Source of the DNA: Clostridiales bacterium Firm_18
GTDB lineage: Bacteria > Bacillota > Clostridia > Monoglobales > Firm-18
Assembly: GCA_001604215.1 (NCBI GenBank)
Contig: LVAX01000054.1
Span: 11,180 to 75,179, forward strand
Length of the DNA: 64,000 bases
Direction: 5' to 3'
In this document: piece after piece, positions 1 to 64,000 of the stretch
Layout of the letters: every line of letters starts with the position of its first letter
Numbering within the stretch: the first letter of the stretch is position 1
Position numbers and translations under genes: made by a program
The notes under the pieces: model-generated
Databases searched by the model: none
Seen by the model: only the letters and a program-made list of their open reading frames with translations
What the model was told of the DNA's origin: nothing

Positions 1-1183
1 TCATAATCGCCATATTATCAGTTCGGCTTATTAAAACACCCTGAGCTTTATAATAAGTTCTTTTTCCCAAATCAATAGGCATATTAATTTTGGGGCGTTC
101 AATCTCATTCCATCTCAAAAGCATCATCACAGTGTGAATATCTTCTGTAAAATCCAATTCCTTTTCTTTGTAATATAAATTCAAACGCCGGGCTGCATAC
201 CGTTGATTGCTGTCCAGCGGAACTTCACCAAATCCGCAGTCAGATACAGCAGGGTAATCCCCTTTAGAAAGTTCGCTTTTAAAACCGAACAATGCCGTTT
301 GAATGTTGTTCGGAGAATTAAACATATCAATTTTATTGTTTGTAAGCCTTCCTATGAGATCGCTGAAACTCAAAAATTTTGAAAAGCCATATCCCCAATA
401 TGATAAACCTTCATGAGAATATCCATCTTTGAAAGCATCTAAGTATTTGCTTATCATTTTTTCATACAATGCAATATGAATAGCTTTTTCCCGAAGATTT
501 TCACCATACCATAGCAAGCTTGCCACAGCACCGCTAATACATACACAAAGCCAGTTATTGCTGTTTTCCAGCCAAAACAGAGGTGGTCTGCCGTCGGCAT
601 TTATCAAAGCTCTTTTGCCGACGACAGCATCTTTGTATATAGAAAGCACCTTTGTTTCAATATATTGCTTGATTTTATTTCTCAGCTTATCATTTAATTT
701 ATCATTCAGTATACAATCGCAAACCGCAAATCTCCAAGAGAAAGAGGACGATAGTAAATCAACCAGTTCTATTGAATCTTCGCTGCCGGTGTATCCAAAA
801 GCTGAATAATGCCCCGGTGATACCCAAGTGTTTACATTGCACATATAGTTAGCATAATCTACTATGTAAGATATATACTCCCCGTTATTTTCTATTGCCT
901 CTGCCAATGTAAGCTGTTCAATAATACGCATTGTTTTCATAAGATTAACGGGTGGGGATTGCTGCAGCATTGAGTTATTATAGTTTATCACTTGATTATG
1001 GCTCTCTGTGATATATTCGGCAATCTTTGCCTTTAATGCGGCTGCATCAAGCTCCTTTTCATATTTCAGCCATTTTTCCCTGTGGCCAATAGGCGTTGCC
1101 ATGAAAGATTCGTCAAATTTTATAATCCCTTCTATGTGCTCCGCCCGTTTTAATACTTTATCATCAATATAGTTGATATGCAA
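1..1183 (-). CDS. heparinase II/III-like (polysaccharide/oligosaccharide lyase-type) protein, truncated by the window edge
   Basis: Absent from the ORF track because it runs off the window. My minus-strand translation from TTG 1183 (AAGGAG at 1195-1200) is stop-free to position 1: LHINYIDDKVLKRAEHIEG...ENSNNWLCVCISGAVASL...DGYSHEGLSYWGYGFSKF. The NNW and EG-x-SYWGYG motifs recall heparinase II/III-type toroids. No signal peptide is visible. The exact start (TTG 1183, GTG 1195 or a later ATG) is uncertain. Confidence 0.6.
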   Translation of the reverse strand, partial: MHINYIDDKVLKRAEHIEGIIKFDESFMATPIGHREKWLKYEKELDAAALKAKIAEYITESHNQVINYNNSMLQQSPPVNLMKTMRIIEQLTLAEAIENNGEYISYIVDYANYMCNVNTWVSPGHYSAFGYTGSEDSIELVDLLSSSFSWRFAVCDCILNDKLNDKLRNKIKQYIETKVLSIYKDAVVGKRALINADGRPPLFWLENSNNWLCVCISGAVASLLWYGENLREKAIHIALYEKMISKYLDAFKDGYSHEGLSYWGYGFSKFLSFSDLIGRLTNNKIDMFNSPNNIQTALFGFKSELSKGDYPAVSDCGFGEVPLDSNQRYAARRLNLYYKEKELDFTEDIHTVMMLLRWNEIERPKINMPIDLGKRTYYKAQGVLISRTDNMAIM

Positions 1184-1207
1184 TATGCCTGCCACTCCTT
1201 TAAGCGA

Positions 1208-4042
1208 TTATTCCGAGCCATGCACAATATATTTTCCATAAAGCAAATATCCTACTTTCCTGATATCCTTTGTTCCATACATATAATCTTTCAAATGGTC
1301 GTACACTCTGGAATCTATTTTTGCATATTCCAGATATAATCCATGTAATGTTGTTACCAATCCGCCGGAATCGTCAACAAAATTGTAAAACTTCCCGCTT
1401 GTTGTGTCAAACCGCAAAATCATGTTTGCAAAAGGCACCATCATCGATCTCGTTATGCCATACCTTCCTGATTCATAAAATTTCATTAAGAAATACAAAT
1501 CATAGGCACCGTGACTAATATCTTCGCGAACACCGCTGCCTTTTTGATACCACCATTGTGCTACGTTCATATTGTCTTTTTCTACGATTTCAACTGTTGA
1601 AAAGAAATAATCAATGTTTGTTTTTATGATTCCGGTGTATAATGCCCTGCGTTCCGGCTTCATATTTAAAATTTCATAGGCATCTATAAGGCTGTTCATT
1701 GTTGACAGTCCAATCCACTCACGATTCCACGGCCCAATTTCACCTTGCCAGCTTTCAGCAAAAACAGGTTTCCACTCTTCGCCTATGGGATATCGCATCT
1801 CATTTGTTTTAGCGTCATAATAGTATTTAATGCGATAGTTATAGACTGAATAATCGGCACTTTCTAAATACGCTTTAGCCCTGTCCAGATAAGTTGGTCC
1901 ATATCCATACTTATCTTCAACGGGTACGTTTACATTCCACAATGTATTATTCTGAACAATCAACCTGCCAACATCCGCAAGAAAATTGATAGCTCCGTAA
2001 AAATCACAAACCCATATAGCCTCGCCCTTTGAATAAGCTCTGTTAAATCCGGGCCAAATAGGCTCTTTAAGTCCGGTTTGCAGCAAAATTCCATCTTCCC
2101 TTAAATCATTTCTGGTTGAAACAAGTATATCCATGTATTCCACCAATTTGTTCAGGAAAAACAAATCTCCCGTTATCTTATATAGGTTAATGACACTATC
2201 TATAAGGTTAAAACTTTTACCGAACAGCAAATCATCATTGGCATTGTCAAAGGGATAAGGAGCTTCAGAAACTACGTTTTTAAAACTTTGAATATCGTCC
2301 TCGGTTAACGGTCCGTTTAAATCCTTTATGTAGAGCTGCTCTTCAGCTTTTGCCCACATTTCGTTTCTCTCGGGAGTAGGATTGTGCGGATAATAGAACG
2401 GTGAATAGGCCGACAAAGCCATTTTTCTGAATGGTCTTTCATAATCACCCAATCTAAAGTTATCCATCATAACAACATTACAGTTTTCCTGCCAGCCATG
2501 CTTTACATATAATCCAATTCTGGCATTGTAGGGTAATCCTTCGTGTATGTATTCACCGCTTCCTTTGAGAGAACCGTCTACATACCATTTAATTGCATCG
2601 GAATTTTCATCTGTACCCCTGGTTAAAATAAGAGTACACATAGACTCCGTCTGTTCTCCGTCCAAAAGGTATTCTGCTCCTATTCCATCCGTCAGGGTAA
2701 AGAATGTATATGATCTGTTTACCTTAATGGGAATATCTTCAATTAGAATTCCCGCAGACTGATAGTTTATGTTAGGCATTTTAAACTGAACGCTTACTGC
2801 TTGCCCCGGTATAAAAGTTCTGTCTATGCGTTCCCAGCTGAAATCGTCCCCCCGTGCAAGCTTGTTGGGAACGAACATTCCGTCCGTAATATTGAAATTC
2901 TCCATTTTATGATTTCTTCGATACTGAGAGCTGCTGTCAATTTCAAAATCGTCCAAAATCGGAATTTGCCTTGCTAAAATCTCGTTGGAAGGTGATAAAA
3001 TACTAACAAGGCTATTTATGAGCTCCGCTTCGTCAGACTTAAATATATCTTTAATTTTGCTCAATACAATCAGCCCTGAATCATCCCAAAGCACCTCAAG
3101 GCCAAGGCTTTCACTAATCTGCCTTAATGGAACAAAAACTCTGTCGTTTCTTTTTTTCACAATTACGGCTTGCTTATTACCATGAATACACATTTTTTGA
3201 CTTTGCACATCAATTTCAATGCGTTTACCATCTAACTCCATAAACACAATATCCTTTGGATCCCATACCACAATACCCCCAAATTCCTCAGCAACAAATC
3301 TGACCGGAACATACACTTTATCATCTTCCAGAACGGGTACAACCTCTTTGTCAAATGGGTCAATAAAGGTAAGCTCATTATTGGAAATCGCTTCCGGATA
3401 ACCTACAATTAATACAACTGCTTCCTCAAGCCTTTCCGAAAGCTTTCTGGCAATCTCCTTTTGCTTATTAATTGCCGCCTTACTGTCAAAAATCTCAAGT
3501 TCAGATATTTTAAAACCATAATATTGCCCGCGTTCTACCGTTCCGTTAGGAATACAGCTGAGGATGTTTATTCTTACATACTGTGCCGTTATCGGCGGAA
3601 ATGTCTGCCTAATGGCAGTGCCGTTAGTGTTTGTAGTCTCTACTATCGTGTCCCATATTGAGCCGTCATTTGAATATTCCAATGCATATGTTTCAATAAA
3701 CGATGTCTGAGATGAAGATAGCGGATATACATTTATACTATCAAAGGTCATACCCTCCTCCAGATTTACGGTAACGAACCCTGTTCTCACTGTTGACCAG
3801 CTCTCAAACGCAGTAGTCCTGTCATTATCAACTGCAAAATAAGGCTCCTTTGCATATCCGTTAACTAACCCGCCGTTTGCATTGTACAAAACTGATGTAA
3901 CCTCTTTATTCAATGCGTAATTTTCAATTTCTACCGCTTCTTCTGCTAATTTTTCAAAAATATTTTCCGAAAAAACCGTTAATATGTTTACACATAAAAA
4001 TATACATAGAATAAAAAGTATCGCAACCTTTTTAACCATCAC
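1208..4042 (-). CDS. secreted 944-aa multidomain carbohydrate-active protein (F5/8 type C discoidin-like domain, copper amine oxidase N-terminal-like stalk domain, unassigned C-terminal ~400 aa)
   Basis: ORF track. Signal-like N-terminus MMVKKVAILFILCIFLCVNILTVFS. Discoidin-like YALEYSNDGSIWDTIV...AQYVRINI. Stalk-domain pattern VPVRFVAEEFGGIVVWD...VFVPLRQISESLGLEVLWD. Short gaps to both neighbours (17 and 24 nt). Confidence 0.85.
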   Translation of the reverse strand: MMVKKVAILFILCIFLCVNILTVFSENIFEKLAEEAVEIENYALNKEVTSVLYNANGGLVNGYAKEPYFAVDNDRTTAFESWSTVRTGFVTVNLEEGMTFDSINVYPLSSSQTSFIETYALEYSNDGSIWDTIVETTNTNGTAIRQTFPPITAQYVRINILSCIPNGTVERGQYYGFKISELEIFDSKAAINKQKEIARKLSERLEEAVVLIVGYPEAISNNELTFIDPFDKEVVPVLEDDKVYVPVRFVAEEFGGIVVWDPKDIVFMELDGKRIEIDVQSQKMCIHGNKQAVIVKKRNDRVFVPLRQISESLGLEVLWDDSGLIVLSKIKDIFKSDEAELINSLVSILSPSNEILARQIPILDDFEIDSSSQYRRNHKMENFNITDGMFVPNKLARGDDFSWERIDRTFIPGQAVSVQFKMPNINYQSAGILIEDIPIKVNRSYTFFTLTDGIGAEYLLDGEQTESMCTLILTRGTDENSDAIKWYVDGSLKGSGEYIHEGLPYNARIGLYVKHGWQENCNVVMMDNFRLGDYERPFRKMALSAYSPFYYPHNPTPERNEMWAKAEEQLYIKDLNGPLTEDDIQSFKNVVSEAPYPFDNANDDLLFGKSFNLIDSVINLYKITGDLFFLNKLVEYMDILVSTRNDLREDGILLQTGLKEPIWPGFNRAYSKGEAIWVCDFYGAINFLADVGRLIVQNNTLWNVNVPVEDKYGYGPTYLDRAKAYLESADYSVYNYRIKYYYDAKTNEMRYPIGEEWKPVFAESWQGEIGPWNREWIGLSTMNSLIDAYEILNMKPERRALYTGIIKTNIDYFFSTVEIVEKDNMNVAQWWYQKGSGVREDISHGAYDLYFLMKFYESGRYGITRSMMVPFANMILRFDTTSGKFYNFVDDSGGLVTTLHGLYLEYAKIDSRVYDHLKDYMYGTKDIRKVGYLLYGKYIVHGSE

Positions 4043-4059
4043 GCATTTTCCTCCTTCGA

Positions 4060-6669
4060 TTAAATATCGTATACTATTATTTCGTTGACCAATGCCCCTC
4101 TGGAACGCATAAAAATCACACTTCCAGGTTGAACATCAGACAATTTCCCCAACATATATTTTGACTTGCCTTCCGACTCATGATAAATATAAACCTTAAC
4201 GTTATCCTGGTAAGGGAATACGATATAATCGGTCATTACACCTTGAAGAGGATTTTCTTTAATTGACACCTTCAAAAATGAATTCGTTTTTTCATATAAG
4301 CGGCAGAAAGTGGTTTGAAAATAGCTTACACCTGCTGTATCTATGCAGTCTAAAGTGTTAAACATTTCCGGTTTATCCGCCACTCTAAACAAAGGATTAA
4401 TGCCTACTATTTCATTTTCATCTGCTTTCAGCTGTATAACATCCCCGGGCTTGACTGTCCCAACCAGGTTTTCGCTGAGTGTATAGTTTATCTGCTTTCC
4501 TTCGTATAACCCTTTAACAAGGAACACTATATTCCCTTCGTCGTCCAAAGCATTAGTTATGCTTCCAATCAGACAAATGGGCAGATTTTTCTTATCCTCC
4601 GTAGAAAACTCCTCGGAAACAGATGTAAAATAAACATAAATTGCTTCGCTTACGCCAAAATCATCAATGTTGTAGGACTCAATATACACCTTATATCCTA
4701 CATTCTGCAGCATCTTAATTTTTTTCTCGTCGTAATTATCATTAATTTTTCTTGGTACAAAAAATATTTTTGTTTTGTCGTTGTAAAAACAATCCTTGCC
4801 GTTTCCGGCTATAATCTTTTTGCCGTGGGCTTCTGTAACAACTTGATAATCTGTAAAAAGAGACAAGCTTTCCGTTTCGTTTATTCCGCGATAAACAGTA
4901 TCAATTTTATTTATTTTATTGTGGGAATTTAATGAATACCGCACAGGTAATGGGTTTTCGATTATATTAGCTTTAAAAAAATCAAATAATTCATTTTGCG
5001 TTACATTATTCGCTCCATCCAGGCTTATTTTTATATCACACTGATAAATATTAATCTCTCCACGGTCATTTACCATTTTAACACTAACATTATCAGCGAT
5101 TCCCCGATTTTGACTATAGTCCAAAATACAACCATATTGCATGCTGCTGCCCGATGTCAGCACGCCTGCAATTTCTCCAAACGTGTTAAGGCAAAATGTT
5201 GCATTATGTGTTACATTTATTTTCACTTCACCGGAAATTATCTTTTCATAAAAATTCTCACTAAGTTTATATTCAGCGTTGCTTAACACTATCCTCTTAT
5301 CTGATTCGCCATACTCATTCACAAGGCCTGAGACCTTTTTCACAGACCTGATTATAGAAACAACTTCTTTTTCGTGGTTTTGCTTAACAGTTAAAATATC
5401 ATTTAAGGATATTTTATTAATATCAATCTCTTCACCACTTTGGTTGACAATTTCAAGCTTCTTAACATCATTTAAATCCAGCGGAGATCTTGCATATTTG
5501 TCATAAATTATCTTCTCATTCGGGAAACATGCAGAAACGAAATACTCATCGTAGCTATTGACTATTGCCACATCATATATACCATCAAAACTGTTATCTA
5601 TAAGCTCCACGGAGCCGGTCTTCGGTTTTAGCATGCTGTCTGTATATTCAAAGCAGGCTGTATCATTGTATATAACCTTAATGCCGTCTAATGTTATTTC
5701 TGCAGTTTTACCGCTCTCGTTATAATATACAAATCTGTTTGCATTGGTAGATTCGCTTATATCCTCAGCCTTTACGAGCAGGTTATTTCCACGGCTTTTT
5801 TCATCATCGATATGTAAAATTGTATATTCATTCTGTTCCTCTTTGAAATATATTGTAACATACCTACCTATGTATAATTCTGCATCTGTTTCGCCTGGCC
5901 GATAATTAACTTCATCTATAACAACAAAAGGTATGTTATTTAGTTTTTGTGTCAAAAGAGTAGTGTTGGAATTCCGGCTTACAATGCCTTCCGACTTAAA
6001 AATACCGTGGTACTCACTAAGCACGCTTTTTCCTTTTTGAATATTAATTTCCGCTCTTTCACCCGCAACTATAATTTTGCAAATATCCACATTCAAAGAA
6101 TTATACATTAATTTGGCAACTTCTTCACGCGTCATTGAATCAGAGCTTATATTAATTCCTTTCAATAGTCCCAGTTCAGACGCTAAGGAGAGATATCCCA
6201 TCGGATATCCCCCTTTCTCTTTTGCTTGGAAATCATACCCCAACGCCGCCACAATAATCCGTACCGCCTGAGCAGGGGTAACATCCTCATCGGGCATAAA
6301 CCTCCCGTCCGGATATCCTGCAACAAGCCCTAATTTTACGCAATAAGTTATTTCGTTATAAGCCCTATGCTTTTTATCAACATCGCTAAAATATTTTTCA
6401 TTCCCTGTAATCTGTAAGTCATCAAAATTTAAAAGTCTGCAAATCAGCGCAATAAATTCTGCTCTGGAGACATTGCTTTTGTTTTTGAAACTTTCGTCGA
6501 AATTATCCTCCGCAATACCCAGATTTTTAAGCACCTCTATTTCATACAAAAACCTGTCCGCGTTGCTGTTTTCAACAACCGGATCTGCAGATAAAGCTAT
6601 ATTGGCACACGCCAGATTTGCCAAAATCAACAATATACTTAACAGATACTTAATTTTAGTTTTAACCAT
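4060..6669 (-). CDS. SLH-domain cell-surface protein, 869 aa, no recognisable catalytic domain
   Basis: Signal peptide MVKTKIKYLLSILLILANLACANIALSA. N-terminal SLH repeats (FSDVDKKHRAYNEITYCVKLGLVAGYPDGRFMPDEDVTPAQAVRIIVAALGY). GGYPMGYLSLASELGLLKG is paralogous to GGFPTGYTVVAGEIGLLKNG in the 22130-24799 protein. Confidence 0.85.
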   Translation of the reverse strand: MVKTKIKYLLSILLILANLACANIALSADPVVENSNADRFLYEIEVLKNLGIAEDNFDESFKNKSNVSRAEFIALICRLLNFDDLQITGNEKYFSDVDKKHRAYNEITYCVKLGLVAGYPDGRFMPDEDVTPAQAVRIIVAALGYDFQAKEKGGYPMGYLSLASELGLLKGINISSDSMTREEVAKLMYNSLNVDICKIIVAGERAEINIQKGKSVLSEYHGIFKSEGIVSRNSNTTLLTQKLNNIPFVVIDEVNYRPGETDAELYIGRYVTIYFKEEQNEYTILHIDDEKSRGNNLLVKAEDISESTNANRFVYYNESGKTAEITLDGIKVIYNDTACFEYTDSMLKPKTGSVELIDNSFDGIYDVAIVNSYDEYFVSACFPNEKIIYDKYARSPLDLNDVKKLEIVNQSGEEIDINKISLNDILTVKQNHEKEVVSIIRSVKKVSGLVNEYGESDKRIVLSNAEYKLSENFYEKIISGEVKINVTHNATFCLNTFGEIAGVLTSGSSMQYGCILDYSQNRGIADNVSVKMVNDRGEINIYQCDIKISLDGANNVTQNELFDFFKANIIENPLPVRYSLNSHNKINKIDTVYRGINETESLSLFTDYQVVTEAHGKKIIAGNGKDCFYNDKTKIFFVPRKINDNYDEKKIKMLQNVGYKVYIESYNIDDFGVSEAIYVYFTSVSEEFSTEDKKNLPICLIGSITNALDDEGNIVFLVKGLYEGKQINYTLSENLVGTVKPGDVIQLKADENEIVGINPLFRVADKPEMFNTLDCIDTAGVSYFQTTFCRLYEKTNSFLKVSIKENPLQGVMTDYIVFPYQDNVKVYIYHESEGKSKYMLGKLSDVQPGSVIFMRSRGALVNEIIVYDI

Positions 6670-6692
6670 AGACTTAATACTCCTATTAATTT

Positions 6693-8372
6693 TTATTGAG
6701 TCAATTTTTCCAGGCTTGTTATTCTGCTTATAACTATAACACTTTCTGCCCTGGTTGTAAATGAATAAGGTTCAAACATACCGTTTCCCTTTCCATTAAT
6801 GATTCCTGCTTTGTGCATAATATTTACATCAAATACCGCATACTGACTTATTCTATCTTCATCCGCAAAGGCCTGAATATTCTGTTTGATATTCATCTTT
6901 AAATTCAAATATTTTATCATTCGATATGATATTACAGCCATTTCCTCCCGGGTTATCAGCCTGCCTACTCCGAAATGACCGTTCATATCACCTTTAACAA
7001 GCCCAATTTTTTGTGCGGTTGCAATATGCCTGTAATACCATGCATCCTCCGGAACATCTGTAAAGTTGGTTTTTGCGTCCTTCATAACCAATCCATATGC
7101 CTCAATTATTATTTTTACAAATTCCTCTCTCGTTATATAGTCATTAGGATAGAATCTTCCGTCGCCTTTGCCTGAAATATAACCTTTTGATGCAAAATCA
7201 ATAATTTCTTTTTCTGCCCATGGTACACTTTCAAGATCGGAAAATGTTATAATCTCAGGCATTTTGACCTCCGGCTTAGCAAGGACATCTTGGGCATCCG
7301 CAGCCATAGTGACTCTGCTGCCTGCACCGCCCCCTCCTGATGTTTGCTTTGCAGGTGTTTTGACGGAATTTCTATAACTATCAACAGCATTTTCACCTGC
7401 CTGCACAATTTCTTCTATGCTGTCGAAGTCTTGTTTTATGAGAGCAGAATACAAAACAACCTTTTCCTCCGCGTTTAAGCTACTTACAGTAAATTTAAAT
7501 TTAATATTATCCTTCTCGTCCTCCAAAACCTTGGCGATGGTACTATTAACGGCATTATTTACATTAACAACGGAGGCTCCCTTTCTGAAGCTTTCCTGAA
7601 TCTGTATAATGGTATCAAAATTTTTCCCTAAAATTTGTTTATGAAAAACTTCTTTGTTTTTTATATATAAGTTATTGGTTATATCAAGTGAAAGCACCGG
7701 ATTGTATTTTTTAATAACAGCTTCCATGTTGCTTAAAGTCGCTTGGTTAACGTATCTTAGTGCCTCACTTTTAAATACTTGTAAAACCGCATGGTCAAAT
7801 ACAGGTTTAATATCAGATAATTTTTGATAATCATTCTCGGATATAATATTATATACCCCTGTTTTATCTTCAATTAAACTATAAATGCCGTCAATGTCAA
7901 AAAACAGTATTTTGGCATACCGTCTGAATTGTTCTATGTTTTCGCTAACAGTCCGAGATGTTAACTCATTAAAATAATGAAGCATCTCTGATTTTTCCTG
8001 CTCGCTTGCAATATACAATTCAGCATTTTCGACATCAATACCTGTAAACATAAGAATATAATATCCGCTTTCAACGTTTCCGCTTATTTTGCATATTAGC
8101 CTAAGCTTACCATCCGTATCGGTTACTCCAACATCCATACTTAAAGTAGCAAATTTATAATTATCCAACGTAAGATTGTTGAAGCCTTTTTTTAGTATGC
8201 TTACAGTTACGGTTCTGTCTGCTTCAGTTGTTACATCGGCATACAAGATATTTTCTTCAAAATCGAAATCAATCAACGCACTGTCTGCCGTGGCTGCCCA
8301 TGCAGTTAAACAACCAAGGACCAACAATAAAGTTGTAATGCAAATTGCCAAAAGACTTTGTTTAATATTCAT
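6693..8372 (-). CDS. SLH-domain cell-surface protein, 559 aa (three C-terminal SLH repeats)
   Basis: Signal peptide MNIKQSLLAICITTLLLVLGCLTAWA. C-terminal repeats FSDLESVPWAEKEIIDFASKGYISGKGDGRFYPNDYITREEF, FTDVPEDAWYYRHIATAQKIGLVKGDMNGHF and FADEDRISQYAVFDVNIMHKAGIINGKGNGMFEP. A Gly-rich linker (TSGGGGAGS) precedes them. Confidence 0.85.
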   Translation of the reverse strand: MNIKQSLLAICITTLLLVLGCLTAWAATADSALIDFDFEENILYADVTTEADRTVTVSILKKGFNNLTLDNYKFATLSMDVGVTDTDGKLRLICKISGNVESGYYILMFTGIDVENAELYIASEQEKSEMLHYFNELTSRTVSENIEQFRRYAKILFFDIDGIYSLIEDKTGVYNIISENDYQKLSDIKPVFDHAVLQVFKSEALRYVNQATLSNMEAVIKKYNPVLSLDITNNLYIKNKEVFHKQILGKNFDTIIQIQESFRKGASVVNVNNAVNSTIAKVLEDEKDNIKFKFTVSSLNAEEKVVLYSALIKQDFDSIEEIVQAGENAVDSYRNSVKTPAKQTSGGGGAGSRVTMAADAQDVLAKPEVKMPEIITFSDLESVPWAEKEIIDFASKGYISGKGDGRFYPNDYITREEFVKIIIEAYGLVMKDAKTNFTDVPEDAWYYRHIATAQKIGLVKGDMNGHFGVGRLITREEMAVISYRMIKYLNLKMNIKQNIQAFADEDRISQYAVFDVNIMHKAGIINGKGNGMFEPYSFTTRAESVIVISRITSLEKLTQ

Positions 8373-8394
8373 CCTTATCTCCTGTCATTAAACA

Positions 8395-10329
8395 TTAATC
8401 AACATATACTACACCAGTTAACGGCTTCAAGGTATTAATAGCATCCCACGCAAACAATTTTATAACGTAATCCCCCGATTCCGATACTGTAAAAATATTT
8501 TCGTAAGCTTTCCCGCCATTCGGCTCAATAGGAACATCTGTCGTTGCGATATGAAAATCTTTATAAAAACCGTCCTTATATATAATCGCTACAAGTATAG
8601 GCGAGATATCCCCGGAGGTGTTATTATTAAGGCTGCTTACAATATACAAGGAATCTCCGGCATCTAAGGATGTTAAATTATCTACCATATTATTCATCTG
8701 TATTTGATTCTTAAAAATTGTGGTTCCCTTAATATCCAAGTCTTTTCCTGAAGTATTGTCAGCAGGCCGGCTGATTTTAACTTTAACATAAGGGTGCAGT
8801 GTGCTTTCGGGTTCGTCCTTTGATGCAATCACAAAGCTGGACATAGACGTATCATGGGTACCGATACCATAGGTTAATATATTGTCCGAGTTCCCCGGCA
8901 GACGGTTTTTTAAATCCTCTGTAATGTCAACACTGAACCATTGATTTACTGTGGAGATAGTTGTGGAAGGCGGGGTATATGTAACACTTCCAACAGTGTT
9001 ATTGTTAACGGTTAAAGCGGGATTGTTTTTCAGCCTCATGTTTTTTTCCATCGCAAGTGTATATGTCAAGGTGGTTTCAGACCAATCGGAGCTCGGTATA
9101 TCGACTGCGCAAACGTCGAACGTGCGGTCTTTCCCCTTATTATAGCCATAATCCGTTTTTACATAAACCCAAAGCGCTGCCGAGTTTATTATCGCATTGT
9201 CTTCCAGCTCATCCAACATATCACTAAAATCGACTTTCAAAAATGCTTCCCGATGCCAATTAGCTGAAGCGATCTCCAATATAGCAGGTGTTTCGCTGTT
9301 GTAAATCATGTCTTTTCTGTCACCTGTCGGTAAATATACACTGCCTTCCTTTACTAATTCACCGAATATGTAAGTGTCTTCGGCAATCGGCAAATTCAGC
9401 TCGGTTTCTACCGCCTCCAGCACCTCTACAATCCTGTAATAAACATCGCAGCCATAGCTGTATGAAATAAAATATATTCCGGGTGTGTTAACGTCAATGT
9501 TTTGCTCCACAATTACCGAATCCGTTGCGTCTTCCCCGTTCAACCCAACGGCATAATATCCCGGTTCGCGATACTCCTGTCCCTGAAGCAGCGCAACATA
9601 ATTTTCGCCTTGCATAAATAACCCGCTTGGCATACTAACAACAATTTCGATATAAGGCTTTGTTATTTTCCCTTCGTTATCCGTTAGGGTTGTATCCTTA
9701 GAGCTTATCTTTATATTGCTGAAGTTAGCATGAGTTCCCAAACCGTATGTAACAACTGTCGAATTTGCGATGCTTTCCGTAAAATGTTCAGATATATCAA
9801 TGCTTTCCCACATTTTCGGATACTGCGCCGTAATATCATATACTACGCTGCCTATTACTTCTGCATCTGTTACGCTCGAAGCATAATTTGTTTTCAGGCG
9901 CATGCCCTTTTCAATTGACTGATTATAAGTGAGAGTCATTTCACTCCAATCATTAACAGGCACATAACACAAATCAATCTTTCTTGTTCTGGGGGTGCTT
10001 GCATTATAACCATAATCAGCGTCTATGAAAAAGTTTAAACTAACCGATTTTACCGTACTGTCTTCCGACAAGGATGATAAAAAATCCGAATAATCAACCT
10101 TCAAAAATCCTTCTCTGTGCCAGGAGCTTGATGCAATGTTAAGGTCCCCTTCTAATCCATAATTTGTATCGTTGTAATTCCCATCGGGTGTTGCAAAAGT
10201 GTATGTATCTTCCGAAATTTCAACCCTGAATGTTTTATCAACCATAACAACACTTGCAAAGGCATAATCAGGAATTAAAGCAGTTACAGCAAATATAATT
10301 GCGCAAACCATACATAATAATTTTTTCAT
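8395..10329 (-). CDS. secreted 644-aa protein with two tandem ~200-aa DNRLRE/carbohydrate-binding-like modules separated by an Ig-like segment
   Basis: Signal peptide MKKLLCMVCAIIFAVTALIPDYAFA. Internal duplication: SSWHREGFLKVDYSDF...VNDWSEMTLTYNQSIEKGMRLKTN versus ANWHREAFLKVDFSDM...SSDWSETTLTYTLAMEKNMRLKNN. The domain name is tentative and from memory. Confidence 0.8.
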   Translation of the reverse strand: MKKLLCMVCAIIFAVTALIPDYAFASVVMVDKTFRVEISEDTYTFATPDGNYNDTNYGLEGDLNIASSSWHREGFLKVDYSDFLSSLSEDSTVKSVSLNFFIDADYGYNASTPRTRKIDLCYVPVNDWSEMTLTYNQSIEKGMRLKTNYASSVTDAEVIGSVVYDITAQYPKMWESIDISEHFTESIANSTVVTYGLGTHANFSNIKISSKDTTLTDNEGKITKPYIEIVVSMPSGLFMQGENYVALLQGQEYREPGYYAVGLNGEDATDSVIVEQNIDVNTPGIYFISYSYGCDVYYRIVEVLEAVETELNLPIAEDTYIFGELVKEGSVYLPTGDRKDMIYNSETPAILEIASANWHREAFLKVDFSDMLDELEDNAIINSAALWVYVKTDYGYNKGKDRTFDVCAVDIPSSDWSETTLTYTLAMEKNMRLKNNPALTVNNNTVGSVTYTPPSTTISTVNQWFSVDITEDLKNRLPGNSDNILTYGIGTHDTSMSSFVIASKDEPESTLHPYVKVKISRPADNTSGKDLDIKGTTIFKNQIQMNNMVDNLTSLDAGDSLYIVSSLNNNTSGDISPILVAIIYKDGFYKDFHIATTDVPIEPNGGKAYENIFTVSESGDYVIKLFAWDAINTLKPLTGVVYVD

Positions 10330-10372
10330 TTTAAAAATCCCCCTTTGAAATAATTTATTTATATAAAATAAT

Positions 10373-11947
10373 TTATTTATATTTACTATCCAATATTTTC
10401 TGGTTAAGCTTTATATATTCTTCCAATCCCATTTGATTAAGCTTTGTTATGTAAGCATCCCATTGAGAATCTATGCCGCCGTTTAATATCCATTCTGCCG
10501 TACATTTTTCTACATATTGCACAATATCTGTTGTAAGCTGTCCCATACGTTCCGTATCGCTTGATGTCAACAGAGCCTCACCGGGAAAAGCTTCTTTTTC
10601 AACATATGGGGCATACATTTCATCACATTTACTTTTAAAAACATCCGACGGTGACGGGCTGTTTAGAGTGTACTCTCCTTTAAACAGCTTATAAAAACCC
10701 GATACCCCGGGAACGCTGTTTTCAACAGGAATCTTGTTACCATTACTAATTTCTTCAAACTTTCCGTTGTCAAGCTTTTTAATGTCTATGTCATAGAGCC
10801 CTCTATATGTCTGGATACTAATATCATCATCATAGCAATAATCCGCCCACCGTATTAATGCTTCCGGATATTGCGACTTAGTCGAGATTGCAAATGCAAA
10901 GTTGTTTGTAGCGGTAAATGCCCGCCTTGCCCATAGTTGATCTCCGTTAGGTCCCTTAAGCGGCGGGATTGATAAATAATCACCTTTCCCGCTCTTGTCA
11001 CCTGTTAAATTAACATTTACCATATATTCCGACCATGCAAGAAATGCACCTGCAATCGGAGGAACACTTCTTTGTTTGGAAGTAATGTCCGTAAGCGTAA
11101 AACCTTCCATATCCATAAGACCTTCGGAAACTAATTTGGAGAAATACCTTACGGCTTCCTTATATCCCGGTTGAATAGGCGAAAAAACAACCTTGCCGTT
11201 ATTTACCATAAAATGAGAAGCGGTATCTAAAACGCCAAACGAACCAAACAATGAAGTAATTCCGTTTATATGGTCCTTGTATTTGAATATCAACGGCATT
11301 TCATCATTAATTCCATTTCCGTTTAAATCATTGTTTTTGAATGCCTTCAGCACTTTATAAAACTCATCGGTTGTAGTAGGAACAGACATTCCTACTTTAT
11401 CAAGCCATGCTTTATTTATCACAAGAGCCTCATTGGTCAAGGGATTATTTTCATTTAATGTTGGCAAAGCATATATATGCCCGTCCGGCGCAGTGATTTG
11501 ATTTTTAATATCCGGTCTGTCATTTAAGACTTTACTTATGTTAGGAGCGTACTGCTCAATCAGATTTTCAAGGGGCAATAAAAGTCCCTGCATGCCATAG
11601 TTAACAACCTCAGTGGTACTTAAAACCCAGCCGCCATAAAACATATCCGGCATATCCCCGCTGGCGAACAACAGTTTTTTCTTTTCCGCAAAAACCGAGG
11701 ATTCCAAATCAGTTATGTCAAGTTGAATATTGGTTCTTTCCTCCATTATACGAAAATAAGGCATATCCGAAAAACTGCCGATAGCGGGACTCCTTGTTGC
11801 AAAAACTTCCGCAGTCAATTTTTCGTTTACTATTGGCAATCCGGTCTTATTAATTTCTACACTGTCCTTTTTTACCGTGCTGTTGTTTGCACAGCCGCTT
11901 AAAAGCATGATGAGTGTCGTGATTAAAATGAAAAGCCTCTTCTTCAT
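10373..11947 (-). CDS. ABC transporter extracellular solute-binding lipoprotein (large LplA-type, oligosaccharide)
   Basis: Lipobox MKKRLFILITTLIMLLSGC. At 524 aa its size is typical of LplA-like sugar binding proteins. It sits directly downstream of two sugar permeases. Confidence 0.85.
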   Translation of the reverse strand: MKKRLFILITTLIMLLSGCANNSTVKKDSVEINKTGLPIVNEKLTAEVFATRSPAIGSFSDMPYFRIMEERTNIQLDITDLESSVFAEKKKLLFASGDMPDMFYGGWVLSTTEVVNYGMQGLLLPLENLIEQYAPNISKVLNDRPDIKNQITAPDGHIYALPTLNENNPLTNEALVINKAWLDKVGMSVPTTTDEFYKVLKAFKNNDLNGNGINDEMPLIFKYKDHINGITSLFGSFGVLDTASHFMVNNGKVVFSPIQPGYKEAVRYFSKLVSEGLMDMEGFTLTDITSKQRSVPPIAGAFLAWSEYMVNVNLTGDKSGKGDYLSIPPLKGPNGDQLWARRAFTATNNFAFAISTKSQYPEALIRWADYCYDDDISIQTYRGLYDIDIKKLDNGKFEEISNGNKIPVENSVPGVSGFYKLFKGEYTLNSPSPSDVFKSKCDEMYAPYVEKEAFPGEALLTSSDTERMGQLTTDIVQYVEKCTAEWILNGGIDSQWDAYITKLNQMGLEEYIKLNQKILDSKYK

Positions 11948-11975
11948 TTTTTTATTCTCCCTCCCAAAATAATGT

Positions 11976-12872
11976 TTAGCCTTTTATGGAACCTAACATA
12001 ACTCCCTTAATAAAGAATTTTTGCAGAAACGGATACGCTACCAAAACCGGTACGCTTGCTACAACAATAACTCCGTACTTAATAAGTTCTTTTAACATAT
12101 TCTTTTCTTCCATAAGCAGAACATCATCAACCATAGCTGCACTGACTTGATTCTCTATTAATATGGAGGATAAGATTAGCTGCAGAGGATATAAACTCTC
12201 TTTTTTCAGATAAATGAGTGCCCTCATGTATTCGTTCCAGTGACTTACTCCGTAAAACAAAGCCAAAACCGCAATAATGGCTTTTGATAACGGCATTACC
12301 ACGGCAGAAAAAAATCTGAACTGGGAACACCCATCCATAGAAGCAGATTCGTATAAATCCTCCGGTATGTTTGCTTCTAAAAAACTTCTGGCTACAATAA
12401 TGTTATACACGCTCGCCGCACTCAAAAGCACCATTATGGCACGCGTATCCAACAAATCAAGTGATTTAACCAACAAGTATTGCGGAATCATGCCGCCACT
12501 AAAATACATTGGCACCAGCAAAAACAAAGTAATAGCTTTTCTCCCTGAAAATGACCGTCTGGACAATGGATACGCAATCATCATCGTTATTACCACGTTA
12601 ATCGTTGTTCCGACAGCCGTATAAATTATTGTGTTTAAGTATCCGCTCCAAATCCTGTTATCGCTTATAATTCTTTTGTATCCCTCTAAAGACGGATTAT
12701 AAAGAAAAAACATTGCTTTTCCGGTGTTTACCCCCACAGGATCCGAAAAGGATGCAATTAATATGAAATATAATGGATATATCACCAGAATAAGTGTTAT
12801 TCCAAGAACAATATACACAAATATTTCGAACACTGTATCATCTATCGAATTTTTAATCGAATTGTTTTTCAT
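11976..12872 (-). CDS. carbohydrate ABC transporter permease (LplC/YtcP-like)
   Basis: Six-TM profile. MalFG-type EAA-like loop region (SFLEANIPEDLYESASMDGCSQFRFFSAVVMPLSK). Confidence 0.9.
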   Translation of the reverse strand: MKNNSIKNSIDDTVFEIFVYIVLGITLILVIYPLYFILIASFSDPVGVNTGKAMFFLYNPSLEGYKRIISDNRIWSGYLNTIIYTAVGTTINVVITMMIAYPLSRRSFSGRKAITLFLLVPMYFSGGMIPQYLLVKSLDLLDTRAIMVLLSAASVYNIIVARSFLEANIPEDLYESASMDGCSQFRFFSAVVMPLSKAIIAVLALFYGVSHWNEYMRALIYLKKESLYPLQLILSSILIENQVSAAMVDDVLLMEEKNMLKELIKYGVIVVASVPVLVAYPFLQKFFIKGVMLGSIKG

Positions 12873-12897
12873 TTTAACCCCCGAATATATATCACAA

Positions 12898-13866
12898 TTA
12901 CCACAGGCTTACATCGTTAAATTTTTTACTTAATTGATTAGCCATTATTAGCAAAAGAATGTTTACAACAGTATTGAATAATCCAATTGCCGTTGAATAG
13001 CTGTACTGTGCGTCAAGCAAGCCAACCTTATATGTATAGGTAGCAATAATTTCAGAAGCATCTATATTAAGAGGAGTCTGCAATAAATAGGCTTTCTGGA
13101 ATCCAAGCGAAAGTATTTTCCCTATTCGCATAATAAGTAAAGTTATAATCGTGGGCATTATTCCCGGCAGGTCAACATGCCAGATACTCTTTAGCTTATT
13201 TGCACCATCTATTTTTGCAGCCTCGTAGAGCTCCGGATTTATTCCCGAAAGCGCCGCAATATATACAATCGCCGCCCAGCCTGTGTTTTGCCATATATCC
13301 GACCATACAAAAATATGGCTAAACATACTTGCCTTTCCCATAAAAAATATCGGCTCCAGCCGCAGCTGCTTAATAAAGAAATTAACAATACCGGTGCTTG
13401 GAGATAAGAAAATGTTTATCATTCCGCAAAAAACAACAACGGAAATAAAATGAGGGGCATAAGTAGTCGTTTGAACAATTTTCTTGAATCTTTCACCTCT
13501 GATATTGTTAAGCATAATTGCTAATATTACAGGAAACGGAAAACCGGCTGCTAAAGAATAAATACTTAATACCAAAGTATTTCTCAAAATAATGTTAAAT
13601 TGATACGATGTGAAAAAGCGTTCAAAGTGTTTAAATCCTACCCATGGGCTCCCCCATATCCCCTTACCAATTATAAAATCTTTGAATGCAAGTTGTACAC
13701 CGTACATCGGCCCGAATTCAAAAATTAAAAAATAGATAATTACCGGGGCACATAAGACATAAAGCTGCCAGTCTTTTATAATTGTACGCTTAAATCTATT
13801 GGGTGTAATAGAATCATAAAGCTTATTCTTTTTTTCAGCCTTGCTGATATCTAATAAAGATTCCAT
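12898..13866 (-). CDS. carbohydrate ABC transporter permease (LplB/YteP-like)
   Basis: Polytopic membrane protein. EAA loop (PELYEAAKIDGANKLKSIWHVDLPGIMP). Confidence 0.9.
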   Translation of the reverse strand: MESLLDISKAEKKNKLYDSITPNRFKRTIIKDWQLYVLCAPVIIYFLIFEFGPMYGVQLAFKDFIIGKGIWGSPWVGFKHFERFFTSYQFNIILRNTLVLSIYSLAAGFPFPVILAIMLNNIRGERFKKIVQTTTYAPHFISVVVFCGMINIFLSPSTGIVNFFIKQLRLEPIFFMGKASMFSHIFVWSDIWQNTGWAAIVYIAALSGINPELYEAAKIDGANKLKSIWHVDLPGIMPTIITLLIMRIGKILSLGFQKAYLLQTPLNIDASEIIATYTYKVGLLDAQYSYSTAIGLFNTVVNILLLIMANQLSKKFNDVSLW

Positions 13867-14046
13867 GATGCGTTACCTTTCCTTTGATATTGTCAAGTAT
13901 ATTATATATCAAGTCTAATATCAAAGTAAACAATCACATTTTGATTGGATATATCATATTTTGATGTATCATACCTTATATTGCAGCCCCTTGTTGCGAT
14001 GTGTGCCAAAACCGTTTACAAATCTACAATGGTTTTATACTCACAT

Positions 14047-14928
14047 TTAAAACATCATTTTTTTAATCTCATCGGAATATTGCACAATCGCCTCTGAAAA
14101 GGTTACGATATATGCGCCCAATGCATTGGCCCGATTAAGACATTCCAAAGTCGTCACTCCACGCATATAATTATACAAAAAACAAGCAGAAAATCCGTCA
14201 CCCGCTCCTACGGCCGATTTAAATCTTTTAGCTTTTAAACCCTTAGTGCTGAGCATATGATTTTCCATGCGGCAAAAGCATAATGCTCCCTCACTGTCGA
14301 GGGTAATTATGACAGTGTGAATAGAAAAAGCGTCGCACAGGGTTTCGCATAGCTTTTGATAAGAATCAAAGGGGTTAACAATCCCCAAATTAACAAGTTC
14401 GTCGCATTCATAGCGATTCAGCTTTAAAATAGTTGAGTTTTGCAAGCAGGATTGAATCAATGACTTTGTATAATAACTTCCCCTTAGATTAAGGTCGCAA
14501 AAAACTTCATTAAAATGACAGCATTTTAATACCTCGTGCAATGTGCTTTTCGAAACATAAGACCGTTGTGCAAGGGTCCCGAAATATAAGACGTCAAAAT
14601 TTTGCTCATAAATACTCTTGTTTGAAGGTATATAGTCATATGCAACATCTTCGATCAGGTCATAGGCCGGCTCACCATTATTCAAAATAACATTGCAAAC
14701 ACCCGTGGGCTTATCAGTCAATACAGAAACAAACTTCGTATCAACATTCAAACCCCGAATTTCACGCACAAGCTCATGTCCAAGGATATCATCACCAACT
14801 GCCGTTAAAATCGAAGCATTTGCACCAAGCTGAGCCAAGTGTGCAGCAAAATTAACCGGTGCGCCACCAAGTTTTTTGCCGTCAGGAAACACATCCCACA
14901 ACGCTTCGCCAAATACCAATACCTTCAT
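14047..14928 (-). CDS. PfkB-family sugar kinase, probable fructokinase
   Basis: GGAPVNFAAHLAQLGANASILTAVGDD and the C-terminal GAGDGFSACF motif of the PfkB ribokinase family. The gene starts 4 nt after the GH32 stop. Confidence 0.85.
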   Translation of the reverse strand: MKVLVFGEALWDVFPDGKKLGGAPVNFAAHLAQLGANASILTAVGDDILGHELVREIRGLNVDTKFVSVLTDKPTGVCNVILNNGEPAYDLIEDVAYDYIPSNKSIYEQNFDVLYFGTLAQRSYVSKSTLHEVLKCCHFNEVFCDLNLRGSYYTKSLIQSCLQNSTILKLNRYECDELVNLGIVNPFDSYQKLCETLCDAFSIHTVIITLDSEGALCFCRMENHMLSTKGLKAKRFKSAVGAGDGFSACFLYNYMRGVTTLECLNRANALGAYIVTFSEAIVQYSDEIKKMMF

Positions 14929-14931
14929 GGG

Positions 14932-16491
14932 TCACCTCATATAATTAAGATTTAAATCTCGAACAGCTATATCTTCGCTATCCGCTGAAATAGATAACAT
15001 ATTTAAATTATAGTCCGCTACGTTTCCTGACACCACGTATACGGCGCCGTCATTTATAAATAATTCAACTCCGGTGACATCCGAAATAAGGCGGATTTTT
15101 ATAATATCCCCATTATTGTACAGATGAGCAAAAACACCGTTGCAATCCACGCATTTGCGAGATGTGTCAAACACAATTTGCCTGCCGTGCAGTTCAATTT
15201 TCGTGATTGTATTCGGCTTATATATCATTTTAAATTCGATATCAATCGCTTCGCCTTCAACCTTGGTGCTAAACGGCTTTGACAGATTGAAGCAGGGAAA
15301 ACTCTGTGTTTTTGTATAAAGCTTTTCAATCTCTCTCACAGGATATGTGAATAATTGTACGCCGTATTCTGTTGTACGAAGGCTCATTTCACAAGGAAAC
15401 GTCATTGCCTGATTAAAAGTTTTAGCCGGAATGTCATTCCTGTCCCACGCAATACGAATCCGTCTGTTATCAGGTGTATTAAACCAAGATTGAGACGCAT
15501 AGCACCTGCTGCCGTGATGCAAGCTTTGAACAGGTGTTTCCTGACGAAATATTCGTCCGTCAAAACTGCCTACAATGTATTTGTCTGATGCTCCGGTAAA
15601 AACCCATTTAATATTGCTCTCGTCACCATCCAACGCAAGAGGGTAAAAATCGGGGCATTCCGCATCTCCCGGCAGAGATATTTCCTGCAGCTTCACCCAA
15701 TTAGTAAGATTAGAGGACGAAAATAAAGCAAATCGGTTTGCCGCCAAATATAGAGCCATTATATATTGATCAGTCTGTTTATGATAAACCACCTTAGGGT
15801 CTCTGTTAACACCTTCAATGTGAGCAATAATCGGGTTTTTCTCATATTTTTGGAATGTCATTCCGCCATCCGTGCTAAAAGCAATATGCTGAGCAAACTT
15901 CCCGCCTTCCGAAAGTGCAGATGTTCCTCCTGCGGCTGTGTAAAACAAAACAATCGTCTTTTGTTCGCCCGTTTGCAGGTTCAAAAGATTTTTCTCATCA
16001 ATAATGGCGGAACCAGAGAATATTGTGCCGTGACAGTCTGGGAACAAGGCAACAGGCAAATGCTCCCACCTTACCAAATCATCACTGACGGCATGCCCCC
16101 AATGCATATTGTTCCACGTCACGCCAACGGGATTAAGCTGATAGAACATATGATATTTTCCGTTATGATACACCAAACCATTAGGGTCGTTCAGCCAACC
16201 CATAGGAGCCGAAAAATGAACCTTGGGACGATACCTTTCACAATAAGGATTATCGGGCATTTCATCCGCCTTTTTGATTTCAAAATCCATATGCGGCAAA
16301 CACTCCATACTGAGCATCCGCCCTTTAAAGCGCCGAACATCATAATATGCGTAAAAGTCAGGTTCTAAGCCGTCTAATGCTATGTCTAAATCCAATACCA
16401 AAACAGTATCAAGGTAAAATTTCAATTTTTTTTGACTGGCATATTTACTCACAGGAAGTAGGATATAGTTACAGTCGCATAAAAAGTTCAT
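14932..16491 (-). CDS. glycoside hydrolase family 32 (beta-fructofuranosidase/fructan hydrolase), intracellular
   Basis: GH32 catalytic motifs WLNDPNGLVYHNGKYHMFYQ, RDPKV and ECPDF. No signal peptide. The start codon is uncertain because of an ~80-aa N-terminal extension. Confidence 0.9.
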   Translation of the reverse strand: MNFLCDCNYILLPVSKYASQKKLKFYLDTVLVLDLDIALDGLEPDFYAYYDVRRFKGRMLSMECLPHMDFEIKKADEMPDNPYCERYRPKVHFSAPMGWLNDPNGLVYHNGKYHMFYQLNPVGVTWNNMHWGHAVSDDLVRWEHLPVALFPDCHGTIFSGSAIIDEKNLLNLQTGEQKTIVLFYTAAGGTSALSEGGKFAQHIAFSTDGGMTFQKYEKNPIIAHIEGVNRDPKVVYHKQTDQYIMALYLAANRFALFSSSNLTNWVKLQEISLPGDAECPDFYPLALDGDESNIKWVFTGASDKYIVGSFDGRIFRQETPVQSLHHGSRCYASQSWFNTPDNRRIRIAWDRNDIPAKTFNQAMTFPCEMSLRTTEYGVQLFTYPVREIEKLYTKTQSFPCFNLSKPFSTKVEGEAIDIEFKMIYKPNTITKIELHGRQIVFDTSRKCVDCNGVFAHLYNNGDIIKIRLISDVTGVELFINDGAVYVVSGNVADYNLNMLSISADSEDIAVRDLNLNYMR

Positions 16492-16571
16492 CCAAAATCA
16501 ATCCTTTACATTCATTTAATTATATGTTATCCTAATTATATATTTATTTCAAGTGAAACAACAATGCAAAA

Positions 16572-17393
16572 GTGAGAAAAATAGATATGATTTATATTAA
16601 AAAGGAAAATGATTTATCAATGTACAGCAAACAGCACAAGGATTTGTCTCTGCATTATTTATCCTCAGGTTCTATTGTCTCAAATAATCACTGGAAACAT
16701 CGGCAAAGGCTAAGCGACTGCTATGAGTTGTTATTTGTCATACGTGGAAATTTGCACATTCAAGAGGAAGAGACAAGATACACATTATCGGAAAATCATT
16801 ATATCATTTTACAGCCGTATAAACTAAGCTTCGGATTTCAACCAAGCAAGGGTGAGGTTGCTTTCTATTGGCTGCAATTTCAAACCAGCGATCTTAAAGA
16901 ATGGGGAATAACAAGCTTTTTTTCGTGTTGCGATGAGCCCTTGGAGCTTACACTTTTGCTCGAAAAAATAGCAAAAGTACCCATTACCGGAAGCAACACG
17001 GCTGACTTATATGCGGCGCTTGTGTTAAACGAGCTTGCCGCAGCACAAAATAACAATTTGACAATACAACCAATAATGCACTGGATCAAAGCGAATATTA
17101 GCGGTGCTTTGGATATCGAAACGGTAGCAAATAACTTTGGGTATAACAAGGACTATCTCAGCAAGCTGTTTAATCATCAATGCGGTCAAGGGATTAAAAA
17201 ATATATTAACTCTGAATTAATAAAGCGAGCTAAAACTTTATTATTAACATCATCTTACAGCATATCCCAAATATCTGATATGCTGCTATTTCCAACCCCA
17301 AATTTGTTTAATAAATTCTTCAAATATCACGAAAAAATAAGCCCTTTGAGATTTAGAAAGAGCTTTAATTTGATAAAAAGGAATCTATATTGA
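16572..17393 (+). CDS. AraC-family transcriptional regulator
   Basis: C-terminal AraC HTH region (IETVANNFGYNKDYLSKLFNHQCGQGIKKYINSELIKRAKTLLLTSSYSISQISDML). Divergent from the GH32 gene. The start may be ATG 16587 rather than GTG 16572. Confidence 0.85.
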   Translation: MRKIDMIYIKKENDLSMYSKQHKDLSLHYLSSGSIVSNNHWKHRQRLSDCYELLFVIRGNLHIQEEETRYTLSENHYIILQPYKLSFGFQPSKGEVAFYWLQFQTSDLKEWGITSFFSCCDEPLELTLLLEKIAKVPITGSNTADLYAALVLNELAAAQNNNLTIQPIMHWIKANISGALDIETVANNFGYNKDYLSKLFNHQCGQGIKKYINSELIKRAKTLLLTSSYSISQISDMLLFPTPNLFNKFFKYHEKISPLRFRKSFNLIKRNLY

Positions 17394-17467
17394 ATGTGGG
17401 TTTAGATAAAGCATCATACGAATAATATAATATTGAAACCCGCCCATCTTTTTAGATGAACGAGTTT

Positions 17468-19168
17468 TTATAAACCGTTGTCGGACATTAAATCATCGGG
17501 TATATCCTGCCCGGGTGGTTTATCTGGGCTTTGAGAGGGAGGCGGCACATTTTCCTGCTCTCCTTCTTCTTCCGCTTGCTGCTGTGTTTCCCGCTCCGTT
17601 TTTTCTTCACCTTCGGATGTTGTCTGATGCGAAGGTACACTGCTGGCGGTTATAATCCTGTCCATAGGCGAATATGAGCTGCGGTGCAAAAACTCCCTTC
17701 TTTCCTCAACACCGTTTTTATAATAAACCTTGTATGTATCGACCACAGCGCCTTTTTGGCCTGTTTGGGTTACAACCTTTTTACCCGGCTCCAAATCATC
17801 GGAGTATATTATTTTTTCCTGCGCATCCTTTGTGGATATTACGGTATTGATTAATTTTATGCTTTTGCTTTTATCCGCTTTTGTACCGAGGATTCTGACT
17901 GTATGAAGCCCGCCGGAAACCGTCGCGGTTATTTTTATGGGATAGTCGGTATTATTCCTGAATGCATAATCAACCGAATTCCATGCAACCGTGGCATCCT
18001 GCCCCAAAGGAAGATATGATACCGTAAACATATGGTTATGCCTTGTAACCGTTTGCAAATCGGCATAAAGCTGTGCGGAATACATGGTGGATGCAACCTG
18101 GCAAATCCCGCCGCCGACGCCCTGTTCTATCCTGCCGCCGATGTATACGTTAGCATCCGTATAGCCTCTTTGATACGAGCGCTCACCTACAACCGTGTTA
18201 AACGAAAAGATTTCGCCAGGCGCTATTACAGTCCCGTTAATTTTCCCTGCGGCAATCGCCATATTTTTGGTTCTTCCCGTATTTGACGAGTTGTAATTTG
18301 TGGTAAATTCACCAAGCACATCGGCAAACAGCGACTGCTCTAATTTTTCTGCCGTAATCTCGGGCGGTATAACTTCTGTTTCCACCTCAAATACCTTTAA
18401 GCCGGATTTTAACTTTTCGGAAATATCTTCGTAATTTACATCAACGCCCACTATATGTTTATTTATTACAGGCTTATTGTTTATTACATTGTATTTTGCA
18501 TTTACCGGCTCACGCCTGATTCTGCTGTATAATAAATCGGCAGTAATATCGTCGCCCCCGCTTTTTGCAACTGCCCCGATATCATCAAAAATCAATAGTC
18601 CGCTGTTTGAATATATTTTATTATATACCTCTTCCACATCGACTATCAAGCCGTTAACAAGGTCTACCCTTGCCACTTTATAATCATCGGAATATTCAAT
18701 AGCCGGATTTTCCTTTTCTATTTCATCGGCAAATTCAGATATTTCACGTTTTATTGTCTTATCGTCAAAGCTTGGTGCAAGCGAAATATAGGTTTTTGCC
18801 CCCAAATAAGGAAGAATGCGCCGGGGAAGCGGACCGCTGCGCCCTACAACAAACGCATTCTCCACTGCGGATTGCACATCAAAGCTTACGCCTGATATGT
18901 CTATACCACGGCTTTTGTCTTTATATGTAACCTTTATTATCTTATCACCCATCGCGCTTTCAATGGTATTGTTTATTAACCCTAAAGCCTCATCCTTTGT
19001 CATCCTGCCTATATTTATACCGGCGACGCTGACGCCGCTTAATATCTTGTCCTTTGCAAAGACAGTTGAAAAGGTTAAAACAGCGGCAAAAACAAGCAAT
19101 AAAACCATAGCGGAAAGTAAAAACCTTAACGGAAGGCGTTTTTTAACCGGTCTTTTTATTATGGCCAT
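17468..19168 (-). CDS. VanW-family protein with C-terminal G5 domain and an acidic/proline-rich tail
   Basis: N-terminal TM anchor. VanW core (GGGICQVASTMYSAQLYADL). G5-like segment (VVTQTGQKGAVVDTYKVYYKNGVE). Tail EGEEKTERETQQQAEEEGEQENVPPPSQSPDKPPGQ. Confidence 0.85.
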   Translation of the reverse strand: MAIIKRPVKKRLPLRFLLSAMVLLLVFAAVLTFSTVFAKDKILSGVSVAGINIGRMTKDEALGLINNTIESAMGDKIIKVTYKDKSRGIDISGVSFDVQSAVENAFVVGRSGPLPRRILPYLGAKTYISLAPSFDDKTIKREISEFADEIEKENPAIEYSDDYKVARVDLVNGLIVDVEEVYNKIYSNSGLLIFDDIGAVAKSGGDDITADLLYSRIRREPVNAKYNVINNKPVINKHIVGVDVNYEDISEKLKSGLKVFEVETEVIPPEITAEKLEQSLFADVLGEFTTNYNSSNTGRTKNMAIAAGKINGTVIAPGEIFSFNTVVGERSYQRGYTDANVYIGGRIEQGVGGGICQVASTMYSAQLYADLQTVTRHNHMFTVSYLPLGQDATVAWNSVDYAFRNNTDYPIKITATVSGGLHTVRILGTKADKSKSIKLINTVISTKDAQEKIIYSDDLEPGKKVVTQTGQKGAVVDTYKVYYKNGVEERREFLHRSSYSPMDRIITASSVPSHQTTSEGEEKTERETQQQAEEEGEQENVPPPSQSPDKPPGQDIPDDLMSDNGL

Positions 19169-19249
19169 TGTTTTACCTCGCTTTTTTTATTTCTGTTACA
19201 TTATAATATTACCAGTTAGCAAGGTTTGTGTCAAGGATAATAGACCGCT

Positions 19250-19292
19250 AAAAAATAAAAAATTCGACCGTTTTAAGCATAATAAGGTCGAA
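19250..19292 (-). terminator. intrinsic terminator after the GNAT gene
   Basis: TTCGACC (19263-19269) pairs with GGTCGAA (19286-19292). On the minus strand the stem is followed by TTTTTTATTTTTT. Confidence 0.65.
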
Positions 19293-19310
19293 CTCTATAG
19301 GCCATAGGAC

Positions 19311-19784
19311 TTAAAAAAGCTCTTTTACAAGCAGTGCCCTTGGATATCCCTTGTCATAAGATACGGACTCAATATAAAAGCCCTGACGATAATAAAAATT
19401 TATAAGGCGCGAGGCCTTTGAAGCGGTATGCAGGTAAATTTTTTTTACCCCCATTGAAATCATTTCGGCATAAACCAAGTTTAAAAGCTTTTTTCCCACC
19501 CCCAGGTTATAATACTCTTGCAAAACCCCAAAACGGCTTAAATAAGCCGTTTTTTCCTTATCATTTAATTCTATTCTCAGACTGCCGACAACCCTGCTGC
19601 CAATGCATGCCACATAAACGTGCTTGCCAAGCACGTCGCTTTTAACCTTACAATAATCTTCGGATAATGCATCGATATTATCAGTGCCAATCATCTTTGC
19701 ATAATTCAGAAAAGCCTGTTTTGTCACCTCGAAAATTCCCTGAATATCATGCAAGGATGCCCTTCTTAATATAAGACCTTCCAT
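19311..19784 (-). CDS. GNAT-family N-acetyltransferase
   Basis: 157 aa. Acetyl-CoA binding pattern (RFGVLQEYYNLGVGKKLL). Confidence 0.8.
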   Translation of the reverse strand: MEGLILRRASLHDIQGIFEVTKQAFLNYAKMIGTDNIDALSEDYCKVKSDVLGKHVYVACIGSRVVGSLRIELNDKEKTAYLSRFGVLQEYYNLGVGKKLLNLVYAEMISMGVKKIYLHTASKASRLINFYYRQGFYIESVSYDKGYPRALLVKELF

Positions 19785-19858
19785 TTTCTATTTACCTTTC
19801 CAAGTTAGGCATAAGGAAGCCAAGCCCCATATGGAGTTTGGTTCTCTTATGCCTCAAT

Positions 19859-20776
19859 TTATGACATCAGTGATACCATGACCGCCTTTTGTGCGTGCAG
19901 GCGGTTTTCGGCTTCGTCAAAAACAACGGAAAAAGGCGAATCAATAATTTCCTCCGTCATTTCAAACCCCCTGTATGCGGGCAGGCAGTGCAAAAAGACA
20001 GCATCCTCCTTAGCATGTGAAAAAAGCTTTTTGTTTACCTGATACGGCATAAAAACTTTTATTCTTTCTTCCTTTTCCTTTTCCTGGCCCATGCTGACCC
20101 ATGTATCGGTATAAACCGCGTCGGCATCGTTAACAGCCTCTTCGGGATCGTTTGTAACGGTTATTTTGCCGTCGGTAGTCTTTGCCAGCTCCTTGGCATG
20201 TTCTATTATATCCGCCCTGCATTCATAGCCTGCCGGCGAGGCCGCGCAAAATTCCATTCCCGCAAGCGCACATGCCTCCGCAAGTGAATGGGCAACATTG
20301 TTGCCATCGCCTACATATGCAAGCTTTAAGCCCTTCAGCCTGTTTTTATGCTCATAAAGAGTAAATAAATCGGCAAGTGCCTGACAGGGATGGTGGTCAT
20401 CCGTCAGACCGTTTATAACAGGTACTTTGCCGTATTCTGCCAGCTGCTCAACATCGCTTTGCAAAAAAGTCCTTATCATTATGCCGTCAAGATAGCGGGA
20501 TAAAACATTCGCGGTGTCATATATGCTCTCGCCCCGCCCCAGCTGGATATCGGACGAGCTTAAAAACAAAGGCATCCCTCCAAGCTGGTACATGCCAACC
20601 TCAAAGGAAACGCGTGTTCTTGTGGATGATTTGGCAAATATCATCCCAAGGGTTTTCCCCGCAAGAAGCTTATGCGATATACCTTTCTTTGTCTCATTTT
20701 TAAGCTTTTCCGTCAAAGATATAAGAGCGTTGAATTCGTCAACCGATAAATCCGATATTTTCAATAAATGTTTCAA
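19859..20776 (-). CDS. argF: ornithine carbamoyltransferase
   Basis: STRTRVSFE carbamoyl-phosphate motif, HPCQALADL and HCLPA motifs. 305 aa. Confidence 0.93.
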   Translation of the reverse strand: MKHLLKISDLSVDEFNALISLTEKLKNETKKGISHKLLAGKTLGMIFAKSSTRTRVSFEVGMYQLGGMPLFLSSSDIQLGRGESIYDTANVLSRYLDGIMIRTFLQSDVEQLAEYGKVPVINGLTDDHHPCQALADLFTLYEHKNRLKGLKLAYVGDGNNVAHSLAEACALAGMEFCAASPAGYECRADIIEHAKELAKTTDGKITVTNDPEEAVNDADAVYTDTWVSMGQEKEKEERIKVFMPYQVNKKLFSHAKEDAVFLHCLPAYRGFEMTEEIIDSPFSVVFDEAENRLHAQKAVMVSLMS

Positions 20777-21957
20777 GCGATAACCTCCTCTAACACATCA
20801 ATAAAACTATCAATATCTTTTTTTGTTACAATAAGGGGTGGCAGTATTCTTAAAGTGTCCCCAACCGTACCGCAAAGGTAACCCCTTTCAAAAAGCTTTT
20901 TGTTTACCTCATTTGCATTTTCGCATAGCTGTATACCAATCATTAAGCCTCTTCCCCTGATCTGAACAATCTTATCCGAATTCATCTCATTTAATTTTTT
21001 CACAAAATAATTCCCCATCTCATAGCTGTTTTCAACCAACCTCTCTTTTTCAAATATATCAAGCACCGCAAGCGCCGCACAGCATGCAAGGGGATTGCCT
21101 CCGAAGGTGGTGCCGTGTTCACCCGGTTCAAACGCACAGCAGAAATCTTTTGCGCATATCGCACCGATGGGGACTCCGCCGCCTAACGCTTTTGCCAATG
21201 TGAAAATATCCGGCTCAATGCAAAAATGTTCATATGCAAACATGGTGCCGGTCCGTCCCATTCCGGTTTGGACTTCGTCATATATTAAAAGAATCCCGTT
21301 ATCGTCACACAGCTTCCTTGCCGCGGAAAGATATGCATTGGTTAAAGGATGCACTCCGCTTTCGCCTTGAACAACTTCGAGTAAAATTGCACAAGTGTTT
21401 TCACTGACCGCATTTTGAAGCTGCTCTGTATCGTTCGGCTCTACATGTATAAACGAAGGCGTAAGCGGCATATAAGGTTTTTGATACTTTTCCTGTCCCG
21501 TTGCCGCAACCGTTGCAAGAGTGCGCCCGTGGAAGGAATTTTTCAAAGTTATAATTTCATTCTTATGTCCCTGTCCTTTTTTATAAAAATACATTCTTGC
21601 AAGCTTTATTGCTCCTTCATTTGCTTCCGCACCCGAATTCGCAAAAAATACTTTGTCCGCACACGACAGCTCTACAAGCCTTTGGGCAAGCAAAGCCTGG
21701 TTTTCGATGTAATAAAGATTGGAAGTGTGAATAATCTTGTCAATCTGGCTGTGCAGTGCCTGCGTAAAACAGCTGTTGGAATACCCTATTGCATTAACGG
21801 CAATACCGCCCATAAAATCAATATATTTTTTTCCCTCGGTCGAATACAGACATAAGCCCTCGCCCCGATCAAAGCAAACGGCTGTCCTGTCTCCGAAGGT
21901 ATTCATATAATATTTTTTGTCAAGCTCAATAATTTTGTTTAAATTCATAGCCCGCAA
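20773..21957 (-). CDS. argD: acetylornithine aminotransferase (class III PLP aminotransferase)
   Basis: Class III aminotransferase signature (LLIYDEVQTGMGRTGTMFAYEHFCIEPDIFTLAKALGGG). 4-nt overlap with argF. Confidence 0.9.
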   Translation of the reverse strand: MRAMNLNKIIELDKKYYMNTFGDRTAVCFDRGEGLCLYSTEGKKYIDFMGGIAVNAIGYSNSCFTQALHSQIDKIIHTSNLYYIENQALLAQRLVELSCADKVFFANSGAEANEGAIKLARMYFYKKGQGHKNEIITLKNSFHGRTLATVAATGQEKYQKPYMPLTPSFIHVEPNDTEQLQNAVSENTCAILLEVVQGESGVHPLTNAYLSAARKLCDDNGILLIYDEVQTGMGRTGTMFAYEHFCIEPDIFTLAKALGGGVPIGAICAKDFCCAFEPGEHGTTFGGNPLACCAALAVLDIFEKERLVENSYEMGNYFVKKLNEMNSDKIVQIRGRGLMIGIQLCENANEVNKKLFERGYLCGTVGDTLRILPPLIVTKKDIDSFIDVLEEVIA

Positions 21958-22032
21958 TACGCCTTTCAGATGCCCCGAAAGGCTCCTCCTTTCATGCTGA
22001 TTATCGTATCATGTTATTATTATACACTATAT

Positions 22033-22046
22033 TGTATATTTATGCA
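22033..22046. promoter_or_regulatory. ARG-box-like palindrome (candidate ArgR operator) upstream of argD-argF
   Basis: TGTATATTTATGCA fits the TGnAT-w4-ATnCA core of ARG boxes. It lies ~75 nt upstream of the argD start. Confidence 0.45.
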
Positions 22047-22069
22047 ATAGTTTTTTTAAATTTTCATAG

Positions 22070-22097
22070 AAAAAACCCCCCGGCGATAGCCGGAGGG
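22070..22097 (-). terminator. intrinsic terminator of the 889-aa SLH gene
   Basis: The minus strand reads CCCTCCGGC-TATC-GCCGGGGGG followed by TTTTTT. Confidence 0.8.
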
Positions 22098-22129
22098 CAT
22101 AATTTAAATTACAGGAGGTTCGAAAATTA

Positions 22130-24799
22130 TTATTCTTTTATAATTACAACTTCTTCTACAACGCCTTTGTAAATTCTTATAAATACTTTTCGGGCATCAC
22201 CCGGATCGTACTTGGTCAGGTAAGTCGAATCTACCACCGTTACCTGTGAATTTTGCGGCTTGGAGTAGTCATAGCTGTAAACTGTTGCATTCTCAATGTT
22301 GTAGTTTGTTTCAAGAATGTTGCTGGTTTGAATGTTAATCGAGTTTGTGAATTTCTTTGTTATCTTACCTATGACTGTTTCCATCTCTGTTCCTGCAAAC
22401 GCAATGTGCTTTTCAACTTCCGCGTTGTTTTTGTCTCTTGAATCGAACAGAACCTTTACCTTGTCAATCTCACCGCGTGCATTCTTCTTGTATTGAATGA
22501 TGTCGCCGGCGGAAAGCTTCACGTCTCCATCTTTTACAAGGGTTGCGGTATCTTTTGCAAGAAGTTCGATTACCTGGCCGTTTTCATAAGCGTAAAGCTT
22601 ATCAACGGTAATCTTGTCTGCGTTTTGCGCGGTGCTTACTTTGGTTACAACCGCGATGGGCGATTCGGCATTTGTTTCGCCGCTGCTGTTTTTAACGAGT
22701 ATAACCTTTGCAATAAAGTCTTCACCAAGGTCATAGATTTCAACATCATAAGTTGTCTTGTCAACAAACATATCCATTGTGCGTACCGCAAAGTTTTCGG
22801 TATCCGTTTCACCTTCCGGAATATCAAATATTACGGTGTCGGCATTTACGTTAAATGTTCCGAGTTTCTTTGAAGCACTCTTGTATTCAAGGCTATCCGA
22901 CACATAGTCAAGTGAAAACGCACTTACAAGCGGTGTACCTGTCTTGTTCTGAGCTGCTGTATTTACATAGTAAATCTCGCTGTTTGAATTAATCTCATAG
23001 GTGATAAGCTGTGCTATTTCGCCGTTGTTTGCGGCCTGAATAGCATCCAGGGCATCTTCCCCGTTAAGATTTGAAGTGTTGTTAACCTTAACTCTGTTTG
23101 CAGCCTTCACTACCTGAGTTTCACCTTTGTCAGTGAACAGCTTCAGCTCAAGCCTGTTATCGATAATGCCTGTTACTTCGGCATCAACAAGGTAAGCATA
23201 GTTGCTTCCGGCTACTGTTGTTGTGTCAACCGCTGCGATTTTGCCCTCGATATCAATATAGAATGTTCCTTCATCGTCAAGGCGTATCTCCGGCTGAGCG
23301 GAAGAGGTGTAGTTATCTGCTATTTCATAGCTTGTGTCGTTAATCCTTATCTTTTCATCCTCAATTTCAACAACCTTGCCTGTCACACTGTTTCTTGAAA
23401 CCTGGACATTAATAACCGTTGCTTCGGCAGGATTTGCCGGGTTGTCAAGCGCTACCGAAAGGATATCCCATTCCCGAATGTCTGCAAGGGTGATTTCCTC
23501 TCCGTCCTTTATGATCTTGAACTTAACGTTAGTATCGTCCGGATCAAGTGTCAGTGAAAGAGTATTGTATTTATCGGTTACGCGGTAGCTTGCCAATGAC
23601 ACGTCGTCAACAACGATATTCTTGTATTCCGTAATGAATACATGGTTGTATTCATCCGTACGTGCTGTGTCAAGAAGTACAATGTTACCTGATTTAAGGT
23701 TTGCAAGATTATCAAGGTCATACTCCGAAACCGCAACACCGTTGTAGAATACCTTTGCGCCGTCTTTGATTATTGCTTTTTCAGGAGTTCTGTCGGTTTC
23801 TTTGTTTTTCCAGTAAGACAACACCTTGCCGCCGTTTGTTCCATCAGCAATTTTGCTGATATTCGTTGAGGCTACCGTAAGCTCCGTATTGGAGTTTGTG
23901 TTGTTTCTTACAAGCACAAGTATAGGATCTGTGTTGTCGCCTTCATCTTTTACATAGTAAATAACATTTCGTGCGATAAAATCATGGGCATTTGTCTTGC
24001 CTGTTTTGTAAGTTACTGTTTCGCCGCTTGTTGTCAAAATGTTAACTTCGTCTTTGCGAAGTGAGGATTTGCCCGTCATTGTTGTGTAGTAGTTTGCTAT
24101 TACCTGCCCGTACATTTTTTCAACGTCAAGCTTTTCTTTCAAGATGTTCTTGTCAACAACTTCATAGCTTTCATTTGCCCCGTAGGTTGTCTTTTCCATG
24201 ATGTCGATTGTAAGGCTGTTAAACGCCATTATAGCAACGGAACCTCTTGTTATGGGCTGGTTTGTGCCGTTTGATGTTACCCCGTTTTTCAAAAGACCGA
24301 TTTCTCCGGCAACTACCGTATAGCCTGTCGGGAATCCGCCTCTTGAAGCCGCTCTCGGCTCATATCCTAAAATACGAACTATAACGGCTGCTGCTTCTGC
24401 ATAGGTGATTTTATCATCCGGGCGGAAATTACCCATATCGTCACCTATTACATATCCCTGCTGCTGGGCTACGTTAATATAGCCTGTTGCCCAGTGTCCT
24501 TCTACTACGTCAGGAAATACTGTCCCCGATTTCGAAGACTCCGCTACTTCAGAAAGACCTGACAGGTAAACGGCTATTTTTGAAAACTCGGAACGAAGGA
24601 TTCCGTCTTCAAGTCTGAATAAGCCTGTTTCCGCGTCGCCGACCATAATTTCAAGAGCTTTCAAAAGCTCAATCGGCTCTTCGTACTTTGTACCCGTTAA
24701 GTCTTCGGTTGCTTCCTGTGCTCCTGCAAATGATGTCATAAGTCCGAATACCATTGTGCATGCAATAAAGAATGCACTGATACGTCTTAACTTTCTCAT
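22130..24799 (-). CDS. SLH-domain surface (S-layer-type) protein, 889 aa
   Basis: The track ORF extends to 24910. ATG 24799 is preceded by GGAGG and starts a signal peptide (MRKLRRISAFFIACTMVFGLMTSFAGA). N-terminal SLH repeats (FPDVVEGHWATGYINVAQQQGYVIGDDMGNFRPDDKITYAEAAAVIVRILGY). Confidence 0.88.
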   Translation of the reverse strand: MRKLRRISAFFIACTMVFGLMTSFAGAQEATEDLTGTKYEEPIELLKALEIMVGDAETGLFRLEDGILRSEFSKIAVYLSGLSEVAESSKSGTVFPDVVEGHWATGYINVAQQQGYVIGDDMGNFRPDDKITYAEAAAVIVRILGYEPRAASRGGFPTGYTVVAGEIGLLKNGVTSNGTNQPITRGSVAIMAFNSLTIDIMEKTTYGANESYEVVDKNILKEKLDVEKMYGQVIANYYTTMTGKSSLRKDEVNILTTSGETVTYKTGKTNAHDFIARNVIYYVKDEGDNTDPILVLVRNNTNSNTELTVASTNISKIADGTNGGKVLSYWKNKETDRTPEKAIIKDGAKVFYNGVAVSEYDLDNLANLKSGNIVLLDTARTDEYNHVFITEYKNIVVDDVSLASYRVTDKYNTLSLTLDPDDTNVKFKIIKDGEEITLADIREWDILSVALDNPANPAEATVINVQVSRNSVTGKVVEIEDEKIRINDTSYEIADNYTSSAQPEIRLDDEGTFYIDIEGKIAAVDTTTVAGSNYAYLVDAEVTGIIDNRLELKLFTDKGETQVVKAANRVKVNNTSNLNGEDALDAIQAANNGEIAQLITYEINSNSEIYYVNTAAQNKTGTPLVSAFSLDYVSDSLEYKSASKKLGTFNVNADTVIFDIPEGETDTENFAVRTMDMFVDKTTYDVEIYDLGEDFIAKVILVKNSSGETNAESPIAVVTKVSTAQNADKITVDKLYAYENGQVIELLAKDTATLVKDGDVKLSAGDIIQYKKNARGEIDKVKVLFDSRDKNNAEVEKHIAFAGTEMETVIGKITKKFTNSINIQTSNILETNYNIENATVYSYDYSKPQNSQVTVVDSTYLTKYDPGDARKVFIRIYKGVVEEVVIIKE

Positions 24800-25109
24800 C
24801 GTTTGTTTCCTCCTTGATTTTTTTTGGATTATTTTTTGTTTCTTGCCGCCTTGCCTCAACCACTTTTTAATAAGCGGTTTTCCTCCTGCCTGCCGGCTGC
24901 TGGCCGGCACCTCGGGGAGAGGGGTCTTGTATCTTGTCTGTGTAACCCTTCTGCCTCCTTCTCTAAAGCCGTACCGTTGAGCATACTACCTGTTCGCCTG
25001 TTTACATAATGCTATTTACTTCGGTATTATGTCAACCACGCTTTTTATGTTACACCAAAAAGCAAATATATTCAAGCCTAAATTTTTTCCTCTTTTGGAA
25101 TAATAAATG

Positions 25110-25138
25110 TTGAAAAAAGCAATACTATGTGGTAATAT
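25110..25138 (+). promoter_or_regulatory. sigma-A-type promoter for the 606-aa SLH gene
   Basis: TTGAAA (25110-25115), 17-nt spacer, TAATAT (25133-25138) with an upstream TG (extended -10). Confidence 0.55.
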
Positions 25139-25216
25139 ATAAATATGAATATTCTCTTTTGCAGTTGTCAACCAATAGCGCAGACATAACCTACTATATA
25201 CGTGGAGGGATAAATA

Positions 25217-27037
25217 ATGAAATTAAAGCACTTCATACTCTTGATTGCTGCGGTTTTTATGATTTGGTCATTGACGGTCACATCTTTTGCCGGAACTTTT
25301 CCCGATATTACAAGCAGGCATTCCTGGGCGGAAGAATACATTGAAAACATGGTCCAAAGAGGGTTATTAAAAGGATACACGGACGGCACCTTCAAGCCGG
25401 ACAATCCTATCAGCAAGTTGGAGGCCATTATATTAGCTTCAAGGATTTTAGGTGTTACATATGAAGAAAACGAGGAGTTTGCAGACGCAGCACTTGCGGC
25501 ATTCGAAGATGACCTTGACAAATACGATATACAATACAAAAAAGAAGCTGCATATCTTCTTTACCGCGGAGTGCTTAAAATATCCGAATTGCCGGAGTAT
25601 ATAGGCGATAACGTTAAAAACACGGCCATGAATCGTGCCGAGGTTGCGCGCCTTTTAACAAAGGTTATGGGCGGAGAAACGGAAGCCCTCAGCAACCCCA
25701 TTGTTGTTCTTGATTATGCCGATGACAAGGATATCCCGGCGGCTTCCAAGCCTTATGTTTTTTACATATCCAATCAAGGCATAATGAAAGGAATGGAAGA
25801 TAACAAGTTCATGCCTGCGTATAACGTAACCCGCGCAATGATGGCAACAATGATGTACCGGGTAGAACAGGCAATGAATATTACTGTTGCGGATGTTAAT
25901 GTTACATCGGTAAATGACAATATAATAACTGCCGTCATTGACGGTGTGAGCAGCGCAATAGAACTTCCCGAAAACGTACTGATTCGTGTCGACGGCTTTG
26001 CTTCGCCCGTTTCAGGCTTAAAGAGCGGCTACAGCATACAAATACATTATAAAGGCGACGAGATATTCTTCGTTGAAGCCCTTTCGGGCAGAACCCAAAT
26101 CGAAGTGGCCGGCGTTATCAAAGCACTGTCAAATAATAAAGGTGTCCTGTCTATATCTGTAACACCTTCCGGATTGGAAAGCGAAACACCGGAGGTTTAT
26201 ACCCTGGATGAAAACTGCAGAATAATAGTGGACAATGCGGAAACTATATTTTCCTCCCTTAAAAATAATTATTTCGTAAAGATGAGTGTTAAAAACGGCA
26301 AGGTTGTTAAAATCACGGCCGAAACCAAGGAATACACCTCAAGCGGCACAATAAAAATGATTGATGCAAGCGGGTCAAGCCCGGTTATACATATTACAAT
26401 CAAGGACGGTTCAACGCAGCAGTATAACATTGCCGCGGATGCGGAAATTGTCAGGAACAACGCTCCCGACGAGCTGCGAAACCTTGCTGTGGGAGATAAC
26501 GTAACCGTTACCGTTTCCTCCGGCAGAATAAAAAAGATTTCCGCAACAAGTGTTAACAAAGAAATTGAAGGAACAATCGACAAAATAGTCATATCCTCCA
26601 CGGCACCTTCAATCACTATAAAAACAGGCGGTATTTCAAAAGAATATAAAGTTGCCGCCGACACTTCCTTTTATGTGGACGACAAAGAAGCTTCAATTTA
26701 TGATATGCGTCTCGGGGCATCGGCAAAAATTTCGTTAAAGAGTGAGAATATTTATAAAATCACTATTTCCGAAACCGTTATCCCTTCACAGCTTATCGGC
26801 ACCGTAACGTCGGTCAACCCGGTTTATAATGTACTCGGTATTGACGTTGTAGATCCGAGTACGGGAAAAATCACTTCCCAAACGGTGGTTGTAAAACCGT
26901 CAGCCAAAATTGTCGACAATACATCAACAAAGATTACATCCTTTAAAGGAATTACCGCCGGCAGGTCTATCATAGCAATAGGTTCCCTCGACAATTACGG
27001 AACATACGCGGTTTCCACAATCATAATTACGCAGTAA
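25217..27037 (+). CDS. SLH-domain surface protein, 606 aa
   Basis: Signal peptide MKLKHFILLIAAVFMIWSLTVTSFA. SLH repeats (FPDITSRHSWAEEYIENMVQRGLLKGYTDGTFKPDNPISKLEAIILASRILG). Repetitive beta-rich C-terminal part. Confidence 0.88.
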   Translation: MKLKHFILLIAAVFMIWSLTVTSFAGTFPDITSRHSWAEEYIENMVQRGLLKGYTDGTFKPDNPISKLEAIILASRILGVTYEENEEFADAALAAFEDDLDKYDIQYKKEAAYLLYRGVLKISELPEYIGDNVKNTAMNRAEVARLLTKVMGGETEALSNPIVVLDYADDKDIPAASKPYVFYISNQGIMKGMEDNKFMPAYNVTRAMMATMMYRVEQAMNITVADVNVTSVNDNIITAVIDGVSSAIELPENVLIRVDGFASPVSGLKSGYSIQIHYKGDEIFFVEALSGRTQIEVAGVIKALSNNKGVLSISVTPSGLESETPEVYTLDENCRIIVDNAETIFSSLKNNYFVKMSVKNGKVVKITAETKEYTSSGTIKMIDASGSSPVIHITIKDGSTQQYNIAADAEIVRNNAPDELRNLAVGDNVTVTVSSGRIKKISATSVNKEIEGTIDKIVISSTAPSITIKTGGISKEYKVAADTSFYVDDKEASIYDMRLGASAKISLKSENIYKITISETVIPSQLIGTVTSVNPVYNVLGIDVVDPSTGKITSQTVVVKPSAKIVDNTSTKITSFKGITAGRSIIAIGSLDNYGTYAVSTIIITQ

Positions 27038-27056
27038 TATTTAAACCGCTAAATTC

Positions 27057-27090
27057 AAAGGAACGGCTTTTGTGAAGGCCGTTCCTTTTA
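27057..27090 (+). terminator. intrinsic terminator (possibly bidirectional)
   Basis: GGAACGGC (27060-27067) pairs with GCCGTTCC (27078-27085), followed by TTTT. It lies between convergent genes. Confidence 0.75.
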
Positions 27091-27114
27091 AATTGCAGAT
27101 AAACTGCAGAAAAA

Positions 27115-27900
27115 TTATTTATCGCTTAGCTTCCTTAGAAAATTCCGTGTCCTTTCGTTTTGGGGATTATCGATAACATCCTCTACCCTTCCCTGCTCCA
27201 CTATCACTCCGTCATCCATAAATATCACGTTATCGGATACGTTTTTGGCAAACTCGATTTCGTGAGTGACGATTACCATGGTTATCTTTTTTGCCGCAAG
27301 GGAGCGTATTACTTTTAATATTTCCCCCGTAAGCTCAGGGTCAAGCGCACTTGTGGGCTCGTCAAAAAACAATACCTTGGGCTTTAGTGCAAGCGCTCTG
27401 GCTATTGACACTCTCTGCTGCTGGCCGCCGGAGAGCTCGCAAGGGTAATTTGCCAGCTTATCGGACAAACCCACCCTTTCCAATACCGCCCTCGCCTCGG
27501 ATTCTATCGAGGCAAGGATTTCTTTTTTGTTTTCTTTATAATCATTTCGCTCTTTTGCCAAAAGCTTTGGTGCAAGCTCCACATTTTCCAGGACGTTATA
27601 TTGCGGGAAAAGATTAAAGGATTGAAAGACAAGACCAAAATTAAGCTGGTTTTTTCTTTGCTCGGATATTGAAAGCTGATTTTTATTTCTTGCGTCAAAA
27701 ATAACTTCGCCGTTTACTAAAATTTGCCCCTCGTCGGCTCTTTCCAAAAAATTTATACAACGAAGCAGAGTTGTTTTCCCGCTTCCGGACGAACCTATTA
27801 TGGAAAGCACCTCTCCTTCGTTCATGGAAAAGCCCACGCCTTTTAATACTTCCGTTTTCCCATAACTTTTATGCAGGTTGAGCACTTGCAATATACTCAT
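27115..27900 (-). CDS. amino-acid ABC transporter ATP-binding protein
   Basis: Walker A GSSGSGKTT, signature LSGGQQQRVSIARAL, Walker B VLFFDEPTSALD. GlnQ/polar amino acid type. Confidence 0.92.
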   Translation of the reverse strand: MSILQVLNLHKSYGKTEVLKGVGFSMNEGEVLSIIGSSGSGKTTLLRCINFLERADEGQILVNGEVIFDARNKNQLSISEQRKNQLNFGLVFQSFNLFPQYNVLENVELAPKLLAKERNDYKENKKEILASIESEARAVLERVGLSDKLANYPCELSGGQQQRVSIARALALKPKVLFFDEPTSALDPELTGEILKVIRSLAAKKITMVIVTHEIEFAKNVSDNVIFMDDGVIVEQGRVEDVIDNPQNERTRNFLRKLSDK

Positions 27901-27905
27901 AAAGC

Positions 27906-28553
27906 CTAACCCCTGTAATAATTAAATTTCTTTTCTATAAAGCCGAACAATAAAGTTAATACCCCGTTAAATATTAAAAAATAAATACCTGTGGAAAAAA
28001 GCGGCCATATAAGACCTTGCTTTGTAAATCTTTCAGCACACATGATTATTTCGGCAATACCTACTATACGGGCAAGGGAAGTATCTTTAACAAGTGTAAT
28101 AATTTCATTGCTCATGGGCGGTACAATTCTCTTTATTACCTGAAACAGCACAATTTTAAAAAACACCTGGGATTTTGTCAGGCCCAAAACCTGCCCTGCC
28201 TCGTACTGGCCCTTTGAAATGCTTTCTATGCCGCCCCGGTAAATTTCAGAAAAATATGCCGCATAATTAATAATAAAAGCCACAAGGACGGCGGTCAATC
28301 TTGATTTCATCGGAAAATCCAAAAGCAAACCGGGGGCATATAAGACAACAAAAATTTGGAGCATCAGGGGGGTGCCCCTGATGATCCAAACAAATGTCCT
28401 TGTAATAAAGCTTATCGGTATAAACCTCGACATAGAACCAAAAGTAATAATCAGTCCGAGAGGCAGCGCAAAAAGCAAGGTACAAAAGAATATTATGCAA
28501 TTAAAACCAAAGCCGTTAAAGAGTGAGCCAAGTGCCTCGTTAATGCCAGACAT
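27906..28553 (-). CDS. amino-acid ABC transporter permease (His/Glu/Gln/Arg/opine family)
   Basis: 215-aa polytopic protein with a conserved EAA-like segment (ISKGQYEAGQVLGLTKSQVFFKIVLFQVIKRIVPPMSNE). Confidence 0.9.
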   Translation of the reverse strand: MSGINEALGSLFNGFGFNCIIFFCTLLFALPLGLIITFGSMSRFIPISFITRTFVWIIRGTPLMLQIFVVLYAPGLLLDFPMKSRLTAVLVAFIINYAAYFSEIYRGGIESISKGQYEAGQVLGLTKSQVFFKIVLFQVIKRIVPPMSNEIITLVKDTSLARIVGIAEIIMCAERFTKQGLIWPLFSTGIYFLIFNGVLTLLFGFIEKKFNYYRG

Positions 28554-28566
28554 ATGCTACTCCATT

Positions 28567-29376
28567 CTAATTTTGTATAATTAATTCGTTTAACTTATAT
28601 TTTTCAGCTATTTTGCCAATTGTTCCGTCGTTAAAAAGCTGGCTTATTATCTTGTTTACCTCAGGCACAATATCGCTGCCCTTTCTAAATGCAATGCCGT
28701 ATTCCTCTTCGGCGAATTTTTTGTTCCCCACAACAACCAAATTGCTGTAATCTGTTCCCTCGCCGATTGAACCGATTGATGTTACATAATCCACAACAGC
28801 AACATCGGATGTGCCGGAAGCGACATCTAAAAGTGCTTTTGCCTGCGAATCAACGGCAGTATATTTTACTCCCTTAAAAAACTCCTCGGACTGTACAAGC
28901 TCCTCGCCCGCCGAGCCTTGCTCCGCAACAACATTTGCACTGTTTACGCTTTCAGAGTATTTTTTAAGATCGGATGATTTAACAACCATTACTTGCCTGT
29001 TACTCATATACGGGTTGGTAATTTCCATATTCGCTTTTCTGTCTTCGGTTATAGTCATTCCGTTCCATACACAGTCTATATTTTTTGCGTTAAGTTCAAT
29101 TTCCTTTGAATCCCAATTAATTTCCTGGAATTTCGGTGTAACACCCATCTTTTCACAAACCGCTTTTGCGAATTCCGTTTCAAAGCCGATTAATTCGCCG
29201 TCTTTTTCATAATTCATAGGTGCAAAAAGCGTAATACCGATAATCATTTCGCCTTTTCCCTTAATATAAGACAAATCGGAATCGGCTACGGAAGTTTTTT
29301 GTGCCTGCTGCATGCACCCGGCCAGTACCATCGCTAAAACAAGAAAAGTCAATAATCCTGCCAAAACTTTTTTCAT
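28567..29376 (-). CDS. amino-acid ABC transporter substrate-binding lipoprotein
   Basis: The track ORF starts at 29430. ATG 29376 is preceded by AAGGAGAGAG and begins MKKVLAGLLTFLVLAMVLAGC (lipobox). Type 3 SBP fold pattern. Confidence 0.88.
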   Translation of the reverse strand: MKKVLAGLLTFLVLAMVLAGCMQQAQKTSVADSDLSYIKGKGEMIIGITLFAPMNYEKDGELIGFETEFAKAVCEKMGVTPKFQEINWDSKEIELNAKNIDCVWNGMTITEDRKANMEITNPYMSNRQVMVVKSSDLKKYSESVNSANVVAEQGSAGEELVQSEEFFKGVKYTAVDSQAKALLDVASGTSDVAVVDYVTSIGSIGEGTDYSNLVVVGNKKFAEEEYGIAFRKGSDIVPEVNKIISQLFNDGTIGKIAEKYKLNELIIQN

Positions 29377-29518
29377 TTTACTCTCTCCTTTATTTCTTGA
29401 GCAGCCGCAAATACCCGGACATATGTACACTTAAGAATATCTTTGGGCTCTCAAATAATAATATCGATTATAATAATACCATTAAATTCGAATTAAATCA
29501 ATAACATTTTTTAATATG

Positions 29519-29555
29519 AAAGCTCCGGCCGACTAAATTTTCCGGAGCTTTATTA
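29519..29555 (-). terminator. intrinsic terminator after the 112-aa gene
   Basis: AGCTCCGG (29521-29528) pairs with CCGGAGCT (29542-29549), with T-rich sequence on both sides. Confidence 0.7.
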
Positions 29556-29586
29556 TTTGTAGGTATAATAGAGCTGAATTTTTCGG

Positions 29587-29925
29587 TTAGGCGCTCGGCG
29601 AAATTTCAAGCTCGTCATTGGGGCTGCCTCTTGATATATCCTCCAAAACTTCCTCCAGGGAAATCGGCGTTACCGTATAGTCGCTAAGCAGCTTTGCTAT
29701 TTTATAAATCGTTTTTTCACCGCTGCAAACCTCATGGATTGTTTTTGCTTCAGTATATTTAATGCCTTTGCTTCTTTGAGTTTTTACTATTTCTATGCCG
29801 TATGTAGATATATTGATGCCCCCGTTTTTTGTCTGGCTTTCCAGGATGTAATACTCCAAATCAAAAGGCTCGTTGGCACCGTCTGCTTCGCTTAATGATT
29901 TTGTCGAGAATAAAAATTTGTTCAT
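29587..29925 (-). CDS. hypothetical 112-aa cytoplasmic protein
   Basis: ORF track only. It has its own terminator and is a stand-alone gene. I recognise no motif with certainty. Confidence 0.6.
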   Translation of the reverse strand: MNKFLFSTKSLSEADGANEPFDLEYYILESQTKNGGINISTYGIEIVKTQRSKGIKYTEAKTIHEVCSGEKTIYKIAKLLSDYTVTPISLEEVLEDISRGSPNDELEISPSA

Positions 29926-30085
29926 TTTTTAACATCTCCTTCTTTTGTTTTTTGTTATAATTATACAATATATTATGCACAAATTCCATTATATTTCATC
30001 GCATTTTTTGTGAATTTTCGACATATTATGACACAATCGTGATTTGGTTTACCTTAAATTGTCGAAATATGTCACATGAAAAAGC

Positions 30086-32569
30086 TTAAAACTGCCTTAA
30101 AACGGCTTTTTGTATTTGGGATACGGCTGTGGGAATAATACTAAGTATAGCAACCATAAACCATTGGAAGCCGGAAAGTGCCGCAACCTTGAAAACAGGG
30201 GCTGACCAGGGCAGTATAATGACGCCAAGCTGCATTATACTGCATATAATAAACGAGGCAACAAGGTATTTGTTTTTACCGATACCTGAAAACAACGGAG
30301 ATTTGCCGCTTTTTACGTTAAACGAATGAACAAGCTGGGACAAGCCAAGCACCGCAAACGCCATTGTCCTGCCGTATATCATGCCGTATTTAAATGCTCC
30401 GATGTAAAATGCTATTAAAGTAACAAAACCTATAAGGCATCCCTCTAAAAACAATGTCACTCCAAAACCGTCGGAAAAAATACCGCTTTTCGGATTTTTA
30501 GGCTTGCATTTCATCAGGCCATCGTCAATGTTGTCAATCCCCAGCGCTATTGCCGGCAGCGAATCGGTAACTAAGTTTATCCATAAAAGCTGGATTGCAA
30601 GAAGCGGGGATTGCGTGCCGAATAAAATTGCGGCAAAAATGGATATTATCTCTCCCACATTTGAAGAAAGCAAAAAATGTACGGATTTTCTTATATTTTC
30701 ATATATTCCCCTTCCCTGACGCACCGCCTCGACAATGGTTGCAAAGTTATCGTCCGCAAGAATCATATCGGACGCGCTTTTTGCAACCTCCGTCCCGTTT
30801 ATTCCCATTGCGCAGCCTATATTCGCCGCACGAAGGGCAGGGGCGTCGTTTACCCCGTCACCCGTCATTGCAACGACCGCACCCCTGCTTTGAAATATTT
30901 TTACAATACGCAGCTTATCCTCGGGTGTAATTCTTGCAAATACGGAATACTTAAAGATATCCCTTTCAAGTTGCCTTTGGCTTATTCCCGCAAGCTCAAA
31001 TCCGGATATTGCCAAATCGCCGCTGCGCATTATCCCCAGTTCTTTTGCTATTGCGCAGGCTGTATTTATGTGGTCCCCCGTCACCATTACTATCTTTATG
31101 CCCGCCTGCTTGCACATTTTTACCGCATGGGCGGCCTCCGGGCGCACGGGATCGGCGGCGCCTATCAGGCCTGCAAAAATTAAGCCTTCTTCCATGTTTC
31201 TGGGAATGCTCTTTACTTCGCGGTATGCCACCGCTATGACCCGGAGCGCATCCTGTGCCATATTATCGTTTTCGGCAATAATATCCTGCTTTTCTTTTTG
31301 TGTTAATACACACTTCTCAATTAAAATATCGGGTGCTCCCTTTGTGATAATCCTGTAACCGTCTTTGTATTTATGTACTATTGTCATCAGCTTTCGCTTG
31401 GAATCAAACGGTATTTCATGCACCCTGTCGTAATTTTCTATCCTGCCTGCTTTTTCCAATATTGCGCGCTCCGTCGGGTCGCTGCCGTTGCAGCAAATGG
31501 CCGCAAGCCTTACTGCTTGTCCGGTTTTGTCGCAGCTTACCCGCACAACCTTTATTTTGCTTTGGGTAAGCGTTCCCGTTTTGTCCGTGCATATTACGGA
31601 AGCGCTCCCGAGTGTTTCAACCGCCGGCAGCTTTCGTATAATCGCATTGCATTGCGAAAGCCGCTGAACACCGATAGCAAGGACAATCGTAACTATGGCC
31701 GGAAGCCCTTCCGGTATTGCCGCAACAGCAAGGCTTACCGACGTCATAAACATTTCAAATACGGCCATCTTTTGCAAAAAGCCCATTGCAAAAATCAAGG
31801 CGCATATAACAAGTGCACCTATCCCCAAAACTTTGCCTATTTGCGCCAGGCGTTCCTGCAGCGGAGTCATGCTTTCCTCGTCCGTCATTATCATTTTTGC
31901 TATTTCACCCACCTGCGTGTTCATTCCCGTTTCGGTAACAACCGCAACAGCCCGTCCGCTTACAACCAATGTTGACGCAAAAAGCATGTTTTTTTGCTCA
32001 GCCACATGAGAATCAAAAACAGGAGCGGCATCTTTGTCCTGCGGCATTGACTCCCCGGTAAGTGCGGATTCTTCTGTTTTTAAACCGCTTGATTCAATAA
32101 TTCTTGCGTCGGCAGGTATATAATCTCCCGTTTCCAACAACAAAATATCTCCGGGAACTATTTCTTCGCAATCAACAATTTTTGTCTCCCCGTCACGCCG
32201 GACCTTTGCCGCCGGAGGTGATAACTTTTTAAGTGCAAGTATAGCCTTTTCGGCTTTGCTTTCCTGAAGCACCCCAAGCGTGGCGTTTATTATTACAATA
32301 GCCAGTATAATTACCGGCTCCGCAAAATCCCTTTCCCCATGCAGCGATGATATTATAAAAGAAATAAACGAAGCCGCAATCAGCGTTATGACCATAAAAT
32401 CGCTAAGCTGTGAAATCAGCCTTTCAAAGAAAGTAATTTTTCTTTTCTCTTCTATTTTGTTTTTTCCGAATTTTTCGATTCGCTCCTCAAATTCGCTTTG
32501 GGAAAGCCCTCTTATGTTTGTTTTAAGCAGCTCGAGAACTGTTTTTATCTGTTTGTCATGCCATGTCAT
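30086..32569 (-). CDS. cation-transporting P-type ATPase, Ca2+ (P2A/PacL-YloB-like)
   Basis: DKTGTLT phosphorylation site (ICTDKTGTLTQ), PEGLPAIVTIVLA, MVTGDHINTA and GDGVNDAPAL. Start moved to ATG 32569 (MTWHDKQ), which follows AAAGGAGAG. Confidence 0.9.
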   Translation of the reverse strand: MTWHDKQIKTVLELLKTNIRGLSQSEFEERIEKFGKNKIEEKRKITFFERLISQLSDFMVITLIAASFISFIISSLHGERDFAEPVIILAIVIINATLGVLQESKAEKAILALKKLSPPAAKVRRDGETKIVDCEEIVPGDILLLETGDYIPADARIIESSGLKTEESALTGESMPQDKDAAPVFDSHVAEQKNMLFASTLVVSGRAVAVVTETGMNTQVGEIAKMIMTDEESMTPLQERLAQIGKVLGIGALVICALIFAMGFLQKMAVFEMFMTSVSLAVAAIPEGLPAIVTIVLAIGVQRLSQCNAIIRKLPAVETLGSASVICTDKTGTLTQSKIKVVRVSCDKTGQAVRLAAICCNGSDPTERAILEKAGRIENYDRVHEIPFDSKRKLMTIVHKYKDGYRIITKGAPDILIEKCVLTQKEKQDIIAENDNMAQDALRVIAVAYREVKSIPRNMEEGLIFAGLIGAADPVRPEAAHAVKMCKQAGIKIVMVTGDHINTACAIAKELGIMRSGDLAISGFELAGISQRQLERDIFKYSVFARITPEDKLRIVKIFQSRGAVVAMTGDGVNDAPALRAANIGCAMGINGTEVAKSASDMILADDNFATIVEAVRQGRGIYENIRKSVHFLLSSNVGEIISIFAAILFGTQSPLLAIQLLWINLVTDSLPAIALGIDNIDDGLMKCKPKNPKSGIFSDGFGVTLFLEGCLIGFVTLIAFYIGAFKYGMIYGRTMAFAVLGLSQLVHSFNVKSGKSPLFSGIGKNKYLVASFIICSIMQLGVIILPWSAPVFKVAALSGFQWFMVAILSIIPTAVSQIQKAVLRQF

Positions 32570-32728
32570 TTGAATTACCACTCTCCTTTTTATAATATTT
32601 ATGCTCCCTGTGTCTCGAATATGCACCGAATACTAAGAATAAAAACACCAAATTTGCGTTTGACTCTTTTTTGTTTAAGTGGTATAATACAAAAAAATCT
32701 ATCCGGGTACCTGCTTGGAGGGATAATA

Positions 32729-33481
32729 ATGCAAAAGTTGTTTTTATACTTTATCATTTACAGCTTTTTGGGATGGGCTATTGAATCCGCATATGTCTCC
32801 GTATTGCAGCGCAGGTTAATAAACAGAGGGTTTTTAAACGGCCCGCTCTGCCCGATATACGGGACCGGGGCGATGCTGATTACAATTATTCTCGGCAGGT
32901 TTACCGATGTGCCTACCGTATTTGTTTTTGGGATTGCCATAACCACTGTTTTGGAATACATTGTCGGATTTTTGCTCGAAAAGCTGTTTTCTGCCCGCTG
33001 GTGGGATTATTCTTCGCACAGGTTTAACATAAACGGAAGAGTTTCGCTGCTAAGCTCCTTTTACTGGGGACTATTGTGCATAGCGCTTGTTTTTTTCATA
33101 CATCCGTTAATGGAGCGGCTGGTATCACATATACCTGCCCGCGTGGGGCTTGTTGTTTCATGGATAATGTTTGCATTGATAGCTGTTGATTTGGTTATTA
33201 CCGTTCCTTCGGTTATAACGCTGAACATCAGGTTGAAAAAGCTGCATAACCTTTATGAGGACCTACAGGAAAAGCTGAAAATGCTTCCCGCAATAAATGA
33301 AAAAATAAATGATTTAAAAGAAAAATACAACGAAATTATCAGCAAAAGGAATTTATTCCATATTCGCATAATCACCGCATTTCCGTCACTTCGTTCAATA
33401 AAATTTGACAACGCGCTTACCCAGCTGAAAAATAAAATTATAAGAAAGAATAATAATAAAAGTAAGAAAATTAAGGAGTAA
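32729..33481 (+). CDS. polytopic membrane protein (putative ABC-transporter type IV / CmpB-like family) with a Lys-rich coiled C-terminus
   Basis: Start moved to ATG 32729 after GGAGGG (MQKLFLYFIIYSFLGWAIESAYV). Motif YSFLGW..E, then several TM segments. Confidence 0.75.
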   Translation: MQKLFLYFIIYSFLGWAIESAYVSVLQRRLINRGFLNGPLCPIYGTGAMLITIILGRFTDVPTVFVFGIAITTVLEYIVGFLLEKLFSARWWDYSSHRFNINGRVSLLSSFYWGLLCIALVFFIHPLMERLVSHIPARVGLVVSWIMFALIAVDLVITVPSVITLNIRLKKLHNLYEDLQEKLKMLPAINEKINDLKEKYNEIISKRNLFHIRIITAFPSLRSIKFDNALTQLKNKIIRKNNNKSKKIKE

Positions 33482-33485
33482 GCCA

Positions 33486-33998
33486 ATGAGATTAGCAAAG
33501 GAATATTATAAAAGACATGCAACCGAACTTGCACCCGATTTGCTTGGCAAGCTTTTATGCCGGAAAATAGGGGATAATCTTTTAAAATACCGTATTACCG
33601 AAACGGAATGCTACTTCGGGGAAGATGACACCGCATGCCATGCACACAAGGGCAAAACAAACAGAACGCGCATTTTGTACGAAGAAGGCGGTATTGCCTA
33701 TGTATATCTTTGCTATGGCATACACAACCTGCTTAATATAGTTACCGGTGAAGCAGGCTTTCCCGAGGCTGTCCTTATCCGGGGCGCGGAAGGATTCAGC
33801 GGGCCGGGAAAACTTACGAAGCAAATGAAAATCGACAGGAGCTTTAACGGGGAATCTCTTATATTATCCGATAAATTATGGGTTGAAGACGACGGCTTCA
33901 AGCCGGAATTCAAAGCGGCCAGGCGTGTCGGTATAGATTACGCTACCGAGAAATATAAAAACATACTATGGAGATTTATTTTAACCGGCTCAAAATAA
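33486..33998 (+). CDS. DNA-3-methyladenine glycosylase (Mpg/AAG family)
   Basis: ITETECYFGEDDTACHAHKGKTNRTRILYEEGGIAYVYLCYGIHNLLNIV matches the AAG-family core. Confidence 0.85.
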   Translation: MRLAKEYYKRHATELAPDLLGKLLCRKIGDNLLKYRITETECYFGEDDTACHAHKGKTNRTRILYEEGGIAYVYLCYGIHNLLNIVTGEAGFPEAVLIRGAEGFSGPGKLTKQMKIDRSFNGESLILSDKLWVEDDGFKPEFKAARRVGIDYATEKYKNILWRFILTGSK

Positions 33999-34030
33999 GC
34001 AAAATTTACATTATAAAGCAGGTGCCAAGT

Positions 34031-34468
34031 ATGATAATAGTTTTACAAAGGGTAAGCCGGGCAAGCGTTGCCGTCGGCGGCAAAGTTGTAGGTGATATCA
34101 AAAGGGGTTATGTAGTGCTTGTGGGCATAAGTGACAAAGATAATTATGAAGATGCCCGAAAGCTTGCCGAAAAAATAGCAAAACTACGAATTTTTCCCGA
34201 CGAAAATGGGAAAATAAATTTGTCGGCAGGGGATGTGTGCGGCGAACTTTTGGCCGTGTCGCAGTTTACCCTGTATGCCGATTGTAAAAAGGGCAACCGT
34301 CCGAGCTTTATAAACGCGGGAAATCCCGTCCATGCAAAAGAATTATTTGATTTTTTCGTATTAGAGTGCGAAAAACATTTCAGCAAAGTAGCAAAGGGAA
34401 TATTCGGGGAAAATATGGCTGTAGAGCTTGTAAATGACGGGCCCTTTACACTTGTTATCGAAAGTTAA
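34031..34468 (+). CDS. dtd: D-aminoacyl-tRNA deacylase
   Basis: Start moved to ATG 34031 (MIIVLQRVSRASV...). SQFTLYAD...GNRPSF motif. 145 aa. Confidence 0.9.
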   Translation: MIIVLQRVSRASVAVGGKVVGDIKRGYVVLVGISDKDNYEDARKLAEKIAKLRIFPDENGKINLSAGDVCGELLAVSQFTLYADCKKGNRPSFINAGNPVHAKELFDFFVLECEKHFSKVAKGIFGENMAVELVNDGPFTLVIES

Positions 34469-34501
34469 ATACACTATGATTATTGATGCTTAATTTCCGG
34501 G

Positions 34502-36187
34502 GTGATTGCACTGAAAAATAAAATTATTGCCGCTGCTTTGTCTCTTGCCATAATTTCCGCGCCGAGCATGTATATCCTGTATAAATCCAGCAGCCCGGCA
34601 GCCGCTACGGCAAAATCATATATAAAGCATTTAATAAACAAAGCATCTCTTCCTCCCCTTTTAAACGATAAAAAAGGCCTGGGGACAATTCTAAACAAAA
34701 CATCGCCGCAGAAAGATAAAATAATATATGAAACGGACAGCGTCAAACGGTTTGTAAACCAGGCGGAAGGCTTTTATTTTGATGTGCCCAAAAATTTTGA
34801 ATTGTTGACCGACAGGCCCTACGCCTCGGCCGAAAGCAGCGAAGGCAAGATAGTTGTTTCGAGAGAATGGGTGTTCGAAAACAACGCGGACGAATATATT
34901 GCCTATTACCTGAATAGATTTATTTTAAACCCCGAGTTTCAAAAAGAAAATAATATAACACTGACGGAAAACAAAAGCAAAGGCAGCATGCAAACAATCA
35001 GTGCTGTTATTAACGACCTTCCGGACGATAAGTTCGACAAGTACACATATGTATTCATTAAAACAAGAACGCCGAACTTTTACCGGTTAATGTTTAAATA
35101 CAAATCGGACAACACGGAGTTTGAAAGCTGTATAGAAGAAGTAATCAGCTCCTTTCAATATTTTTCGCCGAGCGGGAAAACCTCCGCTCCGACAGGCTTT
35201 GAACCGGTGATACCCGCCCAGTGGACGAAAGAAACAACCGGTCTGTATAAAAAAATACAAAACACCGACAGCCTGTATTGGGGGATTTTCACTCAGGACA
35301 TATTCGATATGGGGATTAAAAAAACTATTCCCGCGCTGGAAAAAAAGCTTGATTATAAATTCCCTGTCATCCTTTGTTATTTGCAATTAGGCAGTGAATT
35401 CCCCCTTGAATTTATGAACAAAAACTACAGGGAAAACAGGCTTGCAGAGCTTACGCTTCAAACAACATTTTCAAATAACGAGCGGCTTTTCGGCTATACC
35501 CCCTTTCTGGATATATACAGGGGAAAAAAAGACGAACAGATACGCACTTTTGCGCGCAAGGCAAAAGAATTCGGCCGCCCGTTTTTATTCAGGCTCAACA
35601 ACGAACCCAACTCCGACTGGACAAGTTATTCGGCGGTTGTTGCAATGAGCGATCCGGACATATATGTGGATAATTGGAGAAGGTTTTACCGTATCTTTAA
35701 AGAAGAAGGGGTTAACAATGCAATCTGGATTTTCAATCCCAACGACCGAAGCTACCCGCCCTGCAACTGGAACGATTTTACCGCCTTTTATCCCGGCAAT
35801 GAGTACGTTCATTTTATCGGAATAACGGGATATAACAACGGGACTTATTATAAAAACGAAAAATGGAGAGAGTTCGATGCCATATACGGTGACATAAGCC
35901 GCAGGTACCTGCCCGTTTTCGAAAAATTCCCGTGGATTATTACGGAGTTTTCTTCAAGCTCCATCGGCGGGGATAAAGCCCTTTGGATAAGGAACATGTT
36001 TAAAAACCTGCACAAATATCCTAATATAAAAATTGCGGTTTGGTTTTCGTACGCCGACTTTGAAATTAATACCGATGAAGAAAAAAAAGTTTCCCGCCCA
36101 TATTGGCTTGATGAAACCGAAGAAACGCTGAATGAGTTTAAAAAAGGGCTGCAAAAATATAACGCAGGCCCCTTATTTAACCATTGA
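34502..36187 (+). CDS. membrane-anchored GH26-like (clan GH-A) glycoside hydrolase
   Basis: GTG start with an N-terminal TM segment. FLFRLNNEPNSDW (acid/base Glu), FYPGNEYVHFIGITGYNNG and WIITEFSSS (nucleophile Glu) resemble GH26 signatures. Family assignment is tentative. Confidence 0.7.
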   Translation: MIALKNKIIAAALSLAIISAPSMYILYKSSSPAAATAKSYIKHLINKASLPPLLNDKKGLGTILNKTSPQKDKIIYETDSVKRFVNQAEGFYFDVPKNFELLTDRPYASAESSEGKIVVSREWVFENNADEYIAYYLNRFILNPEFQKENNITLTENKSKGSMQTISAVINDLPDDKFDKYTYVFIKTRTPNFYRLMFKYKSDNTEFESCIEEVISSFQYFSPSGKTSAPTGFEPVIPAQWTKETTGLYKKIQNTDSLYWGIFTQDIFDMGIKKTIPALEKKLDYKFPVILCYLQLGSEFPLEFMNKNYRENRLAELTLQTTFSNNERLFGYTPFLDIYRGKKDEQIRTFARKAKEFGRPFLFRLNNEPNSDWTSYSAVVAMSDPDIYVDNWRRFYRIFKEEGVNNAIWIFNPNDRSYPPCNWNDFTAFYPGNEYVHFIGITGYNNGTYYKNEKWREFDAIYGDISRRYLPVFEKFPWIITEFSSSSIGGDKALWIRNMFKNLHKYPNIKIAVWFSYADFEINTDEEKKVSRPYWLDETEETLNEFKKGLQKYNAGPLFNH

Positions 36188-36212
36188 AAAATTCATTGGT
36201 ATAAAATATAAT
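36184..36212 (+). promoter_or_regulatory. sigma-A promoter driving the leader element and the 36388 gene
   Basis: TTGAAA (36184-36189), exactly 17 nt, TATAAT (36207-36212). The -35 overlaps the stop codon of the GH26-like gene. Confidence 0.65.
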
Positions 36213-36228
36213 ATAGGTGTAAATAAAT

Positions 36229-36341
36229 TAAAGCGTTCGGGCGCGTAGCGCTTTCCCGAACGCAACCGCTCGCCGCGCGAGCGTAAGCGAAGGCGGATTC
36301 ATTCCGCCGGAGCGCGAAATTGCGCGTATTTTGCGCAATTT
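36229..36341 (+). repeat. 113-nt GC-rich multi-hairpin element, copy A (candidate cis-regulatory leader RNA)
   Basis: 105/113 nt are identical to 61739-61851 in the same orientation. Four paper-folded hairpins. It sits between the promoter and the RBS of the downstream gene. Confidence 0.8.
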
Positions 36342-36387
36342 TGCATAAAAATAAAAAAAAAGACTTCTCGTAAGGAGTAAATGCGCC

Positions 36388-38424
36388 ATGACCAAAAAAA
36401 CAATATCCTTTGCAATTGTTTTTATATTATCGTTTAATATGGCTTTGGCAAGTGCAAATGTTATATATGATAATGTGTCCGAAACAGTAATTACAAAAGG
36501 GGTAACCGAAAAGTACATACACAGGTTTTCTTCAAACGGCTGGCAGCGAATATATACCCTGAAAATCGATCTTAACGAAAATTTCCTTTCTCTGAAAACA
36601 CTCACATCCAAAAAAGGGATAAATACCAGGGAAAATGTATTGGAGCTTGCAAACCAATGGAACGCTCTTGCGGCCGTAAATGCGGACTTTTTCCAGCCGT
36701 CCGGGAGCAATCCTTCGCGCGCCAGCGCCATCGGCGCGGTGGTTGACGACGGACATTTGCTTACAACCCCCGCAAGGGGAAAACAAATGGCAACGGTGGC
36801 AATGGATTATAATAATATCGTTTCTATGGGGATATGGGACCAATACATAAAAATAGTATTGCCGGACGGACAGGAAAAGCAGATTTTCCACATCAACAAA
36901 TATTATGACGACGGAGCCCTTGTTATATTCAACAGCGACTGGGACGAATATTCACCGGGAGCACCTATCGCCCCTATTGAAATGGTTGTCGAAAACGACA
37001 CCGTAACGGATATCAGAGTATGGCAGGAAGGGGTTAAGTTCCCGGAAAACAGTTACGTTATTGCTTCCACTACGGCCGATGACACTTTTTTAACGGATAA
37101 CTTCGAAATCGGAGATACAGTAAACATTGTAAGCTGGTTTGAGCCGAACCCCGAAAAGTACAAAATGGCGGTAGGCGCAGGCACAATGCTGCTGAAAGAC
37201 GGTAACGACGCACCCGTAACACACAACATATCGGGGATTCAGCCCCGGACCGCCATGGGTACCGACAGGACGGGAAAAACAGTATATCTTGTGACGGTTG
37301 ACGGCCGCCAAAGCGCAAGTGCGGGAATGTCCCTTGGCGAACTTAGAAATTACATGCGTGAAATCGGGTGCTATAATGCCGTAAATTTTGACGGCGGGGG
37401 CTCCACTACATTTGTGTCAAAGCACCCGCAGGAAAGCCAAGCAACACTGAAAAACGTAGTTTCGGACGGCGCAATGCGAAAAGTGGCAAACGCGGTAGGA
37501 ATTGTTTCGGATTCTCCTGTCGGCGCCCCTGCTATACTTGATATTACCGGGCAGGATAAAGGCATATATGCCAAATCGGCGTGTGAATTCAGCGTTAAAG
37601 TATATGACGAATATTACCACAGTTTAAATGTCCCGATGGATGAAATCAAACTCAGCCTGGACGGCATCGAAGGGTATTTCGCGGGAAATGTGCTTTACCC
37701 TCTTTCCTCGGGCTATGCGACCATAACGGCGGAGTATAAGTCTTTAAAGACATCGGTTCATAAATTTGTAAGGCCTCCTCTTCAAACTCCCGATACGGAT
37801 ATAATGAGGCAGCCGGAAAATGCCGAAACCCAGGGGACAAAAATTGCGGTCTTGGGCAGCACCGAATATAAAACAATATTGGGAAAGCTGTACGCGTTAA
37901 GGGCCGTGTCAAAGGCAAATTCCCAGGCCGACGCCATAGCAATTGCGGGCAAAGCCGCCGGAAGCATTGTAAGCAAAGCCGGTATCCCGGCAGTTTACGG
38001 GGAATATTATTATGCCGCTTACAAGAAAAACAATATAATAATCCAGCTTGACAACTCAAAGGGCGGCCTTTTAAAATCGGATCCCAACCAATGGAGCAGG
38101 TTCTTATCCCAATTAGACGATATTCCGGTAAAAAACGTTATCATAACGCTTTCAAGCCCCCTCGATTCATTTAACGACAAGCATGAGCTTAATCTGTTTA
38201 AGCAAATTTTAGAGGAAAAGCTTGTTGAAAAAAACAAAAACGTATTTGTCGTATACGACAGTACGGAAAATACCGTCAACATAGAAAACGGGATAAGATA
38301 TTTCGGGCTTAAAGGAATCAAGGATGTAAAGTCGACTAACTTTACATCCTTGAAGGAATGTTGCTATTTGCTTATTACATCCGACGGTGATGATGTTTCG
38401 TACCAGATAAAAACGATTTTATAA
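36388..38424 (+). CDS. secreted phosphodiester glycosidase (DUF2233/NAGPA-like) family protein, 678 aa
   Basis: Signal peptide MTKKTISFAIVFILSFNMALASA. AVNADFF...RTAMGTDRTGKTVYLVTVDGRQSASAGMSLGELRNYMREIGCYNAVNFDGGGSTTF is the family core. Confidence 0.85.
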   Translation: MTKKTISFAIVFILSFNMALASANVIYDNVSETVITKGVTEKYIHRFSSNGWQRIYTLKIDLNENFLSLKTLTSKKGINTRENVLELANQWNALAAVNADFFQPSGSNPSRASAIGAVVDDGHLLTTPARGKQMATVAMDYNNIVSMGIWDQYIKIVLPDGQEKQIFHINKYYDDGALVIFNSDWDEYSPGAPIAPIEMVVENDTVTDIRVWQEGVKFPENSYVIASTTADDTFLTDNFEIGDTVNIVSWFEPNPEKYKMAVGAGTMLLKDGNDAPVTHNISGIQPRTAMGTDRTGKTVYLVTVDGRQSASAGMSLGELRNYMREIGCYNAVNFDGGGSTTFVSKHPQESQATLKNVVSDGAMRKVANAVGIVSDSPVGAPAILDITGQDKGIYAKSACEFSVKVYDEYYHSLNVPMDEIKLSLDGIEGYFAGNVLYPLSSGYATITAEYKSLKTSVHKFVRPPLQTPDTDIMRQPENAETQGTKIAVLGSTEYKTILGKLYALRAVSKANSQADAIAIAGKAAGSIVSKAGIPAVYGEYYYAAYKKNNIIIQLDNSKGGLLKSDPNQWSRFLSQLDDIPVKNVIITLSSPLDSFNDKHELNLFKQILEEKLVEKNKNVFVVYDSTENTVNIENGIRYFGLKGIKDVKSTNFTSLKECCYLLITSDGDDVSYQIKTIL

Positions 38425-38426
38425 TT

Positions 38427-39191
38427 TTATGCCTTTGGGCCGGAATCGGCATTAATCAACAGCTTTAACCCTTCTATCGCAGTTTTTATTGCATTATGTG
38501 TATCATGACAGTGCGGGTTCGAAAGCCCCAGCGCTTCCCTTTCCTGGTTCCATACAACCGACAAAACGGCGCCGCTTGCAGCTTTAAGAACGGACGAAAC
38601 TGCAAACAAAGCGGCGCATTCCATTTCGGATGCCAGGCAGCCTGCTTTAATCCAGGCCTTCCAGTTTTCTATCAGCCGGTACCCGACAGGCATTCTTTCC
38701 GGGCTGTGCTGCCCGTAAAAAGAATCCTTGCTCTGTACCACACCTACATGGTAGTTAATATTTTCATTTTCTGCCGCCTGAACCAAACAGCTTGTTACGT
38801 TAAAATCCGCAACCGCCGGGTATTCGGCCGGGATATATTCCTTTGACGTGCCTTCCGCACGGACTGCCCCGGTAGCAATGATTATATCCGAGGCTATAAT
38901 ATCCGTTTGCATCGCCCCGCATGTGCCAACCCTGATAAACGTTCTGACGCCTGCTTTATAAAGCTCCTCCACCGCTATCGCGGTTGACGGGCCGCCTATA
39001 CCGGTTGATGTTACCAATACTTTTTCCCCGCACAATTCTCCGCAATAAGTAGTGTACTCCCTTTTCCTGCCCATGAACCGGGGATTATCCAAATAACCGG
39101 CTATTATTTCCACCCTGTCAGAATCCCCGGGTAGAATCGCATATTTTATGCCCAGATTTTCATCAAGGCATATATGGTAAAGCTCACCCAT
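38427..39191 (-). CDS. udp: uridine phosphorylase
   Basis: GDSDRVEIIAGYL...VTSTGIGGPSTAIAVEEL...TFIRVGTCGA...EMECAALF closely parallels the Udp pattern. Confidence 0.85.
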   Translation of the reverse strand: MGELYHICLDENLGIKYAILPGDSDRVEIIAGYLDNPRFMGRKREYTTYCGELCGEKVLVTSTGIGGPSTAIAVEELYKAGVRTFIRVGTCGAMQTDIIASDIIIATGAVRAEGTSKEYIPAEYPAVADFNVTSCLVQAAENENINYHVGVVQSKDSFYGQHSPERMPVGYRLIENWKAWIKAGCLASEMECAALFAVSSVLKAASGAVLSVVWNQEREALGLSNPHCHDTHNAIKTAIEGLKLLINADSGPKA

Positions 39192-39846
39192 GAAGCAACG
39201 CCTCCTCGGCTATCGCAACGCCCGAACTGGTGCCTATCCTTGAAGCACCTGCCTTTATCATCGCAATTGCTTTTTTATAATCCCTTATACCGCCGGCTGC
39301 CTTAACACCCATTTGGTCACCGACGGTTTTCCTCATAAGTATAATATCTTCCACAGTTGCGCCGCCGGAAGAAAGCCCGGTTGAGGTTTTAACAAAATCC
39401 GCTCCCGCATCCTTGCACGCAATGCAAGCTTTAATCTTTTCTTCTTCCGTCAGCAGGCATGTTTCAAGAATAACCTTTAAAACCGCCCTTCCCGAAATCG
39501 TTTGGACAACCTGATGTATGTCGTTTTTTACATACTCGTAATTATTGTCTTTAATTGCTCCGATATTAATAACCATATCAATTTCGCCCGCACCGGCATT
39601 TATGGCGCTTTCAGCCTCAAAGCACTTAACCTTTGTCAAGGACGCCCCCAAAGGAAAACCCACAACCGTACCGACAACTATGCCGGTGTTTTTAAGTTCC
39701 TCGCAAGCCTGCGCTGCCCTGCATTGATTTACGAATACCGTCTTAAACCGGTACCTTACGGCTTCATCACATAATTTTTTTATCTCACGGGCACTTGCCT
39801 CCTGCTTTAAAAGCGTATAATCAATAAAGCTGCATATATTATCCAT
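39184..39846 (-). CDS. deoC: deoxyribose-phosphate aldolase
   Basis: FVKTSTGL (Schiff-base Lys) and KAAGGIR motifs. 220 aa. Overlaps both udp and cdd. Confidence 0.92.
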   Translation of the reverse strand: MDNICSFIDYTLLKQEASAREIKKLCDEAVRYRFKTVFVNQCRAAQACEELKNTGIVVGTVVGFPLGASLTKVKCFEAESAINAGAGEIDMVINIGAIKDNNYEYVKNDIHQVVQTISGRAVLKVILETCLLTEEEKIKACIACKDAGADFVKTSTGLSSGGATVEDIILMRKTVGDQMGVKAAGGIRDYKKAIAMIKAGASRIGTSSGVAIAEEALLHG

Positions 39847-40249
39847 TATTGGTCTCCTTTTTTAAATTAGAATAAAAACCATGCGGCATAAGCTGTGAAA
39901 GGGTAAATTTTTTAAACTCGCCCTTATTGTTTGCGCAAACGAATTCAAAATCCCCCTTGGCAAATTCACTTATCAGCTGTCTGCAAATTCCGCACGGAAA
40001 GCCGATTTCGTCTCCGGACACCGATATTGCAATTTTTTTAAAATCCCTTTTTCCTTCCGAAACCGCTTTTACCACAGCGCACCTTTCCGCGCATATTGTT
40101 GCGCCGAATGAAATATTCTCAACATTGCAGCCCGTTACGACACTGCCGTCATTGCATAACAAAGCAGCCCCCACACGATATCCGGAATAAGGGGCATACG
40201 CCATTTCTTTTGCTTCGGCCGCCCTTTTCAGCAGTTCCGGGTCCGACAA
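39839..40249 (-). CDS. cdd: cytidine deaminase
   Basis: Zinc motifs CAERCA and PCGICRQ. 136 aa. Confidence 0.92.
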   Translation of the reverse strand: MSDPELLKRAAEAKEMAYAPYSGYRVGAALLCNDGSVVTGCNVENISFGATICAERCAVVKAVSEGKRDFKKIAISVSGDEIGFPCGICRQLISEFAKGDFEFVCANNKGEFKKFTLSQLMPHGFYSNLKKETNNG

Positions 40250-40646
40250 TAAAGCAACCTCCTTATTTGGCTGGCGATACCGCCGCCATCGGCATATTAT
40301 TTCCCTGTCTGAAAAATATATAATCGGAATTTGTTTGATAAAATCATATCATTTTATAAATTGTATGTCAACCAAAAAAGATAGAAACAACTCAAAACTA
40401 AAATATAATCTTATTTCTATTTTGTTTGTAATCATATCAATAGTATCTTGGGTTTTTAATATGGGTTGGTTAAGATTTATATTGTTCTTTTTATCTTACA
40501 GATAGTAGAAATAATCTTACAGATAGCAGAAAGAAAAAAGAAAACAATATGAAAATACAAATATTTCAGAAAAAGAAATCAGAAAGCAGTTTGCTCTATC
40601 ACATGAGGATATTACATTTAGATATTTCCATAAATTATCAAGAAAA

Positions 40647-40678
40647 CAATAAAAAGCAAGTCAAAAAAATGACTTGCT
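40647..40678 (-). terminator. intrinsic terminator after the tRNA-Ser pair
   Basis: AGCAAGTCA (40655-40663) pairs with TGACTTGCT (40670-40678). The minus strand then reads TTTTTATTG. Confidence 0.75.
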
Positions 40679-40684
40679 AAATGA

Positions 40685-40776
40685 TGGCGGAGAAGGAGAG
40701 ATTCGAACTCTCGCGCCGGTTTCCCGACCTACACCCTTAGCAGGGGCGCCTCTTCAACCTACTTGAGTACTTCTCC
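40685..40776 (-). tRNA. tRNA-Ser (anticodon GCU)
   Basis: Manual cloverleaf: acceptor GGAGAAG/CTTCTCC, anticodon loop CT-GCT-AA, long variable arm, T-arm GAGAG-TTCGAAT-CTCTC, G73, encoded CCA. Confidence 0.9.
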
Positions 40777-40781
40777 GTTTT

Positions 40782-40871
40782 TGGAGGAGAGGGGCGGATT
40801 CGAACCCCCGGACGGCGTAAACCGTCACCGGTTTTCAAGACCGGCTCTTTAAACCACTCAGACACCTCTCC
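40782..40871 (-). tRNA. tRNA-Ser (anticodon UGA)
   Basis: Acceptor GGAGAGG/CCTCTCC, anticodon stem CCGGT/ACCGG with loop CT-TGA-AA, long variable arm, encoded CCA. The T-stem (GGGGG/CCGCC) has one G-G mismatch and the discriminator is U, not G. Confidence 0.85.
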
Positions 40872-40890
40872 GACTAAAACGACGAATTAA

Positions 40891-40919
40891 ATTATAGCAA
40901 GGATTTGCGTCTATGTCAA
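40891..40919 (-). promoter_or_regulatory. consensus sigma-A promoter of the tRNA-Ser pair
   Basis: The minus strand reads TTGACA (40919-40914), 17 nt, TATAAT (40896-40891). Confidence 0.75.
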
Positions 40920-40993
40920 GTATTTTTGCAATTATTTTAAAAATCCTTCACTGCAAATAACGGGCGCCAGGGGGGAAATTATTTGTATCAGTT

Positions 40994-41653
40994 TTATAAA
41001 AAAGTAAAATCAATAATGCCTTCTATTGATAACAATTTCGCCGTAATTTTGCTTTTATCGACAGCATCGTTATCAAGCTCAACAATAAGCTTGGTTTTGC
41101 CGTCAGCCTCAGATTGGTTTGTTTTAACGGATACCGTTTCGGCCCCGACATCGTCTAAGTATTTAAAAAGTTCATCGTATGACAGCTCTTCGCTAAACGA
41201 TATGCAAACAGCAATTTCTTTGTTTCTATACTTAATCCATTTTGCAATCGGACGCAGGCCGAGAATGACAAAAATCATTAAAAAAACTACCGTTACCGCA
41301 ATAAGATGATACCCCATCCCGACAACAAGGCCGACACAGGCTGTCGTCCAAAGGCCTGCCGCGGTTGTAAGGCCTTTTATCTTGTCGCCTGTTATTATAA
41401 TGGAACCCATTCCTAAAAATCCGATACCGCTGATTACCTGCGCACCTAAGCGGGATATGTCACCCATGCCGAATTCCCTGTGGATATATCTGCTAAGCAC
41501 CATTACTGTTGCCGACCCAAGGCACACCAAAATATGAGTCCTAAGACCGGCATCATGATTTTTTCCGGCGCGCTCAAAGCCTATGACCCCGCCGAGCAAT
41601 ACTGCCAACAGCAAGCTAAACAACGATGAAAAATAATATTGATCAATCATCAT
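40994..41653 (-). CDS. mgtC: MgtC/SapB-family membrane protein
   Basis: GLRTHILVCLGSA motif. Start moved to ATG 41653, which has GGAGGT 9 nt upstream and lies just after the prmC stop. Confidence 0.85.
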   Translation of the reverse strand: MMIDQYYFSSLFSLLLAVLLGGVIGFERAGKNHDAGLRTHILVCLGSATVMVLSRYIHREFGMGDISRLGAQVISGIGFLGMGSIIITGDKIKGLTTAAGLWTTACVGLVVGMGYHLIAVTVVFLMIFVILGLRPIAKWIKYRNKEIAVCISFSEELSYDELFKYLDDVGAETVSVKTNQSEADGKTKLIVELDNDAVDKSKITAKLLSIEGIIDFTFL

Positions 41654-41654
41654 T

Positions 41655-42476
41655 TTACCTATACCTCCCAATTACGACCCTTTCAATTAAAGAATAATCT
41701 TTTATTATTTCAACTTTCTTATAACCACAGCCGGTTAATATATTTGCAACATCATTGCTTTGCCCTGCGCCCACCTCAAAGGCAAGGATATCCCGTGTTT
41801 TTGCATGTTTTGCTATAACCCTGTAAAAAAAAAGCCCATCCGCACCGCCGCATAGTGCGCTTTCCGGCTCGTACCTGCCCACATCCTTCATAAGTGCCGG
41901 CAAATCATTTTTTTTAATATAAGGCGGGTTTGATACAATTATATCATATTCCTTATCGGGAAATGACGTGAAAACATCACACAAAAAGAAATTTATCCTG
42001 CCGATGTCATGCTTTTTGGCGTTTTGCCGTGCAACGGCAAGAGCCTCTGGCGATATATCAACCGCATCCGCCATAAGGTTTTTACAATAGTAACAACAAC
42101 TGACGGCAATGCAGCCGCTTCCGGTACCGATATCAAGCATATCCAGCCGTCTGTTCCCGACATATTTTATAATTGCCTCAACCAAAAGCTCCGTTTCGGG
42201 GCGAGGTATTAAAACATCCGCAGTTATGTCAAACTCCAGGGACATAAATTCCTTATTCCCGGTAATATAAGCAACCGGCTCGTGATTTGCCCGCCTTTCA
42301 ACCATTTCAAAAAAACCGTCCGTATCGCCGACTTCCGCATCCTTATGTGTAATTAAATATGATTTGTCCACTCCCAAATATTTGCCGAGTAATACACAGG
42401 TATCCAACCTGTAGCTTTGGATACCCGATTTTTTTAAAATTTCGTTTGATTTTTCAATCAGCTTACCGATTACCAT
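41655..42476 (-). CDS. prmC: release factor glutamine N5-methyltransferase
   Basis: SAM motif DIGTGSGCIA and catalytic NPPY (IVSNPPYI). Confidence 0.9.
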   Translation of the reverse strand: MVIGKLIEKSNEILKKSGIQSYRLDTCVLLGKYLGVDKSYLITHKDAEVGDTDGFFEMVERRANHEPVAYITGNKEFMSLEFDITADVLIPRPETELLVEAIIKYVGNRRLDMLDIGTGSGCIAVSCCYYCKNLMADAVDISPEALAVARQNAKKHDIGRINFFLCDVFTSFPDKEYDIIVSNPPYIKKNDLPALMKDVGRYEPESALCGGADGLFFYRVIAKHAKTRDILAFEVGAGQSNDVANILTGCGYKKVEIIKDYSLIERVVIGRYR

Positions 42477-43414
42477 GCTGCCCTTTCCTTTTGTTCCGGC
42501 TTAACCGCGTTTAAAGATTTGATTGCAACTTCAATCTGGCTGTCATCCGGTTCTCTTGTGGTAATATACTGAAATGCCATACCAGGAGCGCTTACTATTC
42601 GTGTAAGTAAGTTTGAATATCTTCCGGTAAGCTTTATAATTTCGTATGCAACGCCGGCAACAAGAGGCAATAAAACAAGCTTATAAAGCGAGCGCATATG
42701 CCAGGCAAGGTCTCCGCCGTTCGGGACAAGCAAAAACAATAAAACGCTGATTACCAATACTATAAACAAAAAGCTTGTGCCGCAGCGCGGGTGAAGCCGG
42801 GAATATTTTCTTGCGTTTTCAATTGTAAGCTCATCTCCCGATTCATAGCAATGGATTACTTTATGCTCTGCACCATGATATTCAAATACACGCTTTATAT
42901 CTTTCAGCTGTGAAACGGCAACAAGGTAGCCGAAAAAAATTAAAAGCTTGATAATGCCCTCAACGAATGTTTTTATGCTGTTGCTTTGTATCCCAAAAAA
43001 GTTGGTAATAAAAGTCGGTATTAAAATAAACAGTCCTATGCTTAAAGCCAATGACAGCAGAATTGAAAAAGCAATTACAATAGGCTTTAGCTTTTCGCCG
43101 AATGTTTTTTCAAGCCACATATCAAACTTTGAGGGATTTTCGTCCGTATCATCTTCCATGTCAAAAAATTCCGCCGAAAACATTAACGCCTTCGTACCGA
43201 TTATCATGCTTTCAAAAAAAGCAACACAGCCCCGAATCAATGGCAGCTTAAATAATTTTACCTTTTTAAACAATGATTTATTTGTGTTTACGTCGGTTAT
43301 TATTTCACCGTCAGGCTTTCTTACCGAAACTGCGGTAACCTCCGGGCCCCTCATCATAACACCCTCTATAACCGCCTGGCCGCCTATACTTGTGCAATAC
43401 TTTTTATCTTTCAT
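42470..43414 (-). CDS. DUF1385-family membrane protein (YqhQ-like)
   Basis: IGGQAVIEGVMMRGP and FEYHGAEHKVIHCYE motifs. Its position upstream of prmC is conserved. Confidence 0.85.
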   Translation of the reverse strand: MKDKKYCTSIGGQAVIEGVMMRGPEVTAVSVRKPDGEIITDVNTNKSLFKKVKLFKLPLIRGCVAFFESMIIGTKALMFSAEFFDMEDDTDENPSKFDMWLEKTFGEKLKPIVIAFSILLSLALSIGLFILIPTFITNFFGIQSNSIKTFVEGIIKLLIFFGYLVAVSQLKDIKRVFEYHGAEHKVIHCYESGDELTIENARKYSRLHPRCGTSFLFIVLVISVLLFLLVPNGGDLAWHMRSLYKLVLLPLVAGVAYEIIKLTGRYSNLLTRIVSAPGMAFQYITTREPDDSQIEVAIKSLNAVKPEQKERAAW

Positions 43415-43474
43415 AAAATTTCACCCGACCTTTATTAAATTATATCAGACAGTATTTAATTATTCAACCATAAA

Positions 43475-44806
43475 TTATTTGCCAACGCAAAAGTTAGAAA
43501 ATATATTATCGATTATTTCATCGCTTACCGTCATGCCGTCTATTTCACCAAGCGCCGCAATGCAAAGCTCCAAATCACCCAGAACAATATCGGGGGGCTG
43601 GTTTTGGCTTATGGCTTCAAATGCGCTGCTTATGCAGCTCTGTGCATAAACAAGGGAGTTTTTATGCCTTTCGTTGGTTATCATTACCTCCGAAGTAAGC
43701 TCACCTTTGGAAAACCTTTCCGAAATCAAAGAAAACAGTTCATCAAGTCCTTTGCCCGTCAGGGCGGATACATAAACGACATCTTTGAAACCGGGCGGGA
43801 TAATTTTTACCGGAAGGTCCGATTTGTTAACAAGGCAAATTGTTTCTTTATCCTCAACAAGCCTTATTATTTCTTTATCCGTCTCATTCAGCTCACGGGA
43901 AGCATCAAGGACAAGCAAGACAATATCCGCGCTTTTTATTGAATCGATTGAACGCCGTATACCGTGCTTTTCTATAATATCATCACTCTCACGTATACCA
44001 GCGGTGTCAAGTAAATTAACCTTACATCCCCTTATATTCACCTGGACATCCAATACATCCCTTGTTGTGCCTTCAATGTCCGTTACTATTGCCCTGTCCT
44101 GCCCGCATATCGCATTTAAAAGACTTGATTTCCCTACATTCGGCGAGCCTACTATTGCTGCATTTAAACCATCCATGATAATCCTTCCGTCATCTGCCGT
44201 CAGCAGCAAACCGGATATTTCACCCGCTACGCCGTTTACCATATCTTTCAGTTCGCTGCCAGGGATAGGCTCAATTTCCTCCGGGAAATCAATAGTCGCA
44301 AGAAGATGTGCAGTTATATCTACCGTTTTTGACCTTATTTCGGATATTTTCTTGGACAGTGAGCCGCTGAGCTGATTTGCGGCAACTTTTACCGCATTTT
44401 CCGTTTTTGCGTTTATTATATCACCGACCGCCTCGGCTTGAGCCAAATCAATACGCCCGTTTAGAAAAGCACGTCGGGTAAATTCACCCGGCGCAGCAAT
44501 AGCCGCGCCGTTTAATATAACGGCCTCCAGCACCATTTTGCATACAACCATTCCGCCATGACAGTAAAACTCGACAACGTCCTCCCCGGTATAGCTTTTT
44601 GGTGCCTTGAAATAACATGCCAACGCATTATCTATAATTTTATTGTTTTTGATTACATTCCCCAAAACCATGGCGTGGCTTTTACCAAGCAGCTTTGAAA
44701 AAACCTTATTTGCAATTTCCAAAGAGTTTGGGCCGCTTATTCTTATTATCCCGATACCTCCGGTGCCATGCGGGGTAGCTATTGCCGCAACAGTGCTTCT
44801 GCTCAT
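43475..44806 (-). CDS. mnmE: tRNA uridine-5-carboxymethylaminomethyl modification GTPase
   Basis: G-domain GSPNVGKSSLLN, DTAGIRE, and the C-terminal CVGK motif. Confidence 0.93.
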   Translation of the reverse strand: MSRSTVAAIATPHGTGGIGIIRISGPNSLEIANKVFSKLLGKSHAMVLGNVIKNNKIIDNALACYFKAPKSYTGEDVVEFYCHGGMVVCKMVLEAVILNGAAIAAPGEFTRRAFLNGRIDLAQAEAVGDIINAKTENAVKVAANQLSGSLSKKISEIRSKTVDITAHLLATIDFPEEIEPIPGSELKDMVNGVAGEISGLLLTADDGRIIMDGLNAAIVGSPNVGKSSLLNAICGQDRAIVTDIEGTTRDVLDVQVNIRGCKVNLLDTAGIRESDDIIEKHGIRRSIDSIKSADIVLLVLDASRELNETDKEIIRLVEDKETICLVNKSDLPVKIIPPGFKDVVYVSALTGKGLDELFSLISERFSKGELTSEVMITNERHKNSLVYAQSCISSAFEAISQNQPPDIVLGDLELCIAALGEIDGMTVSDEIIDNIFSNFCVGK

Positions 44807-44864
44807 ATTTTCAGCCCTTACTGAATTAATTTTCTTATGTAATTATATTATTCCGTTAAAAAGT

Positions 44865-44919
44865 CAAAAAAGAGGGAACTGCTGCATTTTTAATGCCGAC
44901 AGCAACCCTCTTGTTTTTT
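44865..44919 (-). terminator. long hairpin terminator between jag and mnmE (bidirectional shape)
   Basis: AGAGGG (44871-44876) pairs with CCCTCT (44906-44911), with an inner GCAT/ATGC stem. An A-run lies on one side and a T-run on the other. Confidence 0.55.
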
Positions 44920-44930
44920 GAAACCTTTTA

Positions 44931-45560
44931 TTATTTAGGACTAATTATTACTTTACGGTTTGGGTCTTCCCCCACACTGCGCGTTACTACATTACTGTGG
45001 TTTTGCAGCGCAAAATGAATAATTCTTCTTTCATAAGGATTCATCGGCTCTAATATCATTTCCCTATTGTTTTTAACAGCTTTAGATGCCATTTTGTTTG
45101 CCAAGCGGATAAGTGTTTCCTCTCTTTTGGCGCGGTAGTTTTCAGAATCAATTATTACTCTTTTATAATCATCACCGTGCTTGCCTTTATTAACAAAAAG
45201 GCAAGTAAGATATTGCACCGCATCAAGCGTTTCGCCCCTTCGGCCTATAATGCCGCCGACTCCCGGACCGGATACGGTAATTTTAATCCCGTTTTCATCC
45301 TCGCTGACATCAGTAACGCATACTAAGTTCATCTTATCAATAATCTCATCAACAAACCTTTTGGCAGTCTGGGCAGCATCGCTTTCTTTATCCTTTAAAG
45401 TAACAACAACTGTTGCATCCTTGCTGCCTAATCCAAAAATGCCTTTTGTGCCCTCTTCGACTACATCAACGGTGACATCATCTATTGATGCTTCAAGACG
45501 GTCAAGAGCTATTTTAACAGCCTCATCAACCGTTTTTGCGCTTATCTTTATTTCGTTCAT
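44931..45560 (-). CDS. jag: RNA-binding protein Jag/KhpB (KH + R3H domains)
   Basis: KH-like GPGVGGIIGRRGETLDAVQYL and R3H-like LEPMNPYERRIIHFAL. Conserved position after yidC. Confidence 0.9.
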   Translation of the reverse strand: MNEIKISAKTVDEAVKIALDRLEASIDDVTVDVVEEGTKGIFGLGSKDATVVVTLKDKESDAAQTAKRFVDEIIDKMNLVCVTDVSEDENGIKITVSGPGVGGIIGRRGETLDAVQYLTCLFVNKGKHGDDYKRVIIDSENYRAKREETLIRLANKMASKAVKNNREMILEPMNPYERRIIHFALQNHSNVVTRSVGEDPNRKVIISPK

Positions 45561-46465
45561 TTCTTTTTTCCGCCTCCTCCCTTATTCACTTTTATTTCGG
45601 CTTTCTTTGTTATAAGCGGATTGTCATCTTCGTTAGGCTTGAAATACTTATTAAGTACAATTTGCTGAAGTATTTGTATTATATTTCCTAAAATCCAATA
45701 TAACCCAACACCTGCAGGCATTGAAAATGCAAACCAGGCAGTCATAAGAGGAAACAGGGCGTTCATTGTTTTCATAGTTGAAGCGGCGCCCTCGTCGCCT
45801 GCTTGCTGACCACCGGCAGATGTAGAAACCTTTGTTGAAAGAAATGTCGTAACTGCTGCCAATATCGGTATTATCCACAGTACCGTAATGAAGTTTATGC
45901 TTGGAGACTTTCCAAGGTCAAGCCCTAAAAAGTTAAAGTTTATAAAGTTCACACTGCTGAGGCCGACGGATTCCAAAACGTCACCGGGTAAGGATTTTAA
46001 GTTCTGGGCAATCGAAATCTGAAACTGTCCCATGCCTTTAATTGCCTCGTGACCTTGAGAAATCAATACTTCATTAACCTTTTCGGTTAAAAAAGAAATC
46101 TGGTCGTCGGCCAGGCCGAACATATAAGTAAGCGGCTTAATTATTGCCTGATAAAGACCGATAATTATCGGAAATTGAATAAGAAGAGGCAAACAGCCGC
46201 CGGCGGGGTTTACACCGTGTTTCTGGTACAGCTTCATGGTTTCATCGTTTAGTTTTTGCTTGTCGTTTTTATATTTTTCCCTGATTATTGCAAGCTCGGG
46301 CTGAATTTTCTGTGTTTCCCGCATCGACTTTTGTTGTTTAATTGAAAGAGGCAGTAATATCAATCTTACGATAATCGTAAAAAGTATTAAAGCTACCCCG
46401 TAATTTCCTGTGAAATTATTTAAAAAATTAAGCAACAACCCGAACGGCCTTGATATAATGCCCAT
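45557..46465 (-). CDS. yidC: membrane protein insertase YidC
   Basis: YidC/Oxa1 core (PAGGCLPLLIQFPIIIGLYQAI). Basic C-terminal tail KGGGGKKK. Confidence 0.92.
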   Translation of the reverse strand: MGIISRPFGLLLNFLNNFTGNYGVALILFTIIVRLILLPLSIKQQKSMRETQKIQPELAIIREKYKNDKQKLNDETMKLYQKHGVNPAGGCLPLLIQFPIIIGLYQAIIKPLTYMFGLADDQISFLTEKVNEVLISQGHEAIKGMGQFQISIAQNLKSLPGDVLESVGLSSVNFINFNFLGLDLGKSPSINFITVLWIIPILAAVTTFLSTKVSTSAGGQQAGDEGAASTMKTMNALFPLMTAWFAFSMPAGVGLYWILGNIIQILQQIVLNKYFKPNEDDNPLITKKAEIKVNKGGGGKKK

Positions 46466-46494
46466 TTACAAACTCCCTTCAACTATACCGTTCT

Positions 46495-46704
46495 TTAAGG
46501 CACAGGGTCCCAGCCGCCCTTACTCCATGGATTACATCTTATCAGCCTCCGTATGGCAAAATATAATCCGATAGCGGCACCATACTTATTAATCGCCTGC
46601 GCCGCATATTCGGAACAAGTCGGAACAAAACGGCAGCTCGGACGCTTCAGCGGGGAAATATAACGCCTGTATAATTTAATTATTGCTAAAAGTATATATT
46701 TCAT
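46495..46704 (-). CDS. yidD: membrane protein insertion efficiency factor YidD
   Basis: 69 aa. CRFVPTCSEYAAQAI motif. Confidence 0.9.
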   Translation of the reverse strand: MKYILLAIIKLYRRYISPLKRPSCRFVPTCSEYAAQAINKYGAAIGLYFAIRRLIRCNPWSKGGWDPVP

Positions 46705-46716
46705 AATAAAAAATAA

Positions 46717-47052
46717 TTATTCAAGCAACCCGGCTTTTTTAAGCATACCGCCGATAACTCTATGGTACCGTGCAAATTCGGCTTCCAATGCGCTTGATTT
46801 GGCTACTATAACAATATCAAACCCTGTTTTTAAAGAAGGCTCGTACATTCTGAACGCCTCGTATATTCGCCGGCGTACTTTGTTTCGCTTTACCGCTTTG
46901 CCGATTTTTTTGCTTACCGTTATTCCGAATCTGTTATATTTCAGACCGTTTTTCATGTAATGAACAATCAAAATTGAACTGTGCTGTGTTCTGCCGCGGT
47001 AATAAAGCTTTTTAAAAAGAGTATTTTGATTAAGCGAAACTGTATTTTTCAC
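46717..47052 (-). CDS. rnpA: ribonuclease P protein component
   Basis: 111-aa basic protein with an RNR-like KAVKRNKVRRRIYEAFR motif. Lies downstream of rpmH. Confidence 0.92.
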   Translation of the reverse strand: MKNTVSLNQNTLFKKLYYRGRTQHSSILIVHYMKNGLKYNRFGITVSKKIGKAVKRNKVRRRIYEAFRMYEPSLKTGFDIVIVAKSSALEAEFARYHRVIGGMLKKAGLLE

Positions 47053-47061
47053 TATTGCCTG

Positions 47062-47196
47062 CTATGCGGTCAAACGCTTGCGTCCCTTTGCACGACGACG
47101 GGCAAGAACCTTTCTTCCGTTGGAAGTTGACATTCTTTTCCTGAAGCCATGCTCTTTTTTTCTTTGTCTTTTTTTAGGTTGATAAGTTCTAAGCAT
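47062..47196 (-). CDS. rpmH: 50S ribosomal protein L34
   Basis: Too short for the ORF track. My translation is [44 protein letters not shown] (44 aa), preceded by GGAGGA. Confidence 0.95.
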
Positions 47197-47258
47197 TGTT
47201 TTTATCCTCCTGTATCTTGCTTATTTATATTATTATACTGCGATTTGACAGTGAAAAT

Positions 47259-47287
47259 ATTATACATTATATTAATATTTTTGTCAA
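47259..47287 (-). promoter_or_regulatory. consensus sigma-A promoter of rpmH-rnpA
   Basis: The minus strand reads TTGACA (47287-47282), 17 nt, TATAAT (47264-47259). Confidence 0.75.
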
Positions 47288-47336
47288 CAAATTTTACTGA
47301 GTTCCCACTAAACATATAAAAAATTAAAATTAACTA

Positions 47337-47364
47337 TTGACAAACCGTAAATATTGTATATAAT
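47337..47364 (+). promoter_or_regulatory. sigma-A promoter of the GntR-ABC operon with an overlapping AT palindrome
   Basis: TTGACA (47337-47342), 16 nt, TATAAT (47359-47364). GTATATA-atata-TATATAC spans the -10 and could be an autoregulatory operator. Confidence 0.55.
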
Positions 47365-47469
47365 ATATATATACAGCATGAACACTTTAATGCAATTTTC
47401 AATTAAATCTCAAGAGGAAATTCAGACAGGTTTTGTGCCGGCGCATAGCAGCGGGAACGGAGAACAATT

Positions 47470-47847
47470 ATGAATATTATAATTTCAAATTCAAAGGAAG
47501 AGCCGATTTACAGCCAAATAATACGCCAGCTGAAAAACTCGATAATTCAAGGCGAATTAAAGGAAAATCAAATGCTTCCATCCATAAGAAAGCTTGCAAA
47601 AGAACTTCAAATCAGTGTAATTACAACAAAAAGAGCATACGAGGAACTGGAACGGGACGGTTATATAATATCGATACCCGGCAAGGGCTCATTTGTTGCA
47701 GCCCAAAACAAGGAACTGCTTATGGAGGCCCGAATAAAAGTTGTGGAGGAAAAGCTTTGGGACGCGGTGCAGGCTGCTAAATCCATAAATCTTTCGCTTG
47801 AAGAGCTAAGTCAAATGTTAAAAATTTTTTATGAGGAGACTTTATGA
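47470..47847 (+). CDS. GntR-family (YtrA-subfamily) transcriptional regulator
   Basis: 125 aa. Winged HTH (LPSIRKLAKELQISVITTKRAYEELERDGYI). Its short effector domain is typical of the YtrA type. Confidence 0.88.
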   Translation: MNIIISNSKEEPIYSQIIRQLKNSIIQGELKENQMLPSIRKLAKELQISVITTKRAYEELERDGYIISIPGKGSFVAAQNKELLMEARIKVVEEKLWDAVQAAKSINLSLEELSQMLKIFYEETL

Positions 47848-48713
47848 TGGATACAATTCTGCAAATTAAAAACCTTAAAAAAAGCTTTAATGATTTCAGC
47901 TTAAAATCTGTCAATATAACCCTTGACAAGGGTTACATTATGGGTTTGATAGGGCCTAACGGCGCAGGTAAAAGCACCATTATCAAGCTTATTATGAATC
48001 TTATAAAAAAAGATGACGGAAAAATTACGGTTTTCGGCTTGGATAATAATAAGCATGAAATCGATATAAAAAACCGCATAGGGTTTGTTTATGACGAAAA
48101 TCATTTTTATGAAGAACTTACAATAAGCGAAACAAAATATTATATTGCACCTTTTTACTCAATGTGGGATAACGCGGCGTTCGACAAATATATTAAGGAT
48201 TTTAACCTTCCGCCCAAAAAGAAAATTAAGGAACTGTCAAAGGGCATGAAAATGAAAATGTCACTTGCGTTTGCGCTTTCCCATAACGCCGATCTGCTTA
48301 TTATGGATGAACCGACATCCGGCCTGGACCCGATTGTCAGAAGTGAACTGCTCGAAATATTGTCGGAGGTAATATGCGATGAAAACAAATCGGTTCTGTT
48401 ATCGACCCATATCACCTCGGATCTTGACAAAATTGCGGATTATATAACCTTTATCAATAACGGCGAAGTTATACTTGCCGATACAAAGGATAACATCCTC
48501 GAAAACCATGCCGTTATAAAGTGTGATAAATCGCAATTAACCGAAGATATAAAGAAAAAGTTTATCGGATATTCAGAAAATGAGTTTGGTTTTAATGGGC
48601 TTGTGGCAGATAAGTCACAAATCGAAGCATTTGACAATGAGAAAACAATTTTCGAAAAACCATCGCTTGAAGATATTATGATATATTACTTAAGGGGGAA
48701 GAAAAATGCTTAG
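47844..48713 (+). CDS. ABC transporter ATP-binding protein
   Basis: Walker A GPNGAGKST, signature LSKGMKMKMSLAFAL, Walker B LLIMDEPTSGLD. Overlaps the GntR stop. Confidence 0.92.
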   Translation: MMDTILQIKNLKKSFNDFSLKSVNITLDKGYIMGLIGPNGAGKSTIIKLIMNLIKKDDGKITVFGLDNNKHEIDIKNRIGFVYDENHFYEELTISETKYYIAPFYSMWDNAAFDKYIKDFNLPPKKKIKELSKGMKMKMSLAFALSHNADLLIMDEPTSGLDPIVRSELLEILSEVICDENKSVLLSTHITSDLDKIADYITFINNGEVILADTKDNILENHAVIKCDKSQLTEDIKKKFIGYSENEFGFNGLVADKSQIEAFDNEKTIFEKPSLEDIMIYYLRGKKNA

Positions 48714-49365
48714 CCTAATTATTAAGGATTTTCTGATTCAAAAAAGAATTGCTGCTCTCGGTGCTCTTTATATAATTATTATGACAATCGCCCTTCAAAA
48801 CTCATCGGAAGGAGTTTATCCGGCAAGTATTATTATGCTTACCTATATTTTAACGCAAACGGCCTGTGCATATGATGATAAAAACAAAACCGATATTTTA
48901 ATAAACAGTTTGCCGGTAAAACGATACAGTGTTGTTTTAGCCCGGTATATTTCTGTTTTCTTTTATGCCGCTTTCAGCAGTATTGTTTATTATCTGGTGC
49001 ATTTATTATTCAACGCCGTCTCTTTCCCGATTAAATCCCCGCCGATAACACCCCCGGGAATATTAGGAGCGATATTGGCGTTGTCATTAATAACCGGACT
49101 TTATTACCCCATATTTTTCAAACTTGGATACACAAAAGGAAAATTCTATAATATGGTTATATTTTTCATGGTTTTCTTCGGCATCGGAGGTGTATCGAAT
49201 ATCGTAATAAGCAGACAAAACATTGCTTTTATTGAAAGTTTGGCCGGCATTGTAAATAGCCTTCCCGAACTTTTTATCGGTATATTAATCATTTTGGTAT
49301 CGATGGTTATTCTTTTGATATCATATACCATTTCGTTATACTATTATAAAAAAAGGGACTTTTGA
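48706..49365 (+). CDS. ABC-2 type transporter permease
   Basis: 219 aa with about six TM segments. Translationally coupled to the ATPase gene. Confidence 0.8.
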   Translation: MLSLIIKDFLIQKRIAALGALYIIIMTIALQNSSEGVYPASIIMLTYILTQTACAYDDKNKTDILINSLPVKRYSVVLARYISVFFYAAFSSIVYYLVHLLFNAVSFPIKSPPITPPGILGAILALSLITGLYYPIFFKLGYTKGKFYNMVIFFMVFFGIGGVSNIVISRQNIAFIESLAGIVNSLPELFIGILIILVSMVILLISYTISLYYYKKRDF

Positions 49366-50022
49366 TTAATAAATCTCAAACATATTTTTTTTATATTTTA
49401 TCAATCCTTCGTCTTGCATTCTGGAAAGTTCCCTTGACAGGGCGCTTCTGTCCACAAATAAAAAATCGGCAAGCTGCTCACGATTGAAAGGTATGGCAAA
49501 TTTATTGGAATTTGCCATGCTTTTTTGCCGCTCAAAAAAAGACATCAGCTTTTCCCTGATAGTCCTTTTTGAAACTATCTCTAATTTATGGTTCATCATT
49601 AAAACTTTATTTGCAAGTATTTCAAGCATATTTTCAATAAGCTTGGTATGGAATACACATGCCGTAGAACATACAGTAATTACTTTTTTATAATCAAGTA
49701 TCATTATTTTACTTTCCGTTGCGGCTTGTACCGAAATATCGCTTTGGACCGCCCCCGCACAGGCATATGCCTCTGCAAACAAACCTCCCGGCATAATTTC
49801 GGAAATAATTATTCTGTTTCCTTCCTCATCCTCCTTTATCTCGACAGCCTTGCCCGAAATCACTATTCCGACAAACGAAACGCTGCCTCCTGCGTGAAAC
49901 ACAAATTCCCCCTGTTTATACAAATTAACCCTTGCGGATAAGCAAGCAAGAATACTATCCAAATTGTGATGCTCTATTCCTTTAAATAATATCGACTGCT
50001 TAATTATTTCTACATTTTTCAT
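49366..50022 (-). CDS. Crp/Fnr-family transcriptional regulator (HcpR-like by context)
   Basis: N-terminal cNMP-binding-like barrel and C-terminal HTH (REQLADFLFVDRSALSRELSRMQDEGLI). Divergent from the ferredoxin-hcp operon. Confidence 0.85.
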   Translation of the reverse strand: MKNVEIIKQSILFKGIEHHNLDSILACLSARVNLYKQGEFVFHAGGSVSFVGIVISGKAVEIKEDEEGNRIIISEIMPGGLFAEAYACAGAVQSDISVQAATESKIMILDYKKVITVCSTACVFHTKLIENMLEILANKVLMMNHKLEIVSKRTIREKLMSFFERQKSMANSNKFAIPFNREQLADFLFVDRSALSRELSRMQDEGLIKYKKNMFEIY

Positions 50023-50037
50023 TTTTTATTTCCTTTC

Positions 50038-50051
50038 GTTGCATTTGCAAC
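50038..50051. promoter_or_regulatory. perfect palindrome, candidate Crp/Fnr (HcpR) site
   Basis: GTTGCA-TT-TGCAAC. Its centre at 50044.5 lies 41.5 nt upstream of a TSS inferred 7 nt after TATAAT (50074-50079), with no good -35. This is class II activator geometry. Confidence 0.5.
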
Positions 50052-50119
50052 AGAATATTTGATTTAATTATACTATAATGTCATCATAAAATCAATATTT
50101 CAAGGAAAGGAGAATAAAC

Positions 50120-50815
50120 ATGATAAGGCAAATAATAAAAATAGATGAAAGCAAATGCAACGGCTGCGGGCTGTGCGTTTCCGCCTGTCACGAAGGTGCT
50201 CTTGGGATTGTGGACGGGAAAGCAAAGCTTTTAAGGGATGACTATTGCGACGGCTTGGGCAACTGCCTTCCTGCATGCCCTACGGGAGCCATTTCCTTCG
50301 AAGAGAGGGAAGCACTGCCTTTTGACGAAAGGGCTGTTTTGCAAAACGCCATAAAAGAGGATTTGCCCTGCGGCTGCCCCGGCACCCAGTCAAAAGCAAT
50401 AAAGCGTGACACTGCCGAAACTTATGAAAGCCCGGCAAAGGAAGGCATACGCTCTCAACTAAACCAATGGCCGGTTCAAATTAAGCTGGTGCCGCCCAAC
50501 GCTCCGTATTTCAATAACGCAAATTTGCTTATTGCCGCAGACTGCACGGCTTATGCCTACGGTGATTTTCACAATAAATTTATAAAAAATAAAATCACGC
50601 TGATAGGATGCCCTAAACTGGACGAGGGTGATTATACCGAAAAACTGACACAAATTCTGAAAATGAACAACATTAAATCCGTTACTGTGGTAAGAATGCA
50701 GGTGCCATGCTGCGGCGGCATTGAAAATGCCGTAAAAAACGCGCTGATAAACAGCGGAAAAATGATACCATGGCAGGTTGTGATTATATCAACCGACGGT
50801 CAAATAATTGAATAG
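50120..50815 (+). CDS. 4Fe-4S dicluster domain protein
   Basis: CNGCGLCVSACHEG and CDGLGNCLPACPTG ferredoxin motifs. 28 nt upstream of hcp. Confidence 0.85.
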   Translation: MIRQIIKIDESKCNGCGLCVSACHEGALGIVDGKAKLLRDDYCDGLGNCLPACPTGAISFEEREALPFDERAVLQNAIKEDLPCGCPGTQSKAIKRDTAETYESPAKEGIRSQLNQWPVQIKLVPPNAPYFNNANLLIAADCTAYAYGDFHNKFIKNKITLIGCPKLDEGDYTEKLTQILKMNNIKSVTVVRMQVPCCGGIENAVKNALINSGKMIPWQVVIISTDGQIIE

Positions 50816-50843
50816 AATAAATTTTAAGGGGGAAAACAAGTAA

Positions 50844-52391
50844 ATGTCAATGTTTTGTTATCAATGCGAGCAAACTGCAAGAGGAACCGCATGCACCGTA
50901 AACGGGGTATGCGGAAAAAAAGCGGATACCTCAAATTTACAAGACCTTCTTACGGGAAAACTAATAACCCTTGCCTCGGCAGCAAAGGGGCGCAATACCG
51001 TTAAAACCGATATTGCCATGGAGGAAGGCTTGTTTACAACCATTACAAATGTTAATTTCAACAACGAAAGCATTAAAGCCATGTGCGGCGAAATCGACGC
51101 TCTTATAGACGATTTCGGCGGAGCCGGGCAGATGGATATGAACGAGCTTTGGAACAGCGATGAAGACGTCCGTTCGCTCAAATCCCTTATACTGCTCGGG
51201 CTTCGCGGAATGGCGGCGTATGCTCATCATGCACGTATTCTCGGAAAAACAAGCGATAAGGTAAGCAGCTTTTTTTATAAAGGTATGGCGGCACTAAAGG
51301 AGGATATTGATACAAAACAGCTCTTGGACCTTGTTATGGAGACGGGTGTTGTCAACCTTGAATGTATGAGGCTCCTTGACGAGGCCAACACGGCCGCATA
51401 CGGCAATCCCGTGCCGGTTAATGTAAGCTGCAGCATTGAGGCAGGTCCGTTTATCGTAATTTCGGGACATGATCTTCATGACTTAAAGCTGCTGCTTGAG
51501 CAAACCGAAGGTAAAGGCATAAATATATATACACACGGTGAAATGCTGCCTGCGCACGGCTATCCCGGTCTTAAAAAATACCGTCATTTAAAAGGGAATT
51601 TCGGAACGGCATGGCAAAATCAGCAAAAGGAATTTGACGGCATACCCGCCCCGATACTGTTTACGACAAACTGCCTTATGCCTCCCCGAAGCAGCTATAT
51701 AGACAGGGTATTTACAACATCCGTCGTTGATTACCCCGGAGTAAAGCATATAAACGAAAGCAAGGACTTTTCACCAGTTATCGAAAAAGCGCTGCAGCTT
51801 GGTGGATATGAAAACGAACGGAAAATGACAGGTATAAACGGCGGGGATACCCTCACCACCGGTTATGCCCACAGCAGTGTATTATCGGCTGCGGATGTAA
51901 TAGTGGATGCCGTAAAAAGCGGCACTATAAAGCATTTCTTCTTGGTTGGCGGTTGTGACGGCGCGGCTGCCGGCAGAAACTACTATACGGAATTTGTAAG
52001 GCAAACCCCGGAGGATACCGTTGTTTTAACACTTGCCTGCGGCAAATACCGTTTTAACGATCTTGACATAGGAAAAATCAAAGGCTTGCCGCGTATTATG
52101 GATATGGGACAATGCAATGACGCATACAGCGCAATAAAAGTCGCACAGGCACTATGCGGCGCATTTGACTGCGGTATAAACGAGCTTCCTTTAACGCTTG
52201 TACTGTCATGGTACGAACAAAAAGCTGTTTGTATACTGCTTACGCTTTTAGCTCTCGGCATAAAAAACATATTTATCGGCCCGAGCCTTCCGGCGTTTAT
52301 ATCACCGAATATTTTAAAAGTGCTTGTTGAAAAATATAATCTTACCCCCGTTTCAACGCCGCAGGAAGACCTGAAAAAGATATTTTGCTGA
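50844..52391 (+). CDS. hcp: hybrid cluster protein / hydroxylamine reductase
   Basis: N-terminal Cys motif MFCYQCEQTARGTACTVNGVCGK. 515 aa. Typical Hcp core. Confidence 0.92.
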   Translation: MSMFCYQCEQTARGTACTVNGVCGKKADTSNLQDLLTGKLITLASAAKGRNTVKTDIAMEEGLFTTITNVNFNNESIKAMCGEIDALIDDFGGAGQMDMNELWNSDEDVRSLKSLILLGLRGMAAYAHHARILGKTSDKVSSFFYKGMAALKEDIDTKQLLDLVMETGVVNLECMRLLDEANTAAYGNPVPVNVSCSIEAGPFIVISGHDLHDLKLLLEQTEGKGINIYTHGEMLPAHGYPGLKKYRHLKGNFGTAWQNQQKEFDGIPAPILFTTNCLMPPRSSYIDRVFTTSVVDYPGVKHINESKDFSPVIEKALQLGGYENERKMTGINGGDTLTTGYAHSSVLSAADVIVDAVKSGTIKHFFLVGGCDGAAAGRNYYTEFVRQTPEDTVVLTLACGKYRFNDLDIGKIKGLPRIMDMGQCNDAYSAIKVAQALCGAFDCGINELPLTLVLSWYEQKAVCILLTLLALGIKNIFIGPSLPAFISPNILKVLVEKYNLTPVSTPQEDLKKIFC

Positions 52392-52419
52392 TATGGCAAA
52401 AAAAGATTTTTAAAAAAGC

Positions 52420-52455
52420 AAGCCGCTTGCTAGGAAAAGCAAGCGGCTTGTTTTT
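52420..52455 (+). terminator. intrinsic terminator after hcp (bidirectional shape)
   Basis: AAGCCGCTTGCT (52420-52431) pairs with AGCAAGCGGCTT (52438-52449), followed by GTTTTT. An A-run lies upstream. Confidence 0.85.
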
Positions 52456-52487
52456 ACAAAGATAGGGTTAAAGTATAATGGGATATA

Positions 52488-54440
52488 CTATAAATCGGCA
52501 TCTGCACTGCTCGGCAAGTAAAGATACTTTGTCGGCACCGTTTCCATTTCATTGTGTGGTCCGTACCAACGCATGATGCATGTGGCACCATAGATAAAAT
52601 CGGCATATTCAATGCGTATTTTATATTTTTGCCCGGCTACTGTATCAAAGGTGCATGATATTATTTCATCGCTGTGATAATCCCATCCGTCAAGCACCGG
52701 TTCATCGTTTATATAGACTCTTATAGCATCGTCAACAATAAATTCAAGGGTTGTTTCCTGTGTGAATTTAGCCTCTATATAGCCTTCCATAACCCCGTAA
52801 AACGCGTCGCCCGTCAATTCCGGCGGGGAATCGGCGCCCCATATGTAATTAATATTGTTAACCTCGGTATACTCTTCTTCTACCTGTCCTTCTCCGTCGA
52901 GGGTATAAAAGGTGTTTAACAAGCCTTCCCCCGTCTTGCTGACAACATTTAAAAATACCGGCTCGCTAAAATTATCTTGTGTTTGTTGTGTGATATAAAA
53001 CGCAGATTCCGGGACAAGCTGCATGGGAACTTCCTCCGCCTCCCAGAACAGGAATACCGCGGCATACAACGGAATCTGCTGATATTCCACCGTAATGGGG
53101 TAATATTCTCCTGCTTCAAGGTAAACCGGATTTTGCGCAATTGAATAATCAAGGCTTAAAAGCCCCCATTTGTTAATTATTTCTTGATTGTTAACATTTA
53201 CAATTATACCGTCATCCGAATATGTTTTAAATATGTAATTGCCGCTGACGCTTGGCCTTAAATACCCTTCCCATTTAATTGCAAATGTTTCTTCATCTAT
53301 TACCTCATGGGGAGAGTCATACATAAAATTAAACGCAATATTGGAATCTATTCTGATAAGCCTTAAAGCCGATTCGTTATCAAAGCCGCTCGCGTCATAA
53401 TAATGACCTAAAACTCCGTTAACATAATTATCATCGTCTTCCGGGGGTAATGTATCGTATTGCGGGAATCTAAAGTCGGCTCCCGCTACATTCTCCTGAT
53501 TAATTTTCGCGGAACCGTACATTTGCAGCGTTCTGGCATATAATGCGCCGTTTATTTCGATGTTGCCATACATTACAATATCCGAATTCGGAGCGTACGC
53601 CAAGCCGTTGATAATTACTGTTCCGTTTTCGATTTTAAGGCTGTCGGCCACATATATGTGCCCGTTCAATTCAGTATTGCCCGTCATCTCAATATTTCCG
53701 GACGGGACATAAATATTTGCAGCCATTCTGACTGTTCCGTTAAAAAGTGTTGTTTCGCCGCTCTGTCCGTTTATGTAAATATAAAGCTGTTTGTTATCGC
53801 CATTTTCATTAATATATGCTTCACCGCCAAAGTCAAAACTCTCGGTATAAAGATATACTTTTCCGTCACCGATAATATTGATGGTGCCGTTTACCGATAT
53901 ACTGTCCGCCCTTATATGAAGTATCTTTCCGTCCGATACATCAAAGGTCAGCTTGTTGGGATTCCCGCCTATTTCTATGTTGGAATACCAGCCGCTTTCG
54001 CTGACGGTAACCTCGGTATTGGTAACATCCAAAGCGCCTTTTTCCTCCAATTCCGGCAATCCGTTTTCAAAAACTATCGGATCTTGTACGGTATATATAC
54101 CCTCCTCGGCAATAATACCTTTGCCAAGTAAGTTACTTAAACCGGTACCCACCTTTGATGAAGGGGCTACTCCGGTGTTGGGGTATACCTTGCCCCCTCC
54201 TCTTATAAAATTCCCCCACCAAGGGTTTATATAATAGGTTCCCGATTGCATTATTACATTACCGGTAATATAAGAACTTCCATCCATATCAAGAGTTGAT
54301 ACGCCACTCGATTTGTCAGGGCCGGTCAAAAAAACAGCATAATCGCCGCTAAAATCGGCAACCGTATCGGCTGCGGCAACGCTGCTTAAACAAATTAGCA
54401 ATAATAATGAAATTATCCCGCATATAAATAACTTTTTCAT
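52488..54440 (-). CDS. secreted 650-aa protein with an N-terminal beta-helix-like repeat region and two PA14 domains
   Basis: Signal peptide MKKLFICGIISLLLLICLSSVAA. Repetitive NG-x-I/V segments. PA14 pattern twice (GHYYDASGFDN...FAIKWEGYLRPSVSGNYIFKTYSDDGIIV and NTFYTLDGEG...FYGVMEGYIEAKFTQETTLEFIVDDAIRVYIND). Confidence 0.85.
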   Translation of the reverse strand: MKKLFICGIISLLLLICLSSVAAADTVADFSGDYAVFLTGPDKSSGVSTLDMDGSSYITGNVIMQSGTYYINPWWGNFIRGGGKVYPNTGVAPSSKVGTGLSNLLGKGIIAEEGIYTVQDPIVFENGLPELEEKGALDVTNTEVTVSESGWYSNIEIGGNPNKLTFDVSDGKILHIRADSISVNGTINIIGDGKVYLYTESFDFGGEAYINENGDNKQLYIYINGQSGETTLFNGTVRMAANIYVPSGNIEMTGNTELNGHIYVADSLKIENGTVIINGLAYAPNSDIVMYGNIEINGALYARTLQMYGSAKINQENVAGADFRFPQYDTLPPEDDDNYVNGVLGHYYDASGFDNESALRLIRIDSNIAFNFMYDSPHEVIDEETFAIKWEGYLRPSVSGNYIFKTYSDDGIIVNVNNQEIINKWGLLSLDYSIAQNPVYLEAGEYYPITVEYQQIPLYAAVFLFWEAEEVPMQLVPESAFYITQQTQDNFSEPVFLNVVSKTGEGLLNTFYTLDGEGQVEEEYTEVNNINYIWGADSPPELTGDAFYGVMEGYIEAKFTQETTLEFIVDDAIRVYINDEPVLDGWDYHSDEIISCTFDTVAGQKYKIRIEYADFIYGATCIMRWYGPHNEMETVPTKYLYLPSSADADL

Positions 54441-54499
54441 AAAACCCCTTGTATGATATAGTCATAGCTAAATCACACATATCCTTTCTAAAAAATTGG

Positions 54500-56300
54500 T
54501 TTAGCTTTCTGTGCTATGACACAGAATAAAGATAGCGTTGCGGACTTTTTATAAAAACCCGAAGCCTTTAAATAGGACTTCTCAATTGGAGATTAAAGCC
54601 GCAGGTTTATCTCAAATGTTTATAGTTGGATTAGCCCGACATTTGCTCGGAGTTATTATTTATTACAAGGTTACGAGGATAAATCCCAGTGGCTATGCCG
54701 CAAAACGCTAATATTATTTTTGGAGGAGTACACTATGGTATTTGTCGGCATTGATATTGCCAAACACACTCATTATGCTTGCGTTACAGACGATGCACAG
54801 AAAATCTTATCTGCTCCGTTTCCCTTTGAAAACGACCAAAAGGGGTTCGCAAAGCTACTATCTTCATTTGCAAGTTATGCAAAAACCGATGTTATTATCG
54901 GGCTTGAGGCCACATCTGTTTATGGCGAGAATCTTATCTCGTATCTTGCTAATTTAGGCTACGAAATTGCTCTCATCAATCCCATAGAAACATCATCTGT
55001 GCGAAAGAAAAATATTCGCAATGCCAAAACTGATAAGATTGATGCTAAAGTTATCTGCAAGTATCTTGCAACAGAGGAATATCGATTTTTACAATCCAAA
55101 GAGTTGCAAACCTTACAACTGCGTGGCTTATGTCGGTTTCGTCAAGCTCTCAAAAAATCAAATTCACGCCTAAAAACACAACTTGTTTCATACCTTGATG
55201 TCAGCTTTCCTGAATACCCATCAGCATTTTCAACCGTTCACGGCAAAGGTGCTTATGCAGTATTATCGGAATTTCCATCTGCAAGTGCAGTTTCAAAAGC
55301 TAATATTACAAAGCTTACCAACCTATTGTGCAAATCATCTCATGGCAAATTCAATCGCAGCAAAGCAGAAGAACTAAAAGCACTTGCAAAGCGTTCTGTT
55401 GCCGCCACTGATTGCGATATGGGTTTTCAAATCAAGCAAACTATAACGCAAATTCAGCTTATTTCTGCGCAGATGAATGATACTGAAAAACAGATTGTTA
55501 CTGTATTTGAGAGCCTTAATTCGGTTATAGCTACAATTCCTGGTATAGGTGCAATTAATGGGTCTATGATTTTATCAGAAATTGGTGATATTAGGCGTTT
55601 TTCAAATCCAAATCAGCTTATTGCATTTGCAGGGCTTGATCCAATCATTAGGCAATCAGGTAACTTCAGGGCGAAAACAACACGAATGTCAAAGCGTGGC
55701 TCTGGTGTTTTGCGTTATGCTCTGATTAATGCGGCTTGGAATGTTTCGCTTAACAATGTAACCTTTAAGGAATACTACAGCGAAAAATTTTCTCAAAAAG
55801 GTCGCCATTATGCCGCGCTCGGTCATGTTGCCGGAAAACTTACCAGAGTAATTTTTGCTATGCTCAAAAATGAAATGGTATTTAACTTACCTTAATGAAT
55901 AGCATTTCAAAATTTACTGCATACTAACTTTGCTTTTTCTCACAAACAGGATAAGGCTCTACAGAAGTGTAACCTGAGCGGTTTATGAGATTTTACAAAG
56001 CGTATGCGGAGTGGGTTTTTCCTGCTCCATTTTTTATGTGCACAAGCTTATGTGCCATACGCTTGGAAAACTAATGCGATAAACTTTGGGGTTTGGGGTG
56101 AAACCCCATCCATACCTTTAAAAACGATTGCCCTTGGCAGTCTATTTGTTGTACATTTTTTTAATCAAGCTTGACTCCCATAATTTACATATTATTTTTT
56201 TTCGTTTTCCTATTGACTTTTCATAGTTGGTCTCCTGTTTTGTTAATTACATATATAATAACAAAAATGTCGTAATGAAATACATCATATGCGGCAACCG
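54500..56300 (+). mobile_element. IS110-family insertion sequence (boundaries approximate)
   Basis: Single DEDD-type transposase gene flanked by ~250 nt (5') and ~400 nt (3') of structured non-coding DNA. The family lacks clear terminal inverted repeats, so the ends cannot be fixed from one copy. Confidence 0.55.
54735..55895 (+). CDS. IS110-family transposase/recombinase
   Basis: N-terminal DEDD domain start MVFVGIDIAKHTH. C-terminal Transposase_20 pattern IPGIGAINGSMILSEIGDIRRFSNPNQLIAFAGLDPIIRQSG. ATG 54735 is preceded by GGAGGAG. Confidence 0.92.
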   Translation: MVFVGIDIAKHTHYACVTDDAQKILSAPFPFENDQKGFAKLLSSFASYAKTDVIIGLEATSVYGENLISYLANLGYEIALINPIETSSVRKKNIRNAKTDKIDAKVICKYLATEEYRFLQSKELQTLQLRGLCRFRQALKKSNSRLKTQLVSYLDVSFPEYPSAFSTVHGKGAYAVLSEFPSASAVSKANITKLTNLLCKSSHGKFNRSKAEELKALAKRSVAATDCDMGFQIKQTITQIQLISAQMNDTEKQIVTVFESLNSVIATIPGIGAINGSMILSEIGDIRRFSNPNQLIAFAGLDPIIRQSGNFRAKTTRMSKRGSGVLRYALINAAWNVSLNNVTFKEYYSEKFSQKGRHYAALGHVAGKLTRVIFAMLKNEMVFNLP

Positions 56301-56501
56301 GCTATCATATCCTTTACAAAAAGGACTTAGACCCTATGGCTTTGCGTAACTGCCTTTAGGCAGCTTTGCTTTTCTCAAATACTTAATTACAATAACTTAT
56401 TATGCATTATACAACATAATTGCGAAAAAATCAATATGTTTTTAAAAATATTTTTTTTAATTTTCCCGGGGAAAATCCCTCAAATTCAATAAACTCCGCA
56501 A

Positions 56502-57557
56502 TCAAATTCTTTCACAAATCATCTTGCCCATCTCAGACGTACTTACCGCCGCCACACCTTCCCCGGCAATATCGGCAGTCCTGTATCCATCCGACAATAC
56601 GCTGTTTACAGCCCTGTCGATTGCATTCGCTTCCTCCTTCATCCCGAACGACATGTCAAGCATCATCGCCGCCGACAAAATAGCAGCTATCGGGTTTGCA
56701 ATATTTTTACCCGCTATATCGGGGGCGCTTCCGTGGATAGGCTCATAAAGACCGGTTTTGCCTCCGACAGACGCAGATGCCAGCATTCCGATTGAACCGG
56801 TAATCTGGCTTGCCTCATCCGATAAAATATCCCCGAACATATTGCTTGTCAGTATAACATCAAATTGTGAAGGATTGCGGACAAGCTGCATTGCGGCATT
56901 ATCCACAAGCATATTAATAACCTCAATGCCGGGATATTCCTTCGAAACCCTTGCAACCGTCTCACGCCAAAGCCGTGAGCTTTCAAGCACATTTGCCTTG
57001 TCAACCGAATGAAGAACACGTCTTCTCCCGCCTGCAATTTTAAACGCAACCCGTGCTATTCGCTCTACTTCCTCCATCGAATAGCGTTCGGTATCGAAGG
57101 CGCCCTTTTCATCCCTTCCGCTTTCGCCAAAGTATATACCCCCTGTCAGCTCCCTCACTACAATTATATCAAATCCGCCGCCAATAATAGAGGCTTTAAG
57201 AGGCGACGCGTCTGCAAGCGGTTTGTACACCTTCGCCGGGCGTATATTGGCAAAGCATTCCAAACCGGCCCTGAGTGCCAAAAGCCCTTGCTCGGGCCGC
57301 ACCTTGGCGGTAGGGTCGTCCCATTTAGGCCCGCCGACAGCGCCGAGCAGTACCGCATCCGCCTTCCTGCATACATCAAGGCTGAAATCGGGCAGGGCCG
57401 TGCCGTACTTGTCTATTGCGCACCCACCCATTTCAACATAATGAAAATTAAAGGTATGATTGTATTTGCTTTCGATTTTTTTCAGCACCCGCACAGCTTC
57501 CGCCGTAATTTCGATGCCTATTCCGTCCCCTTCTATTACAGCAATGTTTTTTGTCAT
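56502..57557 (-). CDS. leuB: 3-isopropylmalate dehydrogenase
   Basis: Isocitrate/isopropylmalate dehydrogenase signature ([25 protein letters not shown]). 351 aa. Confidence 0.93.
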
Positions 57558-58066
57558 ATTTTCAATCCACTGCCTTTCTTAATCTTTGCCTTAATATATT
57601 CTATTTCTCCGCCCGCGGCGATAATCTCCTGCATAAATTCCGGAAACGGCTCGCAGCGATAGCTTTTGCCGGAGGCCTCGTTTAGTATTTCCCCCGAAGC
57701 AAGGTTTGCCGCGAGCAAATCCCCGCTTTTTGTTTCGGTGAAAATTTCGTCACATTCAAGTATCGCAAGTCCGATATTTATTGCATTTCTGTAAAAAATA
57801 CGCGCAAATGAGCGGGCAATTACACATGATATTCCGCTGCCTTTGATTGCAATGGGCGCATGCTCCCTTGACGAGCCGCAGCCGAAATTATAACCCGCTA
57901 CTATAATATCACCCTGCCTCACATTGTCTTTAAAGCTTTTATCAATATCCTCCATGCAATGCATTGCCAGTTCTTTCGGGTCGATTGTATTAAGATAACG
58001 TGCCGGTATTATTACGTCGGTATCAATGTTATCACCGAAAATATGTGCCCTTCCTTTTAAAATCAT
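57554..58066 (-). CDS. leuD: 3-isopropylmalate dehydratase small subunit
   Basis: 170 aa. [18 protein letters not shown] aconitase swivel-domain motif. Overlaps the leuB start. Confidence 0.92.
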
Positions 58067-58084
58067 TTGATTTTCCTCCTTTTT

Positions 58085-59335
58085 TTAAGGTGTTGATATT
58101 TTCCCCGCTACCGCCGATGCTGCGGCAACCGCAGGGCTTGCCAGATATATTTCGCTTTCGGTATGCCCCATTCTCCCGACAAAGTTTCTGTTTGTCGTTG
58201 CGACACACTTTTCGCCTTTTGCAAGTATTCCCATGTGCCCGCCAAGGCACGGCCCGCATGTGGGCGTGCTGACTGCCGCCCCGCTTTCAATCATTGTTTG
58301 GATTAGGCCTTCTTCAATTGCCTGAAGGTATATTTTCTGTGTTGCGGGGAACACAATACACCTGACTCCGTCCGCAATTTTTTTCCCTTTTAAGATTTGG
58401 GCGGCAACCCTTAAATCTTCTATTCTGCCGTTGGTGCAGGAGCCGATTACAACCTGGTCGATTTTAATGTCTTTTAAGCTTGACGCCGGCTTTGTATTTG
58501 AGGGAAGATGCGGACAGGCAACGGTAAAATCAAGCTCGGACAGGTTTATTTCCACCGTCCTTGCATAATTGGCACTGCTGTCTGCCTCGAATATCTCATA
58601 CGGCTTTTTCGAGTGCTCCCTGATATATTCCAAGGTTTTTTCGTCCACCGGGAAAATACCGTTTTTCGCCCCCGCTTCAATAGCCATATTGGCAATTGTA
58701 AAACGATCGTCCATTGAAAGATAACCAATCGATTCGCCCGTAAACTCCAAAGACATATACCTTGCACCGTCAACACCTATCATCCCTATAAGATGGAGAA
58801 TAACATCCTTCCCGCTGATGTATTTTGCCGGCCTGCCGCTTAAAACAACCTTTATGGCATCCGGAACCTTAAACCACAGCTCCCCGGTTGCCATGCCCGC
58901 AGCCATATCGGTGCTGCCCACTCCCGTGGAAAAGGCACCCAGCGCACCGTAAGTACATGTGTGCGAATCCGCACCGATAACGACATCGCCGGCGGTAACC
59001 AATCCCTGCTCGGGCAGCAGCGCATGTTCTATTCCCATTTGCCCGACTTCAAAATAATTCTTTATTGAATACTCTTTTGCAAACTCCCTGACAACCTTTG
59101 CCTGCTCGGCCGATTTTATATCCTTGTTTGGGCAAAAATGGTCCGGTACAAGTGCTATTTTTTCATTGTCAAAAACCTTTTCCGCTCCGATTTTCTTAAA
59201 TTCGTTAATTGCAAGGGGAGCAGTAATATCGTTCCCCAAAACCATATCCAATTTTGCCGATATCAGCTCACCTGCCGCTACCGAACTTTTTCCGGCATGC
59301 TTTGCAAGAATTTTTTGTGTCATAGTCATTGCCAT
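58085..59335 (-). CDS. leuC: 3-isopropylmalate dehydratase large subunit
   Basis: Aconitase-family Fe-S ligand motifs ([33 protein letters not shown]). 416 aa. Confidence 0.92.
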
Positions 59336-59367
59336 TTTTATTACCTCCTATTTCTTAATAATTAAAA

Positions 59368-61197
59368 CTATTTTCCGAATATAAGCCGGGTAGAATTTAA
59401 AATTGCCAGCAATGCCACCCCGACGTCCGCAAATACGGCATACCATATTGATGCGCCGCCGTAAGCCGCAAGCATCATAATAAGCGCCTTAACACCCAGT
59501 GACAATATTATGTTCTGCCAAACGGTTTTATGTGTAAGACGGGCTATTTTTACCGACTCGGGAATCTTTGAAAGCTCATCCGTCATTATGACGGCATCCG
59601 CCGCTTCCACCGCCGCATCGCTGCCCAGTGCACCCATTGCTACCCCCACATCCGCCATGGCAAGCGCAGGCGCATCGTTTATCCCGTCACCGACAAATAC
59701 CGTAATACCCCTTTTTCTAATTTCGCTAAGCTGCCTTAGCTTATCATCGGGCAGCAATTCAAAGTAAGCATTTTCAACCCCAAGCTCGTTTGCAACCCGC
59801 TGACCGGAGTCTTTAGTATCTCCCGTCATAATTGCAATATTTTTTATCCCAAGCCCGGCAAGGCTGTCTATTGCGCCTTTGGCCCCCTGCTTAACCTTAT
59901 CCGCTATTTCTATATATCCCGCGTATGAGCCGTCTATCGACACATGCACCACGGGGCCCTTTGTTTTTTCAGCACCTGCTACAAACCTGTCGTTCCCCGC
60001 AGTCACTTTTTTCCCGTTAAGGTTAACCGATACCCCCATACCGGCAACTTCAGAATAATCGGATATTGCCGCTTCGTCTATTTCCCCTTTATATGCCTTA
60101 AGCACGGATTTTGCTATCGGATGATTCGAGTAATATTCGGCGTGTGCCGCCGCTTCCAGCAAGCCCGGAAGTCTCTCTTCAATATTTGCAACGATAAATT
60201 CCCCTTCGGTAAGGGTGCCTGTTTTATCAAAAACAATATTTTCCGCCTTTCGCAAAAGCTCCAAAAAATTGCTCCCTTTAATCAGTATTCCTTTTTTCGA
60301 CGCTCTGCCTATCCCGCCGAAAAACCCCAACGGTATGGAAATAACCAGCGCGCACGGGCAGGATGCCACCAGAAACACAAGCGCCCGGTAAATCCATTTT
60401 GAAAAATCCTGCGAAAATATCAGCGGCGGCAAAACAGCGCATATTACGGCAGCCAGCGTTACCGCAGGAGTATATATACGCGCAAACTTAGTTATAAACC
60501 TCTCCGTTTGCGTTTTTTGCGATGCGGCCTGCTGCGTAAGCTCAAATATTTTAGCGGCTGTCGAATCGGCATAAGGCTTTGTAACCTTAACCGTCAGCAA
60601 GCCGTTTTGACAAATAAACCCGCTAAGTACGGTATCCCCTTCGGTTAAATCCTTCGGCATCGGCTCACCCGTGAGCGGTGAAGTATCAACAGTGGCGCTT
60701 CCTTTTACAATAACCCCGTCAAGGGCAACCTTTTCCCCTGTTTTTACCGTCACAATGTCGCCGACCGAGACTTTTTCCGGGCTTACCCTTTCTCCGTTTT
60801 GCATTGTCGCATAATCCGGCCGCATTTGTGTCAGTGTCGTTATTGCTTTTTCGGACCGGCTTACCGATATATCCTGCAGCAGCTCACCGACCTGATAAAA
60901 AAGCATTACCGCCGCACCCTCGGCAAATTCTCCGATTGTAAACGCACCGACGGTTGCCATGCTCATTAAAAAGTTTTCGTCAAACAACTTGCCTTTTAAT
61001 ATGTTTTTAAACGATTTATTCAGCACTCCCGCCCCGGATAAAAGAAAACTGATTACAAAAAGATAATTCCCGCCCTTTACCTTAAAACCCGCTGCAAATA
61101 CAACCGCGGAAAAAGCAAGCAAAGCAGCGGTTCTTTTGTCTATTAAGTCGTTTTTCTTGGTTTCGCAAGCATTATTGCAGCAGCAAGTTTCCGTCAT
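59368..61197 (-). CDS. heavy-metal translocating P1B-type ATPase (Cd/Zn/Co type)
   Basis: CPC transmembrane motif (SCPCALVISIP), DKTGTLT, GDGINDAPAL. The Cys-rich N-terminus MTETCCCNNAC replaces a GMTCxxC HMA domain. Start moved to ATG 61197 after GGAGGA. Confidence 0.9.
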   Translation of the reverse strand: MTETCCCNNACETKKNDLIDKRTAALLAFSAVVFAAGFKVKGGNYLFVISFLLSGAGVLNKSFKNILKGKLFDENFLMSMATVGAFTIGEFAEGAAVMLFYQVGELLQDISVSRSEKAITTLTQMRPDYATMQNGERVSPEKVSVGDIVTVKTGEKVALDGVIVKGSATVDTSPLTGEPMPKDLTEGDTVLSGFICQNGLLTVKVTKPYADSTAAKIFELTQQAASQKTQTERFITKFARIYTPAVTLAAVICAVLPPLIFSQDFSKWIYRALVFLVASCPCALVISIPLGFFGGIGRASKKGILIKGSNFLELLRKAENIVFDKTGTLTEGEFIVANIEERLPGLLEAAAHAEYYSNHPIAKSVLKAYKGEIDEAAISDYSEVAGMGVSVNLNGKKVTAGNDRFVAGAEKTKGPVVHVSIDGSYAGYIEIADKVKQGAKGAIDSLAGLGIKNIAIMTGDTKDSGQRVANELGVENAYFELLPDDKLRQLSEIRKRGITVFVGDGINDAPALAMADVGVAMGALGSDAAVEAADAVIMTDELSKIPESVKIARLTHKTVWQNIILSLGVKALIMMLAAYGGASIWYAVFADVGVALLAILNSTRLIFGK

Positions 61198-61233
61198 ATC
61201 TAATTCCTCCAAAAAGCAGTACCATAAAGCTTA

Positions 61234-61581
61234 TTATTTCGGTTCCAAAGTATGCTCCATCGCCATTGAAAAGATTTTTTTAACATGGTTGTCGCCAAGC
61301 GAATAATAAGATAGCTTTCCCTTTCGTTTTACCAAAACAAGCCTCGCGTGGCGAAGTATCCGAAGCTGGTGTGATACGGCCGACTGGGTCATCCCTACCG
61401 CCTCGGTAAGGTCGCATACGCACATTTCGCTTTCAAAAAGAGCGCACAATATTTTTGTCCTTGTGGTGTCGCCAAACACCTTGAAAAGTTCCGCCATATC
61501 ATATAAAATCTCATCCTTGGGCATGCGCATCGCTACTTGTTTGCCTATGGATATTTCGGAAGCCTCGTTTTTCTTTTTCAT
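61234..61581 (-). CDS. ArsR/SmtB-family metalloregulator
   Basis: Winged HTH with the metal-site motif EMCVCDLTEAVGMTQSAVSHQLRILRHARLV. Start moved to ATG 61581 (RBS GGAGGA) because the first ATG (61620) lies inside the operator palindrome. Confidence 0.88.
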   Translation of the reverse strand: MKKKNEASEISIGKQVAMRMPKDEILYDMAELFKVFGDTTRTKILCALFESEMCVCDLTEAVGMTQSAVSHQLRILRHARLVLVKRKGKLSYYSLGDNHVKKIFSMAMEHTLEPK

Positions 61582-61596
61582 CGTTTTCCTCCGTTC

Positions 61597-61628
61597 ATGA
61601 ACATATGAACTGTTGTTCATATGTTCAT
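61597..61628. promoter_or_regulatory. 14-4-14 perfect inverted repeat, candidate ArsR-family operator
   Basis: ATGAACATATGAAC (61597-61610), TGTT, GTTCATATGTTCAT (61615-61628). Contains the TGAACA half-site core typical of SmtB/ArsR operators. Abuts the -10 box. Confidence 0.75.
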
Positions 61629-61655
61629 TATATGATTTGTTTTTTAATTTGTCAA
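61627..61655 (-). promoter_or_regulatory. consensus sigma-A promoter of the arsR-ATPase operon
   Basis: The minus strand reads TTGACA (61655-61650), 17 nt, TATAAT (61632-61627). The -10 overlaps the operator arm. Confidence 0.75.
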
Positions 61656-61709
61656 TACTTTTTTAAAAAATAATGAAACTGAATTGTAAAAAACATTTGT
61701 CGAATTTTC

Positions 61710-61718
61710 TGGTATAAT
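61710..61718 (+). promoter_or_regulatory. extended -10 promoter driving leader element copy B and the SLH-GH18 gene
   Basis: TGgTATAAT (61710-61718). No convincing -35. Confidence 0.5.
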
Positions 61719-61738
61719 GTAATCAGTGTTTACAGAAA

Positions 61739-61851
61739 TAAAGCGTTCGGGCGCGTAGCGCTTTCCCGAACGCAACATTGCGCCCCGCGAGGGAAAGCGT
61801 AGGCGGATTCATTCCGCCGGAGCGCGAAATTGCGCGTATTTTGCGCAATTT
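61739..61851 (+). repeat. 113-nt GC-rich multi-hairpin element, copy B (candidate cis-regulatory leader RNA)
   Basis: Collinear with 36229-36341 at an offset of 25510 nt. There are 8 substitutions, all within 61777-61800. It ends 60 nt upstream of ATG 61912. Confidence 0.8.
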
Positions 61852-61911
61852 CCTATAACTATAATTACAAAGAAACAATATTATCCCCTTTGAAAGGATT
61901 GTACCGGTATT

Positions 61912-63516
61912 ATGCAAAAACAACTGATTTCAGCGATAATAATATTAATTTTGTTGTTTTCCGCCGGCGCTTATGCCTTAAAAGGCACCGATAGCCACTG
62001 GGCGGGCCCATACGCGCAGGCTCTTTTTGAGCGCGGTATTTTCAAGGGCGACGACAGCGGAAACGCCAATCTTGCCGATAATATAAAAAGGGCCGAATTT
62101 CTTGCCCTGCTTGTGCGCGCCGTTTACCCGGACGCCGATATTAAAAACGGTGCCAAAAGCTTTATTGATGTTCCTTACGGTTTATGGTATTATGATATAG
62201 CAAGCTTTGCGAAACAAAAAGGCATTGTTACTGGCGACGAACAGGGCAGGCTGCTGCCTGAAAATAACATAAAACGTGAAGAAATCGTGCTGATGCTTGT
62301 GCGCGCATTAGGCTTAAAAGGCGGCGCGGCAAGCTTTACCGACGTTGACAGCAGCTATGTTTATTACAACGAAATATGCGCCGCTGTTGAAAGCGGTATA
62401 ATAAAGGGTTATCCGGACGGAAGCTTTTGCCCGAAAAATCCGGCTACCAGAGGCGAGTCGGCGGCAATGATTGCCCGTATGCTTGGTATTGAATTTGAAG
62501 CACCGAAGGAAGACGAAAACACAGCAAACGAAAAAATAAACCTTACATGGCATCATATTACAAGAACCGGTACAAGCGACACGGGCGAGTACATGGAAGG
62601 AATTAACGTAATTTCTCCCACATGGTTCAGAATAAGAAGCTTTACGGAACCACCGGCTCCATATGAATATAAATTAGACGGTGACAATATTTATTACCTG
62701 CAGGATTTAGGCAGCGAGCAATATGTAAAGGACGCGCACAGCAAAGGGTATAAAGTATGGGCGCTGTTTAAATCCAACGATTTTTCGCCCAGGAACAACA
62801 GCGGTTTTCTAAACGACGAAGCGGCAAGAAAATCGGCGGTTTCGCTTATGAGGCAAATGATTGATAAATATAATCTTGACGGTATAAACATGGATTTTGA
62901 AAATATGCTTGTAGAGGACAAGGATATATACACCCGGTTTGTACAAGAAATGAGCGAAATGATGAAGGACACCGGCGCGGTGCTGTCCGTTGACGTTACA
63001 AAATATTCTCCCCTCGGCGGAACATGGTCATTGTGCTATGACAGGGCACGCCTTGCCCAACATGCGGACTATATAGCCCTTATGGCATATGACCAGCATA
63101 ATGCTTCAAGCTCCAAGGCGGGGAGTGTGGCAGACTTAAAGTGGACCGAAGAAGCGGTGCTCAAAACCCTCGAAGAAGTTCCTGCGGAAAAGCTATTGCT
63201 CGGTATTCCTCTATATACAAGGCTTTGGCAGTCCGGTGACGGTAAGGTTTTAAACTCAAGCGCCATAGGAATGCAAACAGCCAAAAACAAGCTTGCCGAA
63301 GTCAACGTATCGGCCGTTTATGACGAATATACAGGCCAAAACTATGCCAAGTGGGAAAATAGCGGTGTTGTCTTTGAAATCTGGCTGGAGGATGAAACTT
63401 CCTTGAAAAACAGGCTCGACCTTGTTAAAAAATACAGCCTTGCGGGTGTGGCCTCGTGGAGCAAGCAATTTGCCGATTCGAATGCATGGGCTGTTATAAG
63501 CAATAACCTTAAATAA
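61912..63516 (+). CDS. SLH-anchored GH18-family glycosidase (YaaH/SleL-like peptidoglycan or chitin hydrolase fold)
   Basis: Signal peptide, then SLH repeats (FIDVPYGLWYYDIASFAKQKGIVTGDEQGRLLPENNIKREEIVLMLVRALG and FTDVDSSYVYYNEICAAVESGIIKGYPDGSFCP). GH18 catalytic motif LDGINMDFENM. Confidence 0.85.
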   Translation: MQKQLISAIIILILLFSAGAYALKGTDSHWAGPYAQALFERGIFKGDDSGNANLADNIKRAEFLALLVRAVYPDADIKNGAKSFIDVPYGLWYYDIASFAKQKGIVTGDEQGRLLPENNIKREEIVLMLVRALGLKGGAASFTDVDSSYVYYNEICAAVESGIIKGYPDGSFCPKNPATRGESAAMIARMLGIEFEAPKEDENTANEKINLTWHHITRTGTSDTGEYMEGINVISPTWFRIRSFTEPPAPYEYKLDGDNIYYLQDLGSEQYVKDAHSKGYKVWALFKSNDFSPRNNSGFLNDEAARKSAVSLMRQMIDKYNLDGINMDFENMLVEDKDIYTRFVQEMSEMMKDTGAVLSVDVTKYSPLGGTWSLCYDRARLAQHADYIALMAYDQHNASSSKAGSVADLKWTEEAVLKTLEEVPAEKLLLGIPLYTRLWQSGDGKVLNSSAIGMQTAKNKLAEVNVSAVYDEYTGQNYAKWENSGVVFEIWLEDETSLKNRLDLVKKYSLAGVASWSKQFADSNAWAVISNNLK

Positions 63517-63528
63517 TAAACGAAAGGA

Positions 63529-63762
63529 TTGAATTTTTTGAAAGACGCTGTTATTAAAATTTTGACAGGTGCATGTTACGGCTTTTGTGCAATAATGCTC
63601 ATGAAAGGCACAATAGTCAAACCGCTGCTGCTTTCTCAGTTTTTAGGCGTTATCACCACCGTACTTGCCGTGCTGAAAGTATATAATGACATTCCTCATA
63701 TCTGGACCGCACTGGGCTTTGTTGCAGGCGGAATTGCCTCATGGTTTTTAAAGCTTATGTAA
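63529..63762 (+). CDS. small hydrophobic membrane protein (77 aa, TTG start)
   Basis: ORF track. Two or three predicted TM segments. AAAGGA upstream and a terminator downstream. Confidence 0.5.
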   Translation: MNFLKDAVIKILTGACYGFCAIMLMKGTIVKPLLLSQFLGVITTVLAVLKVYNDIPHIWTALGFVAGGIASWFLKLM

Positions 63763-63795
63763 TGTGAAAATCTGTTTATTTTTATTGAAAAAAAA

Positions 63796-63847
63796 CAACT
63801 CCCGCACAATGATTTTTTAAGAAATCAAAGTGTGGGAGTTTTTTTTA
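63796..63847 (+). terminator. intrinsic terminator
   Basis: AACTCCCGCAC pairs with GTGTGGGAGTT (one G-T pair, long loop), followed by TTTTTTT. Confidence 0.65.
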
Positions 63848-64000
63848 ATAAAAAACAAATTTTACATTATTTTCTTCAAACAATGTTGTGATAATGCCCG
63901 TATTTTTCAAATCGACACATAAAAACGTTTTCGTTTGGAAAAAGAGGCTAACCTTAGAACCTATGCTTTTTTACAAGGATTGCTTTTATTATTCCGAAGA

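Follow-up and report, generated by a model that had tools for sequence, protein, structure and literature searches.

The eight genes at one end of the window, by which we mean the whole stretch of 64,000 nucleotides analysed here, most probably form a Gram-positive polysaccharide utilisation locus (gpPUL) for an acidic polymer. The polymer probably contains glucuronate and is probably unsulfated, and would be either GAG-like or a bacterial exopolysaccharide (EPS). The locus comes from an uncultured gut-type Clostridia bacterium. As a candidate system it is compact and complete, comprising a sensor, proteins for binding, anchoring and cutting, an importer and a lyase in the cytoplasm. According to a 2022 review, the use of acidic host and microbial glycans by Firmicutes is almost uncharacterised (PMC9067506). 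The same review quotes a definition by which a gpPUL comprises one or more CAZymes together with a transporter and a regulator. In our case these are a gene related to polysaccharide lyase family 33 (PL33), an ABC importer and an AraC-type regulator of 754 aa, which lies directly downstream in a near-identical contig. The preliminary description of this DNA had also read the array as a gpPUL, and that reading stands, with refinements to the identity of the last gene, the role of the SLH proteins, the candidate depolymerase and the limits of the unit. We also checked for a finding that had been named as speaking against it, a confident placement of all members in known CAZy families, and this does not hold.

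Table 1. Features of the array and its flank, in order from the upstream side (positions in the window; AF2, structure model)
Feature	Position	Strand	Basis
Divergent soluble AraC-family regulator, 273 aa	16572..17393	+	AraC_binding, HTH_AraC, HTH_18
GH32 (519 aa, leaderless) and PfkB sugar kinase (293 aa), possibly in the array's unit	14047..16491	-	Pfam
Spacer, 180 nt, may contain the main or an internal promoter for the array	13867..14046	-	Promoter-like hexamers
ABC permease 1, 322 aa, LplB-like size	12898..13866	-	Pfam BPD_transp_1, 53 bits
ABC permease 2, 298 aa	11976..12872	-	Pfam BPD_transp_1, 26.8 bits (cut-off 26.4)
Lipoprotein solute-binding protein (SBP), 524 aa	10373..11947	-	SBP_bac_1, 57 bits; N-terminal lipobox ...LLSGC
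Secreted putative glycan-binding protein, 644 aa: two CBM96/DNRLRE modules, Ig-like domain, further C-terminal domain	8395..10329	-	Pfam, NCBIfam
SLH-anchored protein, 559 aa: N-terminal 370 aa, Gly-rich linker, three C-terminal SLH repeats	6693..8372	-	SLH, 107 bits, 3 stretches
SLH-anchored protein, 869 aa: N-terminal SLH triplet, then ~10 small beta-barrel domains	4060..6669	-	Pfam SLH; AF2 model
Secreted multidomain protein, 944 aa, candidate extracellular depolymerase	1208..4042	-	Pfam; signal peptide by eye
C-terminal (alpha/alpha)6-barrel domain of the 944-aa protein, ~residues 565-944 (380 aa)	1211..2350	-	AF2, Foldseek
N-terminal 394 codons of leaderless 614-aa PL33-like lyase, TTG start at 1183	1..1183	-	PL33 structure matches; rest past window edge

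The ORF listing confirms eight minus-strand reading frames from 13866 down to the window edge, with the coordinates and sizes first given for them (Table 1). The gaps between successive genes, from 13866 downward, measure 25, 28, 43, 22, 23, 17 and 24 nt, i.e. 17-43 nt compared with an earlier figure of 17-45 nt, and a Shine-Dalgarno-like sequence precedes each gene. The genes had been said to lack terminators between them, and indeed no terminator-like site lies in any array gap; in the region as a whole such sites show no excess (10 found, 12.2 expected). The gene order is kept in a relative that is 38-57% identical (L005), so the array is not a chance arrangement.

The limits of the array needed revision. 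The eight genes are tightly packed as described, but the run does not stop at 13866. Past the window edge, the near-identical MAG contig (L001) shows that the last array gene encodes 614 aa and that the 754-aa AraC regulator follows after 154 nt. In this regulator a domain of ~250 aa lies between two transmembrane helices, and an AraC HTH is present as well; regulators of its type adjoin homologous transporters elsewhere, e.g. in L019, where the regulator has a dCache match. On the other side the same-strand run continues, after a gap of 180 nt, with a PfkB kinase (14047-14928; 133 bits in Pfam) and a GH32 gene (14932-16491; Glyco_hydro_32N, 228.6 bits). The unit is larger than eight genes, with the AraC sensor downstream and the GH32/fructokinase pair upstream, both of which the preliminary description had missed. 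The upstream GH32 has the catalytic domain of its family, carries no signal peptide and scores below the NCBIfam equivalog cut-offs for BfrA and ScrB. No transporter adjoins the pair besides the array's own, and the divergent AraC regulator probably serves the pair. In the spacer there are promoter-like hexamers (TTGATA-17-TATACT and TTTACT-18-TATAAT, at 13930-13896) and zero terminator-like sites. A regulatory RNA in this spacer was considered and rejected, as the fold is no better than that of shuffled sequence (z = 0.01) and there is no Rfam match there.

An LplABC-type importer with a lipoprotein SBP had been proposed for the head of the array, and the sizes, architecture, Pfam matches and lipobox all agree with this. 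Two BPD_transp_1 permeases and a large lipoprotein SBP share an operon without an ATPase, and no ATPase gene is found in the L001 contig. Homologues of permease 1, 44-62% identical, occur in 80 metagenome loci, and in related loci the two permeases always come as a pair. The SBPs closest in sequence (41-44% identity) belong to loci with PL8 chondroitinase-ABC-like, GH88 and GH20 genes, and the next-nearest (32-34% identity) to GH32 cassettes. A scan of genome contigs with the SBP recovered three loci, of which two are Ruminococcaceae/Oscillospiraceae fragments (33%) and one is a Chloroflexia contig (25%).

The next three genes encode proteins of the cell surface. The 644-aa protein had been described as carrying two carbohydrate-binding modules, and these can now be named: CBM96 (PF24517; 52.1 bits, cut-off 26) and DNRLRE_dom (NF033679; 74.9 bits, cut-off 34) each match in two stretches. 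The protein further matches Bact_surface_Ig-like (46 bits), and its signal peptide is visible by eye. CBM96/DNRLRE modules occur in lyases that act on alginate, hyaluronate and pectate; the founding member of CBM96 uses Lys/Arg residues to bind a polyuronate (PMC9971899). In L005 the CBM96 part matching the 644-aa protein is fused to a homologue of the 559-aa protein, and because the two form a single polypeptide there, they probably work together here.

Both SLH proteins look like non-catalytic anchors or binders. The SLH part of the 559-aa protein matches the SLH regions of Sap and SbsB in the PDB. Its N-terminal 370 aa have a homologue in L005 only, for which reason a conserved pairing of this domain with the family of the 869-aa protein was dropped. 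Structure prediction had been suggested for the 869-aa protein. Pfam finds one SLH repeat in it, while the N-terminal 160 residues of the AF2 model (pLDDT 76.6) superpose on the SLH regions of SpaA and Sap (target TM ~0.7); the remainder of the model gives only weak OB-like matches against the PDB. Three SLH repeats are thus present in each protein, in the longer one by way of the model superposition. The 869-aa family has ~20 distant members and recurs in at least five other PUL-like loci, beside ABC importers and unrelated enzymes. That the two SLH proteins lack recognisable catalytic motifs agrees with Pfam, the PDB comparison and the 869-aa model, none of which shows a catalytic domain in either of them. 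The idea that S-layer-tethered proteins carry out the initial cleavage is unsupported: these proteins resemble anchors or binders, and the sole extracellular enzyme candidate, the 944-aa protein, has no SLH domain.

The 944-aa protein is the likeliest candidate for an extracellular depolymerase. Its proposed domain layout is borne out by Pfam, which places an F5/8 type C domain at residues 66-163 and Cu_amine_oxidN1 at 233-322. The middle domain is common to P0030, P0035 and P0063, and neither SLH nor any other recognised wall anchor was found in the protein. Structure prediction and a Foldseek search, as had been suggested, were run on the C-terminal domain, and returned a confident (alpha/alpha)6 barrel (pLDDT 90.8, pTM 0.91) with no close relative. 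Foldseek gave remote six-hairpin matches only, at TM 0.35-0.51 and none at E<=1e-3, and the domain has zero Pfam, NCBIfam or PDB sequence matches, with the best PDB profile match at E 0.007.

The barrel belongs to a sizeable family. When residues 340-944 were used in an exhaustive search, 265 cluster representatives came up at E<1e-3, in several phyla. A word-based search with the whole protein returned one true relative only, the common N-terminal domains having filled the candidate list. The cluster names are 'hypothetical' labels only. An exact look-up of the 944-aa protein gave zero matches, and the same look-up with the 869-aa protein gave neighbouring contigs. The conserved residues of the barrel are R644, N645, D646, W663, T717, Y718, R721, N773, Y802, W830, Y832, E840, H844 and D848, and the polar set is 90-99% conserved in 137 members. 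Family members are accompanied by signal peptides, CBM32, CBM13, CBM_X2, SLH or T9SS, one is fused to GH88, and two adjoin GH88, GH29, GH95, GH20 and chondroitinase-B-like genes. The barrel and PL33-like families were also compared for remote homology, which was rejected (hhalign probability 1.9%), and a literature search yielded nothing relevant on a described lyase family that matches the barrel. The domain may act as a hydrolase or as a lyase, or may have no catalytic function at all.

The last gene of the array is, by its sequence, a relative of PL33 and encodes a putative lyase. It had been described as leaderless and heparinase II/III-like, which is correct, and it can now be placed beside PL33. 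The single sequence matches the PL33 structures 8r75, 8r6z, 8r73 and 8r70 at E 1e-24, and the profile of its family reaches E 2e-78 against PL33 structures (267 bits over positions 26-608 of the 610-position profile), compared with 1e-39 for PL35, the next best, and 7e-6 for alginate lyases. The full-length protein, taken from L001, also matches Hepar_II_III_C (29 bits). Given its alignment to the solved structures over the whole length, it is predicted to fold as an (alpha/alpha)6 toroid with a beta-sandwich and a Zn site. Asn238, Tyr291 and His444 are invariant across PL33 (PMC11848413). Their equivalents are kept as the N of NNW, the Y of LSYWG and the first H of HNHND, and these catalytic residues (N210, Y262, H404) are invariant in a family alignment of 28 sequences. 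At the position of Trp242 there is a Val, the signature of subfamily 2 (NNWLCV aligned to NNWNPW). Arg103 and His154 line the +1 subsite and are reported in all PL33_2 sequences (PMC11848413). The His154 equivalent (H125) is present; the Arg103 equivalent (TGNR motif) is missing, since a MAFFT alignment of this divergent region shows a short deletion, of 9 residues, in both the window protein and its orthologue from L005. The protein thus shows the full-length similarity, the catalytic Asn/Tyr/His and the Val of subfamily 2, and departs from the Arg103 and His154 pair at Arg103. It has no signal peptide and is therefore cytoplasmic.

The target glycan had been held not to be deducible. It can be narrowed to a probable glucuronate-containing, GAG-like or EPS-like polymer by the relatedness to PL33, the CBM96 modules, the absence of sulfatases at the locus and the nearest relatives of the transporter. 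Several observations count against this main reading, namely the missing Arg103 equivalent, the identity of only 41-44% between the SBP and those of GAG-type loci, the adjoining GH32/kinase pair and the anchorless 944-aa protein. To these must be added that no unsaturated-uronyl hydrolase (GH88/GH105) occurs in the locus or in the 64-kb window. Neither PL8 nor GH20 is found elsewhere in the 64-kb window.

From the observed layout, domain content, PL33 relatedness, fold model, family sizes and synteny we infer the following course of events. The membrane-spanning AraC-type one-component sensor past the window edge would detect the substrate or its fragments and switch the genes on. The secreted 644-aa protein would bind the polymer via its two CBM96 modules, probably together with the SLH-anchored 559-aa protein, while the 869-aa SLH protein may carry the apparatus as a stalk or scaffold anchored in the wall. 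Guided by its CBM32-like module, the 944-aa protein would then cut the polymer outside the cell with its (alpha/alpha)6 barrel. Import of the oligosaccharides would fall to the SBP and the two permeases, presumably powered by an ATPase encoded elsewhere. In the cytoplasm, the leaderless PL33-like lyase would cleave them by beta-elimination at a 4-linked uronate.

How else might these genes be understood? A gap of 180 nt without a terminator separates the array from the upstream GH32/PfkB pair, which shares its strand and has no transporter of its own, so the importer might serve this pair as part of a fructan or fructo-oligosaccharide system. The surface proteins would then capture levan or inulin, and the PL33-like gene would be a passenger or have some other role. 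Seven of the 80 loci with a homologous permease carry GH32 beside the same type of transporter (three of these also PfkB), and one of the seven, L058, has a large extracellular GH32 as well. Such an enzyme is absent here, however, and the SBP is closer to those of PL8/GH88/GH20 loci (41-44% identity) than to those of GH32 cassettes (32-34%). Moreover, both CBM96 and PL33 suggest a uronate substrate. The GH32 pair is accompanied by a divergent AraC regulator of its own, with promoter-like hexamers between the pair and the array, and the surface genes of L005 still have the PL33-like gene beside them. We consider a fructan system improbable. The pair could also be accommodated if everything were one unit for a branched acidic glycan. 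The capsule of E. coli K4, for example, is fructosylated and chondroitin-like. With a polymer of this kind, GH32 would strip the oligosaccharides of fructose branches after import, and cleavage of the GlcA-HexNAc backbone would fall to the PL33-like enzyme. In keeping with this, a single transporter lies between the GH32/PfkB pair and the PL33-like gene, and barrel-family kin sit with fucosidases, GH88 and chondroitinase-B-like genes, which fits branched uronate polymers. The loss of Arg103, which contacts O2/O3 of the +1 GlcA in BtPL33 (PMC11848413), could also make room for a branch. These arguments are wholly circumstantial, though. The association with GH32 is seen in this species only (L005 ends before the upstream part), such polymers are rare, and the adjacency of two independent units accounts for the same facts. 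We regard a single unit of this kind as very unlikely.

Two further explanations concern the surface proteins. The barrel of the 944-aa protein matches no characterised family, and the four surface proteins have binding or anchoring features beside one recognisable enzyme, which is cytoplasmic. The barrel may accordingly be a binding or other non-catalytic domain; cutting the polymer would then be left to other members of the community or to an enzyme whose gene lies elsewhere, and the locus would scavenge the oligosaccharides. What makes this unlikely is the strong conservation, across 137 members, of Arg, Asn, Asp, Tyr, Glu and His residues, together with the fusion to GH88 and a catalytic-module-plus-CBM architecture that is typical of enzymes. 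It could also be that the proteins with SLH and Cu_amine_oxidN1 domains are general components of the cell envelope or S-layer that happen to lie beside a sugar transporter, and that the array is not one functional system. The SLH proteins do indeed have no catalytic or known binding domain besides SLH. But the tight spacing, the order kept in L005, the CBM96-SLH fusion there and the recurrence of the 869-aa family beside ABC importers and CAZymes in five further loci leave this with very little probability. We retain the reading of the array as a gpPUL for an acidic, probably glucuronate-containing polymer.

Beyond this reading we offer a more speculative proposal, which we put forward tentatively and would not be surprised to see overturned. 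The 944-aa barrel may found an undescribed CAZyme family, probably of lyases that act ahead of GH88-type enzymes and make the extracellular cut on branched uronate polymers. The 869-aa family, with its SLH triplet and tandem beta-barrels, may in turn be an unrecognised wall-anchored scaffold of Clostridial PULs that holds anchorless enzymes, possibly via Cu_amine_oxidN1. The barrel family comprises 265 clusters, with no Pfam or NCBIfam name, no solved relative and clear candidate catalytic residues, and in several Gram-positive PULs the 869-aa family is found alongside unrelated enzymes. With the barrel characterised, CAZy could gain a family and many gut, rumen and soil genomes a better annotation.

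It is instructive to compare the individual proteins with their closest known counterparts. The barrel shares its predicted fold with the six-hairpin (alpha/alpha)6 CAZymes (GH88, GH105, GH8, GH76, GH116, PL27). It is not a member of any of these families, however: the fold class is all they have in common, identity is 8-13% at TM 0.35-0.51, and the pattern of conserved residues is the barrel's own. The PL33-like protein is related over its full length to the PL33 enzymes (BtPL33HA/BT4410, BcPL33HA and the Opitutaceae gellan and CS lyases; PMC11848413), with Asn/Tyr/His and His154 kept and Val for Trp242 as in subfamily 2, whose members are mostly from Bacillota. It differs from the solved members in its low identity (~20-25%) and in lacking the Arg103 equivalent; the Bacteroides PL33 enzymes, moreover, are periplasmic, whereas ours is leaderless and cytoplasmic. 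Both modules of the 644-aa protein match CBM96/DNRLRE profiles above the cut-offs. The founding member of CBM96 (TM6-N4 of the Defluviitalea alginate lyase Dp0100; PMC9971899) sits on an alginate lyase, whereas the 644-aa protein has no catalytic domain, and a specificity for alginate is not transferable to it.

At the level of whole systems, the chondroitin/hyaluronan PUL of Bacteroides (BT3324-3350 and a distal PL33; PMC9067506) likewise deals with an acidic host-type glycan by means of surface binders, cleavage outside, import and lyases inside, under a sensor-regulator dedicated to it. There, import relies on a SusC/D pair and regulation on an HTCS, whereas here we find an ABC importer with SLH anchoring and a transmembrane AraC regulator, and sulfatases and GH88 are absent. 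No GAG gpPUL from Firmicutes has been characterised, according to the same review (PMC9067506). Among Gram-positive bacteria, the systems of Paenibacillus sp. JDR-2 (PMC4765114) share with our locus the depolymerisation near the wall, the import of oligosaccharides by an ABC transporter, the cytoplasmic completion and the use of SLH domains and CBMs at the surface. The JDR-2 systems degrade a neutral or lightly acidic plant glycan with intracellular hydrolases, whereas the enzyme inside the cell here is lyase-like. And while JDR-2 has SLH domains and CBMs on the enzyme itself, in this locus the same tasks appear to be split between anchors (559 and 869 aa), a binder (644 aa) and a putative cutter (944 aa).

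The eight minus-strand genes of the preliminary description were recovered in the ORF list with exactly the same coordinates and sizes (see the table below). The gaps between them are just 25, 28, 43, 22, 23, 17 and 24 nucleotides long, a Shine–Dalgarno-like sequence lies 5′ of each gene, and no gap holds a terminator-like hairpin, as had been claimed from the sequence. A near-identical MAG contig (L001, GCA_030154545.1) runs past the window edge. There the last gene encodes 614 amino acids in full. Next comes an 11-bp hairpin that lacks a T tract; the gene for a 754-aa AraC-type regulator begins 154 nucleotides past the stop, and a convergent SLH protein lies farther out. On the other side, 180 nucleotides with promoter-like hexamers and no terminator separate the PfkB/GH32 pair from the first permease. 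The regulator should be counted as part of the locus, and perhaps the GH32/PfkB pair as well. The carbohydrate region ends on the GH32 side with a 566-aa VanW/G5/PG_binding_4 protein immediately past the GH32 regulator; next come genes for GNAT and ornithine carbamoyltransferase.

Features of the window and of related loci discussed in the text
Feature	Locus	Position	Strand	Basis or remark
ABC permease 1, 322 aa	window	12898-13866	-	ORF list, BPD_transp_1
ABC permease 2, 298 aa	window	11976-12872	-	ORF list, BPD_transp_1
Solute-binding lipoprotein, 524 aa	window	10373-11947	-	ORF list, SBP_bac_1, lipobox LSGC
CBM96/DNRLRE protein, 644 aa	window	8395-10329	-	ORF list
SLH protein, 559 aa	window	6693-8372	-	ORF list
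SLH protein, 869 aa	window	4060-6669	-	ORF list
Candidate depolymerase, 944 aa	window	1208-4042	-	ORF list
PL33-like last gene	window	TTG at 1183 to edge	-	ORF list, cut by window edge
PfkB kinase	window	14047-14928	-	upstream of array, same strand
GH32	window	14932-16491	-	upstream of array, same strand
VanW/G5/PG_binding_4 protein, 566 aa	window	17468-19168	-	
561-aa protein	window	34502-36187	+	
Two tRNA-Ser genes	window	40685-40871	-	
650-aa secreted protein	window	52488-54440	-	
391-aa ORF	window	54720-55895	+	IS110-type transposase by eye
c-di-GMP-I riboswitch	window	56290-56380	-	72 bits
Cu_amine_oxidN1	window	3077-3346	-	
Cu_amine_oxidN1	L006	12639-15224		
Cu_amine_oxidN1	L008	3316-5709		
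CBM96/SLH fusion ORF	L005	2-2374	+	
Barrel-domain copies	L009	3905-4936, 10094-11233		neighbouring genes

On its sequence, the last-gene protein is best called a divergent PL33-like lyase. It has good matches to four crystal structures only (8r6z, 8r70, 8r73 and 8r75, E about 1e-24), which are the PL33 enzymes BtPL33HA and BcPL33HA (PMC11848413), and the full protein matches these better than the window-truncated version. A family profile built from 28 homologues matches the PL33 structures over nearly its full length (E 2e-78), compared with partial matches to PL35 (E 1e-39 to 1e-35) and alginate lyases (E about 7e-6). The alignment, numbered on the 644-residue chain of PMC11848413, places the second N of NNW at Asn238, the LSYWG tyrosine at Tyr291, the leading His of HNHND at His444 and H125 at His154. 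A Val occupies the Trp242 position, which is the subfamily-2 state (PMC11848413). We found no equivalent of Arg103, a residue that sits in a TG(N/R)R motif in most homologues; a short deletion lies there instead, as it does in the orthologue from L005, a relative of the array. Since Arg103, which binds the +1 glucuronate at O2/O3, is reported in all subfamily-2 sequences (PMC11848413), we do not regard the protein as a plain member. It is predicted to be cytoplasmic, because it carries no signal peptide and its ORF begins 24 nucleotides past the previous stop, leaving no room for one.

The 944-aa protein begins with a signal peptide region, followed by F5/8 type C (CBM32-like, residues 66-163) and Cu_amine_oxidN1 (residues 233-322) domains; Pfam finds nothing past residue 322. 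When residues 340-944 were searched exhaustively with HMMER, 265 cluster representatives matched at E<1e-3 (192 of them at E<1e-10), with homology almost wholly within residues 565-920; the middle domain is also present in a few members. Neither Pfam nor NCBIfam has a model for this family, whose members are labelled 'hypothetical' or called after accessory domains, and no solved structure matches the family profile at better than E 0.007. AF2, given a 29-sequence alignment, builds a confident helical barrel (pLDDT 90.8, pTM 0.91). Foldseek finds no PDB match at E<=1e-3 for this model, and the top matches (TM 0.35-0.51) are (alpha/alpha)6 enzymes: GH105, GH88, GH116, GH8, GH76, cellobiose 2-epimerase and the polysaccharide lyase BACCELL_00875 (5noa). 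The window protein keeps all of a polar set that is 90-99% conserved in 137 aligned barrel domains (85% for Asp646), namely Arg644-Asn645-Asp646, Trp663, Thr717-Tyr718, Arg721, Asn773, Tyr802, Trp830, Tyr832, Glu840, His844 and Asp848. Family members begin with signal peptides, and F5/8 type C modules occur in 27 of 53 multidomain members, other partners being ricin-B, CBM_X2, fn3, SLH and type-IX secretion tails. A GH88 fusion occurs in one member, and a metagenomic member is flanked by GH88, chondroitinase-B-like beta-helix, GH29, GH95 and GH20 genes. Fold, polar set, signal peptides, partners, fusion and context together are the signature of a putative secreted catalytic module for uronate-containing, often fucosylated polymers. 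We lean towards a lyase rather than a hydrolase, given the conserved Asn, His, Tyr and Arg and the GH88 fusion.

Profile comparison shows no homology between the barrel and PL33-like families. In a Paenibacillus locus (L009), two barrel-domain copies adjoin a GH29 fucosidase, a GH43-like gene and a chondroitinase-B-like beta-helix protein.

The 644-aa protein has a signal peptide, two CBM96/DNRLRE modules and one Ig-like domain. The founding CBM96 member binds alginate via Lys/Arg residues, and lyases for alginate, hyaluronate and pectate are reported to carry DNRLRE modules (PMC9971899). The 559-aa protein ends in three SLH repeats, with no match for its N-terminal 370 residues. In L005 one ORF, in a single frame, joins the CBM96-bearing C-terminal half of the 644-aa homologue to the 559-aa SLH homologue; by Rosetta-stone reasoning, the two proteins would be functionally linked and act together at the wall. 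Distant homologues of the 869-aa protein number about 20 (21-29% identical), none with a Pfam domain other than SLH; few residues are conserved. In its AF2 model (pLDDT 76.6, pTM 0.52) the N-terminal SLH triplet superposes on SpaA-SLH and Sap, followed by about ten small beta-barrels with weak OB-fold-like matches; no catalytic fold is visible. Homologues occur in five further loci, each with large secreted or SLH proteins, and four (not L008) with an ABC importer gene. The enzymes differ among all five: BNR/sortilin-type proteins lie nearby in L006, an SLH-anchored heparinase II/III with CBM96 in L007, Cu_amine_oxidN1 and DUF5018 proteins in L008, GH5 and GH39 in L014, and sialidase-like CBM proteins in L015. 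In our reading, this family supplies PUL-like loci with a generic wall-anchored accessory protein.

Cu_amine_oxidN1 proteins accompany the 869-aa family in four of seven examined loci (the window/L001, L005, L006 and L008), immediately after the 869-family gene in all but L008. In L007, which has none, the neighbouring enzyme bears its own SLH domains. These raw counts from seven loci may hint at a docking role.

The preliminary description had proposed a polysaccharide utilisation locus in which S-layer-tethered proteins perform the initial cleavage. The feature is real and the general interpretation right; what changes is the mechanism, in that anchoring or binding is the apparent role of the 559- and 869-aa SLH proteins, and the putative outside cutter is likely the 944-aa barrel.

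The L001 stretch has no ATPase gene for the importer. Its 754-aa regulator has two hydrophobic helices (about 12-34 and 287-308), a domain of ~250 residues between them and a C-terminal AraC HTH; homologous transporters in many metagenome loci adjoin regulators of equal size and type, and the outer domain of one (L019) scores as dCache_1. From these features we read it as a probable membrane one-component sensor. Many Clostridia-type metagenome loci whose CAZymes are very diverse (L016, L017, L019, L030, L007 and L014) have AraC regulators of ~745-760 aa beside LplB-type permease genes; two transmembrane helices were observed in the L001 regulator and the dCache_1 match in that of L019. Such regulators appear to be a common and little-described class in Gram-positive PULs.

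PL33 substrates (hyaluronan, chondroitin, heparosan and gellan) all contain 4-linked glucuronate (PMC11848413). There is no sulfatase in the 21-kb L001 stretch and no GH88, PL8 or GH20 anywhere in the 64-kb window. The leaderless GH32 and the kinase upstream need an imported fructoside, and no transporter other than that of the array is nearby, which keeps two other readings in play. The importer might serve these enzymes, a fructan system that we consider unlikely; less probable still, GH32/PfkB and the PL33-like lyase could form one unit acting on a branched acidic glycan, such as a fructosylated chondroitin-like polymer of the E. coli K4 type. When 80 metagenome loci collected with the first permease are ranked by similarity to the 524-aa binding protein, a locus with a GH20 neighbour comes highest (L019, 44% identity), then two with PL8 chondroitinase-ABC-like and GH88 neighbours (L018 and L016, 41%), and next a group at 32-34% with five GH32(+PfkB) cassettes. 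This order speaks, but only modestly, for a GAG-like or hexosamine-uronate oligosaccharide cargo.

Elsewhere in the window, a near-identical cluster member of the 561-aa protein is named 'mannan endo-1,4-beta-mannosidase' by JGI, which suggests more glycan-degrading capacity. An IS110-like ORF lies between a c-di-GMP-I riboswitch and the 650-aa gene downstream; insertion of an IS element may have separated the riboswitch from its target. The two adjacent tRNA-Ser genes have anticodons gct and tga.

By the published definition the locus is a gpPUL (PMC9067506), and what makes it interesting is chiefly the unannotated barrel family, together with the SLH accessory protein that recurs across loci. 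In logic it resembles the systems of Paenibacillus sp. JDR-2, with their SLH-anchored enzyme, ABC import and intracellular finishing (PMC4765114), and the Bacteroides GAG PULs (PMC9067506). Unlike these, the array splits binding, anchoring and catalysis among separate proteins, has a probable transmembrane AraC sensor instead of the usual regulators, places its lyase in the cytoplasm, and draws its putative outside cutter from a family without a name.

What the first reader, a model, noticed from the sequence alone, without database searches (positions are those of the whole stretch)
61739..61851. Copy B of the leader element: substitutions between the two copies preserve base pairing
The 8 differences between copies are patterned. 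G36275/C36282 in copy A become C61785/G61792 in copy B, which turns a G-C pair of the apical H2 stem (CGC-GCGA-GCG versus CCC-GCGA-GGG) into C-G. T36270/A36290 become G61780/T61800, which turns U-A into G-U at the base of the same hairpin. One change lies in the 3-nt bulge (36284 T to A). Three lie in the linker just 5' of H2 (36267-36269, CGC to ATT). So 4 of 8 changes form two structure-preserving pairs while about 85 flanking nucleotides are invariant. That pattern is expected for selection on an RNA (or DNA) hairpin, not on a peptide. With only two copies the statistical weight is small, but the pattern is striking.
Basis: seen in the sequence. Interest (0 to 1): 0.75.

Follow-up and report, generated by a model that had tools for sequence, protein, structure and literature searches.

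The report
Dispersed four-hairpin intergenic repeat element
The supposed "leader" is one copy of a roughly 125-base, four-hairpin repeat scattered through the genomes of an uncultured anaerobic Clostridia-like lineage, and it has landed just behind the promoters of two cell-wall glycosidase genes; the pair-preserving substitution is real, but it reflects a repeat family that keeps its hairpins rather than a gene-specific regulatory leader.

Summary
The two copies (36229-36352 and 61739-61862, + strand) and their 8 differences are exactly as described. No Rfam family matches. A metagenome scan and contig look-ups gave 14 more copies. They occur as full units, head-to-tail tandems, and forms truncated after H1, H2 or H3. 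They lie between convergent genes, in 3' UTRs ahead of terminators, and sometimes antisense to both neighbours. Orthologous loci of both window genes in related species keep the native promoters but lack the element, so both window copies are insertions into short 5' UTRs. On 11 copies the four hairpins are 98% paired, with 7 doubly changed pairs (0 of 500 shuffles reach this). The apical pair 36275/36282 (G-C to C-G) is never broken. The basal pair 36270/36290 is unpaired in 4 of 11 copies, so it is not maintained. Verdict: a new family of a known kind, a modular dispersed hairpin repeat like BOX, BIME or SPRITE, and not a dedicated leader. Whether selection acts on RNA or DNA, and how the element spreads, remain open.

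The parts
36229..36352 (+). Copy A of the repeat, a full unit H1-H2-H3-H4 plus an A-rich tail (the tail degenerates to about 36361)
   Evidence: CM R1 147 bits, E 6e-39; direct repeat D1
61739..61862 (+). Copy B of the repeat (the finding), a full unit
   Evidence: CM R1 150 bits, E 1e-39
61743..61773 (+). H1 of copy B: 9-bp stem GCGUUCGGG/CCCGAACGC with an apical GCG-UAG-CGC mini-stem (copy A: 36233-36263)
   Evidence: MFE folds. 100% paired in 14 copies, with double changes at 3 pairs in L035, L029b and L055
61780..61800 (+). H2 region of copy B: bulged hairpin CGC-CCC-GCGA-GGG-AAA-GCG (copy A: 36270-36290, which prefers the alternative 7-bp hairpin 36267-36283)
   Evidence: Pair 47-54 G-C 7 / C-G 4, never broken; basal pair broken in 4 of 11. 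Alternative hairpin. Energies
61802..61818 (+). H3 of copy B: GGCGGA-UUCAU-UCCGCC (copy A: 36292-36308)
   Evidence: 100% paired on 11 copies. G-C to A-U double change in L038 and L042; extra A-U pair in L043
61826..61852 (+). H4 of copy B: 10-bp stem GAAAUUGCGC/GCGCAAUUUC with a 7-nt loop (copy A: 36316-36342). A lenient scan flags it as terminator-like
   Evidence: G-C to A-U double change in L035
61710..61718 (+). Native extended -10 promoter element TGGTATAAT of the SLH-GH18 gene. The predicted start is about 14 nt before the element
   Evidence: The block AATTGTAAA..ATGTCG..TCTGtTATAATG is conserved in L048, L050 and L053, which lack the element. No canonical -35
36184..36212 (+). Native promoter TTGAAA-17-TATAAT of the NAGPA gene, overlapping the stop of the upstream GH26 gene. 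The predicted start is about 10 nt before the element
   Evidence: The same AACCATTGAAa-N17-TATAAT is present in L054 and L055, which lack the element
61912..63516 (+). Gene downstream of copy B: secreted protein with 3 SLH domains and a GH18 domain
   Evidence: Pfam
36388..38424 (+). Gene downstream of copy A: secreted NAGPA phosphodiester glycosidase
   Evidence: Pfam

Best explanation
Copy B and copy A are members of a dispersed, modular, non-coding repeat family of about 125 nt. The unit has four independent hairpins, H1 to H4, in fixed order, an AAAT/AAAGCG 5' end and a CCTATAAATTAAAAA 3' tail. The family occurs in an uncultured Bacillota/Clostridia lineage from anaerobic digesters. SHOWN: it is multi-copy and occurs at unrelated loci. 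It forms head-to-tail tandems and nested 3'-truncated forms (H1 only; H1+H2; H1-H3 with a short tail). Both window copies are insertions about 10-14 nt downstream of the predicted starts of pre-existing promoters, in what are short 5' UTRs in relatives. All four stems are kept by compensatory change, while loops and linkers drift. INFERRED: the element spreads as a non-autonomous mobile or recombining unit into A/T-rich intergenic DNA. Its hairpins are maintained because they are what is recognised or tolerated. My preferred reading is that they act in the transcript, as stable stem-loops in UTRs that buffer mRNA decay or weakly terminate, as described for REP/BIME, BOX and SPRITE. In this window the practical effect would be a 5' UTR lengthened by about 125 nt carrying four stable stem-loops (-58 to -66 kcal/mol) on two cell-envelope glycosidase mRNAs. 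This is a by-product or a local co-option, not the element's reason for existing.
For: No Rfam match at the gathering threshold or at E<=10. A metagenome scan gave 12 loci that share only the element. Module maps show tandem and truncated forms. Context: L029, L031 and L055 lie between convergent genes; the L055 copy lies between a stop codon and a terminator; L038 is antisense between eno and an aldo-keto reductase gene; L035 is antisense between rsmD and hisIE; L036 is antisense upstream of rnmV. Empty orthologous sites with conserved promoters exist for both window copies. One site is polymorphic within a species: L061 has a copy upstream of GT2 and L029 does not, with flanks about 98% identical. 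Short-read unitigs break inside the element at every locus. Covariation: 98.1% of cells paired, 7 pairs with double changes, 0 of 500 shuffles reach this, and slid controls give 0-1. RNAalifold independently recovers H1, H3 and H4. The ADurb.Bin193 copy is 82-84% identical although orthologous proteins are 61-66% identical.
Against: No terminal inverted repeats, no target-site duplication and no cognate transposase were identified, so mobility is inferred from distribution only. Only about 16 copies were sampled and no complete genome was available, so copy number is unknown. Both window copies are sense and sit just after transcription starts of two secreted glycosidase genes, which leaves room for local co-option. 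No copy was found in about 125 kb from the relatives, including the two closest. At a density of 1 per 30 kb that is only weak evidence of absence. Sense orientation is commoner than antisense (about 10 to 3), which a purely DNA-level selfish element would not require.
Confidence: 0.8

Rival explanations
1. A dedicated cis-regulatory leader RNA (riboswitch-like or protein-binding) that controls cell-envelope glycosidase genes, with H2 as a specificity hairpin.
For: Both window copies are sense and lie 10-14 nt after predicted transcription starts, upstream of secreted glycosidase genes. The folds are strongly structured, z -4.5 to -5.3. Stems covary. L061 has a copy upstream of a GT2 envelope gene.
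Against: The element is absent from orthologous 5' UTRs in five related loci that keep the promoters. Most other copies are 3' of genes, between convergent genes, tandem, truncated or antisense, next to unrelated genes such as eno, hisIE, rsmD, rnmV and thiF. No conserved expression platform exists: the GCGCG mini-hairpin that could compete with H4 is broken in L029a and L036, and the ribosome-binding sites lie 30-45 nt beyond the element. No Rfam family matches.
Confidence: 0.06
2. A DNA-level element: the hairpins form in single-stranded DNA and are recognised by an HUH/Y1 transposase (REP/RAYT or IS200/IS605-derived palindrome-associated element) or serve as protein-binding sites on the chromosome. 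RNA structure would be incidental.
For: Both strands fold about equally well, -58 to -66 kcal/mol. Copies occur in both orientations relative to genes. No inverted terminal repeats are present, as in IS200/IS605-type elements. Sequence conservation of 80-87% across lineages fits recognition by a protein. H1-only copies behave as solitary palindromes.
Against: No Y1 or RAYT gene was seen near any copy; the genes scanned next to copies are housekeeping, and the IS in L034 has its own 16-bp inverted repeats and is separate. The four hairpins have unrelated sequences, unlike the matching left and right end hairpins of IS200/IS605. The three A-C mismatches all occur in the two antisense copies L035 and L036, where they read as G-U on the gene-sense strand, while G-U pairs occur in sense copies. 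That hints at RNA-level selection, but the numbers are tiny.
Confidence: 0.2
3. A multi-copy small-RNA gene, or a decoy RNA for an RNA-binding protein, transcribed on its own.
For: The size is about 125 nt with four hairpins. GGA motifs occur at the H3 top and in the GGAGCG linker. H4 is flagged terminator-like. Sequence conservation is high across lineages.
Against: The copies share no promoter. The promoters in the window belong to the host genes and exist without the element in relatives. Tandem copies are separated by about 10 nt. Truncated forms are common. H4 is followed by only 3-4 U.
Confidence: 0.05
4. A recent local duplication or gene conversion within this genome, with the 'compensatory' changes arising by chance.
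For: The two window copies are 93% identical and their flanks align weakly.
Against: The same element is found at 12 or more unrelated loci and in ADurb.Bin193. The flanking promoters are native to each locus. Family-wide covariation exceeds all shuffles and slid controls.
Confidence: 0.02

Closest known systems
BOX elements of Streptococcus pneumoniae and BOX-type repeats of S. suis (PMC3049150)
   Same: Small, non-coding, intergenic and multi-copy. Built from modules in fixed order, with variable module content and size. Modules fold largely independently into stable stem-loops. They were first suspected to be regulatory motifs because some sit next to interesting genes, then shown to be dispersed repeats that can still modulate neighbouring genes.
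   Different: No sequence relationship was tested or expected, since the phylum-level lineage differs. BOX has terminal inverted repeats and target duplications and an amplifiable internal boxB module. Here no inverted termini were seen, variation is by 3' truncation and whole-unit tandems, and the element is GC-rich (56%) in an AT-rich genome.
REP / BIME elements with RAYT transposases (PMC2817692; PMC3184786)
   Same: GC-rich extragenic palindromes. They are frequent after genes and between convergent genes. Stems are kept by compensatory change. Effects on mRNA stability and termination are known. Solitary H1 units resemble single REPs.
   Different: A REP is a single 20-40 nt palindrome preceded by GT[A/G]G, and BIMEs alternate orientation. 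Here the unit is about 125 nt with four different hairpins, GTAG sits in the H1 loop, tandems are head-to-tail, and no RAYT gene was seen.
SPRITE (pneumococcal Rho-independent-terminator-like element) and other terminator-like repeats (PMC3049150)
   Same: Enriched at 3' ends of genes and between convergent genes. H1-only copies (AAAGCG...CGCTTTAT) and H4 are hairpin-plus-U-rich and look terminator-like.
   Different: SPRITE is AT-rich with a single 18-bp duplex and a long U tract. The full unit here has four hairpins and only weak U tracts.
MITEs such as RUP, Correia and bcr1
   Same: Non-autonomous size, intergenic location, insertion near promoters with possible effects on expression, and presence/absence polymorphism between strains.
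   Different: Defining inverted terminal repeats are not present. A target-site duplication could not be established. No parent insertion sequence was identified.

Membership tests
Riboswitch / dedicated cis-regulatory leader | Conserved position in the 5' UTR of orthologous or functionally related genes | tested here: not met
   Orthologous loci L048, L050, L053 (GH18) and L054, L055 (NAGPA) keep the promoters and lack the element. Other copies are 3' of genes, between convergent genes, or antisense.
Riboswitch / dedicated cis-regulatory leader | Match to a curated RNA family | tested here: not met
   No Rfam 15 hit over the element at the gathering threshold or at E<=10.
Riboswitch / dedicated cis-regulatory leader | Conserved expression platform (alternative terminator/antiterminator, or sequestering of the ribosome-binding site) | tested here: not met
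   The mini-hairpin that competes with H4 is not conserved (L029a, L036). The ribosome-binding sites lie outside the repeat.
REP / BIME (RAYT-associated) | Single 20-40 nt imperfect palindrome preceded by conserved GT[A/G]G (PMC2817692) | tested here: not met
   The unit is about 125 nt with four different hairpins, and GTAG lies in the H1 apical loop.
REP / BIME (RAYT-associated) | Clusters with alternating orientation | tested here: not met
   The tandems in L029, L038 and L042 are head-to-tail.
REP / BIME (RAYT-associated) | High copy number (>100 per genome) and extragenic location | tested here: inconclusive
   All copies are extragenic. There are 2 per 64 kb here and 9 contigs in one metagenome. 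No complete genome was available.
REP / BIME (RAYT-associated) | Cognate RAYT (Y1 transposase) gene flanked by the repeats | not tested
   Only genes next to copies were scanned, and none is a Y1 transposase. The genome-wide search could not be done.
BOX-type modular repeat | Composite of distinct modules in fixed order with variable module content | tested here: met
   H1 / H1+H2 / H1-H3+tail / H1-H4 forms and whole-unit tandems.
BOX-type modular repeat | Terminal inverted repeats and target-site duplication | tested here: inconclusive
   By reading, there is no complementarity between the AAAGCG... 5' end and the ...CCTATAAATTAAAAA 3' end. The empty sites are too diverged to read a duplication.
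BOX-type modular repeat | Sequence homology to boxA/B/C | not tested
   No BOX models were available in the tools. No similarity was found to any phage or plasmid record.
MITE | Terminal inverted repeats matching an autonomous insertion sequence | tested here: not met
   No inverted termini. The IS next to L034 has its own 16-bp inverted repeats 137 nt away from the copy. The IS110 in the window is unrelated.
Integron attC site | One long imperfect palindrome with R''/L''-L'/R' boxes at the 3' end of promoterless cassettes in an array | tested here: not met
   There are four separate local hairpins. The loci are scattered among housekeeping genes.
Intrinsic terminator | GC-rich hairpin followed directly by a U tract | tested here: inconclusive
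   H4 passes a lenient scan with AAUUUCCUAU. H1-only copies are followed by UUUAUU. In L055 a proper terminator follows the element.

The most novel reading that the evidence does not exclude
The element may be more than a selfish repeat. It could be a structured RNA module under sequence-level purifying selection: it is 80-87% identical between lineages whose orthologous proteins are only 61-66% identical. In that case it would work with an unidentified trans-acting partner, either an RNA-binding protein or nuclease, or a hairpin-recognising recombinase. In this organism it may have been co-opted into the 5' UTRs of cell-envelope glycosidase genes. The H2 region might then exist as two interchangeable hairpin 'cassettes' (7-bp/triloop against bulged/GNRA) that could specify different partners or switch conformations.
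Probability: 0.15. Interest if true: 0.65.

Novelty: new member of a known kind. Interest (0 to 1): 0.3.

Why it matters
The main value is as a correction. A striking two-copy 'covarying leader' turns out to be a dispersed repeat, the same trap that BOX elements once set. For annotation, this family breaks short-read assemblies of these digester Clostridia and could be mistaken for a riboswitch candidate. For biology, it adds a GC-rich, four-hairpin modular repeat from an uncultured Bacillota lineage to a class known mainly from Proteobacteria and streptococci. It also gives two clean natural 'insertion against empty site' comparisons for asking how such insertions alter 5' UTR function.

Tried and rejected
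1. Rfam at the gathering threshold and at E<=10 over both copies gave only noise hits (SpF03, U6, ctRNA) at E>=0.075.
2. The genome-contig scan with TTCATTCCGCCGGAGCGCG gave only chance hits (L012-L025; L018 lies inside a coding region). In hindsight the pattern was unlucky, because the ADurb.Bin193 copy differs in that 19-mer.
3. Three viral-contig scans gave nothing or a chance H3-like 20-mer in GC-rich coding DNA.
4. blastn against plasmid and phage records gave no match.
5. I looked for further or degenerate copies in the window with filters off and found none.
6. I checked whether the DDE insertion sequence beside L034 is the parent element. It is not: it has its own inverted repeats and is separated from the copy by a terminator.
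7. I considered the promoter similarity between copies A and B as part of the repeat and rejected it, because each promoter is conserved at its own locus in relatives that lack the element.
8. I considered a terminator/antiterminator switch around H4 and rejected it, because the competing mini-hairpin is not conserved.
9. The enlarged alignment A6 inflates H3 and H4 'covariation', because AT-rich flanks of truncated copies (L040, L034, L038, L042) are forced into the model. I rely on A5 and on H1 in A6.
10. attC, tRNA-derived and peptide-coding readings were rejected on anatomy.

Full report
OBSERVATION. The window holds two collinear copies of a roughly 125-nt element at 36229-36352 and 61739-61862, both on the + strand. 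Either side of that stretch, 36230-36266 and 36291-36342 are identical. Sub-patterns of 31 and 25 nt each occur twice, against 0 expected from shuffles. A covariance-model search with filters off finds no third copy in the 64 kb. Both strands fold well beyond shuffled controls: + strand -66.1 and -58.5 kcal/mol, z -5.3 and -4.5.

NOT A KNOWN RNA FAMILY. Rfam 15 finds a c-di-GMP-I riboswitch and two tRNAs elsewhere in the window. It finds nothing over the element, either at the gathering threshold or at E<=10 on 300-nt excerpts.

LOCAL CONTEXT.
- Copy A lies 43 nt after the stop of a GH26-like gene, behind a TTGAAA-17-TATAAT promoter. It is 36 nt ahead of the ATG of a secreted NAGPA phosphodiester glycosidase gene, whose ribosome-binding site lies in between.
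- Copy B lies behind an extended -10 element (TGGTATAAT), divergent from an arsR/P-type ATPase operon. It is ahead of a secreted gene with 3 SLH domains and a GH18 domain.
- The element starts about 10 nt (A) and 14 nt (B) after the predicted transcription starts. This is inferred from the -10 positions.

THE ELEMENT IS A DISPERSED, MODULAR REPEAT.
- The first hint came from contigs. Every short-read unitig that carries either downstream gene begins inside the element, 75 or 83 nt before the ATG.
- A metagenome scan with a 19-mer from H1 returned 22 loci. Twelve are real copies and the rest are chance hits in GC-rich DNA. All-against-all blastn shows these loci share only the element.
- Module mapping gives these forms:
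  - full H1-H2-H3-H4 units: L031, L035, L036, L043;
  - two full units head-to-tail: L029;
  - H1-H3 with a short AAACTAAATT tail: L034, L038, L042;
  - H1 plus part of H2: L040, L041;
  - H1 alone, with an extended AAAGCG...CGCTTTAT palindrome: L030, L039, and a second unit in L038.
- Gene context:
  - L029, L031 and L055 lie between convergent genes.
  - In L055 the copy sits between a stop codon and a terminator.
  - L038 is antisense between eno and an aldo-keto reductase gene.
  - L035 is antisense between rsmD and hisIE.
  - L036 is antisense upstream of rnmV.
  - Neighbouring genes have no common function.
- Orientation is sense to the adjacent gene in about 10 of 13 scorable cases. That is a bias, not a rule.

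BOTH WINDOW COPIES ARE INSERTIONS. Orthologues of the GH18 gene at 75%, 71% and 66% protein identity (L048, L050, L053) sit in the same arsR-ATPase/GH18 synteny. They keep the promoter block AATTGTAAA..ATGTCG..TCTGtTATAATG. None has the element, and in L050 the 5' UTR is about 30 nt. Orthologues of the NAGPA gene at 68% and 61% identity (L054, L055) keep AACCATTGAAa-N17-TATAAT overlapping the GH26 stop. They have short 5' UTRs without the element. So the promoters are native to the loci, and the element arrived between promoter and ribosome-binding site. Within one species a site is polymorphic: L061 has a copy 138 nt upstream of a GT2 gene where L029 has none, with flanks about 98% identical.

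DISTRIBUTION. The model finds no copy in about 125 kb sampled from relatives, with one exception. That exception is a full copy in Firmicutes bacterium ADurb.Bin193 (L055 6812-6936, 121.6 bits). It is 82-84% identical to the window copies, although orthologous proteins are only 61-66% identical and orthologous intergenic DNA is barely alignable (49% column identity). This points to constraint on the sequence itself or to transfer between lineages.

STRUCTURE AND COVARIATION.
- On 11 distinct copies aligned to the model, 98.1% of cells form standard pairs. Seven pairs show changes on both sides. No shuffle out of 500 reaches the observed paired fraction, the double-change counts or the covariation score. 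Sliding the 3' partners by 1 to 3 columns gives 0-1 such pairs.
- H1 has independent double changes in L035 (C-G to U-A), L029b (G-C to C-G) and L055 (two pairs).
- H3 changes G-C to A-U in L038 and L042 and gains an A-U pair in L043.
- H4 changes G-C to A-U in L035.
- Variation is concentrated in unpaired columns: 20 of 43 are variable, against 19 of 70 paired columns, most of which are compensated.
- RNAalifold on nine full copies independently recovers H1, H3 and H4.

THE H2 CLAIM ITSELF.
- The apical pair (36275/36282 in A, 61785/61792 in B) is G-C in 7 copies and C-G in 4, and is never broken. With two more partial copies it is 9 and 4.
- The basal pair (36270/36290) is U-A 4, G-U 2, U-G 1 and unpaired 4, so it is not maintained.
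It has 93.5% of cells paired and 0 of 500 shuffles reach this.
- It has a competitor. In 'type I' copies, including copy A, positions 36267-36273 pair with 36277-36283 in a 7-bp hairpin at -11.7 kcal/mol, against -8.0 for H2.
- In 'type II' copies, including copy B, H2 wins at -8.7 against 0.0.
- In that alternative, 36282 pairs with 36268 (G-C 5, U-G 4, broken 2). RNAalifold prefers the alternative.
- The two sequence types look like two short haplotypes with a few recombinants (L034, L042). The H2 covariation therefore amounts to roughly one evolutionary event.
- H2 is therefore plausible but not settled. The hairpin nature of the element as a whole is well supported.

RNA OR DNA? Both strands fold similarly. 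One small hint favours RNA. Outside the doubtful basal pair, the three A-C mismatches all occur in L035 and L036, the two copies antisense to their neighbours, where they read as G-U on the gene-sense strand. G-U pairs occur in sense copies (window copy A, L061). The numbers are far too small to decide.

MECHANISM. The distribution, the modularity, the insertion status of both window copies and the stem conservation are shown. The rest is inferred: the element spreads as a non-autonomous unit into A/T-rich intergenic DNA. The flanks read AAAT|AAAGCG at the 5' end and ...CCTATAAATTAAAAA at the 3' end. No inverted termini, target duplication or transposase were found. The insertion sequence next to L034 is separate, and the IS110 in the window is unrelated. 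By analogy with REP/BIME, BOX and SPRITE (PMC2817692, PMC3184786, PMC3049150), the likeliest activity is at transcript level. Stable stem-loops in UTRs would affect decay or weakly terminate. H4 and H1-only copies pass a lenient terminator scan. For the two window genes the consequence would be a longer, highly structured 5' UTR.

COMPARISON AND NOVELTY. The element works like, and is best filed beside, BOX-type modular repeats and REP/BIME. It fails the defining features of REP: a single short palindrome with a 5' GTAG, and alternating orientation in clusters. It fails the defining feature of MITEs, inverted termini. It also fails those of riboswitches and attC sites. It is a new family of a known kind. 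Interest is modest. The residual interesting possibility is that the cross-lineage sequence conservation and the two alternative H2 'cassettes' reflect a trans-acting partner or local co-option.

Noticed in passing
window 54720-55895 (+), with 56290-56380 (-) and 52488-54440 (-): An IS110-family transposase gene (DEDD_Tnp_IS110 + Transposase_20) sits between a strong c-di-GMP-I riboswitch (72 bits) and the next minus-strand gene, a 650-aa secreted PA14/DUF7305 protein. The insertion sequence appears to have separated the riboswitch from the gene it controlled, about 1.85 kb away. The IS ends and any bridge RNA were not mapped.
   Followed up: partly
window 61597-61628: A 14-bp-arm palindrome, ATGAACATATGAAC-TGTT-GTTCATATGTTCAT, overlaps the perfect TTGACA-17-TATAAT promoter of the arsR/P-type ATPase operon (minus strand). 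It is conserved in L048, L050 and L053. It is probably the ArsR/CadC-type operator.
   Followed up: partly
window 61683-61719; L048, L050, L053 upstream of the GH18 gene: The GH18 promoter has a conserved extended -10 element but no canonical -35. Instead, the boxes GAATTGTAAA and ATGTCG are conserved across four species, which suggests an activator site or an alternative sigma factor (GH18 YaaH/YdhD-like genes are sporulation genes in Bacillus). Not analysed further.
   Followed up: no
L040 1078-1423 and L043 1-346: Two metagenomic contigs are 99.4% identical up to the end of H1 and unrelated after it. This is either a genome rearrangement at the repeat or an assembly chimera joined through it.
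   Followed up: partly
L053 9765-9860: The ADurb.Bin193 orthologue of the GH18 5' UTR is about 250 nt long. It carries two similar hairpins of its own (ccgaaaaacatggtttttcgg and ctgaaaactgcatggtttttgcag), unrelated to the element. They may belong to another local repeat or leader.
   Followed up: no
L034 227-242 and 2318-2333: A DDE_Tnp_1 insertion sequence of about 2.1 kb with perfect 16-bp terminal inverted repeats lies 137 nt downstream of a truncated copy of the element.
   Followed up: yes
window 40685-40871 (-): Two adjacent tRNA-Ser genes with anticodons GCT and TGA.
   Followed up: no
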